From assembly GCA_000708835.1 (NCBI GenBank), contig DF237127.1, forward strand, positions 1-64,000: a stretch of 64,000 nucleotides of DNA, given 5' to 3'. This DNA comes from Klebsormidium nitens (Eukaryota; Plantae; Klebsormidiophyceae). Position numbers and translations under genes: made by a program. Under the pieces are notes generated by a model. That model saw nothing but the letters and a program-made list of their open reading frames with translations. It was not told the origin of the DNA and did not search any database. Shown piece by piece: positions 1-64,000 of this stretch. The number at the start of each line of letters is the position of its first letter. The first letter of the stretch is position 1.

Positions 1-344
1 CGTTCATAAATAAATATTCGCACCAAGGTGGTGCGAATGGACAATGTCTCTACGGTAGCTCCAATCCAGCAAACAAATTATGCATGTATAATATATGGCA
101 TCACGTCATCTCATAGCCCATGAAATAGAAGCAGGAGGCTATCGATGCCAGGATACGTGATATGATACTAATACTAATGGTGCAGCTTGTGGTACGGGGA
201 AGCGCGGATGGATCAGGCCGCGGTACGTACTGGAAACGCGGATGGTGCAGGCTGTGGTACCGCCGCGGCTCTGACCGGTGCAGTACCGGGAGGCCAGCTT
301 GCGGAACCGGCGTTGAATATCAATATTTATCCCTCGACCTAGCA

Positions 345-406
345 GTGGAATATCAAAATTTATTCCACGCCCGGCCGTGGAATATCAAAATTTATTCCAC
401 GCCCGG
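345..406. repeat. Two identical 30-bp direct repeats (period 32), each an internal hairpin
   Basis: GTGGAATATCAAAATTTATTCCACGCCCGG at 345-374 and 377-406; the GTGGAATA/TATTCCAC arms are complementary. A degenerate related unit lies at ~312-331. Confidence 0.85.
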
Positions 407-761
407 GTCTACACGCGTGACTCTGTTTCATCCAGCTCAGAATATGCCGGTTATCCAACGAAAATTTGCCTGGCCGCAAAACTCGGTCGTGGGATAAGAT
501 ACTAATAGTGCGTGGGCGCTGCGCAGGATGCACAATTGGCCTTAAAAAGTTCGTGCGCTCACGTGAGCACGCTTAAGCAAGAAAGCTTCTCTCTTCCGAG
601 CTGAGGGGGCTTCAATGCGGTTTTTTAAGTGCCGAGATTGAGGAGCTGATCAAGAGGAGAATCCTTGAGGAATCACGATGTCCTAGGGAAGCATCGCACG
701 GATTGGTCCCTTAGACAAATTGTTGAAGCTACTAATACCTGCTCTCATGGACAGCATTACA

Positions 762-3700
762 ATGGCAGCCCCCTCTTTGCTGGATCCGGGCACGGAGGAA
801 AATGTCAACCAGGCACAGAAAGAAAGAATGAAGAAGATCCTGAAGTCTCAAATGCAGGTTCTGGTGCAGGCTAATCGCCGAGCAGAGAAGGAGGTGAGCA
901 AGGACGCGTAAGATTAGGGTTTGCAAATTAGGGTTCTGGCTTCTTGACCATCAACGCCTATCAGCTAGCCCAACTAAGATGGTTGATCTGAGGTTGGTAA
1001 AATAGCTCTCAAACGTCTGTATTCAAACTGACCGTGATCACTTGTCAAAAGGTATCCCAGAACTGTGAGTTTTAGAAGCAGGCCCCCCAAAAACTGCAGT
1101 CCGTTTCTTAGAGGCTTGCAATAACGCCCGTATGTGTCTTGGATGAGAAAGGGTCTTCTGGATGAGCTTACTGTCACCAAGACTTGTTTGATTGATCTGA
1201 GTTTGCCCCCAGTCTCTCCCTGCTTTTTGGAGTTCGTAGCCACTGTTAGACAGAGCAGAGCATTCTCCTTGTAAGTTCACAGGACGCAAAAAGTACCATG
1301 AGGAGACTAGAATGCACATGCTCAGAAAAGGAAGAAGTCAGCAATCTGCATATGGACCCCCAATGTTTGGCTGCGAGTTGCTGAGCTGAAGCACAAGAGC
1401 TCAAAGAAGGGAACAAGGATAAAAGTCAACTGCCTTATGAGAGCCCCACTCCCCGGCTGCAGATTGCTGATTTGAAGCGCCAGGTGTCAGTGAGTAGGTG
1501 CAACCGCCTAGTAGCAGAGCTGAAGCAAGACCTGGCGGAGCAAGATCAGGGTAAGAGGGTGCCTGGGAAAGGGCTTTGCACCTTAAGTGGGAACCTGAAG
1601 CATTGGCTGTTGACAGTGAGGGGCCCCAGAAGGGGAACCTAATCCAAATCAAGTTGAAGCGGTGGTTCTGATGTGCCCCAAGCTGATCAAAGGGATTTAG
1701 GGGAGTTTTAGGGGAGTGTGTTAAAATGAAAACCCAGCTAATTCAGAAAGCTCACAAAGATGAGAAGAGAATTTTGTTTGAGATTTGCAGTCATTACTGG
1801 GTCATCGAAGTTGCGGATGATAGCCCAGTTTGTAAACCATGGTTTGTAATCCGTTGTGGAACCTTTGACCATCTTGTGCTGGCTTCCCCTTGGTTCTCTG
1901 GACCAAGGCAGACCCTTCTGGAAATATCCACTGTGGTTGGATTGAGGATATTCTGATGCTCCTTTTGCGGTTATGTCCCCCCCAAATCTTCAACACAAGC
2001 AAGGCAGTTTGAAACGCTCTTACTCTTCCCGCCATGCAGTCATAGAGGTGCTGCGAAAGGAGCTCCGCCTGCGAGGGGCGTGTGATGAAGAGGTGGGGCT
2101 CCGACCCTACATGAAGGTGTAAGCATCGAATGGACATTTCTAAGGAAACTTGTGAAATTCATTGACTTAAGCTGGGTTCTTACGAGTTAAGCCCTCGGGC
2201 AGCAGTGATGCAATCAATTAGGGGTCAGCGGGTGTGTTTCCACAACGACCAGAAAACAAGTTCGGAACTCGACAGAACTTCAACCCTTTGTTGCTCAAGT
2301 CGAGACAAGTGCCACGGAGAATCGTGATATTGACCCGATCAATCCATCATCTTGGCCCCCTTTTCGAGGATGAAACGTGTTCATCCAAGCTGGTGGGGAC
2401 AGACAATTACTGATGAAGCACGTTGGGTCGTTCCCAAGTCCCCTGTGACGGCTTCATTGGTAAAGATCTCGACCTTCGTTTCAGCAAGGTTACGATTTCA
2501 CCTCAAATGTCGTCGTTTGCCAGATTGACGAGGCGCTCCATCGTCAACTCTTTGAGGCGGAAAGGGCTCCGGGGGCTTCAAGAGAGCAACTCAAACGAGA
2601 CGTGAGAAACTTTGACACTCTTTTAAAGAAAACAGCGGCCATGAGCTGGCTCGAAAAATTCTCGTGTCGTGCACAAGTAAAACGTTAGTCTGATCGAGAG
2701 TCTCAGATCCCTCCTCTCCTGCAAGGAAGTGACAATGTTCTTGCTTTCCGTCTCTGCGGAGAATGGGTACTGCGACAAAAGTTTCTGATTTCTTATCCAG
2801 TTGTGGCCCCCATTTTCCCTGAGGTAGTTGAGCACTGATTCTCCACATCTTCAATCAAAGTACAAGTTGCTTCTTTTCTGTCGGCAGAGGGCGCAACAGA
2901 CAGCGACGAAAAGAGAACGGAAAACCAAAGAAGATTGGTCACCGAGTTCATTGCTTGCAAATGGCACGCCAAGCCTCAGCCATTGACACTTCAGCAAATG
3001 ACTTGCTCGATTGGGCTCACACAGCTTCAAATTGAGCTCATGCGAGCTCGTTTCAATGAGATTAAGCAGATAGCGAGCAGATGCGCAATGAGAAGGCTAC
3101 ATCGTCCAACCTGGAGTCACATTGGCCTCCCGATTCCAAAAGGAGCAAAAGGTTGCCAAGGGGCAAGCCTTCGCCGCTCCATTCGAACGCTCTTTGACGA
3201 CGATTCTTTCATCAATTCGCCATCTTTTGTTCTTTTCACATTCATGGACATTTCGTAACAAAAGTAGCCCCTTTGCCAAAACTCAACCTGGGCTTTAATT
3301 TGTGTTCCGTTCGATATGCAGTTGAAAGAGGTCAAGGTAAAGCAGCAAACGCTAACGCTCCAGCTGGAAAAAGAGCGCACGTCCACCGCCCGGCACGTCC
3401 ACTCCGCGGAGCAAGCTAAGGAACTGGCGAGACTGGCCGTGAAACACGCAGGGAAAGCACGTGGGTTTCTCCTTCTCCTCTTGCCTGTCGTGTTTGATCC
3501 TTCCTCGTCAAAGAATAGCCCTTCCAGTCCGCTCTCCCACTTGGAAAGTCTACTTTTTGATCCTGTCGGCCTCTCGAGCGACAGTCACTGCCCGAAAGTA
3601 GTCCAAGGAGTCGCCATGAATTGCACGGTGACAGTCAAAATCGTAATGCAATTTTCAAACAAAGATTTACAAGTAGACACGGGGTCAAAGATCAACCACA

Positions 3701-4768
3701 TCACGAATGGAGGAGCAAAAGTCATAAGAACAGATGGGTACCTTCCATCATCTCCTGAGCGAGGGATGGCCGCTTGAGAAAGGCATTGCGCTTGTGGACA
3801 GTCTATGTACATCACGTGTGAAAAAGTAACGAGTGGCAAAAATGGACACGTGGCATCATCTCCGCAGGGAACGGCGAGAACGTGGCGGGAAAGCGGGCGG
3901 CGCTGGAGGCCGTGAAGCGACTGCTCCCACTGGAAGCAGTCTCGGAGGTCGCCCAACAGGCGGAGGATGTTGTCTCAGCCGTCGATATCCGGCGGGCGGA
4001 GGAAGAGGTAAGGTCGAACGACTTCTTAGAAATACGGGGACAGGATCCAAGGACACGAATACTTTGAGTCTTTTTCTAAAGTGATCGTCACACCAGGTCC
4101 GACATATTGCAATCTGCTATGGAACCGAAGGTTCGCACTCCACATGTTTCGCACGCTTACCAACGCTGCTTGCACCCTTTTTAAGGTGTGACCTTTCAAC
4201 TGCGAAGGCATTTACCACCTTAATGTGCCTCATCAGATCTTTCTCGCTTTCAAACATTGAAAGGCAGCTGTGCTTCAGGTTTCAAGTTGACCACCTGCGA
4301 GATGGGTCGATCGATGACGAATGCCTGCCCTCAGAAGTTCTCGTGAACGAAGAATGTTCCTGCCTTTAGCGAACCCTCCGGTTCTAAAGATTGGGGTCTC
4401 TTTAAGCTGAAGTTAATTGCTGAAAGAAAATCGGGTTTACGTCTTCGTTTGTTATCGACTTGTCTGGCTGTGCCACAGTCAACCTCCAATCGTACGGCTG
4501 TCTTAGAAGGTCTTCATTTCGTAAATGACCAAGTAATTCACAACAACTGTTTCTTCTGCAGAACGAAGCTGGAACGATGTCCGAGAAGGACGCAAGTCCC
4601 CAGAAGCGTTGGACGGACGGTACCATCTTGTCGCGCCCCGTCGCTGCCACAATTAGGTCGATGAAACGAACGGTGCCTTTGCAGGAGTTGATGTCTATGG
4701 TAAACAGTCTAGAAGAGATGTTGGTAAATCCACCCAGCGCAACCCATGAATTCCGGACTAACGGTTGA
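762..4768 (+). CDS. Hypothetical coiled-coil protein, multi-exon (about 8 exons)
   Basis: Phase-consistent GT-AG exons: 762-893 (MAAPSLLDPGTEENVNQAQKERMKKILKSQMQVLVQANRRAEKE), 1463-1550 (IADLKRQVSVSRCNRLVAELKQDLAEQDQ), 2040-2116, 2485-2601, one or more unresolved exons ~2888-3080, ~3321-3460 (LKEVKVKQQTLTLQLEKER), ~3868-4008, 4562-4768 (ends TGA). E/K/Q/L-rich heptad-like peptides; no family motif recognised. Confidence 0.6.
913..936. promoter_or_regulatory. Two telo-box motifs (AAACCCTAA on - strand) at the start of intron 1 of the coiled-coil gene
   Basis: ATTAGGGTTTGCAAATTAGGGTTT about 20 bp after the first donor (894). Telo-boxes are established plant cis-elements near transcription starts; function here is inferred. 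Confidence 0.4.
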
Positions 4769-5535
4769 GCTAGTAGCGTATTTTCACGACAGCCATGGAT
4801 CGATTCTTGCGGCGCGGGACAGTGGTCTTACAACCGCTGTCACCGCTTCTTTGATATGCACTGTCATAATTTGCACAGGTTAAAGCCGCGGGAGTGGCCA
4901 TCAGTGCGCTTGTGCGAAGTTGGAGATGAGATGCATGATTCAAGTGTGACATTATGAGACGCAAGCGAATGCGTTGCACGCCATCATTGATATGGTCACG
5001 GTGACTGGAGCTGCCGCGCATGAACAGCTGACGAGCGTCCATCCAAGCTCCTCTGGCATGACAACAGAAAGTGTATGCACGCGCTAGCTAGCACCTGCTC
5101 GACGCCGATGCACGGCTGGCATGCATAAATGCCAATTACACGCAAGAATCTCACACGATTGACCTCCGACGCACTGAAACGTGCTAGAACACACATATGC
5201 TCAGGGTTCATACCCAATTGCGAGAGATCAAGGGTCAACATTAGCTAGCTAGCAATACCCAATGCTTTTAGTACCAATTAAGGCCGCGGATCGACGCGAC
5301 CAGCGAAATGCACGAGCGAGCGAGTACTGGTCCCGCCGCCCGATTGGAATATTCTGCCTTCGTATCTCGCTGTATCGATGTCGTAGGCGCAAGCCGCGTC
5401 TCTTCAGATCTCATGACTACAATCGACGTCTTTGAAAATTAACCGCTTTGACTGTCACTGTGAGCACCTGATATTGCCAGACACCTTAAGTTGGTCCGAT
5501 CCATCGCGTGCAGCGAACCCTGTCTAAATTGTATG

Positions 5536-8500
5536 CTAACCAATGCATACAATATTGCAAGTGGTACTGGCGAGGAACCCCTCCGGCAACGGCCTTCCAA
5601 GCTCTTTGCTATCTGACTCGATCTGCCTCTCTGCGTCGCTTTCGCGAAGCTGGTAATGGACCCACAGTCGGCACGTGGGGTGCACATAGCTCTTCCCCCC
5701 CGCGATCTCGTATATGAGCTCGCATAACCTTTTGCTCCACTCAGGCTCTGTCTCTAGCCCCAGGATGCACACCCATCCGCCGCTCCTCTGGGCGGTGTGA
5801 ATAGCCTCCTCCGCCTCGCCGCCGTGGTTCTGTCCCAGGCACACCGTCGCGATGACGTCACTCGGCATCTCTTCCACTTTCGCCAAACGGTTGATGACGT
5901 CAACCACCGCGAACCCGCTCGAAGCTCGGACAACCACCAGAGGTCTCTGGACCGAAGTCTCCCCGAGAGCCTGCTTCACCAAGCGCAGAGCGCGTTCCGC
6001 TGACGCCTTCCGGTTCCGTTGTACCGACGGAATTCCCAACACCCCCAGGTCACCTGTTCCGCTCAACGTCAGCTGCTGCGACTCGAGGCCCGCCCGGGGA
6101 CTTCGACCCAAATCCACGCCGCTTCCGGCCACACCGCAAATGACGTCCGATTCTGTGTGCACAGTGACGTCACTGTCCGGATGCAAATCCGCCGGCGCTC
6201 CGAGCAGATTTGCGGACAGCCACGCCAGTGCGGACGCTAATGCGTCCGGATGCAGCGCTTTAAAGAGCGCCACGTGTTGCAAGATCCCCAGCTTTTCGCT
6301 CGCCGGCTCAGACTTGCACGCTGCCAAGTATGCAGCAAATGTTGGCAGACTTTGGGGACCAGATTCCGGTTCCGGTCCCGGTGACATCCCGTCCTTGTTT
6401 TCCACTAACCGCCCCAGCGTACCCTTGAGGTCTTTCAGCGCGACTGCGAAAGGGTTCGGCCCTCCGGGGAACTCTCGCCGCAATTCGGCGAGGCGACCCA
6501 ATTGCGCTGCCTTGGCTGAGCCGGGTCGCCCATTTTCGTTCATTCTTTCTTCTTTCGCCACCGTTTCAGTTGCGCGGCTTTCTCCTGCCGCCAAGTTTGG
6601 CGTCCGCTTTGTTTCTGACGGAGCCATCCCCAAGTCTTCTGCTTCATCCTTCCCAGAGCTGGCTACCAACTCCCCCGTTGACGTCATGCGGACGTCATCA
6701 TCCGCTCCAGGGCCCCCTGTGCCCGCGCGCATCCCCCGGGAGGCGATCCACTCCCACTCATCCCGTCCCGCGAAGCCTTCCGCGGCCAAAAGACGACCGG
6801 TAACCACTCCCCGAAGCGTCCGAGCCTCCGCTGACGTCAGCCGCGCCGCCAGCCGATCCAACAGGAACGACGTCAGCCGCTCGACCAGGGACTCCGCGCT
6901 TCCGGAGGACTCCCGGTTCCGCCGGAACAGCTCGAGCTGCTCCGCGAAGCCCGGCAGGTGACCGTACGGATCCTCTCCGGTTGCGTCCGAAGTCGCTTCT
7001 GCGGCGTCCGGAATTGGGACACCTGTTGCGTCCCTGGTTGTGACACGTGTCCGCCGCTTCGGAGTTTCGCTCGAGAGGGGCGACCGCTCGGGAGACGCTT
7101 CTCCGCGAGCGCTCTCCTCCTCGCTGTCCGACTCCGTTCCGCTCGTGTCAGCGTTCCGCTGTTCCGCTCTCCCTGTATCTTGTTCCGTCCTGAAAGTTCG
7201 TGGATCTACTTGACCTGTCCGCGCTTCCGTTCCGTCCTCGGCCCCCTCGATTCCGGCGGCGACGCCCATTCCTTGCAGAACCAAACCCTTAAACCTCGCC
7301 CATGAGACGAAGTGCGCGCCGTTGTCGCCGCTAAGCGCGCGCACAGCCGCGAACACCAAAGAGGCCCTGTCCGACAGAAGTCGGTACACTTCCCGGCTCA
7401 AATTCACCTCCTCCAGCATCAACAAGGCCCCCTCGATGTGCAGAGTCAACGCCTCTGACGCGACCGCGTTTTCTTCGATCTCGACGAGAACAGCGTCGTC
7501 TACCGGAATGGGGGGACTCTGTTCGGGTGTGTCTGAGTCTCGAGGCGCGCCGAAGGCTGACACTATGCGCTCCTCGTGGACTTGGAGAGTCTGCACAGGA
7601 AATGACTGGTGTCAGCGGGCGGTAAGGGTTGTGTGAGGGTACTAAAGAGAGCCCCAAAAACGGCAATCCATCATGCTTACGCCGGGAAACTTTCAAGGTA
7701 CTTGTCTCATCCTCATGAAGTTGGTTATGTCATAGCTTTGAACGGGCTCTTGGAGTGACCTTCAAAGAATCTGAACGTCTCGACAATCCTGCCCCATAGA
7801 GCTCTTTCGTAGAGAGGACAAGAACGGAACTTCCATCTTGAGACTCGTGTGAGCAACTGATTGACGGCTTCTTCCAAGCAAACCTGCCGGGTTTCGTGGA
7901 CCCTTTGATTCGAAATCTTCAGTCTGCGACTGACTCAAACTAGACGAGATTACACACTTAATTAAGTTAGCAGTCACAAGAGAGATCTGGCAAAGTCCGA
8001 TCTGCCTGTTTCATCGTCTCCCGACTGACTGCAAGCCCGGTTTTTAATATCAATGTCCCCACGTCCACACATGCGCCAAACATGCGGCTTACGAGGTCAA
8101 CATATCTCCCTCCCATTCTCTTCTTCTAAAGTTGTCATATGAGAAGCCCAGAACCTTCTGTATCGGTGTCTCCAAACAGAAGACCAGAACACTCAAAGAG
8201 CGTTTTTAGCAAAGACACAGCTTACCTGTCTCATGGTTTCCAGACTGGTCCTTAACACCCGCCCCCGCGCTTCGACCTCCGAAATCACGTGTTCCGCTAC
8301 CGCGGCCAGCATCCGATCTCCGCCGGAACTCACATTTTCCGCCGCGCGGCCCCCGAAACTTTCCACCGAGAAGTCGACCACGTTCCACAGCCCAATAACA
8401 TACCCAGGCAAAGCGCCTGGGTTGGGGTGCGTCGTATACAGGATGACGTCATGCGGGCCCCGTAGCTCAGCGAGAGGCAACAGCCCCTCGCCGACGTCAT

Positions 8501-11500
8501 CCGCGCTGGACTCGGAATTGCTGCTTACAGGGCCCCCGTCTTTCCGCTCCGCTTTCGCTTTCTTCTGAAGCTCTTGGGCGTATGCACACGCCTCGGCGGC
8601 GACCGTCAGATCCGGCCACGTGGCGCTGCTAGGGCCGTCGATCTGCAGGCACACCTTGGCTCCGCTCTCCAGCGCCTCGCGGGTCTTTTGGAGCGCGCCC
8701 GCGACCGCCGCGCGGATCCGCTTCCACCTGAACCCTGACACGTCAGCAGTGCTGACGTTACCGTGCGGACCGGGCCCCGTAATTCCCCATTTTGGCTCCG
8801 TTTGCCCCGCCTGAAATGCGACGCTCAGGATTGCAAGTCCTCCCAGACGTTCAAACTCTCCGTCCGGATCCACGATCAGCGGCGGCCTGTGTCCGTATAT
8901 CGCTGACGTCATCTTCTCCATGACGTCATCTCCCACCGGCTCCGTTTCCGGTCCGGCGGGCGGGGTTGCCGTCAGCTGACGCACGATTGACGTCGCGGGG
9001 GTCACGTTCCGTAACCAGCTCCGTAATCCGAAACTCGACCCGCGTCCCACCGACGTTGACACTCCCGCTTCCACGCATCCCTTGGCCCAGTCTGCCAAGC
9101 ACGCCTTCTTCTCCGCTGGTGTCAAGGCGCCCAGAAACGTCGCGATGCCGGCCGCAAGGATTGCGTCGCCCGGCAGATTCTCCAACTGCGCGCGCACGGC
9201 TGACAGCTGGCGCTCCCAGATTGGTCGGCGGCCTGCCAGGTGGCGCAGGAGCAGGCTCGAGCGGTCGCCGTGCTGGTACACGTCAGCGAGCCGCGCTTCC
9301 GCCTGCGTCTGCTTACCCATAACCTGAGGGATAACAAAACATGGAATGTAAATAGCAAAGTAGGATTACGCTGCCCTTGTTTACTATCTGAAAGCATTCT
9401 AGAATCCAAAAGCCTCGGCAGAAGCTCTTATGCAGAACGTCTTGGAGGCCGCCCTTGCTTCAGCCGGCTTCTTCTTGACCCCTCCGCGTTTGGGGGGTTA
9501 CTTGTTTCCCTGTCTTTCTCGCAAATGCCTTGAATCGCCGTCGCCGCGAAGAGAACAAGAGATACCCCCGCAAAGGCCCAGCGGGTGTCGTGTCACCTCT
9601 TTGGCCCCTTGTAACCTTTGCACGAATTCCAAGCCTCTTCCAAAAATTGAATAGTTTGCGTGTAGATCCGTGAAGCACATGACACGAAACATATTGCATC
9701 GAGCACGCTTTTCCCGCGAAAGCACGCTTGAGCCGGCCCACCTTCGAGTCCTTCGCCTGCCATCACTCCCGTCTGCCCCTCGAGCACTTCCCTCAGACTT
9801 GTACGGCTTAGAGGCTTGATGAGAAACCAAATTCCATCTGTATCATAGAGAGCTAAGATAAACCCTGCCGCGCACCTCGACATACGAGCGCTTCAGCCGC
9901 CCCATCGTCACTCGTCCGCCTGCAGCCGCTGCCGCCGTCTCCTGAGCACTTGATTCGAAACTTGCACTACTAAATACAGGTGAATTCTGAGAAGCAGACC
10001 CCAAAAAACGGAGATATATTCCCAATAAATGAAATATATTCTGGCGCCCACCTCGACATATGCGCGCTTGAGCCGCCCCATCTCCGACTCGTCCGCCTGC
10101 AGCCGCTGCCGCCGTTCCTGCAGCCGGATCGCCTCCTCGTCCACTTTTCGCTGCACCGCGCCCAGCCGGCGGCCCTTCTCCTTGACGCTCGCGCGCGCGC
10201 GCGCGTACTCGACGACCGCGAGCACCCACATGCACAGCGAGCAGCACGCCTTACTGACCTGCTCCACCGCGGCGGGGGTGAAGCTGGGGTGGTGAACGTA
10301 CCTAGGAAAAGATGGGTGCATAGTTAAGCAGGGTTTTGATCTGAGATCTTCTTTTAGGAGTGATGAGTGACAGGTTCAGGACATTGGAAAGACTCGCAAA
10401 TAAAGCGATCAGCACGCCTTAAGTTGCTGCTCGACAGCGGCATGGGTGAAGCTTTGATGGTACACGTACTTGGGAGAGGAGGGGGACAGTTCTTCAAGAT
10501 TTTTTTTGACTTCGTGGGTTCTAGGGTTTAGGGAAGTGGAAGAGAAGTTATCTACGGATTTCATAACTCTGTGCATGTGCCTTAAGGTTTAGAGAGGGTG
10601 GGTTTCAGCTGACCGCAAAGCATGGAAATTAATGCAGAGAGCCGCACGTTTCTGAAACATTTCTTCCTCCGCGGCGGGGTCAAAGCTCGGCTGGTTTGGG
10701 GAAAAGAATCAGAGTTTCAGAGGCTCAGTTTTGAGGATTCTCAAGAATGTGAAGTTCCAAAAGGTGCCTTGGAGTGTTTGACAACCCATTCCATTGACGG
10801 TCTCCTACGAGAGCACCTTAAGAAGGGATTACGCATCTTACCGAGACTTTATCTTCACCGCCTTTCCCAATTAGGTAACCATACGAGGCGAACTGAATCC
10901 AAAGTATCAGACACATCCGTTCACAAACCACCGCAATGGTGAACCTCAGCAATAAACAGTTTTGCAAAAGAAAAAAGAGGTTTATGCTCAGTACTGAGCT
11001 CAGTAATGAGTTACCGACCCTACTTAATACTCACTTTTGCAGTGCTTTGAGCGTCTTGTCCGGAATCCGGTCCTTGTCGAGGCCGGCGATCCGGCTGCGC
11101 GCCTCGTTGTCCGCGAGCATCCGGCGCGCGCTTTCCCAGTCCGGGGGGGTGCCCATCAGTAAGCAAACCGCCTCCATCACAGTCTTAACGAGGGGGGGGG
11201 GAGTCGAAAAGGATTTTAACTCGACCATGTCGTCACGCGCGAGGTGCGTGATTTCCAGCAATGCGTCTTCGTACACTTCCGCCGTCCGGCGGAGTTCTGT
11301 TTGGGAGGCGGACGTCAGGGCCTCGATCTCGCGCAACTGTAAGAAAGAGGGAAAGCAGTCACATTAAAAGTAGGAGGCAAGGAAGGACAGTGTCGCAAGA
11401 GAACAGAGTTATATGCTCTACGTTTTGGAGTGAGAATGACGCGAGCACAATCTGGTTACCACATGAGACGGATGGAGAATATGGTTACACGAGAACGAAG

Positions 11501-14500
11501 CAGACATAAAGGCCTGATTGGACAAGAGTGTAAATATCTCAACCGCGCCCAGTTGCGAAGAATGAAGCACCCCACTAATCAGACAATCGTGAAATTATGC
11601 GCACAACCGAAGCACAGTACGAAGACCCAAGACCTACAAAGCAAAGCAAAGAGCACAGATTTCAAAGGCCGCCATGTGGAAACGCAATCCTAATCAACGA
11701 AGGTCGAGCCCCAATTCCTCAGGCTAGAAGGCGGTCTCCCAAACCCTTTGTTCGCAATCCTTGGGGTCACCACTTTGGAAACCTCAGCCAACAGAGTCCG
11801 AAATAGAGTGTACAGCTCTGTGCGCTATATCTGCCATCCGTGCGAATTAGACTCTTGGTACGAAATCTTGCACCGGACGATCAAATACATCGGTGGATCC
11901 AGCGGTCTAGCTTCACGTACCAAGCGCCGACGCTCAAAGAGGGGTTGCCAATTTAGACGCAAACAGCACTGTGAACGACCCAAGGAAAAGAAACATTCAA
12001 AGCCCACCTTGAGTTGCAGTTCCCGGTCGTCTCGTGCCAGTTCCGCCCTCTCTAGATCGACGGCCTTCTGCTTGGCCGCAATTTCTGCCAGCAGCGCCGT
12101 ACTGCAAATGAATGAAGGGGTCAGAGGCTGGTTTATCCAAAACTTCAGGACTAGCTGTGGATTTGAGTATCAAACTTTCGGATCCGGTTGCTTTGAACAA
12201 GCCGAGTTTACTGTCCCCTTTTGATTGATATGATCACACCGAATGGAGCGTGGGTCAGATCCAAAGCATGCTACGTGTGATGGCAGCTGTTTGTCACAAA
12301 ACCTGCGAAAGGGTATCTGAGGGAAGTCGAAATGCGCAAATCCGCAGATAGGGCTAACACAACGATCATACTCAGCTCCTTCGCAGACCTTTCGCATAGG
12401 TTTCAGGGCACTTGAGCCTGATAGTTCGCTACCGCTTAATCTGTAAGGCTCCCAATCAAGTATGACAGAATGATACAGCCCAAAGCGAGGCCCCGTACCT
12501 CTGCTCGAGCAACGCCTCCAGGGCGGGCTGCAGCCCATCCGCGTCGTCATTGCTTCTCACAAGGCCCCTCTGTATCGCCTGCAACCGGTCCAAGCACGCC
12601 TCCAAAACCCTGCGCCGCCGCCGCAAAACCCCCTTCGCGCCGCGCCAGAGGCCGCCCGCGAGCCGCACGAACGCGCCCAGCTGGCGACCGGCGAGCGAGA
12701 CCTCCAAACCCCGCGCCGCCCAGAGCGCGCGCGCGCACTCATACACCGCGGCCGCGGCTGCGGCCGCCGAACTGGGCGCCCACGAGCCGAAACCCTCGAG
12801 CGCCTTCGGGGGGTCTGGCGCGTCGGGGGGGGCCGCGGGGCGGTCTTTCCACAGGTCGTTGATCTTGTTTTGGCGCAAGAGGTACCCCCCCTTTTCGTCG
12901 GAAAAGGTCCAGTCGGCTCTTTGACGAAACGCCTGCTCCGGTTGCGTGTCCCAAACCCTACCTAAACCCTGGTCCGCGAACTCCATAACCGCGAGGTCCG
13001 CGGGCGGGTCAAACCTCCAAACCCTCAGCGTCTTCTGCAGCTCCGGGAAGCCGTCTCTCAGCGCCCGCCACGTGGCGTCCGTGCAGATGAAAATCACGCG
13101 TGGACACGTGGCGGGCTTTGACTGGGCGTCCGCCGGTGGCTGATCTCGGCTGCCGATCTTGTTGCCGGAGCTCTGCTGGTTCTTGGCCCGGCCTTTCGCG
13201 CCGGACGCTGCCTTCCGTTCCGTTCCGTCTTGGGGAATCCGCCCGCTGACGACTACGTCGGCGAGCCACGCCAGCACGTCGACATTTTTCAAGATGGCGC
13301 TCCCCAGCAACAAGCTGGCGCTTCCAAAACCCTTACCGGAGTTCCCGGCCATTGCTGCAGTCAAAGCTTCCCGCAATTCCCGGATGACGTCCGCTGACGT
13401 CATATCCGGAGACGCTGCCGTTAGGTCTTCCGCTCCGGAGCCGAGGAACTTCAGAGCGGCGTTCACCATCCGCCGTTTGCCGCAGCAGGGGGGTCCGATC
13501 ACCGCCAAAGCGTCCCCCCTTACGAGAGCGTCGACCAGCTTCGCGAATTGAATCTCCGCTTCTGGGAAGCTCTCAAGGGGGTTCGCTGACGTTTCCGACG
13601 TGTCTGGCTGACGTATTGGCAAGACTGGCTGTCGCAAAGGCGCCTTTCCTCGCTGCGCCTTCGGACTGTCCTCAAACTGCACGTGCTTTGTCCCCTTTGC
13701 TGCCACGTGGCTCGCGCTAGCAGCTTCCACGTGTTCCTCGTTCTCTTTACCCTCTTCCAAAGTCGCCCACAGCTTCGCACGCCAAATCTGGCGATCCGCC
13801 AACGTGCCGCTTCCGCCCTTCCTCCCCGGAACGGACCGTTCGCCTTGCCGCAAGGGGTTTGCAGGTTTCAGCGCGAGCGGCATCAAGGGCGCGCGCGCGA
13901 GCGCGATCTTTTTCCCCGCCTTTTCGACTGCGGCCGCGAGCGCCCCGTCGAGCAAAGCCCTAAACCCTTCGTCCACGCGCGCGCCGACGCTCTCCATCAC
14001 CGCGCCCCGCAGCGCCTCCGGCCACGAAACCCCCAATCCCCAAATCCCGGCGCCGGCCTTGGTTCGTTCCGGTTCCGCGCGTTCCGGCTCCTTTCCGTCG
14101 TCGGAACCGCGGCCCTTCTGGGCCTTCTTTAGTAGACCCACGAAGTTTGGGACGTCCAAATCGGACGAAGACTCCCGCTTCCGCCCAGCGTCGCCCGCTT
14201 TGTGCTCGTTCCGTTCGACGACAGTTCCGCCGGCCGGAATCCCGTCCGTTTGGTGCGACCCGTGAAGCCGACGTAGTGCTCGCAGCGCGCCCACAAACGC
14301 ATCCAAACCCAGAATTCTACTGGCTGACGTCACGTGGGCTCGTTCCGCCGGACTCCGGGCGGAACCGAAGCGGACTCTGCAAAGCTCCCGGGCAGCGACC
14401 AGAGCGTCTGCCGCCGCTGACGTCATCTCCTGTGCGGACGGCAGTGGTGCTTCTCCAATGGAGAGGTTATCCAGACACGTCTCCAGGATGGCTTGGCACA

Positions 14501-17500
14501 CCGACTGCGGAGGCGCGTCGTTGAAGGTCAGTGTGAATAATCTCCCGTTCAACCGGTTGGGAAGTTTGGCTTCGTCGGACTCTCCACTTAGGGCCAACTG
14601 CAGCCCGGCGATTTCCACCGAGGACCGCTCCGCAGCGCTATACATCGTGCCGCTTCCCAAGACCTGCCTGAGAAGTTCTAGACTTCCCGGAGCCCCGCTC
14701 GCTGACTTGGGACCCTCTAGAGAGAGGTGGACGTCGTCAATCATGACCAGGAGCCTCTTTCCGAGGGGGGTCCGAAGAGCCGTCCTCTTTCCCCCGGGAA
14801 CGAGGTGCGCTCTTAGGACGTCCGAAAGGCTAGCTGCAGACGTGCCACGTGTCATGAAGGCAGTCGCCGAAGTAAACTTCTCCTTAGAAACCAGGCTGCT
14901 GGCTGCCACTTGCATTATGAAACTTTTCCTGCTGGAGGGGGGTCCGATCAGTAGCGGTGGGAGCCCCCCCACGATAGTCATCTCAAGCACTGCTCGGGCG
15001 CGTTCGCTTTCCAGCGTCGGAACGTAAAGCAAGGGGGAAGAGTGCCCGGTTGTCTCCAAACCGAGCAGGGTTACTGGGCTAAAGTCGCCTGGGTTAGATG
15101 ACCCCAACCACGGCACAAAGGCCCGTTTCACACCGCACACCCGGTATTCAAAGAGGGAGCCACTTTCGGGGGGTGGGAATGCGCCCTTCGGCGCCAGCGC
15201 GCCCAAAGGCGCGCGCACACGCGATTCAAGCTCGGTCCTAAAACTGTCGGAAGCGCTTCCTCCGATCGCCCACAAGACGCAGAAAGCGAAGTACAGCGTC
15301 GCCATTCGCTCCGCGGAGTAAATAACCTCCGCCACCTCTCCCGCGCTGCCCGGGCGGGCATTCGGCTGCTTGGGGGATCTCCCCGGTTGCTTGTCAATGG
15401 AGAACGAGCGGCTGAGAATGTGTCCGGTGTCCGCTCCCCCGGTCGGTTTTTCTGTCGCGCTTTCCTCCGCACACTGCGAAAGCTTCCTAGCTGCCACCAC
15501 GTGGGGATCCTTCCGCATTAACTGCTCGAACAGCGCGATAAAGTGGGTCGTATTCCTACTGTACTCCAACCGAGGACCGGATTCCAAATCACTGCCCAAC
15601 GTCCAGAGAGGCTCCGCAGCGCCCACCAGAGCCGCCAGATGCTCCTTCAGAAACGACACCTCGGTCGGCAGATTCGCCACCCACTTTGACACCACTTTCG
15701 CCGCGGCCGTCTCTTCCCGGTCCAAATGGACGATCTTCGCGTCGCTTACCGCGGCCGGTGTCAATCCCGAAACCCCCGAGGTTTCAAAGATCAGCGCCGC
15801 GCCAGCAGGAACCCTGAACGTCTCCCCGGTTGGCAAGCAGAGGGATCCCCTCGCGGCTACCAGGGGCTCGAGAAGAGCCCAGTGAGGGCCCGGGAGGTCG
15901 CCGTCGAGAACAGCCCAGTTCTGGGAAAATGTGGTTCCGTTTCCGCTGCTTGAACGGACGGAAAACTCGGAGCAGAGGGTGGGGAGAAGGCCGTTCTCCC
16001 ACTGCAAAACAAAACGGGTAACATTCGGGTAAGCCAGGATTCTGAAGAGAAAGCAGGGTTATCTTGGCTTTTCAGAGGGAACAGTCGAAAGACTGAAGAA
16101 GAGAGACAACCGGCTGTCAGAGGTGGGGACATTGTCTGTTTTAAAGTTCGTACGTTGCATTGCGTCGGCACGCAGTGCGGCAAATTAAGCCTGGTACAGC
16201 AAGTCCGCTTATTGATGATCCTAGCCACGATTCCGTTTGAAAGAAGTACGCAGAGTTGATACCGCGAAAGTCTCTTCTCTTCCGATAGATAACAGGATGA
16301 AAGCGACTTGAATTCTGAGCGTAGCAAATGTAGACGACCTTTTCCAGAAGACGTGTAGATTTTCTCGTTGCTTCGAAATGAAACCGTTAGCTTTTCAAGC
16401 CCTCCGTAACCGGTGGGCAACTTGACAAAGAGAACGATTTTTTTACTGCCAAGCGGCAACTGGTTGACCAGAACTTAAAACAACAGATTTCGCTCTTCTC
16501 TCAAGTCATCAGCCTCTTGAGATGCAGCGCAAAACACACGTACAAACTGGATGGATAAGTAGAGGAACAAATGAGATGGCTCCAAACCTGGTGAGTCTGC
16601 CCATACTCCCCCAGCAGCTCGTCCTGAGTCAACGCCCCGGGGTACATAACCCGCACGTTAACCCACTCTTCTTCGCCCCGGATATTTGCTCTTTCTCCCT
16701 CCCGGTTACCTGTAACCCGGTTTAGAACCTCTAGCGCCGCAGCCAGTGTCCGCCAACAGCTAGTCTTCCCGCTCAGAACGTCCCCCGTTACGAAAACTGA
16801 CGTCGAATGGGAGAGGGCGTCACACAAGGCGAGGCACTTCGACGCGAAGCTTTCCGCATCGAACGGCAGCGAGGACTGCGCTAACAGTTGCCGCAAAATC
16901 TCCTCCAAGCGCTGTCGATCTTGCGCCGCGATGCGGCTATTGGTATCGGAGGGTTTGTGCAAGGGTTTGGGCGGGGATTTGGACGCGTCAGATTCGACCA
17001 CGCGGCAGGTCCAATCGACGAGCGTCCGTAAGTGCGGCAGGCGGTCTAGGATGACGCCACGTGGCAGCGAGATGGGGAGGGCAAAGCCGGGCTGCACTGA
17101 GATGTCGGCGCCCTCGACGGACACCAGTTGGGCGCCACGTGTCATGCCCTGGAGAGTGACGGGAAAAGTTGTGAACCATTTCGGAGCAGGCCAACAGAAT
17201 GGTGCGAACAAACCTAGTGATGCGCAGTCCTTTGCAAAAGCAGACATTTCTGGCGTAGGGCTGTACAGCTTCGCTTGAGTAGAGCCGTCAGACAGAAGCC
17301 AAAACAGCGGTCAGTCGGGGCGTCAAACCTGTTTACCGGTCAGCCGAGATCATTAATCTGCTTCCGTCGGATAAGTATACGTAGTCAGAAACCCAGAACA
17401 TGTATTCGCGACAATCGCGACAACGCATTCGTTTAAAGTGACAATCCGCTTGAACGATGCTGCACTTTCTGTGACGACGATCAGAAGGGCGATGTAAATG

Positions 17501-20500
17501 CTTGACAACTTTCAGGCGCAATTTGCAGTCCAATGTTGAGATACAATCTTTGAAGCTCATCCTTGGGAACCAATGCAGGACAGCTTCAATCCGGAAATCC
17601 TGCTGGTTTCTGAGAGACTCGTCCCCATTGACCGGTTGATTCCTCATCCTCTACAAGACACTCAGTCAGAGCTGGCGGGAGGGCTGGTGAAAACTGCGCG
17701 AGGACTCAAAAGAAAATTGAAGTTGAGCTTTTGAACGGAAAGCTCATTCTGCTCAGGAGAGCCGCCCGGCGAGCGTTCCTAAGTGTCTGACGGTCATTCC
17801 CTATCAAACGGGCAGTTTGGAATCCTGCGGGACAGAGTTCAGATGCCTACCGTCTGAAGCGCACGGAGTTGCTGCGTCAGCACTGACGTCACTGCAGGCG
17901 AGAGGGCGTCCAGGTTCGAAAGCGACAGCCACGCTCCGCTTTCCGCCGCTCCGGTCAGAAGCCGCGCAGTAGACCTGCAGGAAAACGGAACGAATGTCAG
18001 AGCGTGTTAATAAGTCCCAGTGCAGGGAGCGCATGCATGAAAGATCATCATAGATCAAGGCTTGAATAATGAATGGATTGATTTTCACAGCTCGAAATGA
18101 AGGAAAACATAACAGCCAGGCCAAAGGCTTGCAGGGGCAGACGTGGGTTGAATGAGCAGAACGTGAAGATTGAGATGTCATTCCGGAAGGGCGACGAGAA
18201 AGAATGGACCCTATAACAAACGAAATGCAGTACAAGCAGGGAGAAGGATTCAAAGGATTCACTGCACTCAACTTTCTAGAATGCAGAAAACCAACAAAAA
18301 TCAAATAACCAAGAAACCCAAAGACCCCAGGACTCACCGGTAGTCCAGGGCCGCTGTGCAGACGCTCGGGAGATACAACCGGCCACAGGCCCGGGCAAGC
18401 TCTGCGAGAGTATTCACACCGCCTGCTTCGGGCTCCGGTTGTGCGACGAACTGGCCGGTACTAAGAGCCGAAAAGAGAGACAGAGTGGCTCGGGAGGAGG
18501 TTATGAGCGGCAGGGGGGATTGGGAATCGTCGCCCAGGTATTCGAACCCATACGGTATGGAGAAGTCGCCCATACGGACTGTACAACTATCGCTTTCCTG
18601 CAGGGAAAGGAGGAGTTATAGAGGTTGCAAATGCACGGTCAAGATGGTTTCGGTGATGTAGAATTCCTTTTCGCTTCAGTATCTGCTACATATGCACGAT
18701 CCAGATGGTTTCGGTGATGTAGAATTCCTTTTCACTTCAGTATCTGCTACGATACTCCATACGTAACGAGAACTTCGCAAACCCAACAACTTTGGAGGCA
18801 GTACAGCCCACGATGCTGCCTTCTTGAAGTCCAACCATTTTAGCACCGAGCCTTTACCTTTAGTTGCGTTTCTTGCTCTACGAAGCATCGAAAATCATAA
18901 TGAGCATAAGATTGAGTAAGCAATGCTTTTGTCCCCAATCCGTTCTACTTGTCAAAATCGGGGTGATCAAAAGGTCGATTGTCGTTGCAGACTAAAGTAT
19001 CGAATTAAGGCATTTCTGTTGGATACCTGAGACCCCTGCTCTTTTGATGGCATCGTCAACAAAGGTACCCAACGTTACCGCCTCGCCGCCCAGATCGTAA
19101 GGCTCACCTCCTGCCACGTGTACCGCAGCTCTTTCTTCCACTCCAAGAAACCATCGTCAGCCGCCACCAATCTCCTGAGCACCTGTTTTCGAGCTTCGAC
19201 GGCGGCCAGTCTCCAGTGATCCAGACTCTTCTGGTCGCCGCTTTCTGCCTCCAACTCAGTTCTGCTTCTGAGCTCTCCTGACAGATTGTCTAGTTTGTTG
19301 GACACTAATCCGAGTCTCTCGGAACCTCTTTTTGACTTTCCGGCCGCAGTTTCGGGGGCGTCACTGCTGCTGACGTCCGCGAGAGCGTTGTCAACGTCAG
19401 CGGTCCATTGAATGGCGTCAGCGAGGAGGACGCTCTGCACCGCTGGCGTGCTCGCCTTCCCGTCGAGGACCTGGCAGGGTGGCAACATGTGACGTTACTT
19501 CGCGAACTTCCACTTGGAAATCAGCGGTAATGTGCTTTGTGATTGGTATATTGCAATGGTTTTCAGGTACGACCCTTTGCAGCGGAATCTTGCAAGCAGA
19601 GCGACGGATCTCTTTACCACGTTTCTCGTAGATCGAGCGACTCTTTTCTTTGTGATTGGCAATTCACAACGGGCATGCGACGGAACAAGGCAAGAGCGTG
19701 AAAAGATCAAAAAACGTGGTCGCTGATTTCTTCCGCTGAATTCGTAAGTATTCGGATATTCGCCTATCTGTATCAGTATCAGTACTCAAGCTACGCTTGT
19801 TCAAAAGTTGGAGACGCGAGTTCTGGTACGCTGATCCCTCACCTCTTTCGTCTGAGCGGCAAGCGTCTTTCTGATCATCTCCAGCAACCGCCCCATCCAC
19901 CGGTCAACTCTGGCAGGAACTCTCACTGACCCAAGCAGTCGGTTCAGCGTAAGAACCTCTCCCTTGTGACCTTCAACCGCCGCTACGAAGCTCCGCTCGG
20001 AAGCTTCCGCTTCCGTTCCGGAACTCGCGTTCCCCCCCCGGGTTTGAACGACCACAGACGAGACCCCCGTGAAGCACTTGCTGATTAAGTGGCTGACAGT
20101 GGAGAAGTCGCGCGCTGCCGCCAGAGTCAAAAGTTCCGGGTCGCTGCAAAAAAGGAAGTAAACTTCAGAAGAGACGACTATGTCTGGGTTGATCGCCCCC
20201 CTTTGAACAATCAGGAAGAGATCTCTTGTGAAGTGCTGATCAAGTGGCTGACGCCTGAGAAGTCGAGCGCTGCTGCCAAAGTCAAAAAATTCGGATCGCT
20301 GCAGATTTAGAAGAAGGAAGTTAGATTGAGGAGGCGAGCCTTTTTTGGTTCATCTTTGGGCTTTGAACGACTAGGAACAGAAGTACTGTGAAGCAGCTGA
20401 TCTTAAGCAGAAAAATTGCGCGCCGCCGCCAGGATTAGTAGCTCTGGATTGCCACAAAGGAAAGAAACATAGATCCAAATATGCAAAGGTGACAGGATCT

Positions 20501-23500
20501 ATTCCCCGGATCTGAGCGACTGGATATGGACTTGAGCGAATATGGACAGAAACCCTGTAAAGTATTTGTTTATCACGTGGCTAACGGGCGCAGAATCGTG
20601 GGCTGCCGCAGAGTCAGAAAGGCGTTTTGGGTTCCCTCAAAACAAAAACATTTGAAGGGGCGGATCTGTTTGGATCGAGTCTTCCGGGTTTTAAAATCCA
20701 GGGACGGAATTCCGTGAAGCACTTGCTTATCAAGTCGCGGACGCCGAATTACTCGTGCGCAGCCGCCAGCGTCAAAAGCTCTGGAATGTTGCGGAGTCAA
20801 CAGGAACAGTTGAGTACACACGTTCGTTCGAGTTTGCACGACCAGGGTTGAAACCACAGTCAAACACGTGCTGGAGAAGAACTGACGAGCCAGTGCCAGG
20901 ATGAAAAGCTCCAAACACTGCAAAAACTCAAGGGAGACCTTGGTACATGGTGTCCAAAAGTTGCATCAGTATACTTGGATCACAAGAATGCAGGGAAAGC
21001 AAGTGGTCGGTTGTTCCAGTTCTTGAAGTGCATGTAAGGGAAAGGAATTACATGATGAATAAGGATCCAACTGGGTGCGAAATTCATTCATTGTGGAAAG
21101 TGGAGGTCGGTTCTAAGAAGAACATTTGTGGCAGGTTGACGGTTGGTATCACTATGTAGGAGGCTAACTGTGTAACATCAGTAGTTCACACCTTTGCTTG
21201 GAGAAGATGATGGGAGTTTGGTGGAGTCAGCATTCATTTAATAGGATGAACGGAGCAAAGTTCAAGAGTATATGGGAACGAGGTGGAAGTTGATACAAAT
21301 CTGGTGGCAAAATTCGATGCGAGACCAATGAATTGGAAGAAGTTCGATGTGGTGGGCAGTGGTTTTATGTAGGGTTGTCATGTGATTTGGTGTGGGTGTG
21401 GCGGAGATCTGGATAAAAGATGGCTGAAGTTTGCGGTAAATTGATATTGATGTGGTATGTGAGGAATTTGGGTCAGGGATGGGTTGGATTGTGATGGCAG
21501 ATGACTGGTTGTGTTGGTGTAGGATGGCCTCTTTCGAGGCTCAGAAAAATTGGGAAAATCCGCGTAGTGTGATTATGGCCGTGATACGTCTAGTAAAAGG
21601 CGAGGCGTATATATACTGAGACCGTAATCACGCGGAGAATGTGGGACCGTACGTCGGGCAGCAGTTTATATACCCCCGTCCGAGCGAAAACTTTGATTTT
21701 TTGGTGGGTCGAGCGAAACAAGCTACCGGCACCGTCCACTGCCCATCGTACGGTGGAGATTGATGATCGCGGACTCGGTCCGTGACCGTCCGACTCGCGA
21801 CGCCGGTCGGATTCACGCTGAGTCGGACCGAGTACTCGTGCAAACTTAGCGGTGCTCAAACTTGAAACCCCACGCCGGTACCCAAATTTGAAAATCTGGG
21901 GGGTCAACTTTCGACCGTCGATAAGGCGTCTGGGCTGGGTTTCGAGCTCCGTCAGCCTTCGATTTGATGCGCGACGTTCGGTTTTAAAATCCACAGTAGC
22001 ACCGCAGACTATTTGGACTGGCGGCCACCTTCATTGTTGTAGCAATTCTCTGCAGAGTGCTCGACTTTCAAATTCACTTGGTATAACAGAATAAAGAAGC
22101 CCATAAGAGACCAAAGTCTGCCCTTGGCGCGCAGATGTGAGCGCAGTTTCGCTTGTGAGTCACAGTGCGCTAATAAGGTGTGTCAAGAAGTGGATAATGG
22201 ATACCGCATCCAGTTGGGTGCAGAAAAGTCTCGACGCCACGAATATCAGCTAATGGGATGCAGAAGCACAAAGATGTGTAGATCCCAGAGTCACCGGCAT
22301 GATGTTCTGGGACCACCTTTTATCCCGCTTGCGGGTTTTATTATAGCATCAGAATCTCGTCCGCACAGTGCCAGAAACAATGCTCAACCCAGACAATGAA
22401 CACACGATTTGCTTTGCGAAGCCCTCGCAGACTCACTCCAGCCTGGGTGAGATTGTTGCCCTCCCAAAATGAACCAGCACCAGATTCAAAGATATCAAAC
22501 CAGGGTCAAAAGCCAAGTTTTGTTGGTTCCGAGATCAGAAAACATTTGGACGCCCACCTCAAGAACTAGAGGCGCGGGGAGCCCATCAGCAGCTGCCATG
22601 CATATCATCCGCAAGGAGGCCTGGATCACTTCAAAGCCAGACCGCAAGCCCAAAATCTTTCCTCCTTAGCCTTGAAAAGATTGATAATCGGACGCTCACA
22701 TCTGCCGCAGCGTGACTAGATGGTTGGCAAAGGAGCCTTGGATAAGAGCCCAAAATCACTTCAGATACAAATGTCAACGTAAAGAACCAGGATCGTAGGT
22801 TTTTGCTTTTTCTAAAGAAAATGCGGACGCCCTCCTCAGACATTAGAGGCGCGGGAAGCCCGTCCGCAGCGTGTCCAAGTGGTCCGCAAACGAGCCTGAA
22901 TAAGGGCCCAGAACCCTCCAGATACAAACGTCAAACTAAAGAAGCACGACCACAGGTGTTTGATTTTCTAAAGAGATTCTGGACGCCCACCTCAAGAAGT
23001 ACATTCGCGGGAAGCCCGTCCACAGCGTGTCCAAGCGGTCCGCAAACGAGCCCTGGATCTCTCCAGGCAGGAGATGAATTCAGAAAGGAATGATCTTCTA
23101 CTGCTGCTTTGCAACAGAATTGCAGACGCTCACCTAAGAAAATAGAGTCGCGGGAAGCTCGTCCGCAGCGTGTCCAAATGGTCCGCAAAGGAGCCTTGGA
23201 ATCTCTTCAAACCAAAGGTGAACTCAAAGAGCGACAAACATTAATTTCTACTTTGCTGCGGACGCTTACCTGAGAAAGTACAGTCGCGGGAAGCCCGTCC
23301 GCAGCGTGTCCAAATGGTCCGCAAAGGAGCCCTGGATCTCGGCCAGCCGGTCGCGCAGCGCCGCGCACTTGGCGAGGGGTGACGTCGGCTGCGCGGCCGC
23401 GAGCAGGTGCGCCTTGAGCTGGACTGACGTCATCATGGCGCCCCACTGGCTGGACAGGCTCTGCAGAGGGGGACACGTGGGTCAAGTCGCAGAGATGGGA

Positions 23501-26500
23501 GACTCGTCATGTAGGCGTCGCTGGAGTTGGTGGCTACTTTTACAGTCTGTGGATCCGAGTGCAAGGCTACGAATTGCTTATCGAAGCAAGGGTACGTTGT
23601 TCTCGGAGCCTCACGGGCCTTCAGCTCTTTGGACGGATATACTATCGGTGCAGAATCTACACGGTTATCGGTGACCATGACGATGATGACGTCATCGTGA
23701 CGTCATCATCCCACCTGTTGGCAGGATACACTAAGCCTTGAGAGAGGAGTAGATCGAGCCTAAAGGGCTGCTTGTGGATCAGCGCAACATTCAAACGACC
23801 AAGAACTTGTTGAAAGATAGTTTTCGCAGACCACACCTATTCAGAGGGAGGCAGAATAGGATATGTACTAACAGGAAGGCGCGTTGCTTTAGATAGCAGA
23901 AACTGATCTGGAAGGGAATGGACCTTCAGACGCCCAGCTCTCTAAGGCCTCACAGGTACAAGCATTGTGGCCTTGAGTCGATGAGCTCCTGCCACACCGC
24001 GTTGCTTTCGGGTTGTATTCCTCCAACCATGGGCAGACAAAAACAGCAGTTGGTAGCGCTCCGCGAAATGAAAGCTCGACGAAATAAACCTTGCTCATCA
24101 GGGCTCCAACTGAAAGAATGAATCGCAAGCTCAGAGTCCGAAGCGCCACCACTCGAGTAGCTGGGACTTGAACGGTTAGCGTTCGGACGCTGCCGTCCGC
24201 AAAAATGCAAAGCAGGTACCGTACATTGAGCGAATACCCAAATCGACGACTCAGAAAGTTGTTAATGGTCCGCGAGTATGCGCCACGTCAAACCGAGTGA
24301 GATCTTTAAGCGCAATCTCAAACGTTGAAAGATCTCAAACAGCTGGAACCCAGTCGGCATCAGTTTTCGAAGGCTTGGAAGGAACCGAAAAGGCGGTTAA
24401 GTGCCGCAGGATGTCCTGAAACCATTCATGGAGCCTACCTCAAATAGCTGGTATTCGGACGGCATCAGCTTTCGGACGTCGCTGTCCGCGAAGACGCGTC
24501 CGAGGAAGTCCAGCAGTTCTTGACAGTCCGCCGCATCCTCCACGCGCGACTGGAGCGCCGCAAGAAAGTCCTCCCACTCCTCCATCTCGCCAGCCATGCC
24601 GCCGCAGAACGGATTGCGCGTCAACTGCGCAAGCTCGGCCTGCAAATTGCGCGAAATTCGCTCAAAAAAAAGGAAATGCCTGAAGGGATGGAAAAGCGGG
24701 AACTCCCTCAAGGACCGGCCCACTTGAGATGCTCGGCTACCGCCCCCTTTTTCACATCCAATCGAACCTTTCGCTAGTCCATCTTCATCCTCCCAAACCA
24801 GTTAACAAAATCTAGCACAAGGAAGTGAAGTGTGATGAGTAGTACGATAATGATGAAGAGATCCCACCTGACTCTTGGCAATGCGCCGTATCAAAATGGG
24901 CAAGCCCCCCCAGAACGGGCCACTCAAAGCACTGCGCCAATTCTCCCGTTCCACTTAGCACTAGGCATACTAAAACTTTACCCATCTTGAGAACCAGTCA
25001 AAAAGGTCCAATCTTGACGATAGGAAACTCCTTCAAATTGCTCGGAAACACGCCTACCTGACTCTCAGCAAACCGCCGCATCAAAGCGGGCAGGCCCCCC
25101 AGAACTGGCCACTTGATGTGCTCCGCTAAACCCGCCGCCTTCACCTCCAAGTACACGTTCTGCCAGTCCATCTTCATCTTTTGAAGCCGGTCGAACAGCA
25201 CGGACTCCTCCCTAGCCACCGCGAAGGCCGCGTCCGCGGCCGCGTCGAGCGTCCGAAGGGGAAGGCCGAGCAGGGCGGTTACGGACACCTGGCAAAACGC
25301 GGACGGTTCGGTGAGCTTATACTGAAGGCTTATAGGAGATCGGACAATGTCGCCTCACAGTGAGTCTCCTGGGCAAGCTCAATTTTGCGTCCGCGCATCG
25401 AGCGTCCGAAAGGGAAGGCCGAGCAGGGCGGTCACGGACACCTGTCTAAACGCGGACGGTGCAATCAGCTACAAATAGAACCCAACGTCGACAAATAGAG
25501 TAGAGTCAACGCACGATGTAATAGAACTTGCACCAGCAACCTCGGCAGGTGTCCGAAGGAACCCTCGCAATCCGGCTACTCAGTCTGCAACTTCGGACAA
25601 GTTGGTCGGGTTCGGGCGTCTGACGCAGAGCACAGCCTAAAGAACGCGCTAGCAAGTGAGTGCAACTCGCGCATCACCTCTCCGGCCAGCCCGAGCGCTC
25701 TCTGGAACTGCGCGAGGTGGCGCGGGCGGAGGCAGCCGTCGCAGAGGCGCGTGAGGACGGGCAGGATAGCCTGCCACGTGGCGACCCGGGATTGGAGCTG
25801 AAGCGCAAACCTGCGGCAGAAAATCCAATCCACCTGAGGACTCTTTTCATTGAGAAGAGTAAATCGAAGAGCAACCCGTGCAGTAAGGCTGCGGATGAGA
25901 TCACAGCGCAAGGGTAATAAGATCTTTGGCACGTCTTCTCATTCAAAGGAGAGGAAACCATGTGGGCGAACTTCTACATTGAACACCAATCAAATCGCCT
26001 TCCTCGGGTTCAACGAGTGAAATTCGCGGAAAAATCTTTGTTCAACGTTCGCGCGTAATGTTGACCCTGCCAACAACGAACATCTGCCTTGGAGAATTTG
26101 TAACGAAACCACAGAACGGGTACATTGGTGAGGGGCACACTACAGGGAAAACTTAGGTCAACAGAGCAAGGGAATTCAGTTCACCGGAACAAGGCAAAGG
26201 ACAGAGTCACTTAGTCAAATTCGCACAAAGCCGATGAAGAGAACAGATACAACAATAGAACAGAATGATCTGACAGAAGGACCTGAAAGTGAGAGAAGGG
26301 CCTCACTTTTGCTCCGCCGGGGTGTTGGTCCCACTCTTCGCTTGATCCCCGTCCTGTTTTAGAACCAGTACCGCTCGGAGCTCATCCTGCGTCCTTTCCA
26401 CCGCCGCGCGCACCTCCCCCCCGGAGAGAAAGTCACCAATCCTCAACAACGGTGCTACGTCAGCTTTCGCGACGAAAGCGGACCATTCACACAACGCATC

Positions 26501-29500
26501 CCACAGGCGCACTTTCCTCTGCAGGACCTCCTCGCACGCGGCGAGAAAGTGCTGTATGCGCCGGTCGGGGTCGTAGCCCAGCAGCGCGTACTGCTTCTCA
26601 CAGTTGTTTGCGGACGCGCGGAGGGCGTCCAGGCGGCGCGACTTCTGCGCGAGCGCGTCGCGCGCGCGGGGGGGGGACGCGTCGGGATCGACGAATGCGC
26701 CGACGCGCAGAGAGAGGAGCTCCTGCAATTGAGATTGGGTGCTTTCAAAACCCCTGGGTTTTTGAGTTCGGGCGAGCAGCCGTTTACAGGAGTTAAGGGG
26801 CTGGTCAGGGTGGATCTAACAGGCTGCCTCTTGCAAATATTTTGTTCCAATTGAACTTATATGTGTAACTGTGAAATGCACAGTGATTGATGACCGGCCT
26901 GTCTGCTACACTCTTTGCAACTCCGGAAAGTTTGCGAATCAGGCACAATCCGTTTTCGCTGGTTCTGAGTAAGGATTGTTGAGACTAACGCGACAAAGTG
27001 CTAATCGATCGTTTACGAATCGTTCTGCTAAGAAAGCGTCCGTCGATCCTCCATCTACTCTACTGATCTTGGTACCTTTCAGAGAAGGAGATCCGCACAC
27101 AGACGACTCCCACAAATCTCATCACCTTTCAAAAAGGGCAACGCAAACGCAAACAGCAAAGGCGCTCCACTCTAAACGTACTGCAACATTTCACGCGCCA
27201 GTCGACGTCGGTAAACATAATACACTTTGCCTGACTGAATTCACGACTATCCATGTACGAGACTCAACTAAAGCATGCTTTTCTGCGACACGACCCTTCA
27301 GCGGAATCTAGCCCCCTTCAAAGAGCACAATCACACCTGCCGAATCTGTTCACACAGCTGCGTGGCGCTCCGGTCGAGCGCCCCGTGTACCGCCTCCGCT
27401 TGCTTCTTGATGTGCGCGCGCGTCACCTCTCCCACCGTCACGTATTCCTCCTGCGTGTCTTTCAGGGCGCGCCACGCGGCCGCGACCTGCGCGCTTTTGG
27501 ACGCGGCCGGGTCCGGGATCTGAAGGAAGGGTTGAAGAAGGGTTAGAAGGGGTTTAGATTTGCTCTCGAAGGTATTCTCGAGGTCTTAAAAAGAGGGCTT
27601 TCAGCAGAGTGCTCAAAGATAACCTAGATTCTGATCTCGAAGATGCATTGTACAAAAGTTCCACTTTCAAGGGTCTCTTGTAGGTCATTGCTAGCGGCAA
27701 CGATTCATGATGTCGGCGCGGCATTGAATCGGTTTTCCGGAGACCGGATTGAGGATGGTGACGTCCTGGTTTTACATCAAAGAAGATTGATTCAATGAGT
27801 CTTCTCTGCGCTAACAGATCCTCCGTGGCCCCGATCGCGTCCACGTCAGCCTTGAGCCGTTGCGCGGCGTCCCCTTTTCGCAATAAGCGGCGGAACGGTC
27901 TCCAAATCAAAGCACCAAAATAAACTGCACTTTTGAACAGGCTAGAAAGTCAAGAGCAGGAAGGATTGGATTAAACACGGTTACCTGCGCGAGCAGATCT
28001 TTCCTGGCTCCGATAGCGTCCACGTCAGCCTTGAGCCGTTGTACGCGTCACCATCGCGCCACAATCGAAGCCAAGAACACTACAGCAACGCTTAAACATT
28101 CTACAAAGAAAAGAGCATTGAAGGAATCGAGTAAAGACTGTTCCCTGCGCCAATAGATCCGTCATGGCCCCAAATGCGTCCACGTCAGCCTTGAGCCGTT
28201 GCGCGGTGTCGCCTTTCAAGAATCGGCTCTCCAATCAACTTGCAACCAATAGTGAAACTCTGAGAAAGCCTAAACATAAGATAAGAGAGCAGGAATGGGC
28301 GGGACATGAGAAAACCTAATCATGAAGATAAAAGAGCATAAATGAAGGGGACAAAACATTCACAAATCTTGCCTGGGCTAGCAGATCTTTCATGGCCCCG
28401 ATCGCGTCCACGTCAGCCTTGAGCTGTTGCGCGGCGTCCCCCTTCGCGAGGTGTGGTTGGACCGCCTCCACAAACTTTAGGAACGCCTCTAGTTCCACGG
28501 GCATGCTGCGCAGCTGGGCGATCGCAGCCTCCATGGTCGACTTGCAAGCCTGCAGACCGTACACTGGCAGCTTTTAAATGTATTAATAGGAGGTTATTTG
28601 AAGATACATAAGTCCCGGGCACCTCAATTAAAATCCCTAACCCAAACATTACGCGCTGCGCACCCGCACCCACCCTAACCCCCAAACTAACCCCACCCGT
28701 CCCCCGGGTGCTCACCTTAAAACAATCGGGTATTAGAATCGCCAGTTACCGGAGTCAGACCAGTCGGTACATCCGTTCCTGGCTTCATGACACAACCGTC
28801 CTTCTGCCCCGACACCGCCTACTAAAGCCTAATTGGGGTGGTGTCAGGACAGAAGTTCGTAAAGGCGGGGACGACCCCAATTTGATTGCCCAGGGGCCTC
28901 TGTGGTAAATCTGGGGTCCTCATATGCGGTTCGCAGGGAGCAATAAATGCGATCCCCATCGTACGGTCCGGAAGATGAAACTTGGGGCTGCCCCATCAAT
29001 CGACAGTTCTGAAACGCTTTGTTTGCTGGGCCCATACGTATGCACGATGAGTGTAATAACCCGTTCAATCTCGACGAGCACTCCGTCTCCTCGAAATAAG
29101 GTCACTTTGCAAGTATCTTATTGGTACTTGTTTAGATAGTACTCACAATTAAGATAGTACTCACAATCAGCATTCAATTTAGCGTTAGAAGTATGCTCTC
29201 TCACCTCGATCTTCTTCTTGAGCTCGTCTCCCATAAGCACAGCCAGCCCATGCAGAGTCGCCCCCGCTAGAGGCAGCAGCTTGGCCTTCACTCTCTGCGT
29301 GTCCACCTGCGCGAGCGGGAACCAGCCGAAATCAGCGAAACGGAAAGTGGGTCAGCAAGCGAGACCAAAAGGGATCAATGAAACCACAAACTGGGTACCG
29401 CCAGCCCATGCAGAGTCGTCCTCGCAAAATCCAGCAGCTTGGCCTTCACATTCTGCGTGTCCACCTGCGAGCGGAAACAACGGAATCAGCGGAATCCTCG

Positions 29501-32500
29501 GAAGCAACGGAAATACAGCGGAATTGGAGATTGGTTGCCGCTAGCCCATGCAGAGTCGCCCCCGCTAGAGGCAGCAGCTTGGCCTTCACCTTCTGCGTAT
29601 CGACCTGGGCGAGCGGAAGCAACGGAGTCAGCGAAACGGAAAGTGGGCACCGCCAGCGGAACGTCAAAGTCTTTTCCATTCGGGGTTCGCTTCGGCCACT
29701 GCCGCTCTTACTCATCTACATGATCCGAACTTAGTCCATCACGTAAATGAAACGTCTTACACATCAATACAATCCAAGCTTACAGCGCATTTCAGGCATG
29801 CTGCACGTTTCAGGTACCTATTTAGGTCTAACTTAGAACTTAGATAGGACCTGATTTAGTACCGCGCTACGACCCGACGAAGCTAGACTATATTTGCGTT
29901 ACCAATCAACTTAGGCCTTGGTCGGGCCATTCAGCCCAAGACCAACTTAGTTGACATGTAACGCAGGCCTAAGATCGGAGGACTTAGCTTAGTTGATTGG
30001 TAATGTTGATCTTACATTGGTCCTATCGAACTTCTAGATTGGACCTAAATAGGTACCTCAAACGTGCAGCTTGCCTGAAATGCGCTGTAAGACATCATGC
30101 TTTCGGAAGTTGATAATATTCCCTTACCATGAGCAGTTCCGTCGCGAAGCTCGTCTTGGCCTTTTGCACGGCGACCAGCCAGCCCTGCATCCGGCCCGCG
30201 TCGCGGCAAAAGTCCGCGGGGGACGGATTCGACGCCTGCGCCCAACGAAAACGAAGCATGACGTCACGACCCGAAGAATGTCACGACACCTCAGGAATAA
30301 TAAAATTTACGAATAGTAAGATCGAACCAGACACGAGATCCCTGACATATTTGAACTACCTGCTCCGCACCTAGCCGTATCCACCTTGAACCCCCAAAGT
30401 AACCCTTCCCGTCTCAGGCTGGTGATCTTTCTATTCAAAAGCTTACTAATCTTAAAGTGTCATTGGTTGTCGAAAACCTCACCAGGTATCCTACGGGAGT
30501 CCACTGCGTTGCGAAGTCGCACTGAGCGCGCGTGCTGACGTAAGGGGCCACGGCCTCGCTGGCGACGACTCGTTCCACGTGGCACTGGACCGAGTCTCTC
30601 AGCCGTTGGATGAGGCCTTCCAAGTCCACCGCTTCGCAGACGATCGCCTGCGGAAAGAGAGTGACCGTCTGCGCATCAGTTCGTAGAATGACGATGCGAG
30701 CCCAGTTTAATGACGTCATCAGCTTTACTCCATTAAAGCAGCCGTTGGATACGGCTTCCAAGTCCACGCTTCGCGTACAATTGCCTGCACAAGGGATAAT
30801 CAAAGCGAAAAGCTCAGAAGTCGATGACATTGTATTCTATCGGTGCTCGAGCCGTGCGAGTTTAAATTGCGCTGCGCGGAAACAATCCTATCTAATCTGC
30901 CGTGAGCGCAATGTTTTGCTAGACCCTGCCGGAGCGCACCAAAAGCGAAACGCCAACGTCTGGACAGAAGGCTGACTTGAGACCGCAACGGGCCGCTCAA
31001 TTCCTTTGACGAATTGCCGCCACCTGACCGAGTGATCGAGCTTCAGATGCTCATCGTCAGACCGGAGGAAAACAACCTCTACCGCGGTGCTGCTCTTTCG
31101 CGGAAGTGATGAATGCGCGGGCGCCGCTCAAGACGACTTATAATCACCAATTGCAATCCGTTGTAAAAGGGGCACCCTCCGCTTTCCTCTAACGATACGC
31201 CATACCTCTAGGCGGTGGTGTCGACTTGCACCAGACATTGAAGTTTCCGCAACTCGGCTTTTGGATGCAACAGAGGTACCCGATCCGAGTTTCCTATCAT
31301 CGGTTGCACTTCGTTTGCAAAAGGCAGCCTTGGACAAGCCATCACTCTCCAACTAACAGAAGCCCATGCTTTCGCGCGGTGCCATTTATATGAAATCATC
31401 TTCTCACCTTTGGACAAAGGCAACTCACCTCTGGATGCGCGACCGCTGCTCGGCTCAAATTCCCCATCGCCGGTTGCAGCTTGCTTGCGAGGAGCAAAAC
31501 CAATCTGCCTAAGCCCACCTTCATTCGTCAGTTCTAGAACGGGGACACTGAAATGTGGGCGGGGTGCATCCGTTTTGCGTTTCAATGGAGTCTTTGGTTC
31601 ACCTTTGGATGCGAGAATGGTATTGGACTCACGTTTCCCATCACTGCTGGTGGCTTCTTCGCGAATCTGTAACTTTTCGAACCAACCACCACCTTATTTG
31701 AGAGTTTGAAAGGGTAAAGTTGTTAAAAATGCAGCTCACAAATTTCTCACCAACTTTCCGGCTCACCTTCGGATACGCGAGCGCTACTCGGCTTAAGTTT
31801 CCCATCACCGGTTGCAGCTCTTTCGCGTGGGTCAGCCTCACAGACCCGCTCGTAAGCGCGCGCACGATCCCCTGGAGCACTCCCTCCAGCATCTGTGCCA
31901 CGTCAGCAAACGACGGGTCGAAGACCACACGCGTGGCGGGTTCCGAGTGGCCCGCTTCGACACCCTCATTCGACGGAGACGGGTTCGACGGCTCTTGGGG
32001 CGGGCTTTGGATTGTTCGTGTCGAAAGCCCCACCGGTTCCAAGGATGACTTTTGGAGAGACGGCGTTTGAGTAGCAGAGGATTCCCCTTTGGCTGGGACT
32101 TCTAGCTGAGCTCGAATGCCATTCAGCCGGTCGTTGATACTGCTGCTAATCCTCGATGACGTTAGCTCCTGGTCAACGGCTGACGTTATCACTCCCTCCG
32201 TTGTCCGGACTCTCGGATCGACGTCCATGTCTGAAGTCAGTCCCTCATGGTCCAACACTCTGACCGCGAGCGACGCTTGCCCCAGGGTGTCGCGGCCGGC
32301 CGCGGGGAGTTCGGGTGCGGGGTTTTGAGGCGCGGCTGCCGCGGCCGGGACTTGCTCCACCGACGCGCTGAGGTGAAGCAGGCCTCGCGGCCGCGACGTG
32401 GCCACCGCCTGCAGAAAAATCACCAGACCGTAAGAGGTTTTGATTTTCAATTGCCCTATCGCATCTCACACTTTGTAACGTACAGAGCCTCATCTTGAAG

Positions 32501-35500
32501 AGGCATCCTACGTATCATAACGGACCAGTGCTGCTCAAATTTCCTCATTGTCACAAGTCCACGCTGTTTGGAGCTTGCACGACGAATCGCCGTTGGTGGT
32601 ACGTCCTGAACGGGCTTGTTTTTGTGAGGTCGCGCTTAAGTTTGCCGATTCTGACACTCTGCCCCACAATGGCAACAACCAAACGCGTCGAAAAGAACGA
32701 GCGAGGGGTTTTGCGTGCAGATCACCTGAGGCAAACAGAGGGGGAAGAAGATAGATATATAAGAGTGTTTTTCAAAAAATTACCCTGACGATAATCATCA
32801 CACCGAGCATGATTATGATAAACTGATCATGATAGCAACGAAGAAAAAAGTAAAGACTTGGAAAGACCGCGGCTGGGAAAATCGAAGCCTCACGTCCAGA
32901 TACAGCTGACAGTGCGTCCTCGCCGCCTGCACCACTTCCCCCAGGAGAATCGCGTCCGCGCACCGCACGAAAACACCGAGGTTTCGGTGGTGCCAGAGCG
33001 CGCGCGCGCGCGCCCGCTCCTGGTCGGCGCGCTGCTGCTTGAGGTACGAAGTGCTCTCCGCCTTCCAGCTCTTGTCCGGGAGCTCAAACTTTTTCAGCCG
33101 CTTGCTGGCGGACTGCTCGGGGGGGGCGTTCGCGGCGACCACCTCGCGAATAACGGCCTTGCAACAGCTGCGCCGGAAAGAAACGATTGGGAATAACAAG
33201 AAATAGCTTGATTGACATAAGGATTGGCCAAGAGCTCGAGATTCGCTTTTGGCGGAGTGCTAAGGGGGGGCGTTCGCGGCGGCACCCTCACGCACGACGG
33301 CCTTGCAGCAGCTGCGCCGAAACGGCCACCAAGGGAAAGAAGCTTTTCATGACCGAGAAAGAGTATTGACAGATAGAAAATCTCTTGACGGTGGCTTAGA
33401 TGACTCCCTTGCTGGCGGAGTGCCCGGAGGGTGCGGCCGCGGCAACCCCGCGCACGAAGGCCTTGCAGCAGCTACGCCAGGGAAAAAACGGGGGAAAACG
33501 AAGATCGCTTGGAATTATGTGAAAGACAGTCTACTGTCGACTGTGGCTGAAGGGGCCGCTTGCTGGCGGACTGCTCGGAGGGCGCGTTCGCGGCGACCAT
33601 CTCACACACGACGGCCTTACAGCAGCCGCCCCAAAAGTTAACAGAAAAGTTGAGCTCATGATTCGGAAGAACGATCAACTTCTTCGTAGAATATTGGAAG
33701 ACATGCTTGATAGAGAGAGGCTTTGCACGAAGGGGATACCCCCACATTCGACGGCTTCGCAATAATACCCCGGCAATAAGACGGCGTCAAAAGTGTACTG
33801 TACCAGAGAGGCGGAGCAACTTCTTTGGAGATAAACTCGAACGATGGAAAGGAACAGCCCCATCGTTGCAAGGACACAGGACTACTGATGTAATCTCTTC
33901 CAACTCGGTCTAATGCGGACTCTTGAAAACCCCGAAGTGCCTCAAATCTGATAACCAGAAAGTAGGCAGGAGGACAAGGAAGCAAGCGAGGTTGAAGCTG
34001 TCTGCCCACTTCTTTGAGCTTGTAAGGAAGACCGAAACACTGTAAGGAAGACCGAGACCTGTTGGTCCCAACCCAGACTGGGCCAATCCATGAATTTTGA
34101 AAGACAAGGAAGAGGCGAGGTCGAAGCTGTCTGCCCACCTCTCTACTTCTTTCAGCACTTTGGAGGCGACCTCCTCCGCGGCCGCGGCCGCTCCCTTGCA
34201 CTCGCTGTCGCGCAGCGAGTTGAAGTGCTTCTCGTGATACGGCGGCGGGCCGAATCGGGACAATAGCGAACCAATAGCGATCTGCAAGGCAGGATTTCAG
34301 TGTAAGAGAAAACCTTCAAGCTGTCACCTTGCCAAACCAGTAAATGGTGACTTGAAATGAAACCTGATCCGGTCTTCTCATTCGTTCAGTGTAAATCTTA
34401 GTTGAAGTGTGTTTCGTGGTACGGGGGCGGGCCGAATCGGGACAGCAGCGACCCTATAGCGATCTGTAAAACGGTGCTCAATGGGTTTAGGGTGTTCTTG
34501 ATTCCCCAGCTTGCCAAATCAAATAGTCCGTTTCACAGGTGTTGGAAGTGTAATTTGTGGTACGAGGGCGGGCCGAACTCGGACAAGAGCGATCAATAGC
34601 GAACAGTAAAGCCGCCATGATCGTTGTTATACCTGTCAGCTTGCTGGAAAAACATAATTAAGTCCTGTTTTCTCGAGTCCATTGCAAGGCGGGACAAAAT
34701 GATTGGAAAGATGCTTGAACCTCTTTGATGTATCATTAAATTCTTCAGCGTGGGCGCTTCGCTATTGTCTCTCATATCTTAATAGAGGCAGGTCTTCCAG
34801 CGGAGGCAACCGCATATTCTGAATTCTCTCATATCTCTATTAACTGAGAACACACCGACACCTTGACCTAGAGGCATGTCTTTGCTTTTTCTTTTCGAAT
34901 TCGCTAAGAGATAACTTAGTCACACCGATTGCAGATATCCTTGTGTGCGGCCGGGGCTCTTTTAAACGATCCTTGCACGGTCAACACAGTCGACGGTCAT
35001 ATTCAGAAAACCGTCCGTAGAACCCGACTAGAGTGCAGTTGATAGCCAGCTCACCTGACAAGTCAGGGGACATTCAGTCAAGAGAGCGTCAAATCCAAAT
35101 CAAAACGGTGAGTGGATTACACGAGAAAGGTAAAGCAGATTCTGACTGCTCACATTCCCTATGCGTGTCGCTTCCGCTTTGACATTGAGGAGCGCCGTCC
35201 GGAATCGGTCCGAACTGCAGATCAGGAGCTTCTCCTGGACGACCGCGCTCGCGGCCGCGAACCGCTCCCGTCGGCCCAGCGTTCGCCACGTGTTGAAAGC
35301 CTGCCAAGGCGGGGCGACGTCTCAGACACATCCATGGCCTTTCATGTTGTTCAGAAGCAAGCTGGTTGCTTGCAGATTGCGCCTCTCTTCAAGAAAGCTT
35401 TATTCTGGAGATTGTCTCGTGAGTCTGATTAGCAGAAAAGAGATCTTTTTACGACCGCGGCCACGCGAAAGTACGCGGATCCTCATGTGTAAAGGCTTTA

Positions 35501-38500
35501 CTTACAGATTGCTCGTGAGAAGCTGGGAGAAGCTTTCAGCACGGGGTCATGCCGGCCGTTGTTCTGGTCACTCTTTCGAAGCGTCTCTTATTTTTGTACC
35601 GCCCATACTCTTCAAACTCTGCAATTCTCGCAACTCCAACATCTCACGACTTCCGCGCTTTGGAGCGGGATCTCACCTTGACCAGCGGAAACTTGCCAAA
35701 GAAGGTGATCCCCTTGAGCAGGTTGTACACGGACTTCCGCTGGATCCAAACGGACAGCGGAATGGATTCGGACGTCTCGCCCTCGATCAGGTGCACGACT
35801 CCGGACGCGGACATGGTGAAGTGCTCGGATCCGGCCATCGACGGCGGAACGACCTGCGGAATGAGCGGAACAGCGTGGCCTCTTGAGTATCTTGAAACGG
35901 GAACACATTTGTGAGCTTCTAATTTGGCACCTATTGGAATTTTCTTCACTCTGCGAGGTCAGAAGCTCCAGACTGCTGATACACAAACGGTATTACTGGC
36001 AAGGAAACCACAGGTTCGACCATTGACACAGACAAACGGAGTGCAACCACAGACTCAATACGGACGTAGACAATGGCGAACGGGTCGACTACGACTTCGA
36101 TATATGGTTTCAGCAAGACACCGTCTGAAGCAGGCATTTCACCGAATCTGATCAGTTCGACGAGTCAGGTTTTACCAAAACGACTTGTGATGTTCTCTTA
36201 AAACAAGTACATTTCAAATCTACCACTGGCAAACACTGGAAACAAACAAGAGCTGCGGGAAGACATTCCTCAGATCGAAGGTATCAAAATCGTACAAACC
36301 TGTAGGTCATACGGATCAAACCCCCCGATCGCCCGTTTTGACGCGTAGTCCAGAAACAGCAGTTGCGGGCCCGCAGAGCTCCCCCCCCGGGACAGAAAAT
36401 ACTTGACCGCATCCTCCCCCGTCCGCACTTCTCGCGGCAAGTTCTTGTATTGCGACGCACCACCCACGGCAGGTTTTCCAATCGTTCGCGGAGAAACGGG
36501 CTCTGGGGGGGAGTGCGAGGTAGGGGACATGGGTACCAATTCTGATTTTGTCCCCTGGCTGTCGATGTCAAGGGGGAAGTCCGGTATGGGCGGGGAAGAT
36601 GCTAATGGGGGGGGCACATTGTAAGGGAGTTTTGGGGGGGGGTGGGGGGAGTTGGGGGGCTGTGTGCTGAGGAGGGTGCCTTCGAGCTCGTGCTTGATAA
36701 CGTGACTGGCGGTGTTGGCAGCGGACTCGTTGATGGAGATCGGGGTCTGCGATCAAACACTCCCGTTGATCGGATCTTTGCACGTTTCCCAAGCCGTGTA
36801 TGAAAATAGATACATGATTTGGCCTATGATGAACGAAGGCGATTAGACGACGCACGACGCAGTTCATGTCTCTCTTCACAAGGATTAGTAGAGTCACGTC
36901 AAAGTTGAAGACCTATGGTGGCGGGGTTCATAAGAAGGTGTCTGCTTGCACACATTGCTTTTGCCCCTCAATGTCGGGTCTTTTGCCAAGCGGTGTCGCG
37001 TCAATCGTTGGTGACACAGACGAAGGGAATCAAAGCGCCAGCCGATCTGCTTGCGCAATCCACTTGGAAAAGTTGTAGAGCCGATCATAACAATTCTTGA
37101 GGGCAAAGCCTGCAAGAACCTGTCACTTTATTTTGCAACCTGCTAATGACTTTGCAAACTTGGGTAGCTTTTCTCAACCCATTGCGAGCCTGAATCTGGG
37201 TCCAATTGACTCACAGTCGCTGTACTTGCCCGCAAAAAACTGTCACAGAATTGCTTAGAGAACTGCTATGCGCCTGGAGTAGTGCTTACCTTGCCACGGG
37301 GAATGGCGCTCAGCATCTCTGGCGCCCACACCGCTTTCCGCTTCCCAGGGGGCAAGCCAAACTCCTCCGCCGTTTCCAGGGGGTCCGTCATGCCCCGCTC
37401 AATGTCCATTGTTACCCCCCCATCTTGATCTTGCCCGAATTCAGAAAGAGGCCCCGAGTTGCCCTGACTCAGCTGCGCCGCGCCCACCGCAAAGTACTCA
37501 TTCTCGTTCCTCCAGCTCGCTTCCATCGAGCTCAGCATCCCCCCTGTTTCCTCTGTCACCTGCCCCCCCCACTTGGATTCCATCGAAACCCCCATTGTCT
37601 CCGCCATTTGACCCCCCATTTGTAACTCCCCCCCGGCCCTGATCTTCTCCGTAGCTTGACTTCCTGGACTGTAATCCAACGACCCCCGGACTTTTGCCAT
37701 TGAGCGAGGGCTCAGATTTAACAGCGACGAGCTCACAGAGTGCGTCAGTACGATGTCATCGTCGCTGCGTGATGTCACCACCCCCCCGGAAGAAAGCGGC
37801 CGCCGCTCCCGCCACTCCTGGAGGGGCAGCTTTGTCAGCTGGCCTGGGGTGGCAACTAGGTGCGGGGAGGAAAGCCAGTCCCCCTCCTTTTCCACATTCT
37901 CCCTCACATTTAGCGGTTTCAGAAAGACCACCCCCCTACTGTTTGGCCGCATGTTCTCCTCCCTCCCTACGACGGCGTCCACCAGCTTTCTACCGCTGAC
38001 CTCAGCTTTTCTGAGGTCAGCAGCTCTGCTGACGTCAGCTCTGGCGACGGACACCAGCGGCGGCGTCCGCGTGCTCCGTACGGCGCCATAGCGTCCGACG
38101 TCCTCCCTGGAGCTCTCGGGCGAGACCTCGGGAAGGCGGAGCTCTCTCTGTCGCTCGTGATCGCTCTTGCTTCTGTTGCGGGAATTCCGCGCACTCCGCT
38201 CCCTGATTGCATTCTGTCCCAAGAGGCCTTCCCAGCCGACCAGTTCTGGAAGGGTTCTGTCTTCGTGAAGGCGTGTGGTGCGCGTGATTACTTTGGGGAG
38301 GTGAAAGGGCTCCCTCCCTTTCGGGGGTGACCCGTCGTGGGCCATCAGAGCTGGCTTCCCCTACAAGGAGCTCTTGCATTCAGCTCTGCACACATGTTCA
38401 AGGTATTACTAGCTTGTGTTGCTAAGATCTTCCTCAAAACATTAATCATCAAAGAGTGAGGAAGGTAAGGCTATTAAGTAATTAGCGGTCCCAGGGAATC

Positions 38501-38792
38501 TGATTGACTGAGGGCATCAGCTGTCTGGGCTTGCCTGAGCTCCTTGGCTCTCCAAAATTCGCGACCTTCCTCGCATTCTCGTCATGCAGGCTTGCATTAG
38601 CTTCTGAATCTTATCGCTGGTGACTAGGGCGAAGATTAGGGTTTGGGTCCACCTCACCGTCTGCGCGCGCGAAACGCGCAATCCGATGGCGTCGGTTCTG
38701 AATATCGCCGAGGCCTGCTGGTAACGGCGTTTGAACGGAGCCAAACCCTCAATAATAGCGCTAGCTAGAGTACCGGTATTAGCAGGCTCCAT
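5536..38792 (-). CDS. Divergent (axonemal-type) dynein heavy chain-like protein, ~4,570-4,620 aa, degenerate AAA1
   Basis: Exons (minus strand): [38658-38792 optional in-frame first exon], 37290-38345/38360, 36300-36746, 35677-35853, 35154-35300, 34139-34281, 32894-33167, 31767-32408, 30483-30647, 30128-30235, 29205-29306, 28373-28549, 27337-27519, 26307-26722, 25678-25810, 25058-25288, 24439-24639, 23270-23460, 19843-20143, 19108-19470, 18338-18597, 17851-17974, 16588-17148, 12499-16001, 12008-12101, 11035-11336, 10052-10301, 8226-9323, 5536-7590. From ATG 38345 they sum to 13,704 nt (divisible by 3). Dynein motifs in correct order: PYDLQVV/HFTMSASGV (N-term), LRPRH and LDTLRTGFPRLYFLS (linker), YGFEYLG (AAA1), GDVLSGKT (AAA2), GPPSSRKS/VMIDD (AAA3), GPPCCGKR (AAA4), ELKSFSTPPPLVKTVMEAVCLL...W and HPSFTPAAVEQVSKACCSLCMWV (stalk/MTBD), LPGDAILAA, CLGQNHG...GGWV...HPTCRLWV (AAA6). 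Confidence 0.9.
9700..10700 (-). repeat. Exon-echo copies flanking dynein exon 10052-10301 (both ends)
   Basis: Donor-end copies at ~9865-9945 (GGGCGGCTGAAGCGCTCGTATGTCGAG|GTGCGC) and ~9710-9795; acceptor-end copies at ~10410-10485 (YVYHQSFTHAAVEQQLKAC versus YVHHPSFTPAAVEQVSKAC) and ~10600-10700. Confidence 0.85.
18631..18752. repeat. 61-bp tandem duplication in a dynein intron
   Basis: ATGCACGGTCAAGATGGTTTCGGTGATGTAGAATTCCTTTTCGCTTCAGTATCTGCTAC at 18631, repeated with a few changes at 18692. Confidence 0.9.
20069..20800 (-). repeat. Four degenerate tandem echoes of the acceptor end of dynein exon 19843-20143
   Basis: Anchor GT(G/A)AAG(C/T) at 20069 (exon), 20228, 20388, 20557, 20714, followed by similar AAGTGG/GCTGCCGCCAG/GTCAAAA blocks. 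Confidence 0.85.
22545..23340 (-). repeat. Five degenerate tandem echoes of the donor end of dynein exon 23270-23460
   Basis: GCGGGAAGC(C/T)CGTCC(G/A)CAGCGTGTCCAA block at 23286 (exon), 23150, 23007, 22851 and more decayed at ~22705 and ~22574; donor anchor GACGC(T/C)(C/T)AC at 23261, 23125, 22982, 22826, 22691, 22549. Confidence 0.9.
24700..25480 (-). repeat. Echoes of both ends of dynein exon 25058-25288
   Basis: GAAGGCCGAGCAGGGCGGT(T/C)ACGGACACCTG at 25261 and 25414; CCCCCCAGAAC/GGCCACT blocks at 25095, 24906 and ~24710. Confidence 0.8.
27815..28440 (-). repeat. Three echoes of the donor end of dynein exon 28373-28549
   Basis: GCGTCCACGTCAGCCTTGAGC at 28404 (exon), 28176, 28016, 27837. 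Confidence 0.92.
29240..29640 (-). repeat. Two echoes of the acceptor end of dynein exon 29205-29306
   Basis: AGCCCATGCAGAGTCG...CAGCTTGGCCTTCAC at ~29245-29290 (exon), ~29403-29450 and ~29543-29590; each is preceded on the minus strand by a CAG acceptor. Confidence 0.92.
29783..30088. mobile_element. MITE, Tc1/mariner-like (TA target duplication, ~70-bp TIRs), in a dynein intron
   Basis: Left end TA|CAGCGCATTTCAGGCATGCTGCACGTTTCAGGTACCTATTTAGGTCTAACTTAGAACTTAGATAGGACC; the right end is its near-perfect reverse complement, ending GCCTGAAATGCGCTG|TA. Internal inverted pair TTACCAATCAACT/AGTTGATTGGTAA; 306 bp, no ORF. Confidence 0.85.
31230..31830 (-). repeat. Three decayed echoes of the donor end of dynein exon 31767-32408
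   Basis: GGAT(A/G)C...TT(T/C)CC(C/T)ATCA/G...GGTTGCA blocks anchored at 31771 (exon), 31608, 31433, 31263. Confidence 0.75.
33100..33640 (-). repeat. Three echoes of the acceptor end of dynein exon 32894-33167
   Basis: GGCCTT(G/A)CA(A/G)CAGC anchor at 33155 (exon), 33299, 33459, 33613, with preceding GCGTTCGCGGC blocks. Confidence 0.88.
33970..34605 (-). repeat. Echoes of both ends of dynein exon 34139-34281
   Basis: GAAGCTGTCTGCCCAC at 34123 and 33994; CGGGCCGAA...ATAGCGA at 34246 (exon), 34428, 34569. Confidence 0.85.
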
Positions 38793-39059
38793 CAGCTTTC
38801 AGTGGCTCATCCGAACGGCAGTGATAACGGCTGTCTGAAAGGGCGGAGGCGGCGACCCCAATGCCAAAAGTGCCATCACTAGTCCGATCACGGCATTTTG
38901 GAAGGCAGATCTGCGCAGCTGGTTGTGCGCACTGGCGCCCCGTCAAAGCAGCATTTGTGCAGCCAATTCCATCCTAGGAGCTTCCAGGCTCTTGCTAGAG
39001 TAGACGTATTCTGAAAGAGATTCGTTTCCTGAAGGGAGGCAGTGATTTTCAGCTTAACA
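38346..39059. promoter_or_regulatory. Compact head-to-head intergenic region between the dynein-like gene and MTN; telo-box at ~38635-38644
   Basis: Divergent ATGs at 38345 (or 38792) and 39060; GATTAGGGTTTG directly follows the candidate first donor of the dynein gene. Confidence 0.45.
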
Positions 39060-42000
39060 ATGTCGCCTAACTCAGAATCGTCTGTGGAGGACAAGGGGAT
39101 AGTCGAGGATCGCTCCCAGCATCGTGCAATCAAGACAGTGGCAGTTCTCTTTGGTAAGTTCAAAGTCTTCCTCATCAGATCTGAAGTATTTTGCCTTTAT
39201 GACTGGCAAATCTTGAAAAAGCGAGGCTGGGTTCGACTCTCTCACTAGGCAGCAAGTTCCTAGCAGCAATTGACAACAGCTGGAAGTCCTGGAACCAAGC
39301 TGATCTCAGGATCTGGAGAATTTTTCAAGAGAACACTCCCACAGATACTGGCTATCGTGAAACTCTGGAAACCCTGGAAATCTGCATAACCTTATGATGG
39401 CATTGAGTTAGTGTAATCTGCAACAGAGCAGATGCCACCATGAATCATGTTGTTAGGCCTGGCCGATGGGTTCACTTCTGGTAAACACTTTAGGTAAATA
39501 CCTTAATGATCTCGAGGCCTCAGTTCTTTGTGCCCTGGAGAATTATCTTGATTGGTTGCTTCATGCCATGTCTGACGTTCACTGTGCTCAAGTCCAATAG
39601 AAGTGCGCTGGAGGGAAAATTGGGCGCGGCTTGATGAGACGTGGAATACAAAGAAAGCTTCAGCGAGCGGGAGCTTACTCTTCATCTTTCCCTGGTTGCA
39701 GCGATGCAGGCCGAGTCGACGCCCCTCATCGAACACTTGAAGCTGACTGTGAACTCAGACCACTTGTGAGTTTTCTGTAACTCGTGAAAGGAAGTTGTCT
39801 GTTGTCTTTGCACGCTCTCAGAAATGTTTCACATTCCTGTATAAGTATAGACAACGAATTTGCACGTTTTCAAAAATTTCACGAGTCCTGTATAGGTATA
39901 GAGATGAGAAATTACTTCCTGTTGTGCTGTTTTAGGACAAGCTTATGCTGACCTGTGCTCAAGCTGGCTGTTACACCACCAACTAGAGAGCTGGACGATT
40001 TGTAGCTTGGGGCAGCTCTAAACATCAGAAGGCCCAGTTCAAGCCGAACTCTGGGATAGCCTTTGGTTTCAACATGTCAACAAGAAGCTGAAAGGCATTG
40101 TTTCGCTTTCCTAACACGACCACGATTGGGCAGATCCTGATGGTTACTAACTTCATAGTATCGTTCTTGACCAGGTTTCCAAAGGGATCCCCCTGGATTG
40201 TGTACTCCGGGGGCCATGGCGACGTGCACTTCCACGTAATCGTACCGGGAAAGGACGGCGAGACAGGTGTCGATAACGTGGGCACTGTCCCTGCCGCCGT
40301 CGCGACATACGCGGCGATCGACAAGTTGAAGCCGGACCTTCTTATAAATGCGGGGACATCTGGAGGGTTCAAAGTGAGCGCTGTTTAAATGAGGGTAGTG
40401 ACAAGTGGCTAAATGTGAGAACAACGTGTTTGTGGAACAGTCGTTGAGGGGGTTCGATGGGTGGATGTACTTGGGTGGTTCTTACCCGTTCTTTCGGCCC
40501 AAGCATAGCGAGTCACAACTGCAGGCTTTGAGGCGTATGCTAGTCTGCAGACTCCAGCTGATGAGCTGCACGTGCCAGACGGTTATAACCCAAAAAAAAA
40601 AGTCACAACTGCAGACTGTCAAACATGAAGAGTTGCCAATGCTTCCGTTTCGTTGTGTACTTAATCTCCAGTGCAATCGATTGTTGCTGGTGACAGTTTT
40701 CCAAGCTCAAGGGGACCCTGCGCATGAGGGCGGGTCACGGGACACTGTCGATAAAGTGCAAATTCTTCGCAAACGGAAAGTGTTTCCAGGAGGGAAATAA
40801 CGGGTGCAAGTCGTGGACAGCATCTTGGATAGTGAAAGACCGCTGGAAATGTCAGCTGCTTATGGTCGCTTTTCGTTCCTTCAGGCGAAGGGCGCGGCGA
40901 TCGGGGACGTGTACTTTATTTCCACCTTTGTCAACCACGATCGGAGGATACCTCTACCGGTAAGCTTTTCGCGAATATCAACTCAGCTTCCAATTCAAAA
41001 GGAACGCCTGAGACCCATCGGTTATTGGTTGAGGTTCATGACCTCTGTTTTCCAAAGTGTTTCCTGTGCAGTTAAAAAGAATTTGTTCGGACATGTTGAA
41101 TCAGTCGCTGAACTTCTTCTGGTAGTGATTGCATGTGCTAGCCGCGAGCCAGGCCACGTGTCTATCTGCGAATCAATCGCTTTCTCTCCAAAAGACGTCA
41201 ACGACTGCCAACGACAAGCAGTAATTGCATGTGCACATCACGTGCCCGTTTGAGATGGCGGATTTTAACGGCAGACGTCGTCCGGGTATGATTCGCAGGG
41301 CTTCGAAAAGTACGGGATAGGAGCAAAGCAGGCAACGCAGGCGCCGAATTTGGTCAAGGCATTGGGACTTAAGGTATGGCTGGACCACTCGGAAAAGATG
41401 GAGGACCACCGGTGTCATTGTTCGTCTTCTTCTCTCCTCTCGAGCGTGGCAGCTCTAAGCACAGTGAGGGGAATAGCTCAAGGGCTTACGACTGGTAGTG
41501 CCTGTGCTTCAGACGCTGTGACTTATGTGCACGGAAGCGGCCTTCGTTGCCCCTCCGGATCTGGTTGCTCGAGTCGAAGTCTGATTGGTATCTCAAGCGT
41601 AAAATGGTGGGTCTGTAGGTTTCGGTTGACGCAATGACGGTTTAGAGACTGGAGTACTTCGAAGGAGGACACACGACACGGTGGCTATCCTTCCTGCGTC
41701 GTTGTTCCAACTTTGTTACGACAAGATGTGTCAGAATGCGCTTTTTGTGAGGAGCTCGTGCTTGCCAACTTCCTCTCGATAAACGCAATACGGATTGTAC
41801 AAACGTTTGTACAAGCCCGATGTTCGCGTTCCGCACACTTGCCAAAATAGACCATTAGTTGGTCAAGTCAATGGGGAGTACTTGGGATTCACAACTTAAA
41901 AATCAGAAGCCAAGCAGATACTGATTGCTGTAATGTAGCACCGAGCGCTGATTACGAGACAATAGAACCTGACCTGCTCGTGATAATTTTGTGAGTGCAG

Positions 42001-42773
42001 GAGGGCATTCTTTCCACCGCCAACTCGTTCGACCTTTCGGAAAAGGACCGGGAATGGATTACCAAGAACGACGCGACGGTAAAGGACATGGAGGTGGGTC
42101 ATCTTGCATCGTCATCTCACGCCTAGTTGTCTTCCACCTTGGAAACATCGGTCATTGTCGTGTTGTTCTTCTCAAGTGCCAAATTGCGCGTACCTTCTTC
42201 GCCTTTAAGATCCGTCTGCCGACGGTGACTGCAGCCGGGCCAGTTGCAGCTTGTTGTGAACACGACACATGATTACGTTAAGTAGGACGGAGACAGATGC
42301 TTCGACAAGATTTTCAAGCAGAGACGAGTTTGATGCTTCATCTAGCGCTTGGGTAGCCTCCTTCTCAAGGCTTGGCTACAGATTCGAAAAGCGTCTGCCT
42401 TAAGTATACTCAGATGGTCTTCCGTGCTGGTTTATGGTTTATGGTTTATGGTTTATGGTTTATGCTCTCAACGAGGAACTTGAGAGCTCGATGACTTTCA
42501 CCACTTCAAAGGGAAACAAGCAAAAACTCAGAAAACATTAAAGATCAACTTCTGACCCGAGATTGCTTCTCGCAGGGGTCTGGTTTCGCCTGGGTCGCCG
42601 CCACGCTGGGCGTTCCGTTCCTTGGGATCAAAGCGATCACGGATCTGGTAGACGGGGGGAGGCCGACGCAGGAGGAGTTCTTGGAAAACCTCCACACGGC
42701 GGCGGCCGCGCTTAAAAGGGTTGTGCCTGAAGTCGTCAGTTTTGCATCAGGGAAGAGACTGAACGAGTTGTGA
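39060..42773 (+). CDS. MTN: 5'-methylthioadenosine/S-adenosylhomocysteine nucleosidase (plant type), 7 exons
   Basis: Exons 39060-39153, 39702-39765, 40175-40373, 40885-40959, 41299-41373, 42001-42093, 42576-42773, all GT-AG and in phase. Motifs AMQAE, GVDNVGTVPA, KPDLLINAGTSGGFKAKGAAIGDV, HDRRIP, VKDME, KAITDLVDG, EEFLENL match plant MTN1/MTN2. Confidence 0.95.
42429..42463. repeat. (GGTTTAT)5 heptamer microsatellite in MTN intron 6
   Basis: GGTTTATGGTTTATGGTTTATGGTTTATGGTTTAT read directly. Confidence 0.9.
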
Positions 42774-44074
42774 TTGACCTGGGTTCGTATTCTTGTTTTG
42801 GTCATTATACACACTTGACTTCATTATAGACGCTTGACTTTTAACAGATCGGTGCGGTGAAGTCACATTGTTATTAACAAACTCATGCTTGGCAGTGGGT
42901 TTGCTGAGATACCTGTTGTCAGTCAATTGCGTTGTTTAGAGTACCCATTATTCCAAGTTGCGGGGCGACCTGGTCTTTAATTGAAAAATAGAACGGCCTC
43001 ATCTATGATGAGCGGGTACGTGGTCTTAATTTCTCTGCATGAAAACACGTCCCTAGGTTGAATCTGTAATATTGTGTACCGGCTCGCGCATCGAGCTTTA
43101 TCTGCTCGATCGTTTGTCATTTTAAGCATGTGAACGGCTGTTCGAAAGGATAAGACATGCTCCGACAAAACATCCAGTGGTGTACACACCTCGGACATAC
43201 AATTCAATCATATGACGTATACTCGCCATGCCAATCAGATCGACATATGCATCATACATGAGCCACTGTCGCTATTTGCAGCCATGGCTTTCTCCTCATT
43301 GACCGCCCTAAATCTGGCATGCGCCGCGAAAGGAAAACGCTCGTTAACGACATTCGTACACAAGTCGGATTGATGCGCTAGGTGGCAAGTATAAATTCTT
43401 AATTATAGGAACATGCATGCCTAGGGGGCTAGATCTGAATGAATACATAGCACATGACGTATACATACTACATGATCTTTAGATGTATTCATATAGCAGG
43501 TACCGTCATGCATGATTAAGGCCTCGATCCGGCGCGTAATAACACGTGACCGCAACGGGCGGCATGCAATGCCAGTAGATCGCGGAACATGTGAGTGAAT
43601 GAAGGGCCCGTAGCTTTGCCGTCCCTCAAACCTTTCCGAGATGTGTCCTCAGTGCCAATTCCACCGTGGCCGAAGTGGTCCAGTTGCGTAATAGGCCAAG
43701 CAGCGGCTGCTATCACGAGCTGCTCCAATGCCACAAGGGCTTGCAGAAACGAAACAGTCACTGAAGGTCTTTCGATTTCATAAGCCCACGTGGATCCGAT
43801 TGAAGCTAGAGAAACCTCAGGGTCAAAACCAACGGTCCACAGTTTCGTTCGCAATGACCGACATTAGTTGTGAGAGCGCATATGGTACAAGGAATGAGTC
43901 AACATCCTGGTCAGAGCGTGCTGGTGCACGCAGATGATCCTCTCAGCTTGCATTCGCTAAAGCGCGGCTTGAAAATGGACTTTGCTCGCCCAACTTGAAC
44001 GGATGGCCTATGCAAGCTGCCCTACCTAGGTTGCACCTAGTGCACGCAATTTTTTCATCTTTTGAGGACGAACA

Positions 44075-47000
44075 CTACCCCGGCTTGACGAGTCTGCCCC
44101 AACTTTCTTCGTGCCCACCACTCTTTCCCCCCACTCCTCCATCAGACTCTTCTCCGCCCCTCCTCCGCCACGCGCTGCTCCCTTTCCGCCCCAACATCTT
44201 ATCAAGGAACTGGGTCTTCGGTTTCGTCAGCTGCTTCTCTATGGCAGCTCGCAGAGCAGCCACCCCGGGGACCCGTTTCTCATCCCCGGGCGATGCTTCC
44301 GTCATGGACCGTCTCGCCACGTGCTTCACCAGCGCCGGTAACGGCTCGTCGAGCGCCACGCCTGCCGCCGCGATGGTGCGTTGCAAGATCCCGGATGACT
44401 GGATGCCCCGGATGATAACCTGCGCGCATAGCGTAGTCATTTTGCTGACGGGTATGCAAGTAGCTGCGATGTCGGATGCTGAACTTGCCTGGGTTAATGA
44501 CCTAGCTGCATACAATATAGGCTATCAGAATTAGGCTGTCAGCTTTTTGGAGCGGCTGCCATGATCTGCTGAGAAACTCCGGTCGCTCGGAGGCCTCTGA
44601 TGAACCCCGCAAAATCAAAGCCGTTTTCTGACCTTCGCCAATAGCGTTTGGCGTCACTCAAATTCCCCAAATATCAGCAGGCAGATGTAGGTGCGAGTTG
44701 CTCTTCCCTCCGCTTTTGCAAGCCAAAGAGGGACCGCGGTTCAAATGCAAGCGGCTGAACACGCCAGATACTAGCCAGACATAAGCCTTCGGTTTCCCAA
44801 GGTTGCAGTCCAATCATGGCAGCCCCAAAAAAGCGGAAGGACTGGCGAAGCGGACCCAATTGACACGCTCTCGCCCATCAGCCCATCTGAAAGTGGTCGG
44901 GCCAAATCTTGATGGGTATTACAGCTTCGGTCCAGCATATCGGCCAGTCCACGTGGCTGCAGGAGCGCCCGCGTAACATGCGAAGCTTGCAGCTTGTCTC
45001 CTGCTCTTACTTGAGACGCGACAGCGAGAACGACCCACTTGTGCAGCTACGGACTGATTTTCCAGATCATAACCTTCTTGGGTTGGGCGGCCCGGAAGGC
45101 GCACAAGCCTTACAGAAACTCACCTGAGTTGCCCCCGTGACGGAAGACACAAACGACGCCTCAAGACTTACACTTCTGACTCTGAACTCAAGTGGACGTG
45201 ATAAAGCATCAGTCACTCTATACCGCCACAGGAATCGAAGTCGTGAACATTAAATGGGATCCTTCAAATCCGAACAAACTGACGCAATTTTTGACCAGAG
45301 ATTGTAACGTCGCCCAATCAGCGGCAAGGACCAAAGGCTGTGTCAAGAGAAACAACGTAAGTCAAGACTTCCTAGATTGACACAGACTTACCTGGGGTGT
45401 GTAGAGCCGTCCAAAAAGCCCTTTCGACACCAGGCTGTCAATCTCCTCCCTACTCCAAACCACGTGGTCCTTGTAGAACTGCAAAATGTCCTCCTCGCTC
45501 GCGGTGGACGCCACGATGAAGGCCTGCGGGGGAGGATACACGTCAGCAAACGTCAGCACACGTCAGCTGACTTCCATGAAGGTGACTTCGAACTGAATGA
45601 TTAACAGGGTGACTTATGCAAAAGAGTGGGGCAACGTAACACTGCAAACGTCCTTCTCGCTCGCGGTCACCGCTTTCACAGATGGATTGATGCCAAAAAG
45701 AATCCACTTCCGAAACAAAAAAGCAAGATATCAACCAAGACACAGATTCGGGCAATTCCCCAGGAAAATCCAGGAAATCGCCCGTCAGCACCTCCCAACA
45801 CCCTTCAAGAATTAAAAGGATCAGCAAGCGCGTAACAAAAATCTTCCTCACAGAGAAGGAGCGGTAAAACGAAAATGCTGGCAATGTTGCACCGAAACCG
45901 TTCACTGACCGAGAGCGATACTTTTCAGCCCGTCAACATCCTGCATCTAGCATTTCTTGACGTCCTCTCAAGACGAACGATGGCAACGCAGACGCTGGCA
46001 CAATCTAAGTTAAACCCTGAACTGAGAGCGGTCCTTACAGCCGGTCGAAGTTCAGCATTAAGCGATTCTTGACGCCCTCCTTTGTCAAATCTAGAAAGAA
46101 AAGTGGCAACACAAATGCCGGCACAATCGGTCGGCGCAATCTGCCACCATCGCTGTGAGACCGGTCCTTACCAGTCGGTCGAAGTCCAGCATGAAGCACT
46201 TCTTGACGTCCTCCTCGGTCGGTTTGCAGCCGCACCGGTTCTTGCGCGTCTTGAGGTCCGAAAACTTGGCGTACGTGTAGTGCAGAACCGGGGCCGTCTC
46301 GTGCGTGATCTCCCTGCACCAAGGAGCACTTGATCGGATCCAGATGGCCGTGAGATCCTTACTGTTAGTACTCAAAGCTTCGAAATGTAGACGCCACTCA
46401 GAAAGAAGCTTGAAAGGATGCACGAAGGAAGCTCAAGAGATCGTGATCGAGTGATGAGGGCTCTGAAAGCTCAGCATCGAGGTCTTTTCTTCTTCCAGTA
46501 TTTGTTGGAGCGGTAACTCGTCTCTTTCGAATCGAACTTGTGTTGAACCGAAACGTTAGAGAGCTGGTCGCGAAGCAGCGTTCTCCGTTTTGCTTGACAT
46601 CCGCATCCCTAACCGCTTCACTTCTTTAGCCGTTGCGCTTAAAAAATGGGCTCTTTGGAAGTCTGCGATTTAGCTTCTTCCGAGCAACCTGCTAGGTTTA
46701 GTGAATTATTAGTGTAACTTATCGGTCTGTTGCTGAGTGAAATTAGTCTGATTTAGATGACAATAAAACTAGCAGGTTGGTCGGGAGAAGCTGTAAAAGT
46801 GCCAAGGAAAGCTACTACAAGCCAAGCCCTCAAGTAACGACCACTCACACCGGAACCTTGTCGTAGTTGTGCCACCGGTGCGCCCCATTCGGCCTTAACC
46901 CGGGGATAACCCGCGCCGCCGACTTGCCGTTCCCGTAGGTTAGGAAGTAGTTAGGGTTGCCCCGGGTGGCCTCCTGGTAGTGCTGGTAGTATAGCGCGTC

Positions 47001-50000
47001 TGGCACGTGGTCAAAGTTCTTCTTGAAGACGGTCACCTGAAGGGTTTGAATGTTGAGGGAATTCAGCATTGAACAATCTACGAGGTGCGGGAGTAGCTGC
47101 CGTGTTACCTGGGGCCAGCCAACTGTAGCAAAGCGCGTCTAGCACGTGGTCAAAGTTCTGTTTGAAAAGGGTCACCCGACATATTCAAAAATAACTGGAT
47201 GTAAGAATCGAAAGAAATACGAGGTTCGAAGGAGCTGCTCTGATACTTGGGGTCAGCAAACCGTCCTCGCAATCCTACGCGAAGATTGGGAGACCTGAAA
47301 TCCACTTTGTCAAATGTGCCCCCAGCCTTGGCAATGGTATCTGCCACCTCCTGCAGATTGACGGCCTGTAGAGATTATCTCGTGTGAATAGTAGACTCCC
47401 TCGTGTGGACTAAATGTCAGGTTCTCCAAGCTCCGACCGAGCTAACAACGATCCGCTCGATGCTTCTTTCGTATTTGGGACCACCAGATGCACTTCAGAA
47501 ACCTGAGCAATCAACCGAGATTTGAAAGTCTTGCTGCACGGTAAAAGAAACATCTTAAGGAGATACTTACCCTTCCGCAAAGGGATCCTCCACATCGACC
47601 CGCTCGATGATCGTTTCGTAGTTCGGGAACACCTAATAAAAGGGAATTCGACATCCACTCACTCTAAGATTTCCTTGTAGTCGGCGACAAGGACCAGAAT
47701 CAATTCAAAAACCGGGTCTTCAAATCTTGCTGTACGGAGAAAGGACCTTGCGAAGGAACACTTACCTCCGCAAAGGGATCCCCCACATCGACCCGCTCGA
47801 TGATCGTTTCGTAGTTGGGGAACACTACCAGATCGACGTCAGGCGCAACCTCCTCCAGGAGCCGCGTCAGGGAGAAGTCTTCCGTGCCCTCGGGGCTCAG
47901 CAGCTCGTCGGTGTCAACGTGGATGATCCAGTCCATGCCCGCGTCCTGTTGACACCAAGAAAGAATGACTGACCGAGTGCTTGTCGGAGTGTGCCCAAAG
48001 ACTTTTGTATCTAAATACCTTCTTAGCTCTCGAAGGATAGCCTCGAAATATGCACACCGATCAGGGAAACGGTCCGACCGCACTCCATCGACACCTGATC
48101 AAGACAAGAAACGTTGACTTCTGGCGTTGCATCCTAATGCCGCCCTGTTGACGCCAAGAAAGAATGAATGACCGAATGCTTGTCGGAGTGTGCCCAAAGA
48201 ATGTCACAACCATTTCAAAGATTCTAACTCTCGGAGAGCCCNNNNNNNNNNNNNNNNNNNNNNNNNNNNNNNNNNNNNNNNNNNNNNNNNNNNNNNNNNN
48301 NNNNNNNNNNNNNNNNNNNNNNNNNNNNNNNNNNNNNNNNNNNNNNNNNNNNNNNNNNNNNNNNNNNNNNNNNNNNNNNNNNNNNNNNNNNNNNNNNNNN
48401 NNNNNNNNNNNNNNNNNNNNNNNNNNNNNNNNNNNNNNNNNNNNNNNNNNNNNNNNNNNNNNNNNNNNNNNNNNNNNNNNNNNNNNNNNNNNNNNNNNNN
48501 NNNNNNNNNNNNNNNNNNNNNNNNNNNNNNNNNNNNNNNNNNNNNNNNNNNNNNNNNNNNNNNNNNNNNNNNNNNNNAATCAAAACAAGAAACGTTGACT
48601 TCTGGCTTTGCATCGTAGTACCGCCCAGATCATTAAACCTATGGCGCTGCGTTCGTATGCGCTGCCGAGCACACTTTCTATCGGTGCATCGCAGATCATG
48701 CACTCTGCAGCGACCGAGCACGCGGAACGACTCGTTCGCGTCCGTCCAAGCGGTTCAAACTGGTTGTCTTCATTACGAACAAGCAAAATGGGCGTCGAAA
48801 ATGATGAGTCGTCGCAGTTCGCATGCCCTTACCCGCGCCATAACGATGGCCATCTCCATGTTGAGGCTCTGCTTCACAAACAGCTCGTAGTTGCACGGCT
48901 GGTAAAAGAAGCCCGACAGCCAGTTCTCGTTCCAGATGCGGCTGCAGAATACCGTCAAGCCTTTGGGGGACGTTGTGCTGTCCGCTATTTCATAACCAGG
49001 AGGCTGAATTGGAGTTGCGTGGCAACCCCTGTTCCCATACCAGATTATCGAGGCCGCACGACATTCGAACAGTTCAGAAGCACAAGCGGCGAGTATCTGC
49101 GGCCTGTTCTCAGCAGAAAACCTGAGGCCAAAGAAATCACATTGAATCGAAGAGGAGCGCGGCAGTGCAACATATTCGCCGAAAACCACCAATTCAGTTG
49201 TAGGCAGCTGCCAGTCTTGAACCTTCTCGTAAGCCTACTGCGACATTCTCAGACAAGCTCACGCAGATAACCACTTCCTCTGCAACTTTCCCATACCAAC
49301 TCCGGCACTTCGCTTCGGAGTTGACAGAATTAAGGTTGAGAAGCGCGCTTCTCGGGAGGGTTTCATTGGGCTGCTCGTCCCTCAAGCTTCTTGGACCGTC
49401 AGACGAGCTTGAACCCGGACTTGTATTCCTCCTACAATTCCCAGAGTGTTTTCTCTCACAAACCAGATTCTGTGGGTTTAGGCTGTAGTGGCCTAATGTT
49501 TCTCAAATTCCCTGCTCCGTCAGCAACTTACCAATCTACGTAGCTTACAAGAGCATCGACAATTTCGCTTTGTTCAAGCTTAGGAGCCGAGTGAGCGCTA
49601 GCCAAGCTCTTGGCCTAGCTCTTGCCTCTCGAGTTCCTTGCTCCGTTGGATGAGAATCGCCTTCAAAAGGTATTGTTGACCGTTTGTCACATGATTGTGA
49701 GAGTTTGTCCTCATGAGCGGGAATCCTGAGCAAGGATAGTCACCTTTTGGCCTGCTGATCCTCGAGCTCCTTGGTCCGTAAAATACGACGAGTTGTCTTT
49801 TTCGGAATGAAATCCTGAGCAAGGATACTCACCTTTTGGCCTGCTGATCCTCCAGCTCCTTAGTTCGTGGCACGAGCTTGACTCCCGGAATGCTTTCCAG
49901 GACTGTGGTACTGTTTGGCTGCGCGGCGCTCCCCTCGACGAACAGAAAGTAGGTGTTGACGCCGAGCGCCTTGTGATAGAAGAGCCACGGCAAGACCTGC

Positions 50001-52246
50001 ACGGGTTGTTTTTGCAGTTTGCATCAAATCTGTCACGTTTCACACGTTCAAACGTTCCGACGGGGTCTGCAGCCTGCACGACTTATTCTTAGCGGCCTGG
50101 CTGCACCAAAAAGCAAACTGCGACCCGGGTTCCCGCTTAGACAACCCGAAGCACAAAAGCAGTATTTTTACTGGGTTTTCGTACCGAGCGATAGCCTTCA
50201 GCGCAGGTGTCTCGAACAAGAGGTTACAAACCGTAAATGTGGTGAGGTTTGATGCGATCTGCAGTAGGATGAGTCACTTCGCACAAGATGGACGACATGT
50301 CTCCTAAAAGGAGCTCCGCCCCTCTAGACCTATGTTGTACATGCAAACAAATACAGGAGGCAGATCCGACAAATGAATCTGACGTTTCTATTCGGAGCCA
50401 ACACATGAGGCAGCCAGCGAGATTCTGCTGCAGGCCAAGTTATCATTGTGCCCTGAAGCGAAGGGGCTTTGAATTGGGAAGTCCAGACACAACGACTACA
50501 AATAGCAAGCAAGCAGAAGATGAATTGCTTCTTTCTCTCAGAAAGACAGGGACATAATTCGCGATACTCCACCAGCTTTGAAACCTAGGCAGCGGCCACA
50601 CCCTTATCTGGGGGCCCAACAAAGCAAGGCTCAGTCCGCTCAGTATTTTTTAGTCTGCTTTGTCCTCAAAACCACCACAATATATGGCCCAATCACCCCA
50701 CCTGATCCAGTCCTGCAGACGTGCTCGTGCAAATTGCCAGCTTCGGCCCCCCGGCAGAGACGTCTTGCAAAGACACGTTCACGCCGTTTGGGAAGACGGG
50801 CATCCGGCGTCCCCCGTCTCCGCTCTTTGAGCAGTCTAAGGCAACCTGGCCGGGAGCTTTTCCGGCACCCCCCGGAAACATCGGCTCTTCCACTCCGTAC
50901 AGCCGGGATAACCTCTTGGGGTCATCATAACCATCGCGCCTGTTAAGAAATAAACGGGTTTTCAGCCTTGTTATTCTGTCACATCAACAATTTCGCTCCG
51001 AAACTTGTGCTTTTGTTATGCCAGCCGGTCGAAGGCTGTAGCTCAATGAAAGGGAGTCTGCAGTCAGCATCCGTTCCAATACGCCAATAAGAAACATTAC
51101 TGACTTGTGTACTGCGGTGATAGGTCAGCTTGCTAAGGGCTATCGTTGATAAAGGATAAGGGCAAGGGCTCTGTACTGCAGGGTCACAGATTTACTTAGG
51201 ATCCAGACTGATGAGGATAAATTAACCTGGTGTGGCAAGTGAATTGCAGTTCGTAGCAAACCACAGAATGATCATATGCTTGTTTGTACTCTAATATCGT
51301 GCTTTCAAAGGAACCTCGACCGGGCCGCTTGATGCAGATTCGCCATTGAGCTGGAGAGACCATCCATAAGCTGGCGTGGATACATTACTAAAATGAAGGC
51401 AGGTCGAATCCACCTTCATCTCTCTTGCAGAGAGAGTGCAGAGTACTGAAACAAAGATTGTTTGAAGAGTAGCCCTAACAAAAAGAAGAGCTTGGGTGAT
51501 CTGAGCTTTCAACGATCCAGAACCAGCTCGCTCTCCCATCCAATGAATCCTTCAGCAAAGCAAGCTGCAAGGAAAGTTGACTTCCAGAGGGCCGCACAGA
51601 GAATTGCAAGTTAAACCTTTCAAGAGCTGATATTCGCTGCCTCGTAAGAGCACTTACTTTACATCTATCTTCAGCATGTTCATGTATTCAATTGGAATTT
51701 GGAGCCTGACTTAAGTGATAGCTAATCGAAGGGAGTTGACAACCGAATGAAGGAATGTGAAGTACAGAGGGATGATCATTGTCGCAGTCAACTTAACATC
51801 AACTGTAGGAGTGAGCTAAATAGGTGGTGGTACAGAAAAAACAGGCGCCCAAGATCACTTAAAAGCAGGGCTTCTTGTAAGCTCATGATGACATCAGGCT
51901 TCAAGGCAGTGCTTGTTATCCGAAGACTTTGGCTTCTAATGAACAGCATTTATCGTTGATGGACTTGGTGGCAAATTGTGAGCTGCGGACAAGGCAATGA
52001 AACAAACCTCTCATTATGGCTGTGTATTTGGGGACATCTCTGATCTTTTCAGGACCTGCTGCACAGAGGCTACTTAAAATGAAGAGAGCAGATTCCACAA
52101 CATCACTAACTTTCCAAGAGCACCATTGATTACTTCATAACAGCACCTTTGAATACTTACTGCTGCAGGAAGAAGGCAAACCCTGCCAGAAGCAGCGGCA
52201 GTGTTGTGATGGCGCAGAGGAGACGGGCCGGGCTTATCCCCACCAT
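44075..52246 (-). CDS. KOB1: KOBITO1/ELD1/ABI8-like glycosyltransferase-like protein, 9 coding exons
   Basis: Exons 52161-52246 (TM anchor [21 protein letters not shown]), 50702-50939 ([15 protein letters not shown]), 49833-49996 ([12 protein letters not shown]), 48833-48941 ([37 protein letters not shown]), 47766-47945 ([15 protein letters not shown], DxD motif), 46849-47036 ([26 protein letters not shown]), 46172-46313 ([18 protein letters not shown]), 45392-45523, 44075-44419. The start codon could lie further upstream because the frame is open to 52600. Confidence 0.93.
47450..48620 (-). repeat. Echoes of both ends of KOB1 exon 47766-47945; the acceptor-side array runs into the assembly gap
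   Basis: ACTTACC...CAAAGGGATCC...CACATCGACCCGCTCGATGATCGTTTCGTAGTT at 47760 and 47565; CTGTTGAC(A/G)CCAAGAAAGAATGA at 47946 and 48145; ATCAA(G/A)ACAAGAAACGTTGACTTCTGGC at ~48098 and ~48579 on either side of the gap. Confidence 0.88.
48242..48577. other. Assembly gap (336 N) inside a KOB1 intron
   Basis: Run of N; flanked by related repeat units. Confidence 0.99.
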
Positions 52247-53042
52247 GGACCTCAGCTTCTGGGCATGGCCCCGCAGTTGCAGACAGATTTCTAAAAGAGT
52301 TTCCGCTAGAATGAACACAAATGATCTTTTAAAACCAGTCCCCTCAAAGGTGGCGTTAATTGAGGCTTGCAACTGTGTATTCTGAAAGGCGCTGCCCCGC
52401 AAAAGATTCGGACCAATCGAGCTCAGAAAGATGGGGGCAATCAAAGCATCTCTAAACACAACATGCACAGCTTTTGGGAATTGAAATCTCGATGAGATTG
52501 TCCAGGGCCATCTCCAGCCTGCCTCCAGCTGCAACTTGCAAGGAGGCTCCCTCTTCGCAAGGAGAATTGCACGAGACTGTGCAGTGTGCAGGCTGTGCAT
52601 GGCATTGCTATGTACCTTTTATTATTTAGGATATTATTCAGAAACTAGATGCACCCCCATCGAGGAGGGGATGCAGGCAGTTGCAATTCTTGGGCAATCT
52701 CAGCCGTCCATCTTGTTTTCCAGTGAACAATTCACGGTTCAAAAGGTTGCTTTTCTCGTCAGACTCATACTCCACATGCACCCCCCTGATATCGAAACTT
52801 TTACGAAAACACAAGTCCATACCTAATTTTAGGGCATGCTGATCAAAGTCGGACTCCTACTCTCAGACTCAGAGTCAGAGGGGGCCTGGGCGGATTTGAA
52901 GCAGGTTGGGAAGGGAGGCTCTTGTGGTGGCAGATGCCTCCAACAATGAAGGCAGCGGAGAATTGAAGCAATTTATTGTAGGGTTTAGCAATTCGCTACC
53001 TATCTGGGCGAGTCGCCAAGTGATCATCTCTGCGGCGTCGCA
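52247..53042. promoter_or_regulatory. Head-to-head KOB1/STT3A intergenic region with telo-box (TAGGGTTT, 52979-52986)
   Basis: Divergent ATGs 796 bp apart. A minus-strand AG|GTATGG donor near 52822 suggests a KOB1 5' UTR exon, leaving a very short core promoter around the telo-box. Confidence 0.45.
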
Positions 53043-56000
53043 ATGGCGGAAGAAAGATCAGGGATCAAGAACAGCGGACTGAGCGCCGTCGTGTGCGCTT
53101 TCACGCTCCTGCTGATATGCATCATGGCGTTTGCCATCCGCTTGTTCTCGGTGAGTTGTCTTGCTGATATGCATAAGTCAGACGTATGCCACCAGAGATT
53201 TAGAGCTTGGACAGTAATGTGAAAGTAATATGGGTTGAGGGATTGCCTGCAATAGAATTGCACAATGCAGCTCATTGAGTACGTGCTGTGTGTTGATCTG
53301 CCTTCCGCACAGTCCATATACAGGCTGCAGGGAAGCATTGATTGAATAGGCGGATCCTTTTATTTCAATTGTAGATCCCAGGATGGCTGTAATAGAAGTA
53401 GGTAGTGGAAGTGCCGGGTGCATTTGTCAGTTTGGTTGGTGACACCACTCTCTCAATGCATAGAAGAAGTCGCAAGTACGCAATTGTGCAATTTCCTGTA
53501 TGTGGATTTCTGCCTGGAGTAATGCGTTCTGAAAATCGAGAATTCAGGATTTAACATTTAGCAATCAAACATGGGTAATGGTACAATGTTTTTCAACTGG
53601 CAATACGTCATATCGTGTGCGTCTGGAGCTCTTCAGATTGCACAACGTCATGTCGATCGCATCCCACGAAGTTTCTTGTGGGACCTTGCACTCCCACATT
53701 AATTGCCTGCAAGAAGAAAGACTACTCTCACAAGAACTGCATCTGCAACTGTTGTTCAAGGTGGTGGCATATTTGCAGTCGAAATAAAGATGAAGGTTGA
53801 GCATCTCAGAGTGCCAAACCCGATCATGTGCTCTATGTTGACGTTTGTGGCAGTGAAGGACATCTCTCAGGTAGGGAATCCTATCGCACCCTACAAACCT
53901 CTTCAGATGCTGATACAGATTTTGTAATGCCTTGCTCCCTGCAGGTGGTCAAGTACGAGAGCGTCATTCACGAGTTTGACCCGTACTTCAACCTCCGTGT
54001 ATCTCAGGTATGATCCGCTGTCCTTCTTTAAAGATCAGCGTTTCTTAAAAAGGGCAAAATCATCGATCCCTCGCTTCCGGTCAAGCCCCAAGTTGCTGTT
54101 GTCCATCGCAAGGCCTTCATTGCAGCATGGGGCCGGTTACTAGTTTGGGGGGATCATGGGCTGCCTTGGAATAGACTGTGATTATTGCAATGCTTGTGCG
54201 CTTCGTCACGTTATGACGGTGATCTGCGAAGTGCATCTGATGAGCAGATACTGGTCGACCTGCGTTGCACTTGAGATTGTACATTCTCCAATTCCAATTC
54301 CGTGGTTTGCAGTTCCTGGCGAAGAACGGCCCCTATGCCATGTGGAACTGGTTTGATGACCGGACGTGGTACCCCCTCGGACGTGTCATTGGTGGTACAG
54401 TGTACCCTGGACTCATGCTCACAGCTGGCACCATGTGGTGGTGAGGTCACCTGCATTTTGTCACATGCTCTCTGACTGCTCGTTGACGCCATTTGTTTGA
54501 CGAAGCGAGCATGTGGGTGGTGATTCCCCCTTTGAATGTACGCATCTCTCCAGCTGCTGTCTGTGCCTTTCTATGGACTATGCGCTGATTGCTTGTGCAA
54601 TCAGCGCATAGTGGTGACAAGTATAATCATTGGCTATAATATCTGCATTCTGTTGCTCTGCGCTATCTCGTCGACCCTCAAGCTTTGCATCGTGGATCTT
54701 ATCCGCTTCTGACAGGACTTGTGTATATCTTCAACTTTCCGTTTGTAAGAACACCCTGACAGGATCCATGTATATCTTCAGACTTGCCGTCTGGTTAGAT
54801 CACAAGCAGTCGTATCATGTTGTGCGGCTTATATGTTGTGGTGTTTCGTTGTGCAGGATTCTTAACAGCCTCCACATCACGATTGACATTGGGACAGTCT
54901 GTGTCTTCACATCCCCAATCTTTTCAGCCAACTGTGCCTGGGCGACTTTTCTCCTAACCAAGGTATGTCATACGCAACTTTCCTTCCTTGGATTGTTGTT
55001 TGCAACTCGCCTTCTTAATCTGAAAATGAAGCTGGTCAGAATCTAAAGCGGATCTTTGCAGGATTGCTCAAACGAGTGAGATCAGCTGATGGAACCACAC
55101 AATTGCACGCAGGTGGGACAGAATCTACCATATGGAAGACGTACTTAAACTGGGGACCTGAAGAGCATATTTGCAAGAATCAAAGCCTAAAGAATAACCG
55201 CTGGGACGACGAGCAGTTAGTCGCAGTGTTGTCATGCACCAAAGTACCGAGCAACCCTGTTTCTACTGCAACTACGAAAATTGCTTTGCCTTCACATTGC
55301 CTCGCTTTCTCAATCCGCTGCAGGAAGTCAAGGGCACAGGGGCGGGCTTGACAGCTGCGGCGCTCATTGCCACTGTTCCTTCCTACATCTCCCGCTCCGT
55401 TGCGGGGAGTTACGACAACGAGGGGATTGCGATCTTCGCACTCGTCTTTACTTTCTACCTGTACGTGAAGACACTCAACACGGGGTCGCTGTTCTGGGCC
55501 ACAGCCAATGCTCTGGCGTACTTCTACATGGTGAGAAGATGGCAAGCACTGAAACGTGCTCGAACAGACTGTTGATTGCTGAACTTATCAGAAGACTCGT
55601 TGCTTGGTTGCCCTTTGACCGCTGTAAATTCAGATGTTCAAAATGAGCGTCCTGTCCCCGATGTATATGCAGATGCTGTACGGGACAAGCCTCGGATAAG
55701 CCATCTTGAATACAGCTTCTCTGGAACAACCTGCCAGCTTCAGTGTCGACTATCCTGGACTAATTTCAGTCAGCAGCAGACTGACTAACTTAGACTAATT
55801 TTCCCACTTAAAGTGGCAGGATGGTCGGGGAAGCTGTAGTTAGCAATGTCGCTTAGCTCTCAGCAACTCAAAACTCACAAGGGTATACGGTGAGTGGCAC
55901 TGTTACATTTGTGGAATCGCAAAGAAATATGTCGGTCCAAGACGAAGCACGTTCCAGGAAGATTTGGGCAAGTGATCATGAGAGGGGCAGAGAATGACGA

Positions 56001-59000
56001 GAACAGGACAGAGGAACTGACCCGATCGATTTTTTGGATTATCGCTCATCTTGAGCTCTGGCTCCAATTCACTGCAGGTGTGCTCTTGGGGAGGCTACAC
56101 CTTCATCATCAACTTGATCCCCATCCACATGCTGGCCTGCCTGCTGGCTGGCAAGTACAGCGCACACCTGTACATAGCCTACGCCCCATTCGTAAGTCGC
56201 CTTTCCTACATATTACTATCTCAAAACGGAAACTCTCTGTATCCTGCGCAACTGATGAAGCGAACGCATGAATATCCAGTTCGCTTGCGTCTCAGCTACA
56301 CTACAGTGTGACGGAAGGATCTTTTCATCTGGGAATCAGTTCTCGGTGTTCCTTGAGGCACCCCCAAACAAGTGAGGAATTTCAGTCCATGCAAAGGCTT
56401 ACAATTGACAGTCCTTAATGTGCACTGTAGAGTCACTTAGCTTTGGGCTTTCAAGCAACTCGCAAACAGAAGCTGACATCGTTTGAAAGCTGATTAGTTC
56501 GTTGCCTGCTTCCTGTGCAACGCAGATCATCTTCGGAACGCTGCTGGCCGCCTCGGTGCCTGTCGTGGGCTTCAACGCCGTGATGACGTCAGAGCACTTC
56601 GCCTCCGTCCTGGTGTTTGCGGTGCTCCACGTGTTCGCCCTCGTGGCGTATCTCAAGAGGACGCTTCCGCCGGCCGCGCTCAAGGCCGCTACTGCAGCCA
56701 TCCTCACCATTGGAGCGTGAGTATCTCACTTCTTTTCTTTACAGAAAATCGTGTGGCCTGCTTTTGAGTTGTGTCTGCTCTTTTTCGTCTTTCTAGACGC
56801 ATATTCCGGTGCAGCAAGATTCCAGTTCTTGTTGTAGAGAGACGGTTTACCAGTCCTCCACAGTTTCCTCAAGAGTATGGTCGCCAAACGAGCGTTGCTG
56901 GAGTGACGTCAAATACAGGGAGAGTGATGCTGCTTCGGATAACCCAGTCCGCCTCAAGTTTCATGCTCAAGGAGTGGGAGAAAGCTGGGACCTGATTTGG
57001 GACCCGGAACCTGTTTCTGGTGTTTCGAATTGATACGATGTTATGACGTATGCCGCCAAATCAGGCACGACATTATTTGTGTGGGCAACTCCGGATTGTT
57101 CTATAGTCTTCTTCCATAGGATCCAAGATTTTTTTATTTGTAAACACTGCAAGCTATGTTCCTATGGTTCCGCAGTGTGGGTACGGGAGGGGGATGACGA
57201 AAGCCCCAAAAGGGATAAAGACGAAACCAAAACAGTCTTGATCCCGCGTGTGCAGAGTCGGCGCTGCTGCATTTGCCTTCCTGCTAGTGGGCCTTGTCGC
57301 GGCGAGCCCGACGCTTGGCTGGAGTGGACGCAGTCTCAGTCTGCTTGACCCGTGAGTGAACCACTTTTCGCTTCCTTTACTTCTCCCGTTCTTTTTCGGG
57401 GCAATGCTTCAATCCTCTGTTGTTAGTACGGCTACTTTTGGAGTCCACAAAAGGGCGACGGAAAGTGCCCTCAAGAACGGAAGTGACGGGCGTTATTGAG
57501 ATGCTCTCAGGATTTCGATTAGTCGATAATGCGAAGTCATAAGACTTTTCCACGTACCCTTGTGCTTTTGATGCGATATGGGAAGCATCTGTGTCGGCTA
57601 CCAACAGCTTCGAAGCCGCACAGAGTTCGACGATTTCGATATCAGCAATGAGACGCTAATGCCCATCCGCCCAGGCCCTCTCGTAAAAAAACTTGTGCGG
57701 GGAAGTACTTCTCAATCATCCTCAGCCTCCGTCTGGTTCAAAAAGTGCCTTTGCGCTCCAAAAAGCGTGCCAAATCAAAAGGAGACGGAAAGAAAGCGGA
57801 CGAGAGCTGTTGTTTCCCCAGGGCTCCTCTTCGCAGGATGTATGTTGGTAATAGAATCTCCATCCTTGCATGCTCTCCGTCTCTCCATCCACCAAGCGAG
57901 CCAGAAGCCAAGCCAAACAACAAAGAGAACGCTCGAGAAATGTGAACATCTTGTCCCCTGTCATTTGCAGGACGTACGCTGGCAAGTACATCCCCATCAT
58001 TGCCAGCGTCAGCGAGCATCAGCCCCCCACGTGGCCGTCCTACTTCATGGACCTGCACGTGCTCATCCTCCTTATCCCCGCCGGCATCGCTGTGAGTGTA
58101 CCTATGAAACTCTTGACTCTCTCACCTGCTGCCAATACCATGGTTGACGGTCAGCAAAGCGGCGCCCGTTCCACAGCGCCCTCTGGTCGATACTCAACTA
58201 TGTAATAGCAGCTAAAAAAGCTATTTTTCTTTTCACGGTCGACGCATTAGTATGTGAATCAGCCTACTAACGGAGGGAATTGACGCCGAGCTTCCGAAGT
58301 ACTTCTGAGCACCAGGACCTGCTGAGCGGTTGCGCCATTTGATGAAATGCGGCGCTGGTGCATCACTGAAACTCCGAGAATTATCAAGGGGAACCGAGTT
58401 CGACCCCCGGGAACGCGACAACCGCCTCGCCCTTGATGGCGTGCTTCAATCCGCTGTCCCACCTGTTTGCATTCCTTTTCCTCTGAAGCTTCCACAGGGC
58501 TGAAATCAGAGGAGAACGAAGGGGAGCTCAGGAACCAGTGTCGTGCGGTCATTCAAACGGCAGAACAAGACGGATACGAGGAACATCAATTCGCGCTAAC
58601 CATTCAATATTCTGCAGGCGTGCTTTATGCCGCTCTCGGTCCCGTCCGCGTTCCTCATCCTGTACGGCGTCGTTTCCGTCTACTTCTCCGGCGCCATGGT
58701 GCGCCTCATGCTAGTTCTCGCGCCCGCCGCCTGCATCCTGGCCGGGATCGGGCTCTCCGAGGGCCTCCACGTGTTTGCGCGCTCCCTCAAGCACGGCGTG
58801 GTCAACATGAAGGAAGAGATTGCCAAGGCTGGGGAAGAAGACGAGGACGAGGTAAGAGCGGCTGGCTTCCCTTTTGGGTCTACATAAATCCACTTCTGGA
58901 ATGGACGGACGAAACGCGACTGCTGTTGTGCTTTACTAGACAAGAAGCAGGACACGGTTGGGTGCATCGTCCTCCATCTGAGGGACACGCAAAAAGGACG

Positions 59001-62000
59001 CCCGTCCTTCGAAGCCTGATGTGGCTGACGCCAAGAGAGTTGACAGGGACGGCCGGGCTCAATACCTTTTCGTTTTGTTTGCATCTGCAGTACCCAGTAT
59101 TTGGATTCTGGCTGCTGCCGAATGTCCGTTTGTCGGGAGTAGGTGCTCGATTCAGCGCCACTTCGGCACTCAAAAGGCCTGGAGAAACACCGCCAAAGTT
59201 CCTTGTCGCCTGAAGAGACGTTCACCTAGTCGATTTGGTAGAAACGATCCGTTACTGAAAAGAACGATGCAGAAGTATCGTGCACTGTCAAGAACCTTCC
59301 GGCATGTGTCAGGAATCGAGAGGGAATGCAAATGCGACCCTTCCGCAGGTTGCCCAAGGCGCCTCAAAGGAGGTCCTCAAGTCCGGCTCCAAGGAATGCG
59401 CTCGCATAACCTTTGATGACCCTCCGCCTCTGATATTTCTGACTGCCATTTGCTCAGCATGTAGGATCGCTTTCTCTGCAGGCTGCGGAGGGCGCCTCAA
59501 AGGAGGTCGTCAATTTCGGGTCCAAGGAAGGCGCCCTGTTCTCCTTTGATGTTCCTATCGCCGTTGACAATCCTGTATGCTCTTTTCTTAGCATTTACAA
59601 GCTTAAATTGTCCACAGGGTGCGGAAGGCGCCTCAAAGGAGGTCGTCAAGTCCGGTTCCAAGGAAGGCGCGCGCGACGCCGCTGCCCGTGCGTCCAAGAA
59701 GAAGAGCGTGAAGAAACGGAGTTGGGAGAAGCCTTGGTGGACGCGCAGCGAGGGGCCCATCCCCTTCGAGATGGCCGCCGTCGGGATCGCGCTCGCGCTG
59801 CTACTCATGTTCTTTTTTGTGGTGAGCACTTCCGGCGCTGGTTCCTGGCTTCGTGGTGAAAAGTATGCATTATGAGGTGGCAGCCATTCTGTCAAGGACG
59901 TAATGGAAGACTCCGGAAGAGATCAGGAACGTGAGGCGTTCCTATCTTTCAACTGGATAGGACGTAATGGAGGACTCCGCATTAGGGTTGGGTTGAGTGT
60001 GAATCATGTGTCCATCCTTCCCCATGAAACATTTCTATTGAGCTAAGGTTGCCTTCTAAGCCGAAATACTCGGAAACGGAGGCGAGAACTGTTGTATCAG
60101 GGGTTGCTGTATACACCAAAAACTGCTCCGCTTAGCACCAAAAACTCGACGGTGGCTCCCTAAAATAAGGCATCTCGATATTTGAATTGCAGCTGCACTG
60201 TGTGTGGGCGAGCGCAGAGGCGTACTCCGCCCCGTCGATCGTACTCGCTTCTCACAACCCCGACGGCTCCACGCACATTTTCGACGACTTCAGAGAGGCG
60301 TACGGCTGGCTCAGGCACAACACGGACGAGAACACGAAAGTGAGTTGACCACATCTATTGAGGTTGCAATGTTCTGAGGTTTGTTTTATGTACGAATACT
60401 GCATGCCGCTTGACGAGACCAGAAACTAAGAATGATCTTGCGCAAACGGCTTTAGTTCTTTGCTGTTTGGCGACCGTACGAAGCATCCTGGAATTTCAAT
60501 ATGCAGTTGCGAAACCTTGTTGGGGCATCTATTGTTTAGCAGGATGTGGTGTCCACTTGTTCCCTCCGGTTTACTAGCAATGAAGCTGATTGTGACCCCG
60601 AATAGTCCCCGTCAACCCCCGTCGGAGAGTTTCTGAAGCTCCCAGTCGGAGTTGCAATCTTTTCTCTTCTTAGGGGTAAGATTTGCAGCACTTTCGGTCC
60701 AGAGCTTCTTTTCCCACAGGTCTTTTCAATTGTAGCACCCAAAGATTGAACGTTGTTCCTGACACATACAGGTCAGACCTGTTGATGGAACAAGTCGATC
60801 CAGATCACGGCAGACGACAATGCCTGCCTTTACTGTCTGGCCGGTCCCGATTTTTGCATCTTAAGTTCGCGGTTCTATCGCCTTGGATTTGGTTTGGGCT
60901 TTTTTAGGGTTTTAGGGTTTTAGGGAAAGGAAGGGAAAGGAACGTGACTGGGGTCCACATGGAGGTCCATCAAGATTCCATTACCATCCCGATGCGTGAA
61001 CTGGGGATCGCAAGGCTGCTTAAACAGCCCGCACTATGTGTTCATCGGCACATGGATCACATAAACGTCCTTGTCGCTGGCTTACAAAAGTTGGAACACT
61101 TTAGAAAGCACCAATTCTAAGACGGTCGCTCCTCTTGCCAGGTGGCGTCTTGGTGGGATTACGGTTACCAGACGACGGCGATGGCGAATCGGACGGTCAT
61201 CGTAGACAACAACACGTGGAACAACACGCATATCGCCACCGTTGGGATGGCCATGTCGTCGCCCGAAAGGGAGGCCTGGAAGATCTTCAAGAGCCTGGAC
61301 GTAGAATACGTGTTTGTCATTTTTGGAGGTCCGTTCCGCTCTTTCCACTGCTATCTTCTGTGCTACCGTTTTGGTACTTGCCTGGTTTTGCCGCCATTTT
61401 TGCCTCTGCAATGTCTGTTCTGTTGTTTCTGCGGCCGGCGAAGTTCCTTTGTTGTGGCGGTGTGAAGCCCTCCCTAGTCTGCCTGCGTAGACTTTATTTT
61501 CTCTTCCCTTTACGTAGCTACTACTGCAGCTAAGGCTTTGGTTACTGGTGGCAACTCCTAGATAAGCCGCTTGAACAGCCCGACTGCCTCTTCTTTTCTG
61601 ACTTGTAGCAGTCGGATCACTTGGAGTGAGCGGCTCGATTTTCCAGCGGCTCGAGTCGAAGGTCTTGGTGTTGCATCCTCGAAAAGGCAAACTTTGGCAT
61701 GCTTGGTGTACGGCTCTGGAGCGAAGGAGCTGACTTCTGTCTTCTGCTGTTCCATCACCTTTAAGCCCAGCCGAGACAATCAATCCGTGGCAGATGCCAA
61801 TCTTCGCTATTTCCAGACACACATGCATCAATTTCCTTTTCTCGGCTAGTAAGCTCTCGTCCTGTCGGCAGTGCCTTTTGGTCCGCTCCGTCCCATCTCA
61901 AATGCAACCCGCATCCTCGATCTCAAACAGTCTTCACTATTCAAATTGGACTCAGTCGTGATGCTTCTTATCCTTGTTTGTGCGCAGGCTTCGTTGGCTA

Positions 62001-64000
62001 CTCCGGTGACGACATCGCCAAGTTCCTGTGGATGGTCCGTATCGGTGGGGGAGTCTACCCGCACATTAAGGAGCCGGATTACCTGGTGCGCTTTGTTCCG
62101 CGTTTTCGCACTTGACTCCCTGTCTTGGCTTTGTTACCGCCTTCCCCCATTGAGCTGTGATTCGAGGGGGAACCCCGCTTCAGAAGACTGCCCACCTTCC
62201 TCCCTCCGTTGTTCAGGGGAAGGGGGGAGGTGTCGCCTTCTCAATAATCCTTTGCAATGCTTCTGCTGCCTAAGTTCTGCACATGCTGAATCGGCTCTGA
62301 CGTGTTTTCGTAACCCGTTGAAGGCGGTAATTTTGCACTCCCAAAGCTGATGAGGCTTCGTCTGCTTTCCCCTTCCCACCCTCTTCTGTCTGCTTGTATT
62401 GACATCGAATCTAATTGCCTTGATTGCCCTGTCTGATCCTTCTTTTTTGACCTTCTTTAAGCTACATCAGTGACGCTCCAGCCATCGTTTAGAATCAGAA
62501 ATTGCCAGGGCTCAGGCCTTTTCCTTTTGAATGGGAAACTTTTGAGTAGAAAAACACGAAAGCCTTGGCCGCACTGAAGAGGGTCTGGCAAAGACCAAAC
62601 ACTCTTCTCTTGCAATAAGAACAAGGATAATTTAGAAGGACGGAACTCTGGAAAAGCGATTTTAGCCTTTCTTTCTTTCCCATCGATAGAAAGGAGGTTG
62701 TGGGCTCAGCCTGAGTTGGGTTGTCGATCCCCTTGAGTGTTCTTTGCTAGCCTCTCCTCATTTGCTATCGCTCTTTTTCCTTGTGCAGAAGCACGGGAGC
62801 TACCGCATTGACTCGGGAGCCACCTCCACGATGCTCAACTGCCTCATGTATAAGCTGTCGTACTACAGGTAAGCAAGCGCGTTGCTCTCAGCGCATCCCC
62901 CTTTTGATTGCAACATCCTTATTGAGCTTTCTTTACCCGACGTAGTGGTTCTCAGAGCGAGCTAGCCAGACCAAAGTGCAACCCATGCAGCTCGTCCATG
63001 TGTCAATATCTTTACTCGACTCGTCGTTCCTTGAGCATGGTTCGGATATCAGTCATTTCTTAAGCACGGTTCAGTTAGCAAATTTCCCTTCTGCACAGAA
63101 TATTTGGCTTTCGTGCAGGTCTTAGACACCGTTCCCACAGCGTCATTTCTTGAGCCCGGTTCGGTCAATGGTCGTTCTTTAGCAGGGTCGGTCAGCAGAA
63201 CCTCCATTTCAATTTGGAAGCCATTTTTTCTGTCTTTTCGTTCAGGTTTGCGGATGCCACCATGGCGCCGGATGGTACTTCGGGGTACGACCGTGTCCGG
63301 CGGACGGAGATTGGCAAGAAGAACATCAAGCTGCGGTACTTTGAGGAGGTAAGGACTACTCTTCTACTCTCGTTGGCGTCCCCCTAAGCAAGCGTTTCTG
63401 GGATCAGCTTGACGACCTCAAAGGACCGTTGTTGTGTTACGTGACAGAGTACTGTCAGTTTCTGCTGCTTCTGGCTCGTAGAGGCCAATGATGATGGACT
63501 TACAGTCACATGTGTAGAAGCTTACGGAAAGCGTTGTCTGCCCCAAACATGCTCATTTTAAGGGTGCTTGTTGCATCGCCGATGTTGATGAGATTTCGCA
63601 AACGACTCCCGGGTGGGGCGATGCGCCGCCTGCAGTGAAGGCGGTGGTTGAAACCTAGCCATTGTCGGACCTCTCTCAATTTGCCTTCAATATATGAGAT
63701 CCTCAAGATAGGGATGCTTCACACTGTCAATTTACCGAATGCTTATCCGACATGCATGTAGATGTTGTGTCTACAAGCTTTAGGCCATGAGCGTACTTAG
63801 TTGCAGGCCGCAAAATCATGTGTCAAAACAGTCCGAGGATATTTTCGAAGTTGGGCTCCTTCAGTTCACAAAGAAGGTTTTCAGAATCTTGACATTGCTC
63901 TGTTTCCCAGGTGTTCACGACGCACCATTGGATGGTGCGCATCTACCGGCTGAAGGACGTGCCCAACCGGCAGAAGGGCGCGCGGAAGAAGGCAGCCAAG
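53043..64000 (+). CDS. STT3A: Oligosaccharyltransferase catalytic subunit STT3A, 17 exons, 3' end beyond the window
   Basis: Exons 53043-53150, 53945-54007, 54313-54440, 54857-54963, 55324-55530, 56078-56191, 56526-56716, 57256-57351, 57971-58091, 58618-58851, 59618-59821, 60193-60339, 61142-61328, 61988-62085, 62789-62868, 63246-63348, 63911-64000. Motifs [99 protein letters not shown] (plant STT3A-type). Confidence 0.96.
54577..54612. other. Perfect 16-bp inverted repeat with 4-nt loop in STT3A intron 3
   Basis: ACTATGCGCTGATTGC-TTGT-GCAATCAGCGCATAGT. Confidence 0.9.
59340..59680 (+). repeat. Two echoes of the acceptor end of STT3A exon 59618-59821
   Basis: GCGCCTCAAAGGAGGTC at 59359, 59492 and 59628 (exon), each preceded by a CAG acceptor. 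Confidence 0.9.
60902..60925 (+). repeat. Interstitial telomere-type repeat (TTTTAGGG)3 in an STT3A intron
   Basis: TTTTAGGGTTTTAGGGTTTTAGGG read directly, followed by AAAGGAAGGGAAAGG. Confidence 0.85.

What the first reader, a model, noticed from the sequence alone, without database searches (positions are those of the whole stretch)
17851..18597. Dynein heavy chain with a dead primary ATPase site (AAA1 Walker A and B both lost)
Upstream and downstream context aligns with AAA1 (YGFEYLG; LAELARACG...CTAALDYR; LTGAAESGAW). However, the canonical GPAGTGKT P-loop reads QPEPEAGGV (no Lys) and the Walker B CFDEFNR reads LSLSNLDA (no Asp-Glu). AAA1 hydrolysis is established as essential for dynein motility. 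The ~13.7 kb frame is nevertheless intact, with conserved linker and MTBD motifs. Inference: a non-motile pseudo-motor acting as a structural or regulatory axonemal tether, possibly comparable to DNHD1-type atypical heavy chains.
Basis: partly seen in the sequence, partly recalled or inferred. Interest (0 to 1): 0.72.

Follow-up and report, generated by a model that had tools for sequence, protein, structure and literature searches.

The report
Catalytically dead orphan dynein heavy chain
This is an intact, spliced, selectively maintained dynein heavy chain gene whose main ATP site is completely destroyed while its microtubule-binding stalk is its best-conserved part. It most likely binds microtubules without acting as a motor; it is a further, independent example of the known "non-motile dynein" kind.

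Summary
Window 18597..17851 (minus strand) holds two GT-AG exons of dynein AAA1. The P-loop GPAGTGKT reads EPEA-GGVN, with no Lys or Thr and one residue shorter. Walker B CFDEFN reads SLSNLD.

I add that the sensor-I Asn is gone (TMNPGY reads ISLPRG) and roughly 80 residues of the AAA1 lid are missing. Pfam's AAA1 model gives 0, 20 and 13 bits on the three exons, against 464-533 bits on normal dyneins. No alternative exon with a canonical site exists in the window.

Four orthologous loci (55-78% identical) carry the same dead motifs. dN/dS is 0.05-0.11 on the dead-site exons, 0.01-0.20 (mostly under 0.1) on the stalk and microtubule-binding exons, and 0.2-0.4 on the rest of the ring. This is not a pseudogene.

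Among 1.84 billion representative proteins only its own cluster scores below E 1e-30. In trees it is a long-branch orphan. Its tail, microtubule-binding domain and AAA6 lean weakly to DNAH6-type inner-arm dyneins.

It resembles DNHD1 and DNAHX in function, but I found no sign that it belongs to either family.

The scan reported a similar dead-AAA1 dynein on other DNA of this genome. Expression could not be tested.

The parts
3315..36431 (-). Minimum span of the dynein heavy chain gene: at least 28 exons. The 5' and 3' ends were not determined.
   Evidence: Pfam hits on exons, tblastn of canonical dyneins, conserved exon blocks in orthologous loci L001-L005
35665..36431 (-). N-terminal tail exons (36431..36297 and 35931..35665). 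They score best against DNAH6-type (IAD5) inner-arm references.
   Evidence: 30 and 28 bits against 16 for the next class; reference P0020 labelled by its PDB matches
26306..32414 (-). Tail exons conserved in L005 at 67-89% amino-acid identity: 32414-32205, 31952-31764, 30650-30477, 30238-30104, 29309-29199, 28555-28373, 27549-27334, 26725-26306.
19096..25821 (-). Linker exons (Pfam DHC_N2): 25821-25660, 25297-25055, 24651-24436, 23463-23269, 20199-19840, 19473-19096.
18338..18597 (-). Exon AAA1a. It runs from YGFEYLG (18552..18532) to ALDY and holds the dead P-loop EPEAGGVN at 18435..18412.
   Evidence: dN/dS 0.09
17851..17974 (-). Exon AAA1b. It holds ...ESGAW followed by the dead Walker B SLSNLD at 17925..17908.
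   Evidence: dN/dS 0.05-0.11
16588..17148 (-). Exon c. It holds the rest of the AAA1 large domain with lost sensor-I (ISLPRG, 17073..17056), the truncated AAA1 lid, and the start of AAA2 with an intact P-loop GDVLSGKT (16785..16762).
12488..16001 (-). 1171-codon exon covering AAA2 (C-terminal part), AAA3, AAA4 and the start of the stalk. AAA3 P-loop GPPSSRKS (14945..14922) and Walker B DD (14744..14727). AAA4 P-loop-like GPPCCGKR (13496..13473). Residues after about 520 match no dynein profile.
10040..12106 (-). Stalk CC1 (12106-12002), CC1 to microtubule-binding domain (11342-11034), microtubule-binding domain to CC2 (10303-10040). Canonical, without a flap insertion, and the most constrained part of the gene.
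5539..9338 (-). CC2/AAA5 exon (9338-8196) and AAA5/AAA6 exon (7611-5539). The latter holds Pfam Dynein_heavy at residues 555-653.
3315..4767 (-). Three further blocks conserved with L001 (4767-4552, 4018-3845, 3479-3315). They are presumably C-terminal exons but have no detectable dynein similarity.

Best explanation
This is a lineage-restricted 'orphan' dynein heavy chain, probably derived from a single-headed inner-arm dynein. Earlier notes of this scan take the genome for a Klebsormidium-type streptophyte alga; I did not check that.

Shown from sequence: the gene keeps the dynein scaffold (tail, linker, AAA ring, antiparallel stalk, microtubule-binding domain) but has lost its engine.
- AAA1 has no P-loop Lys/Thr, no Walker B Asp-Glu and no sensor-I Asn, and its lid is truncated.
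- AAA2 keeps a canonical P-loop in all five species.
- AAA3 keeps Lys-Ser and the axonemal-type DD, but has Arg in place of the P-loop Gly.
- The AAA4 motifs drift between species.

Inferred: AAA1 can neither hydrolyse ATP nor, very probably, bind it. AAA2 probably still holds a structural nucleotide. The protein therefore cannot run the ATP-driven linker swing or the cycle that switches stalk register.

Shown: selection acts most strongly on the stalk and microtubule-binding domain, on the two exons that carry the remodelled AAA1 core, and on one linker exon.

Inferred mechanism: the tail anchors the protein at an inner-arm-type site, and the head binds the neighbouring microtubule without nucleotide control. 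It would then act as a passive cross-bridge, brake or spacer, or as an inert partner or placeholder among active dyneins. It would not generate force.
For: Dead AAA1 and truncated lid: (Pfam AAA_6 gives 0, 20.2 and 12.7 bits on the three exons, against 464 and 533 bits on canonical controls).

No alternative canonical exon.

Canonical splice sites and collinearity.

Same dead motifs in four orthologous loci.

Purifying selection:
- dN/dS 0.05-0.11 on AAA1a and AAA1b.
- 0.01-0.08 on the CC1 and CC1-to-microtubule-binding-domain exons, and 0.04-0.20 on the microtubule-binding-domain-to-CC2 exon.
- 0.20-0.40 on the rest of the ring.

Open 1100-1250-codon frames in five species, against 16-45 expected stops under neutral drift.

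Canonical, flap-less microtubule-binding domain and gap-free stalk.

AAA2 P-loop conserved. AAA3 and AAA4 motif states.

Inner-arm leaning (all margins small):
- Best PDB match of the microtubule-binding-domain and AAA6 exons is the Chlamydomonas chain 8glv_Fm, which ranks next to DNAH6.
- The tail exon scores best against DNAH6-type references.

Precedent for non-motile heavy chains with degenerate AAA1: DNAHX and DNHD1 (bioRxiv 10.1101/2025.01.18.633724).

That AAA1 hydrolysis is needed for dynein motility is established knowledge of the family.
Against:
- dN/dS of 0.26-0.40 over most of the ring is high for a dynein. Much of the ring may be only a loosely constrained scaffold.
- Axonemal location and inner-arm docking are inferred from weak, short similarities (30 against 16 bits on one tail exon). 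Both trees leave the class unresolved.
- AAA4, AAA5 and the C-terminal region are not recognised by any Pfam model, so an intact closed ring is assumed, not shown.
- The structure prediction of the large exon failed (mean pLDDT 29).
- The gene's 5' and 3' ends are undefined, and I built no joined spliced model.
Confidence: 0.65

Rival explanations
1. The protein is a microtubule-binding pseudo-dynein that does not work as an axonemal tether. It might serve in assembly or transport of other dyneins, as proposed for the inhibited dynein-X particle. Or it might be a cytoplasmic microtubule-associated scaffold in a lineage that lacks cytoplasmic dynein 1.
For: DNAHX is proposed to act in transport or assembly of dyneins and not in beating. 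Viridiplantae lack cytoplasmic dynein 1 (PMC5100056). The tail is only weakly inner-arm-like. The N-terminus has a proline-rich extension not seen in the references.
Against: Kollmar found that tails of orphan dyneins keep the class, and thus presumably the docking site, of an axonemal parent. The only significant tail similarity here is to DNAH6-type inner-arm chains. The microtubule-binding domain is intact here, whereas in DNAHX it is disrupted by insertions.
Confidence: 0.2
2. It is still a working motor. ATP turnover at another site (AAA3 or AAA4), or an unrecognised alternative exon or edited transcript, supplies the power stroke.
For: AAA2 has a perfect P-loop. AAA3 keeps Lys-Ser and the DD found in normal axonemal dyneins.
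Against: In all studied dyneins AAA1 is the site whose hydrolysis drives motility (established knowledge). AAA2 lacks catalytic residues in dyneins generally. AAA3 has Arg for the P-loop Gly in all five species. The AAA4 Lys and Walker B Asp are not conserved. No alternative exon exists. The AAA1 lid that closes the pocket is truncated.
Confidence: 0.05
3. It is a decaying relic (a 'ghost gene') on its way to loss, with no function.
For: The ring is extremely divergent: a stem of 2.5 substitutions per site and most Pfam dynein models undetectable. dN/dS of 0.3-0.4 on the large exons is relaxed.
Against: All mapped exons are open. The 1171-codon exon is open in five species at dS up to about 1.1, whereas 0 of 500 neutral simulations stayed open. 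dN/dS is 0.01-0.11 on the two stalk exons 12106 and 11342 and on AAA1a and AAA1b. Splice sites are intact.
Confidence: 0.04
4. It is the algal orthologue of animal DNHD1 (Kollmar class 11), or of DNAHX.
For: It shares the phenotype of a degenerate AAA1 and a very divergent motor.
Against: Class 11 is reported as metazoan-specific (PMC5100056).

The exhaustive profile search found nothing between the family itself and generic dyneins at E 3e-18. No named DNHD1 was among the 30 hits whose names I looked up.

DNAHX derives from the outer-arm alpha chain, keeps Walker B and bound ATP, and has a disrupted microtubule-binding domain. All three features differ here.

The gar proteins P0111 and P0116, annotated as outer-arm-like and carrying a degenerate AAA1, sit far from this family in the tree.
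Confidence: 0.03

Closest known systems
DNAHX / dynein-X (sea-urchin sperm; Chai et al. 2025, bioRxiv 10.1101/2025.01.18.633724)
   Same: A dynein heavy chain that keeps the overall architecture but has non-conserved AAA1 motifs and is argued to be non-motile. It is maintained in several species.
   Different: [quoted passage not shown] Here the affinities are inner-arm-like. The P-loop Lys, Walker B and sensor-I are all gone and the lid is truncated. The microtubule-binding domain is the best-conserved part.
DNHD1 (human orphan heavy chain; Kollmar class 11)
   Same: A highly divergent heavy chain with a poorly conserved AAA1 that lacks Walker B catalytic residues. It is functional despite its old 'ghost gene' reputation.
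   Different: It is reported as metazoan-specific. I found no specific sequence link in my searches. The similarity is analogy or convergence, not shown homology beyond the dynein superfamily.
[quoted passage not shown]
   Same: Best-scoring known class for the N-terminal tail exon, the flap-less microtubule-binding domain and the AAA6 exon. The mapped open blocks total about 4270 residues, with the gene ends undefined.
   Different: Canonical members have a fully conserved AAA1 (Pfam AAA_6 above 450 bits). In the AAA2-AAA3 tree this family does not join them and sits on a stem of 2.5 substitutions per site.
Kollmar's unclassified 'orphan' dyneins, which include a Klebsormidium flaccidum orphan and Chlamydomonas DHC12 (PMC5100056)
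   Same: Bona fide heavy chains with very divergent motors and tails that still resemble an axonemal class. This gene may be, or be related to, the Klebsormidium orphan drawn in that paper's Fig. 3.
   Different: That study states that the ATP hydrolysis sites were not analysed in detail. I could not retrieve its sequences to test identity.
Other degenerate-AAA1 heavy chains met among my hits: Gefionella okellyi P0154, Lepisosteus oculatus P0111/P0116, Trichomonas vaginalis P0123
   Same: Walker A and/or Walker B of AAA1 are degenerate: GPEDAGKR/CLASIDR, GPERIGKK/CFDSIDR and GEHCSGKT/CYKHADN.
   Different: Each sits elsewhere in the tree. Gefionella and Trichomonas keep the P-loop Lys, and gar keeps a Lys shifted by one position. 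Here the Lys is lost and the loop is one residue shorter.

Membership tests
Dynein heavy chain superfamily | Linker (DHC_N2) N-terminal to the AAA ring | tested here: met
   Pfam DHC_N2 on exons 20349-19804 (42.7 bits), 24801-24400 (29.8 bits) and 25938-25579 (16.1 bits)
Dynein heavy chain superfamily | AAA modules in dynein order, with the stalk and microtubule-binding domain between AAA4 and AAA5 | tested here: met
   AAA1 remnant, AAA2 P-loop, AAA_lid plus AAA_7 (AAA3), MT stalk and Dynein_heavy (AAA6) lie in collinear order. AAA4 and AAA5 are recognisable only by position and by a P-loop-like motif.
Catalytically competent dynein motor | AAA1 Walker A GxxxxGK[ST] | tested here: not met
   EPEA-GGVN in the window, [QV]EPE[AEQ]GG[VA]N in orthologues
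Catalytically competent dynein motor | AAA1 Walker B Asp-Glu | tested here: not met
   SLSNLD in the window, SL[ST]N[LV][DN] in orthologues
Catalytically competent dynein motor | AAA1 sensor-I Asn and a complete AAA1 lid domain | tested here: not met
   TMNPGY reads ISLPRG. About 80 lid residues are absent in all five species. The Arg aligned to sensor-II is His in the other four species.
Microtubule-binding dynein stalk | Canonical microtubule-binding domain flanked by CC1 and CC2 of normal length | tested here: met
   Gap-free alignment to flap-less references. Best PDB match 64.5 bits, E 8e-17. 88-98% identity among orthologues, dN/dS 0.01-0.20.
DNHD1 (Kollmar class 11) | Phylogenetic grouping with animal DNHD1 | not testable with these tools
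   No DNHD1 sequence could be fetched by reference. Indirectly, the exhaustive profile search shows no relative better than generic dyneins (E 3e-18) outside the family's own cluster. None of the 30 hits whose names I looked up is DNHD1.
DNHD1 (Kollmar class 11) | Taxonomic range: Metazoa only | tested here: not met
   Range from PMC5100056. This gene's only relatives are four unannotated environmental or SRA contigs with the same intron-rich structure. Earlier notes place the genome in Klebsormidium; I did not verify that.
DNAHX | Outer-arm-alpha origin, retained Walker B with bound ATP, insertions disrupting the stalk and microtubule-binding domain | tested here: not met
   Walker B is lost. 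The microtubule-binding domain is intact and without insertions. The reference group that includes the presumed outer-arm chain P0044 (class not checked) scores lowest on most exons. DNAHX features.
IAD5 / DNAH6-type inner-arm dyneins | Tail of the class | tested here: inconclusive
   One tail exon scores 30 and 28 bits against IAD5 references, 16 bits against the next class. A second exon scores 13 bits. Other tail exons are uninformative.
IAD5 / DNAH6-type inner-arm dyneins | Motor domain groups with the class | tested here: inconclusive
   AAA2-AAA3 tree: the family is an unplaced long branch. Tree of the microtubule-binding-domain exon: nearest row is the IAD5 reference P0020, without support. 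Per-exon scores lean to IAD5 by small margins.

The most novel reading that the evidence does not exclude
This is an independent pseudo-dynein family, seen so far only in this alga and four close relatives, in which the destroyed AAA1 core has acquired a new, tightly constrained role. Its dN/dS of 0.05-0.11 matches that of the microtubule-binding domain, while the rest of the ring drifts. One possible role is a nucleotide-free latch that fixes the stalk in one binding register. The protein would then be a permanent, ATP-insensitive microtubule cross-bridge or brake in the zoospore axoneme, or would work outside cilia in a lineage without cytoplasmic dynein.
Probability: 0.25. Interest if true: 0.6.

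Novelty: new member of a known kind. Interest (0 to 1): 0.45.

Why it matters
Non-motile dynein heavy chains have only recently been taken seriously: DNHD1 genetics, and DNAHX by cryo-EM in 2025. This gene adds an independent case from outside animals (a green alga, if the earlier notes are right). It differs from both in two informative ways. The main ATP site is not merely weakened but dismantled, with the lid shortened. The microtubule-binding stalk is the most strongly conserved part. That combination separates 'dynein as microtubule-binding scaffold' from 'dynein as motor'. It also gives a natural construct for asking what a dynein ring and stalk do without an AAA1 cycle. With the second dead-AAA1 dynein already reported in this genome, it suggests such pseudo-motors are a recurrent, selected component of reduced streptophyte flagella. 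It is not a new kind of system.

Tried and rejected
No place was named as human-like.
- Structure: AlphaFold2 on the 1200-residue exon with the five-sequence alignment gave mean pLDDT 29. It was unusable, so I ran no fold search.
- All searches were exon by exon, by reference.
- Subfamily by phylogeny: the AAA2-AAA3 tree (113 rows) and the microtubule-binding-domain exon tree (66 rows) both leave the family unplaced. MAFFT fragment mapping was unreliable for the long divergent exons.
- DNHD1 test: no DNHD1 sequence was retrievable. Atlas look-alikes were only generic dynein fragments.
- Organism: Pfam on ten non-dynein ORFs found nothing. Sample accessions are not in the paper library. Rfam found only a U5 snRNA. 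The Klebsormidium identity comes from earlier notes and is unverified.
- Weak tblastn hit at 18266..18126, inside the AAA1 intron: a Phe/Ser-rich chance match without DE, not an alternative exon (read).
- Pseudogene reading: rejected on dN/dS and open frames.
- Supplementary files of Kollmar 2016 are not held, so I could not check identity with the published Klebsormidium orphan.
Full report
**What is at the coordinates.** The gene lies on the minus strand and is spliced. There is no long open frame in the window.

The finding's limits are exact exon ends:
- Exon AAA1a is 18597..18338.
- Exon AAA1b is 17974..17851.
- The next exon (c) is 17148..16588.
- The large following exon starts at 16001.

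All four have polypyrimidine-AG acceptors and GT donors, and the reading frame is continuous. A split Arg codon joins a to b; Q-T|G-M-T joins b to c; T-H-Q|W-E-N joins c to the large exon.

**State of AAA1.** I aligned the exon peptides one by one to 19 canonical heavy chains.
- Where all references read GPAGTGKTET, this gene reads EPEA-GGVNT. The Lys and Thr are gone, acidic residues have come in, and the loop is one residue shorter.
- CFDEFNR reads SLSNLDA.
- The sensor-I segment FITMNPGYAGRTELPDNLK is reduced to PISLPRG..VILDRLPHL.
- About 80 residues of the AAA1 small (lid) domain have no counterpart.

Pfam's AAA1 model (AAA_6, cut-off 25.2 bits) scores 0, 20.2 and 12.7 bits on exons a, b and c. 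The same stretch of two canonical dyneins scores 464 and 533 bits.

No other P-loop candidate exists on the gene strand apart from those of AAA2, AAA3 and AAA4. Canonical AAA1 queries hit only these exons. A weak intronic hit at 18266..18126 is a low-complexity chance match.

**Gene anatomy.** Pfam, tblastn and conservation against orthologous loci map the following, from 5' to 3' on the minus strand:
- tail exons from at least 36431 down to 26306;
- linker exons, 25821 to 19096;
- AAA1, 18597 to about 16900;
- AAA2, with an intact P-loop GDVLSGKT at 16785..16762;
- a 1171-codon exon (16001..12488) holding AAA3 and AAA4;
- stalk CC1, microtubule-binding domain and CC2, 12106 to 10040;
- the AAA5 and AAA6 exons, 9338 to 5539;
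- three further conserved blocks down to 3315.

The mapped open blocks sum to about 4270 codons. Every search used single exons by reference.

**Relatives and selection.** The word search with the large exon found four proteins, 55-78% identical. All are unnamed and come from two SRA assemblies and two JGI metagenomes. Their contigs carry the same exon order.

All four contigs hold exon b with the dead Walker B. The three that reach far enough upstream also hold exon a with the dead P-loop; the closest relative's contig ends short of it.
- The dead P-loop reads FVAQ[PV]EPE[AEQ]GG[VA]NT.
- The dead Walker B reads GAW[LS]SL[ST]N[LV][DN].
- ISLP[RS]G and the short lid are also shared.
- The AAA2 P-loop stays canonical, GxxxSGK[ST].

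Nei-Gojobori dN/dS by region:

| Region | dN/dS |
|---|---|
| Large exon | 0.29-0.39 |
| AAA1a | 0.09 |
| AAA1b | 0.05-0.11 |
| Stalk CC1 exon | 0.01-0.04 |
| CC1 to microtubule-binding-domain exon | 0.04-0.08 |
| Microtubule-binding-domain to CC2 exon | 0.04-0.20 |
| Linker exon 23463 | about 0.1 |
| Remaining ring exons | 0.20-0.40 |

Substitution-only neutral drift at half the distance to the closest relative puts a mean of 16 stops into the large exon. None of 500 simulated copies stayed open. The gene is therefore maintained. The parts that matter most are the microtubule-binding stalk and, unexpectedly, the remodelled AAA1 core.

**Other nucleotide sites.**
- AAA3 reads GPP[SA]SRKS in all five species. 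Lys-Ser is kept and Arg replaces the P-loop Gly. Its DD Walker B is the same as in the axonemal references.
- AAA4 reads GPPC[CS]G[KM]RR, and the residue aligned to its Walker B is S, N or D. The site is not conserved.
- Canonical AAA4, AAA5 and C-terminal Pfam models find nothing.

**Stalk and microtubule-binding domain.** The three stalk exons align without gaps to flap-less references and keep the usual signature residues. The best PDB match of the microtubule-binding-domain exon is the Chlamydomonas chain 8glv_Fm (64.5 bits). Next come DNAH2 (50 bits) and DNAH6 (47 bits).

**What family.** An exhaustive profile search of 1.84 billion representatives found only the family's own cluster below E 1e-30. 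The next hit is 3e-18, and only 392 hits reach E 1e-3. All of them match profile positions of about 1-520, which is AAA2-AAA3.

The 30 hits whose names I looked up are ordinary or orphan dyneins of protists and animals. None is DNHD1.

In a 113-row tree of the AAA2-AAA3 block the five sequences form a 100% supported clade on a stem of 2.5 substitutions per site. The clade is attached in an unresolved region. The tree of the microtubule-binding-domain exon is also unresolved; there the stem is 0.96 and the nearest row is the DNAH6-type reference P0020.

Per-exon scores lean weakly to that class. The only significant tail similarity is to DNAH6-type references: 30 and 28 bits, against 16 for the next class.

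Kollmar (PMC5100056) reports several relevant points:
- Orphan dyneins keep the tail of their parent axonemal class.
- DNHD1 (class 11) is metazoan-specific.
- The tail tree (Fig. 3), which shows orphan dyneins, includes Klebsormidium flaccidum among its species.
- The ATP sites were not analysed.

My reading is an orphan that probably descends from a single-headed inner-arm dynein, possibly the IAD5 group. It is not a member of DNHD1 or DNAHX.

**How it probably works.** Shown: AAA1 lacks every element needed to bind and hydrolyse ATP. The scaffold and the microtubule-binding domain are kept under selection.

Inferred: without an AAA1 cycle there is no linker swing and no ATP-controlled change of stalk register. 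The head should then bind the neighbouring microtubule in one fixed affinity state while the tail docks like an inner-arm dynein. That would make it a passive cross-bridge, brake or spacer, or an inert partner of active arms.

The closest working analogies are DNAHX and DNHD1. They differ from this gene in three ways:
- DNAHX keeps Walker B and bound ATP.
- DNAHX has a disrupted microtubule-binding domain.
- Both are animal families.

**Limits.** The structure model of the large exon was unusable. The organism was not identified by me. Earlier notes of this scan call it Klebsormidium nitens and report another dead-AAA1 inner-arm-type dynein elsewhere in the same genome. I could not compare the two genes.

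**Verdict.** The gene is a new, independent member of the known kind 'non-motile orphan dynein heavy chains', and its interest is moderate.

Noticed in passing
window 21526-21637 (-): A full-length U5 spliceosomal snRNA gene (57 bits, gathering score 40) lies inside a linker intron of the dynein gene, on the same strand.
   Followed up: no
window 22705-23331, 29242-29616 and 10236-10695: Arrays of decayed copies of exon ends plus adjacent intron, spaced 136-234 bp. There are three to four copies of the donor end of exon 23463-23269, two copies of the acceptor end of exon 29309-29199, and one to two copies of the acceptor end of the microtubule-binding-domain exon 10303-10040. Earlier notes on other dynein genes of this genome describe the same kind of 'exon-boundary echoes'.
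   Followed up: partly
window 18631-18750: A 61-bp tandem duplication (2 copies, 94% identical) lies in the intron just upstream of the AAA1a acceptor. It is not a copy of the exon.
   Followed up: no
proteins P0154/P0005 (Gefionella okellyi), P0111/P0116 (Lepisosteus oculatus), P0123 (Trichomonas vaginalis), P0139, P0009: Several other heavy chains among the profile hits also have degenerate AAA1 Walker A and/or B, for example GPEDAGKR/CLASIDR and GPERIGKK/CFDSIDR. Dead-AAA1 dyneins seem to recur across eukaryotes. The Gefionella one was the best hit outside the family.
   Followed up: partly
window 36273-36752 (-) and 37269-38360 (-): A proline- and serine-rich open stretch lies directly upstream of the conserved inner-arm-type N-terminal motif, and a further 364-codon low-complexity open frame lies beyond it. 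This may be an N-terminal extension or the 5' region. The start of the gene was not determined.
   Followed up: no
window 48000-50000: GC content drops to 0.43, and several overlapping open frames of 140-220 codons lie on both strands. None has a Pfam match. This may be a repeat or a mobile element.
   Followed up: no
window 5536-5538 and the equivalent positions in L001, L002 and L004: The AAA6 exon's open frame ends at the equivalent position in four of the five species, only about 38 residues after the Dynein_heavy domain. Either a donor site lies just before it, or the usual AAA6 lid and C-terminal domain are reduced or carried by the unrecognisable downstream exons.
   Followed up: no
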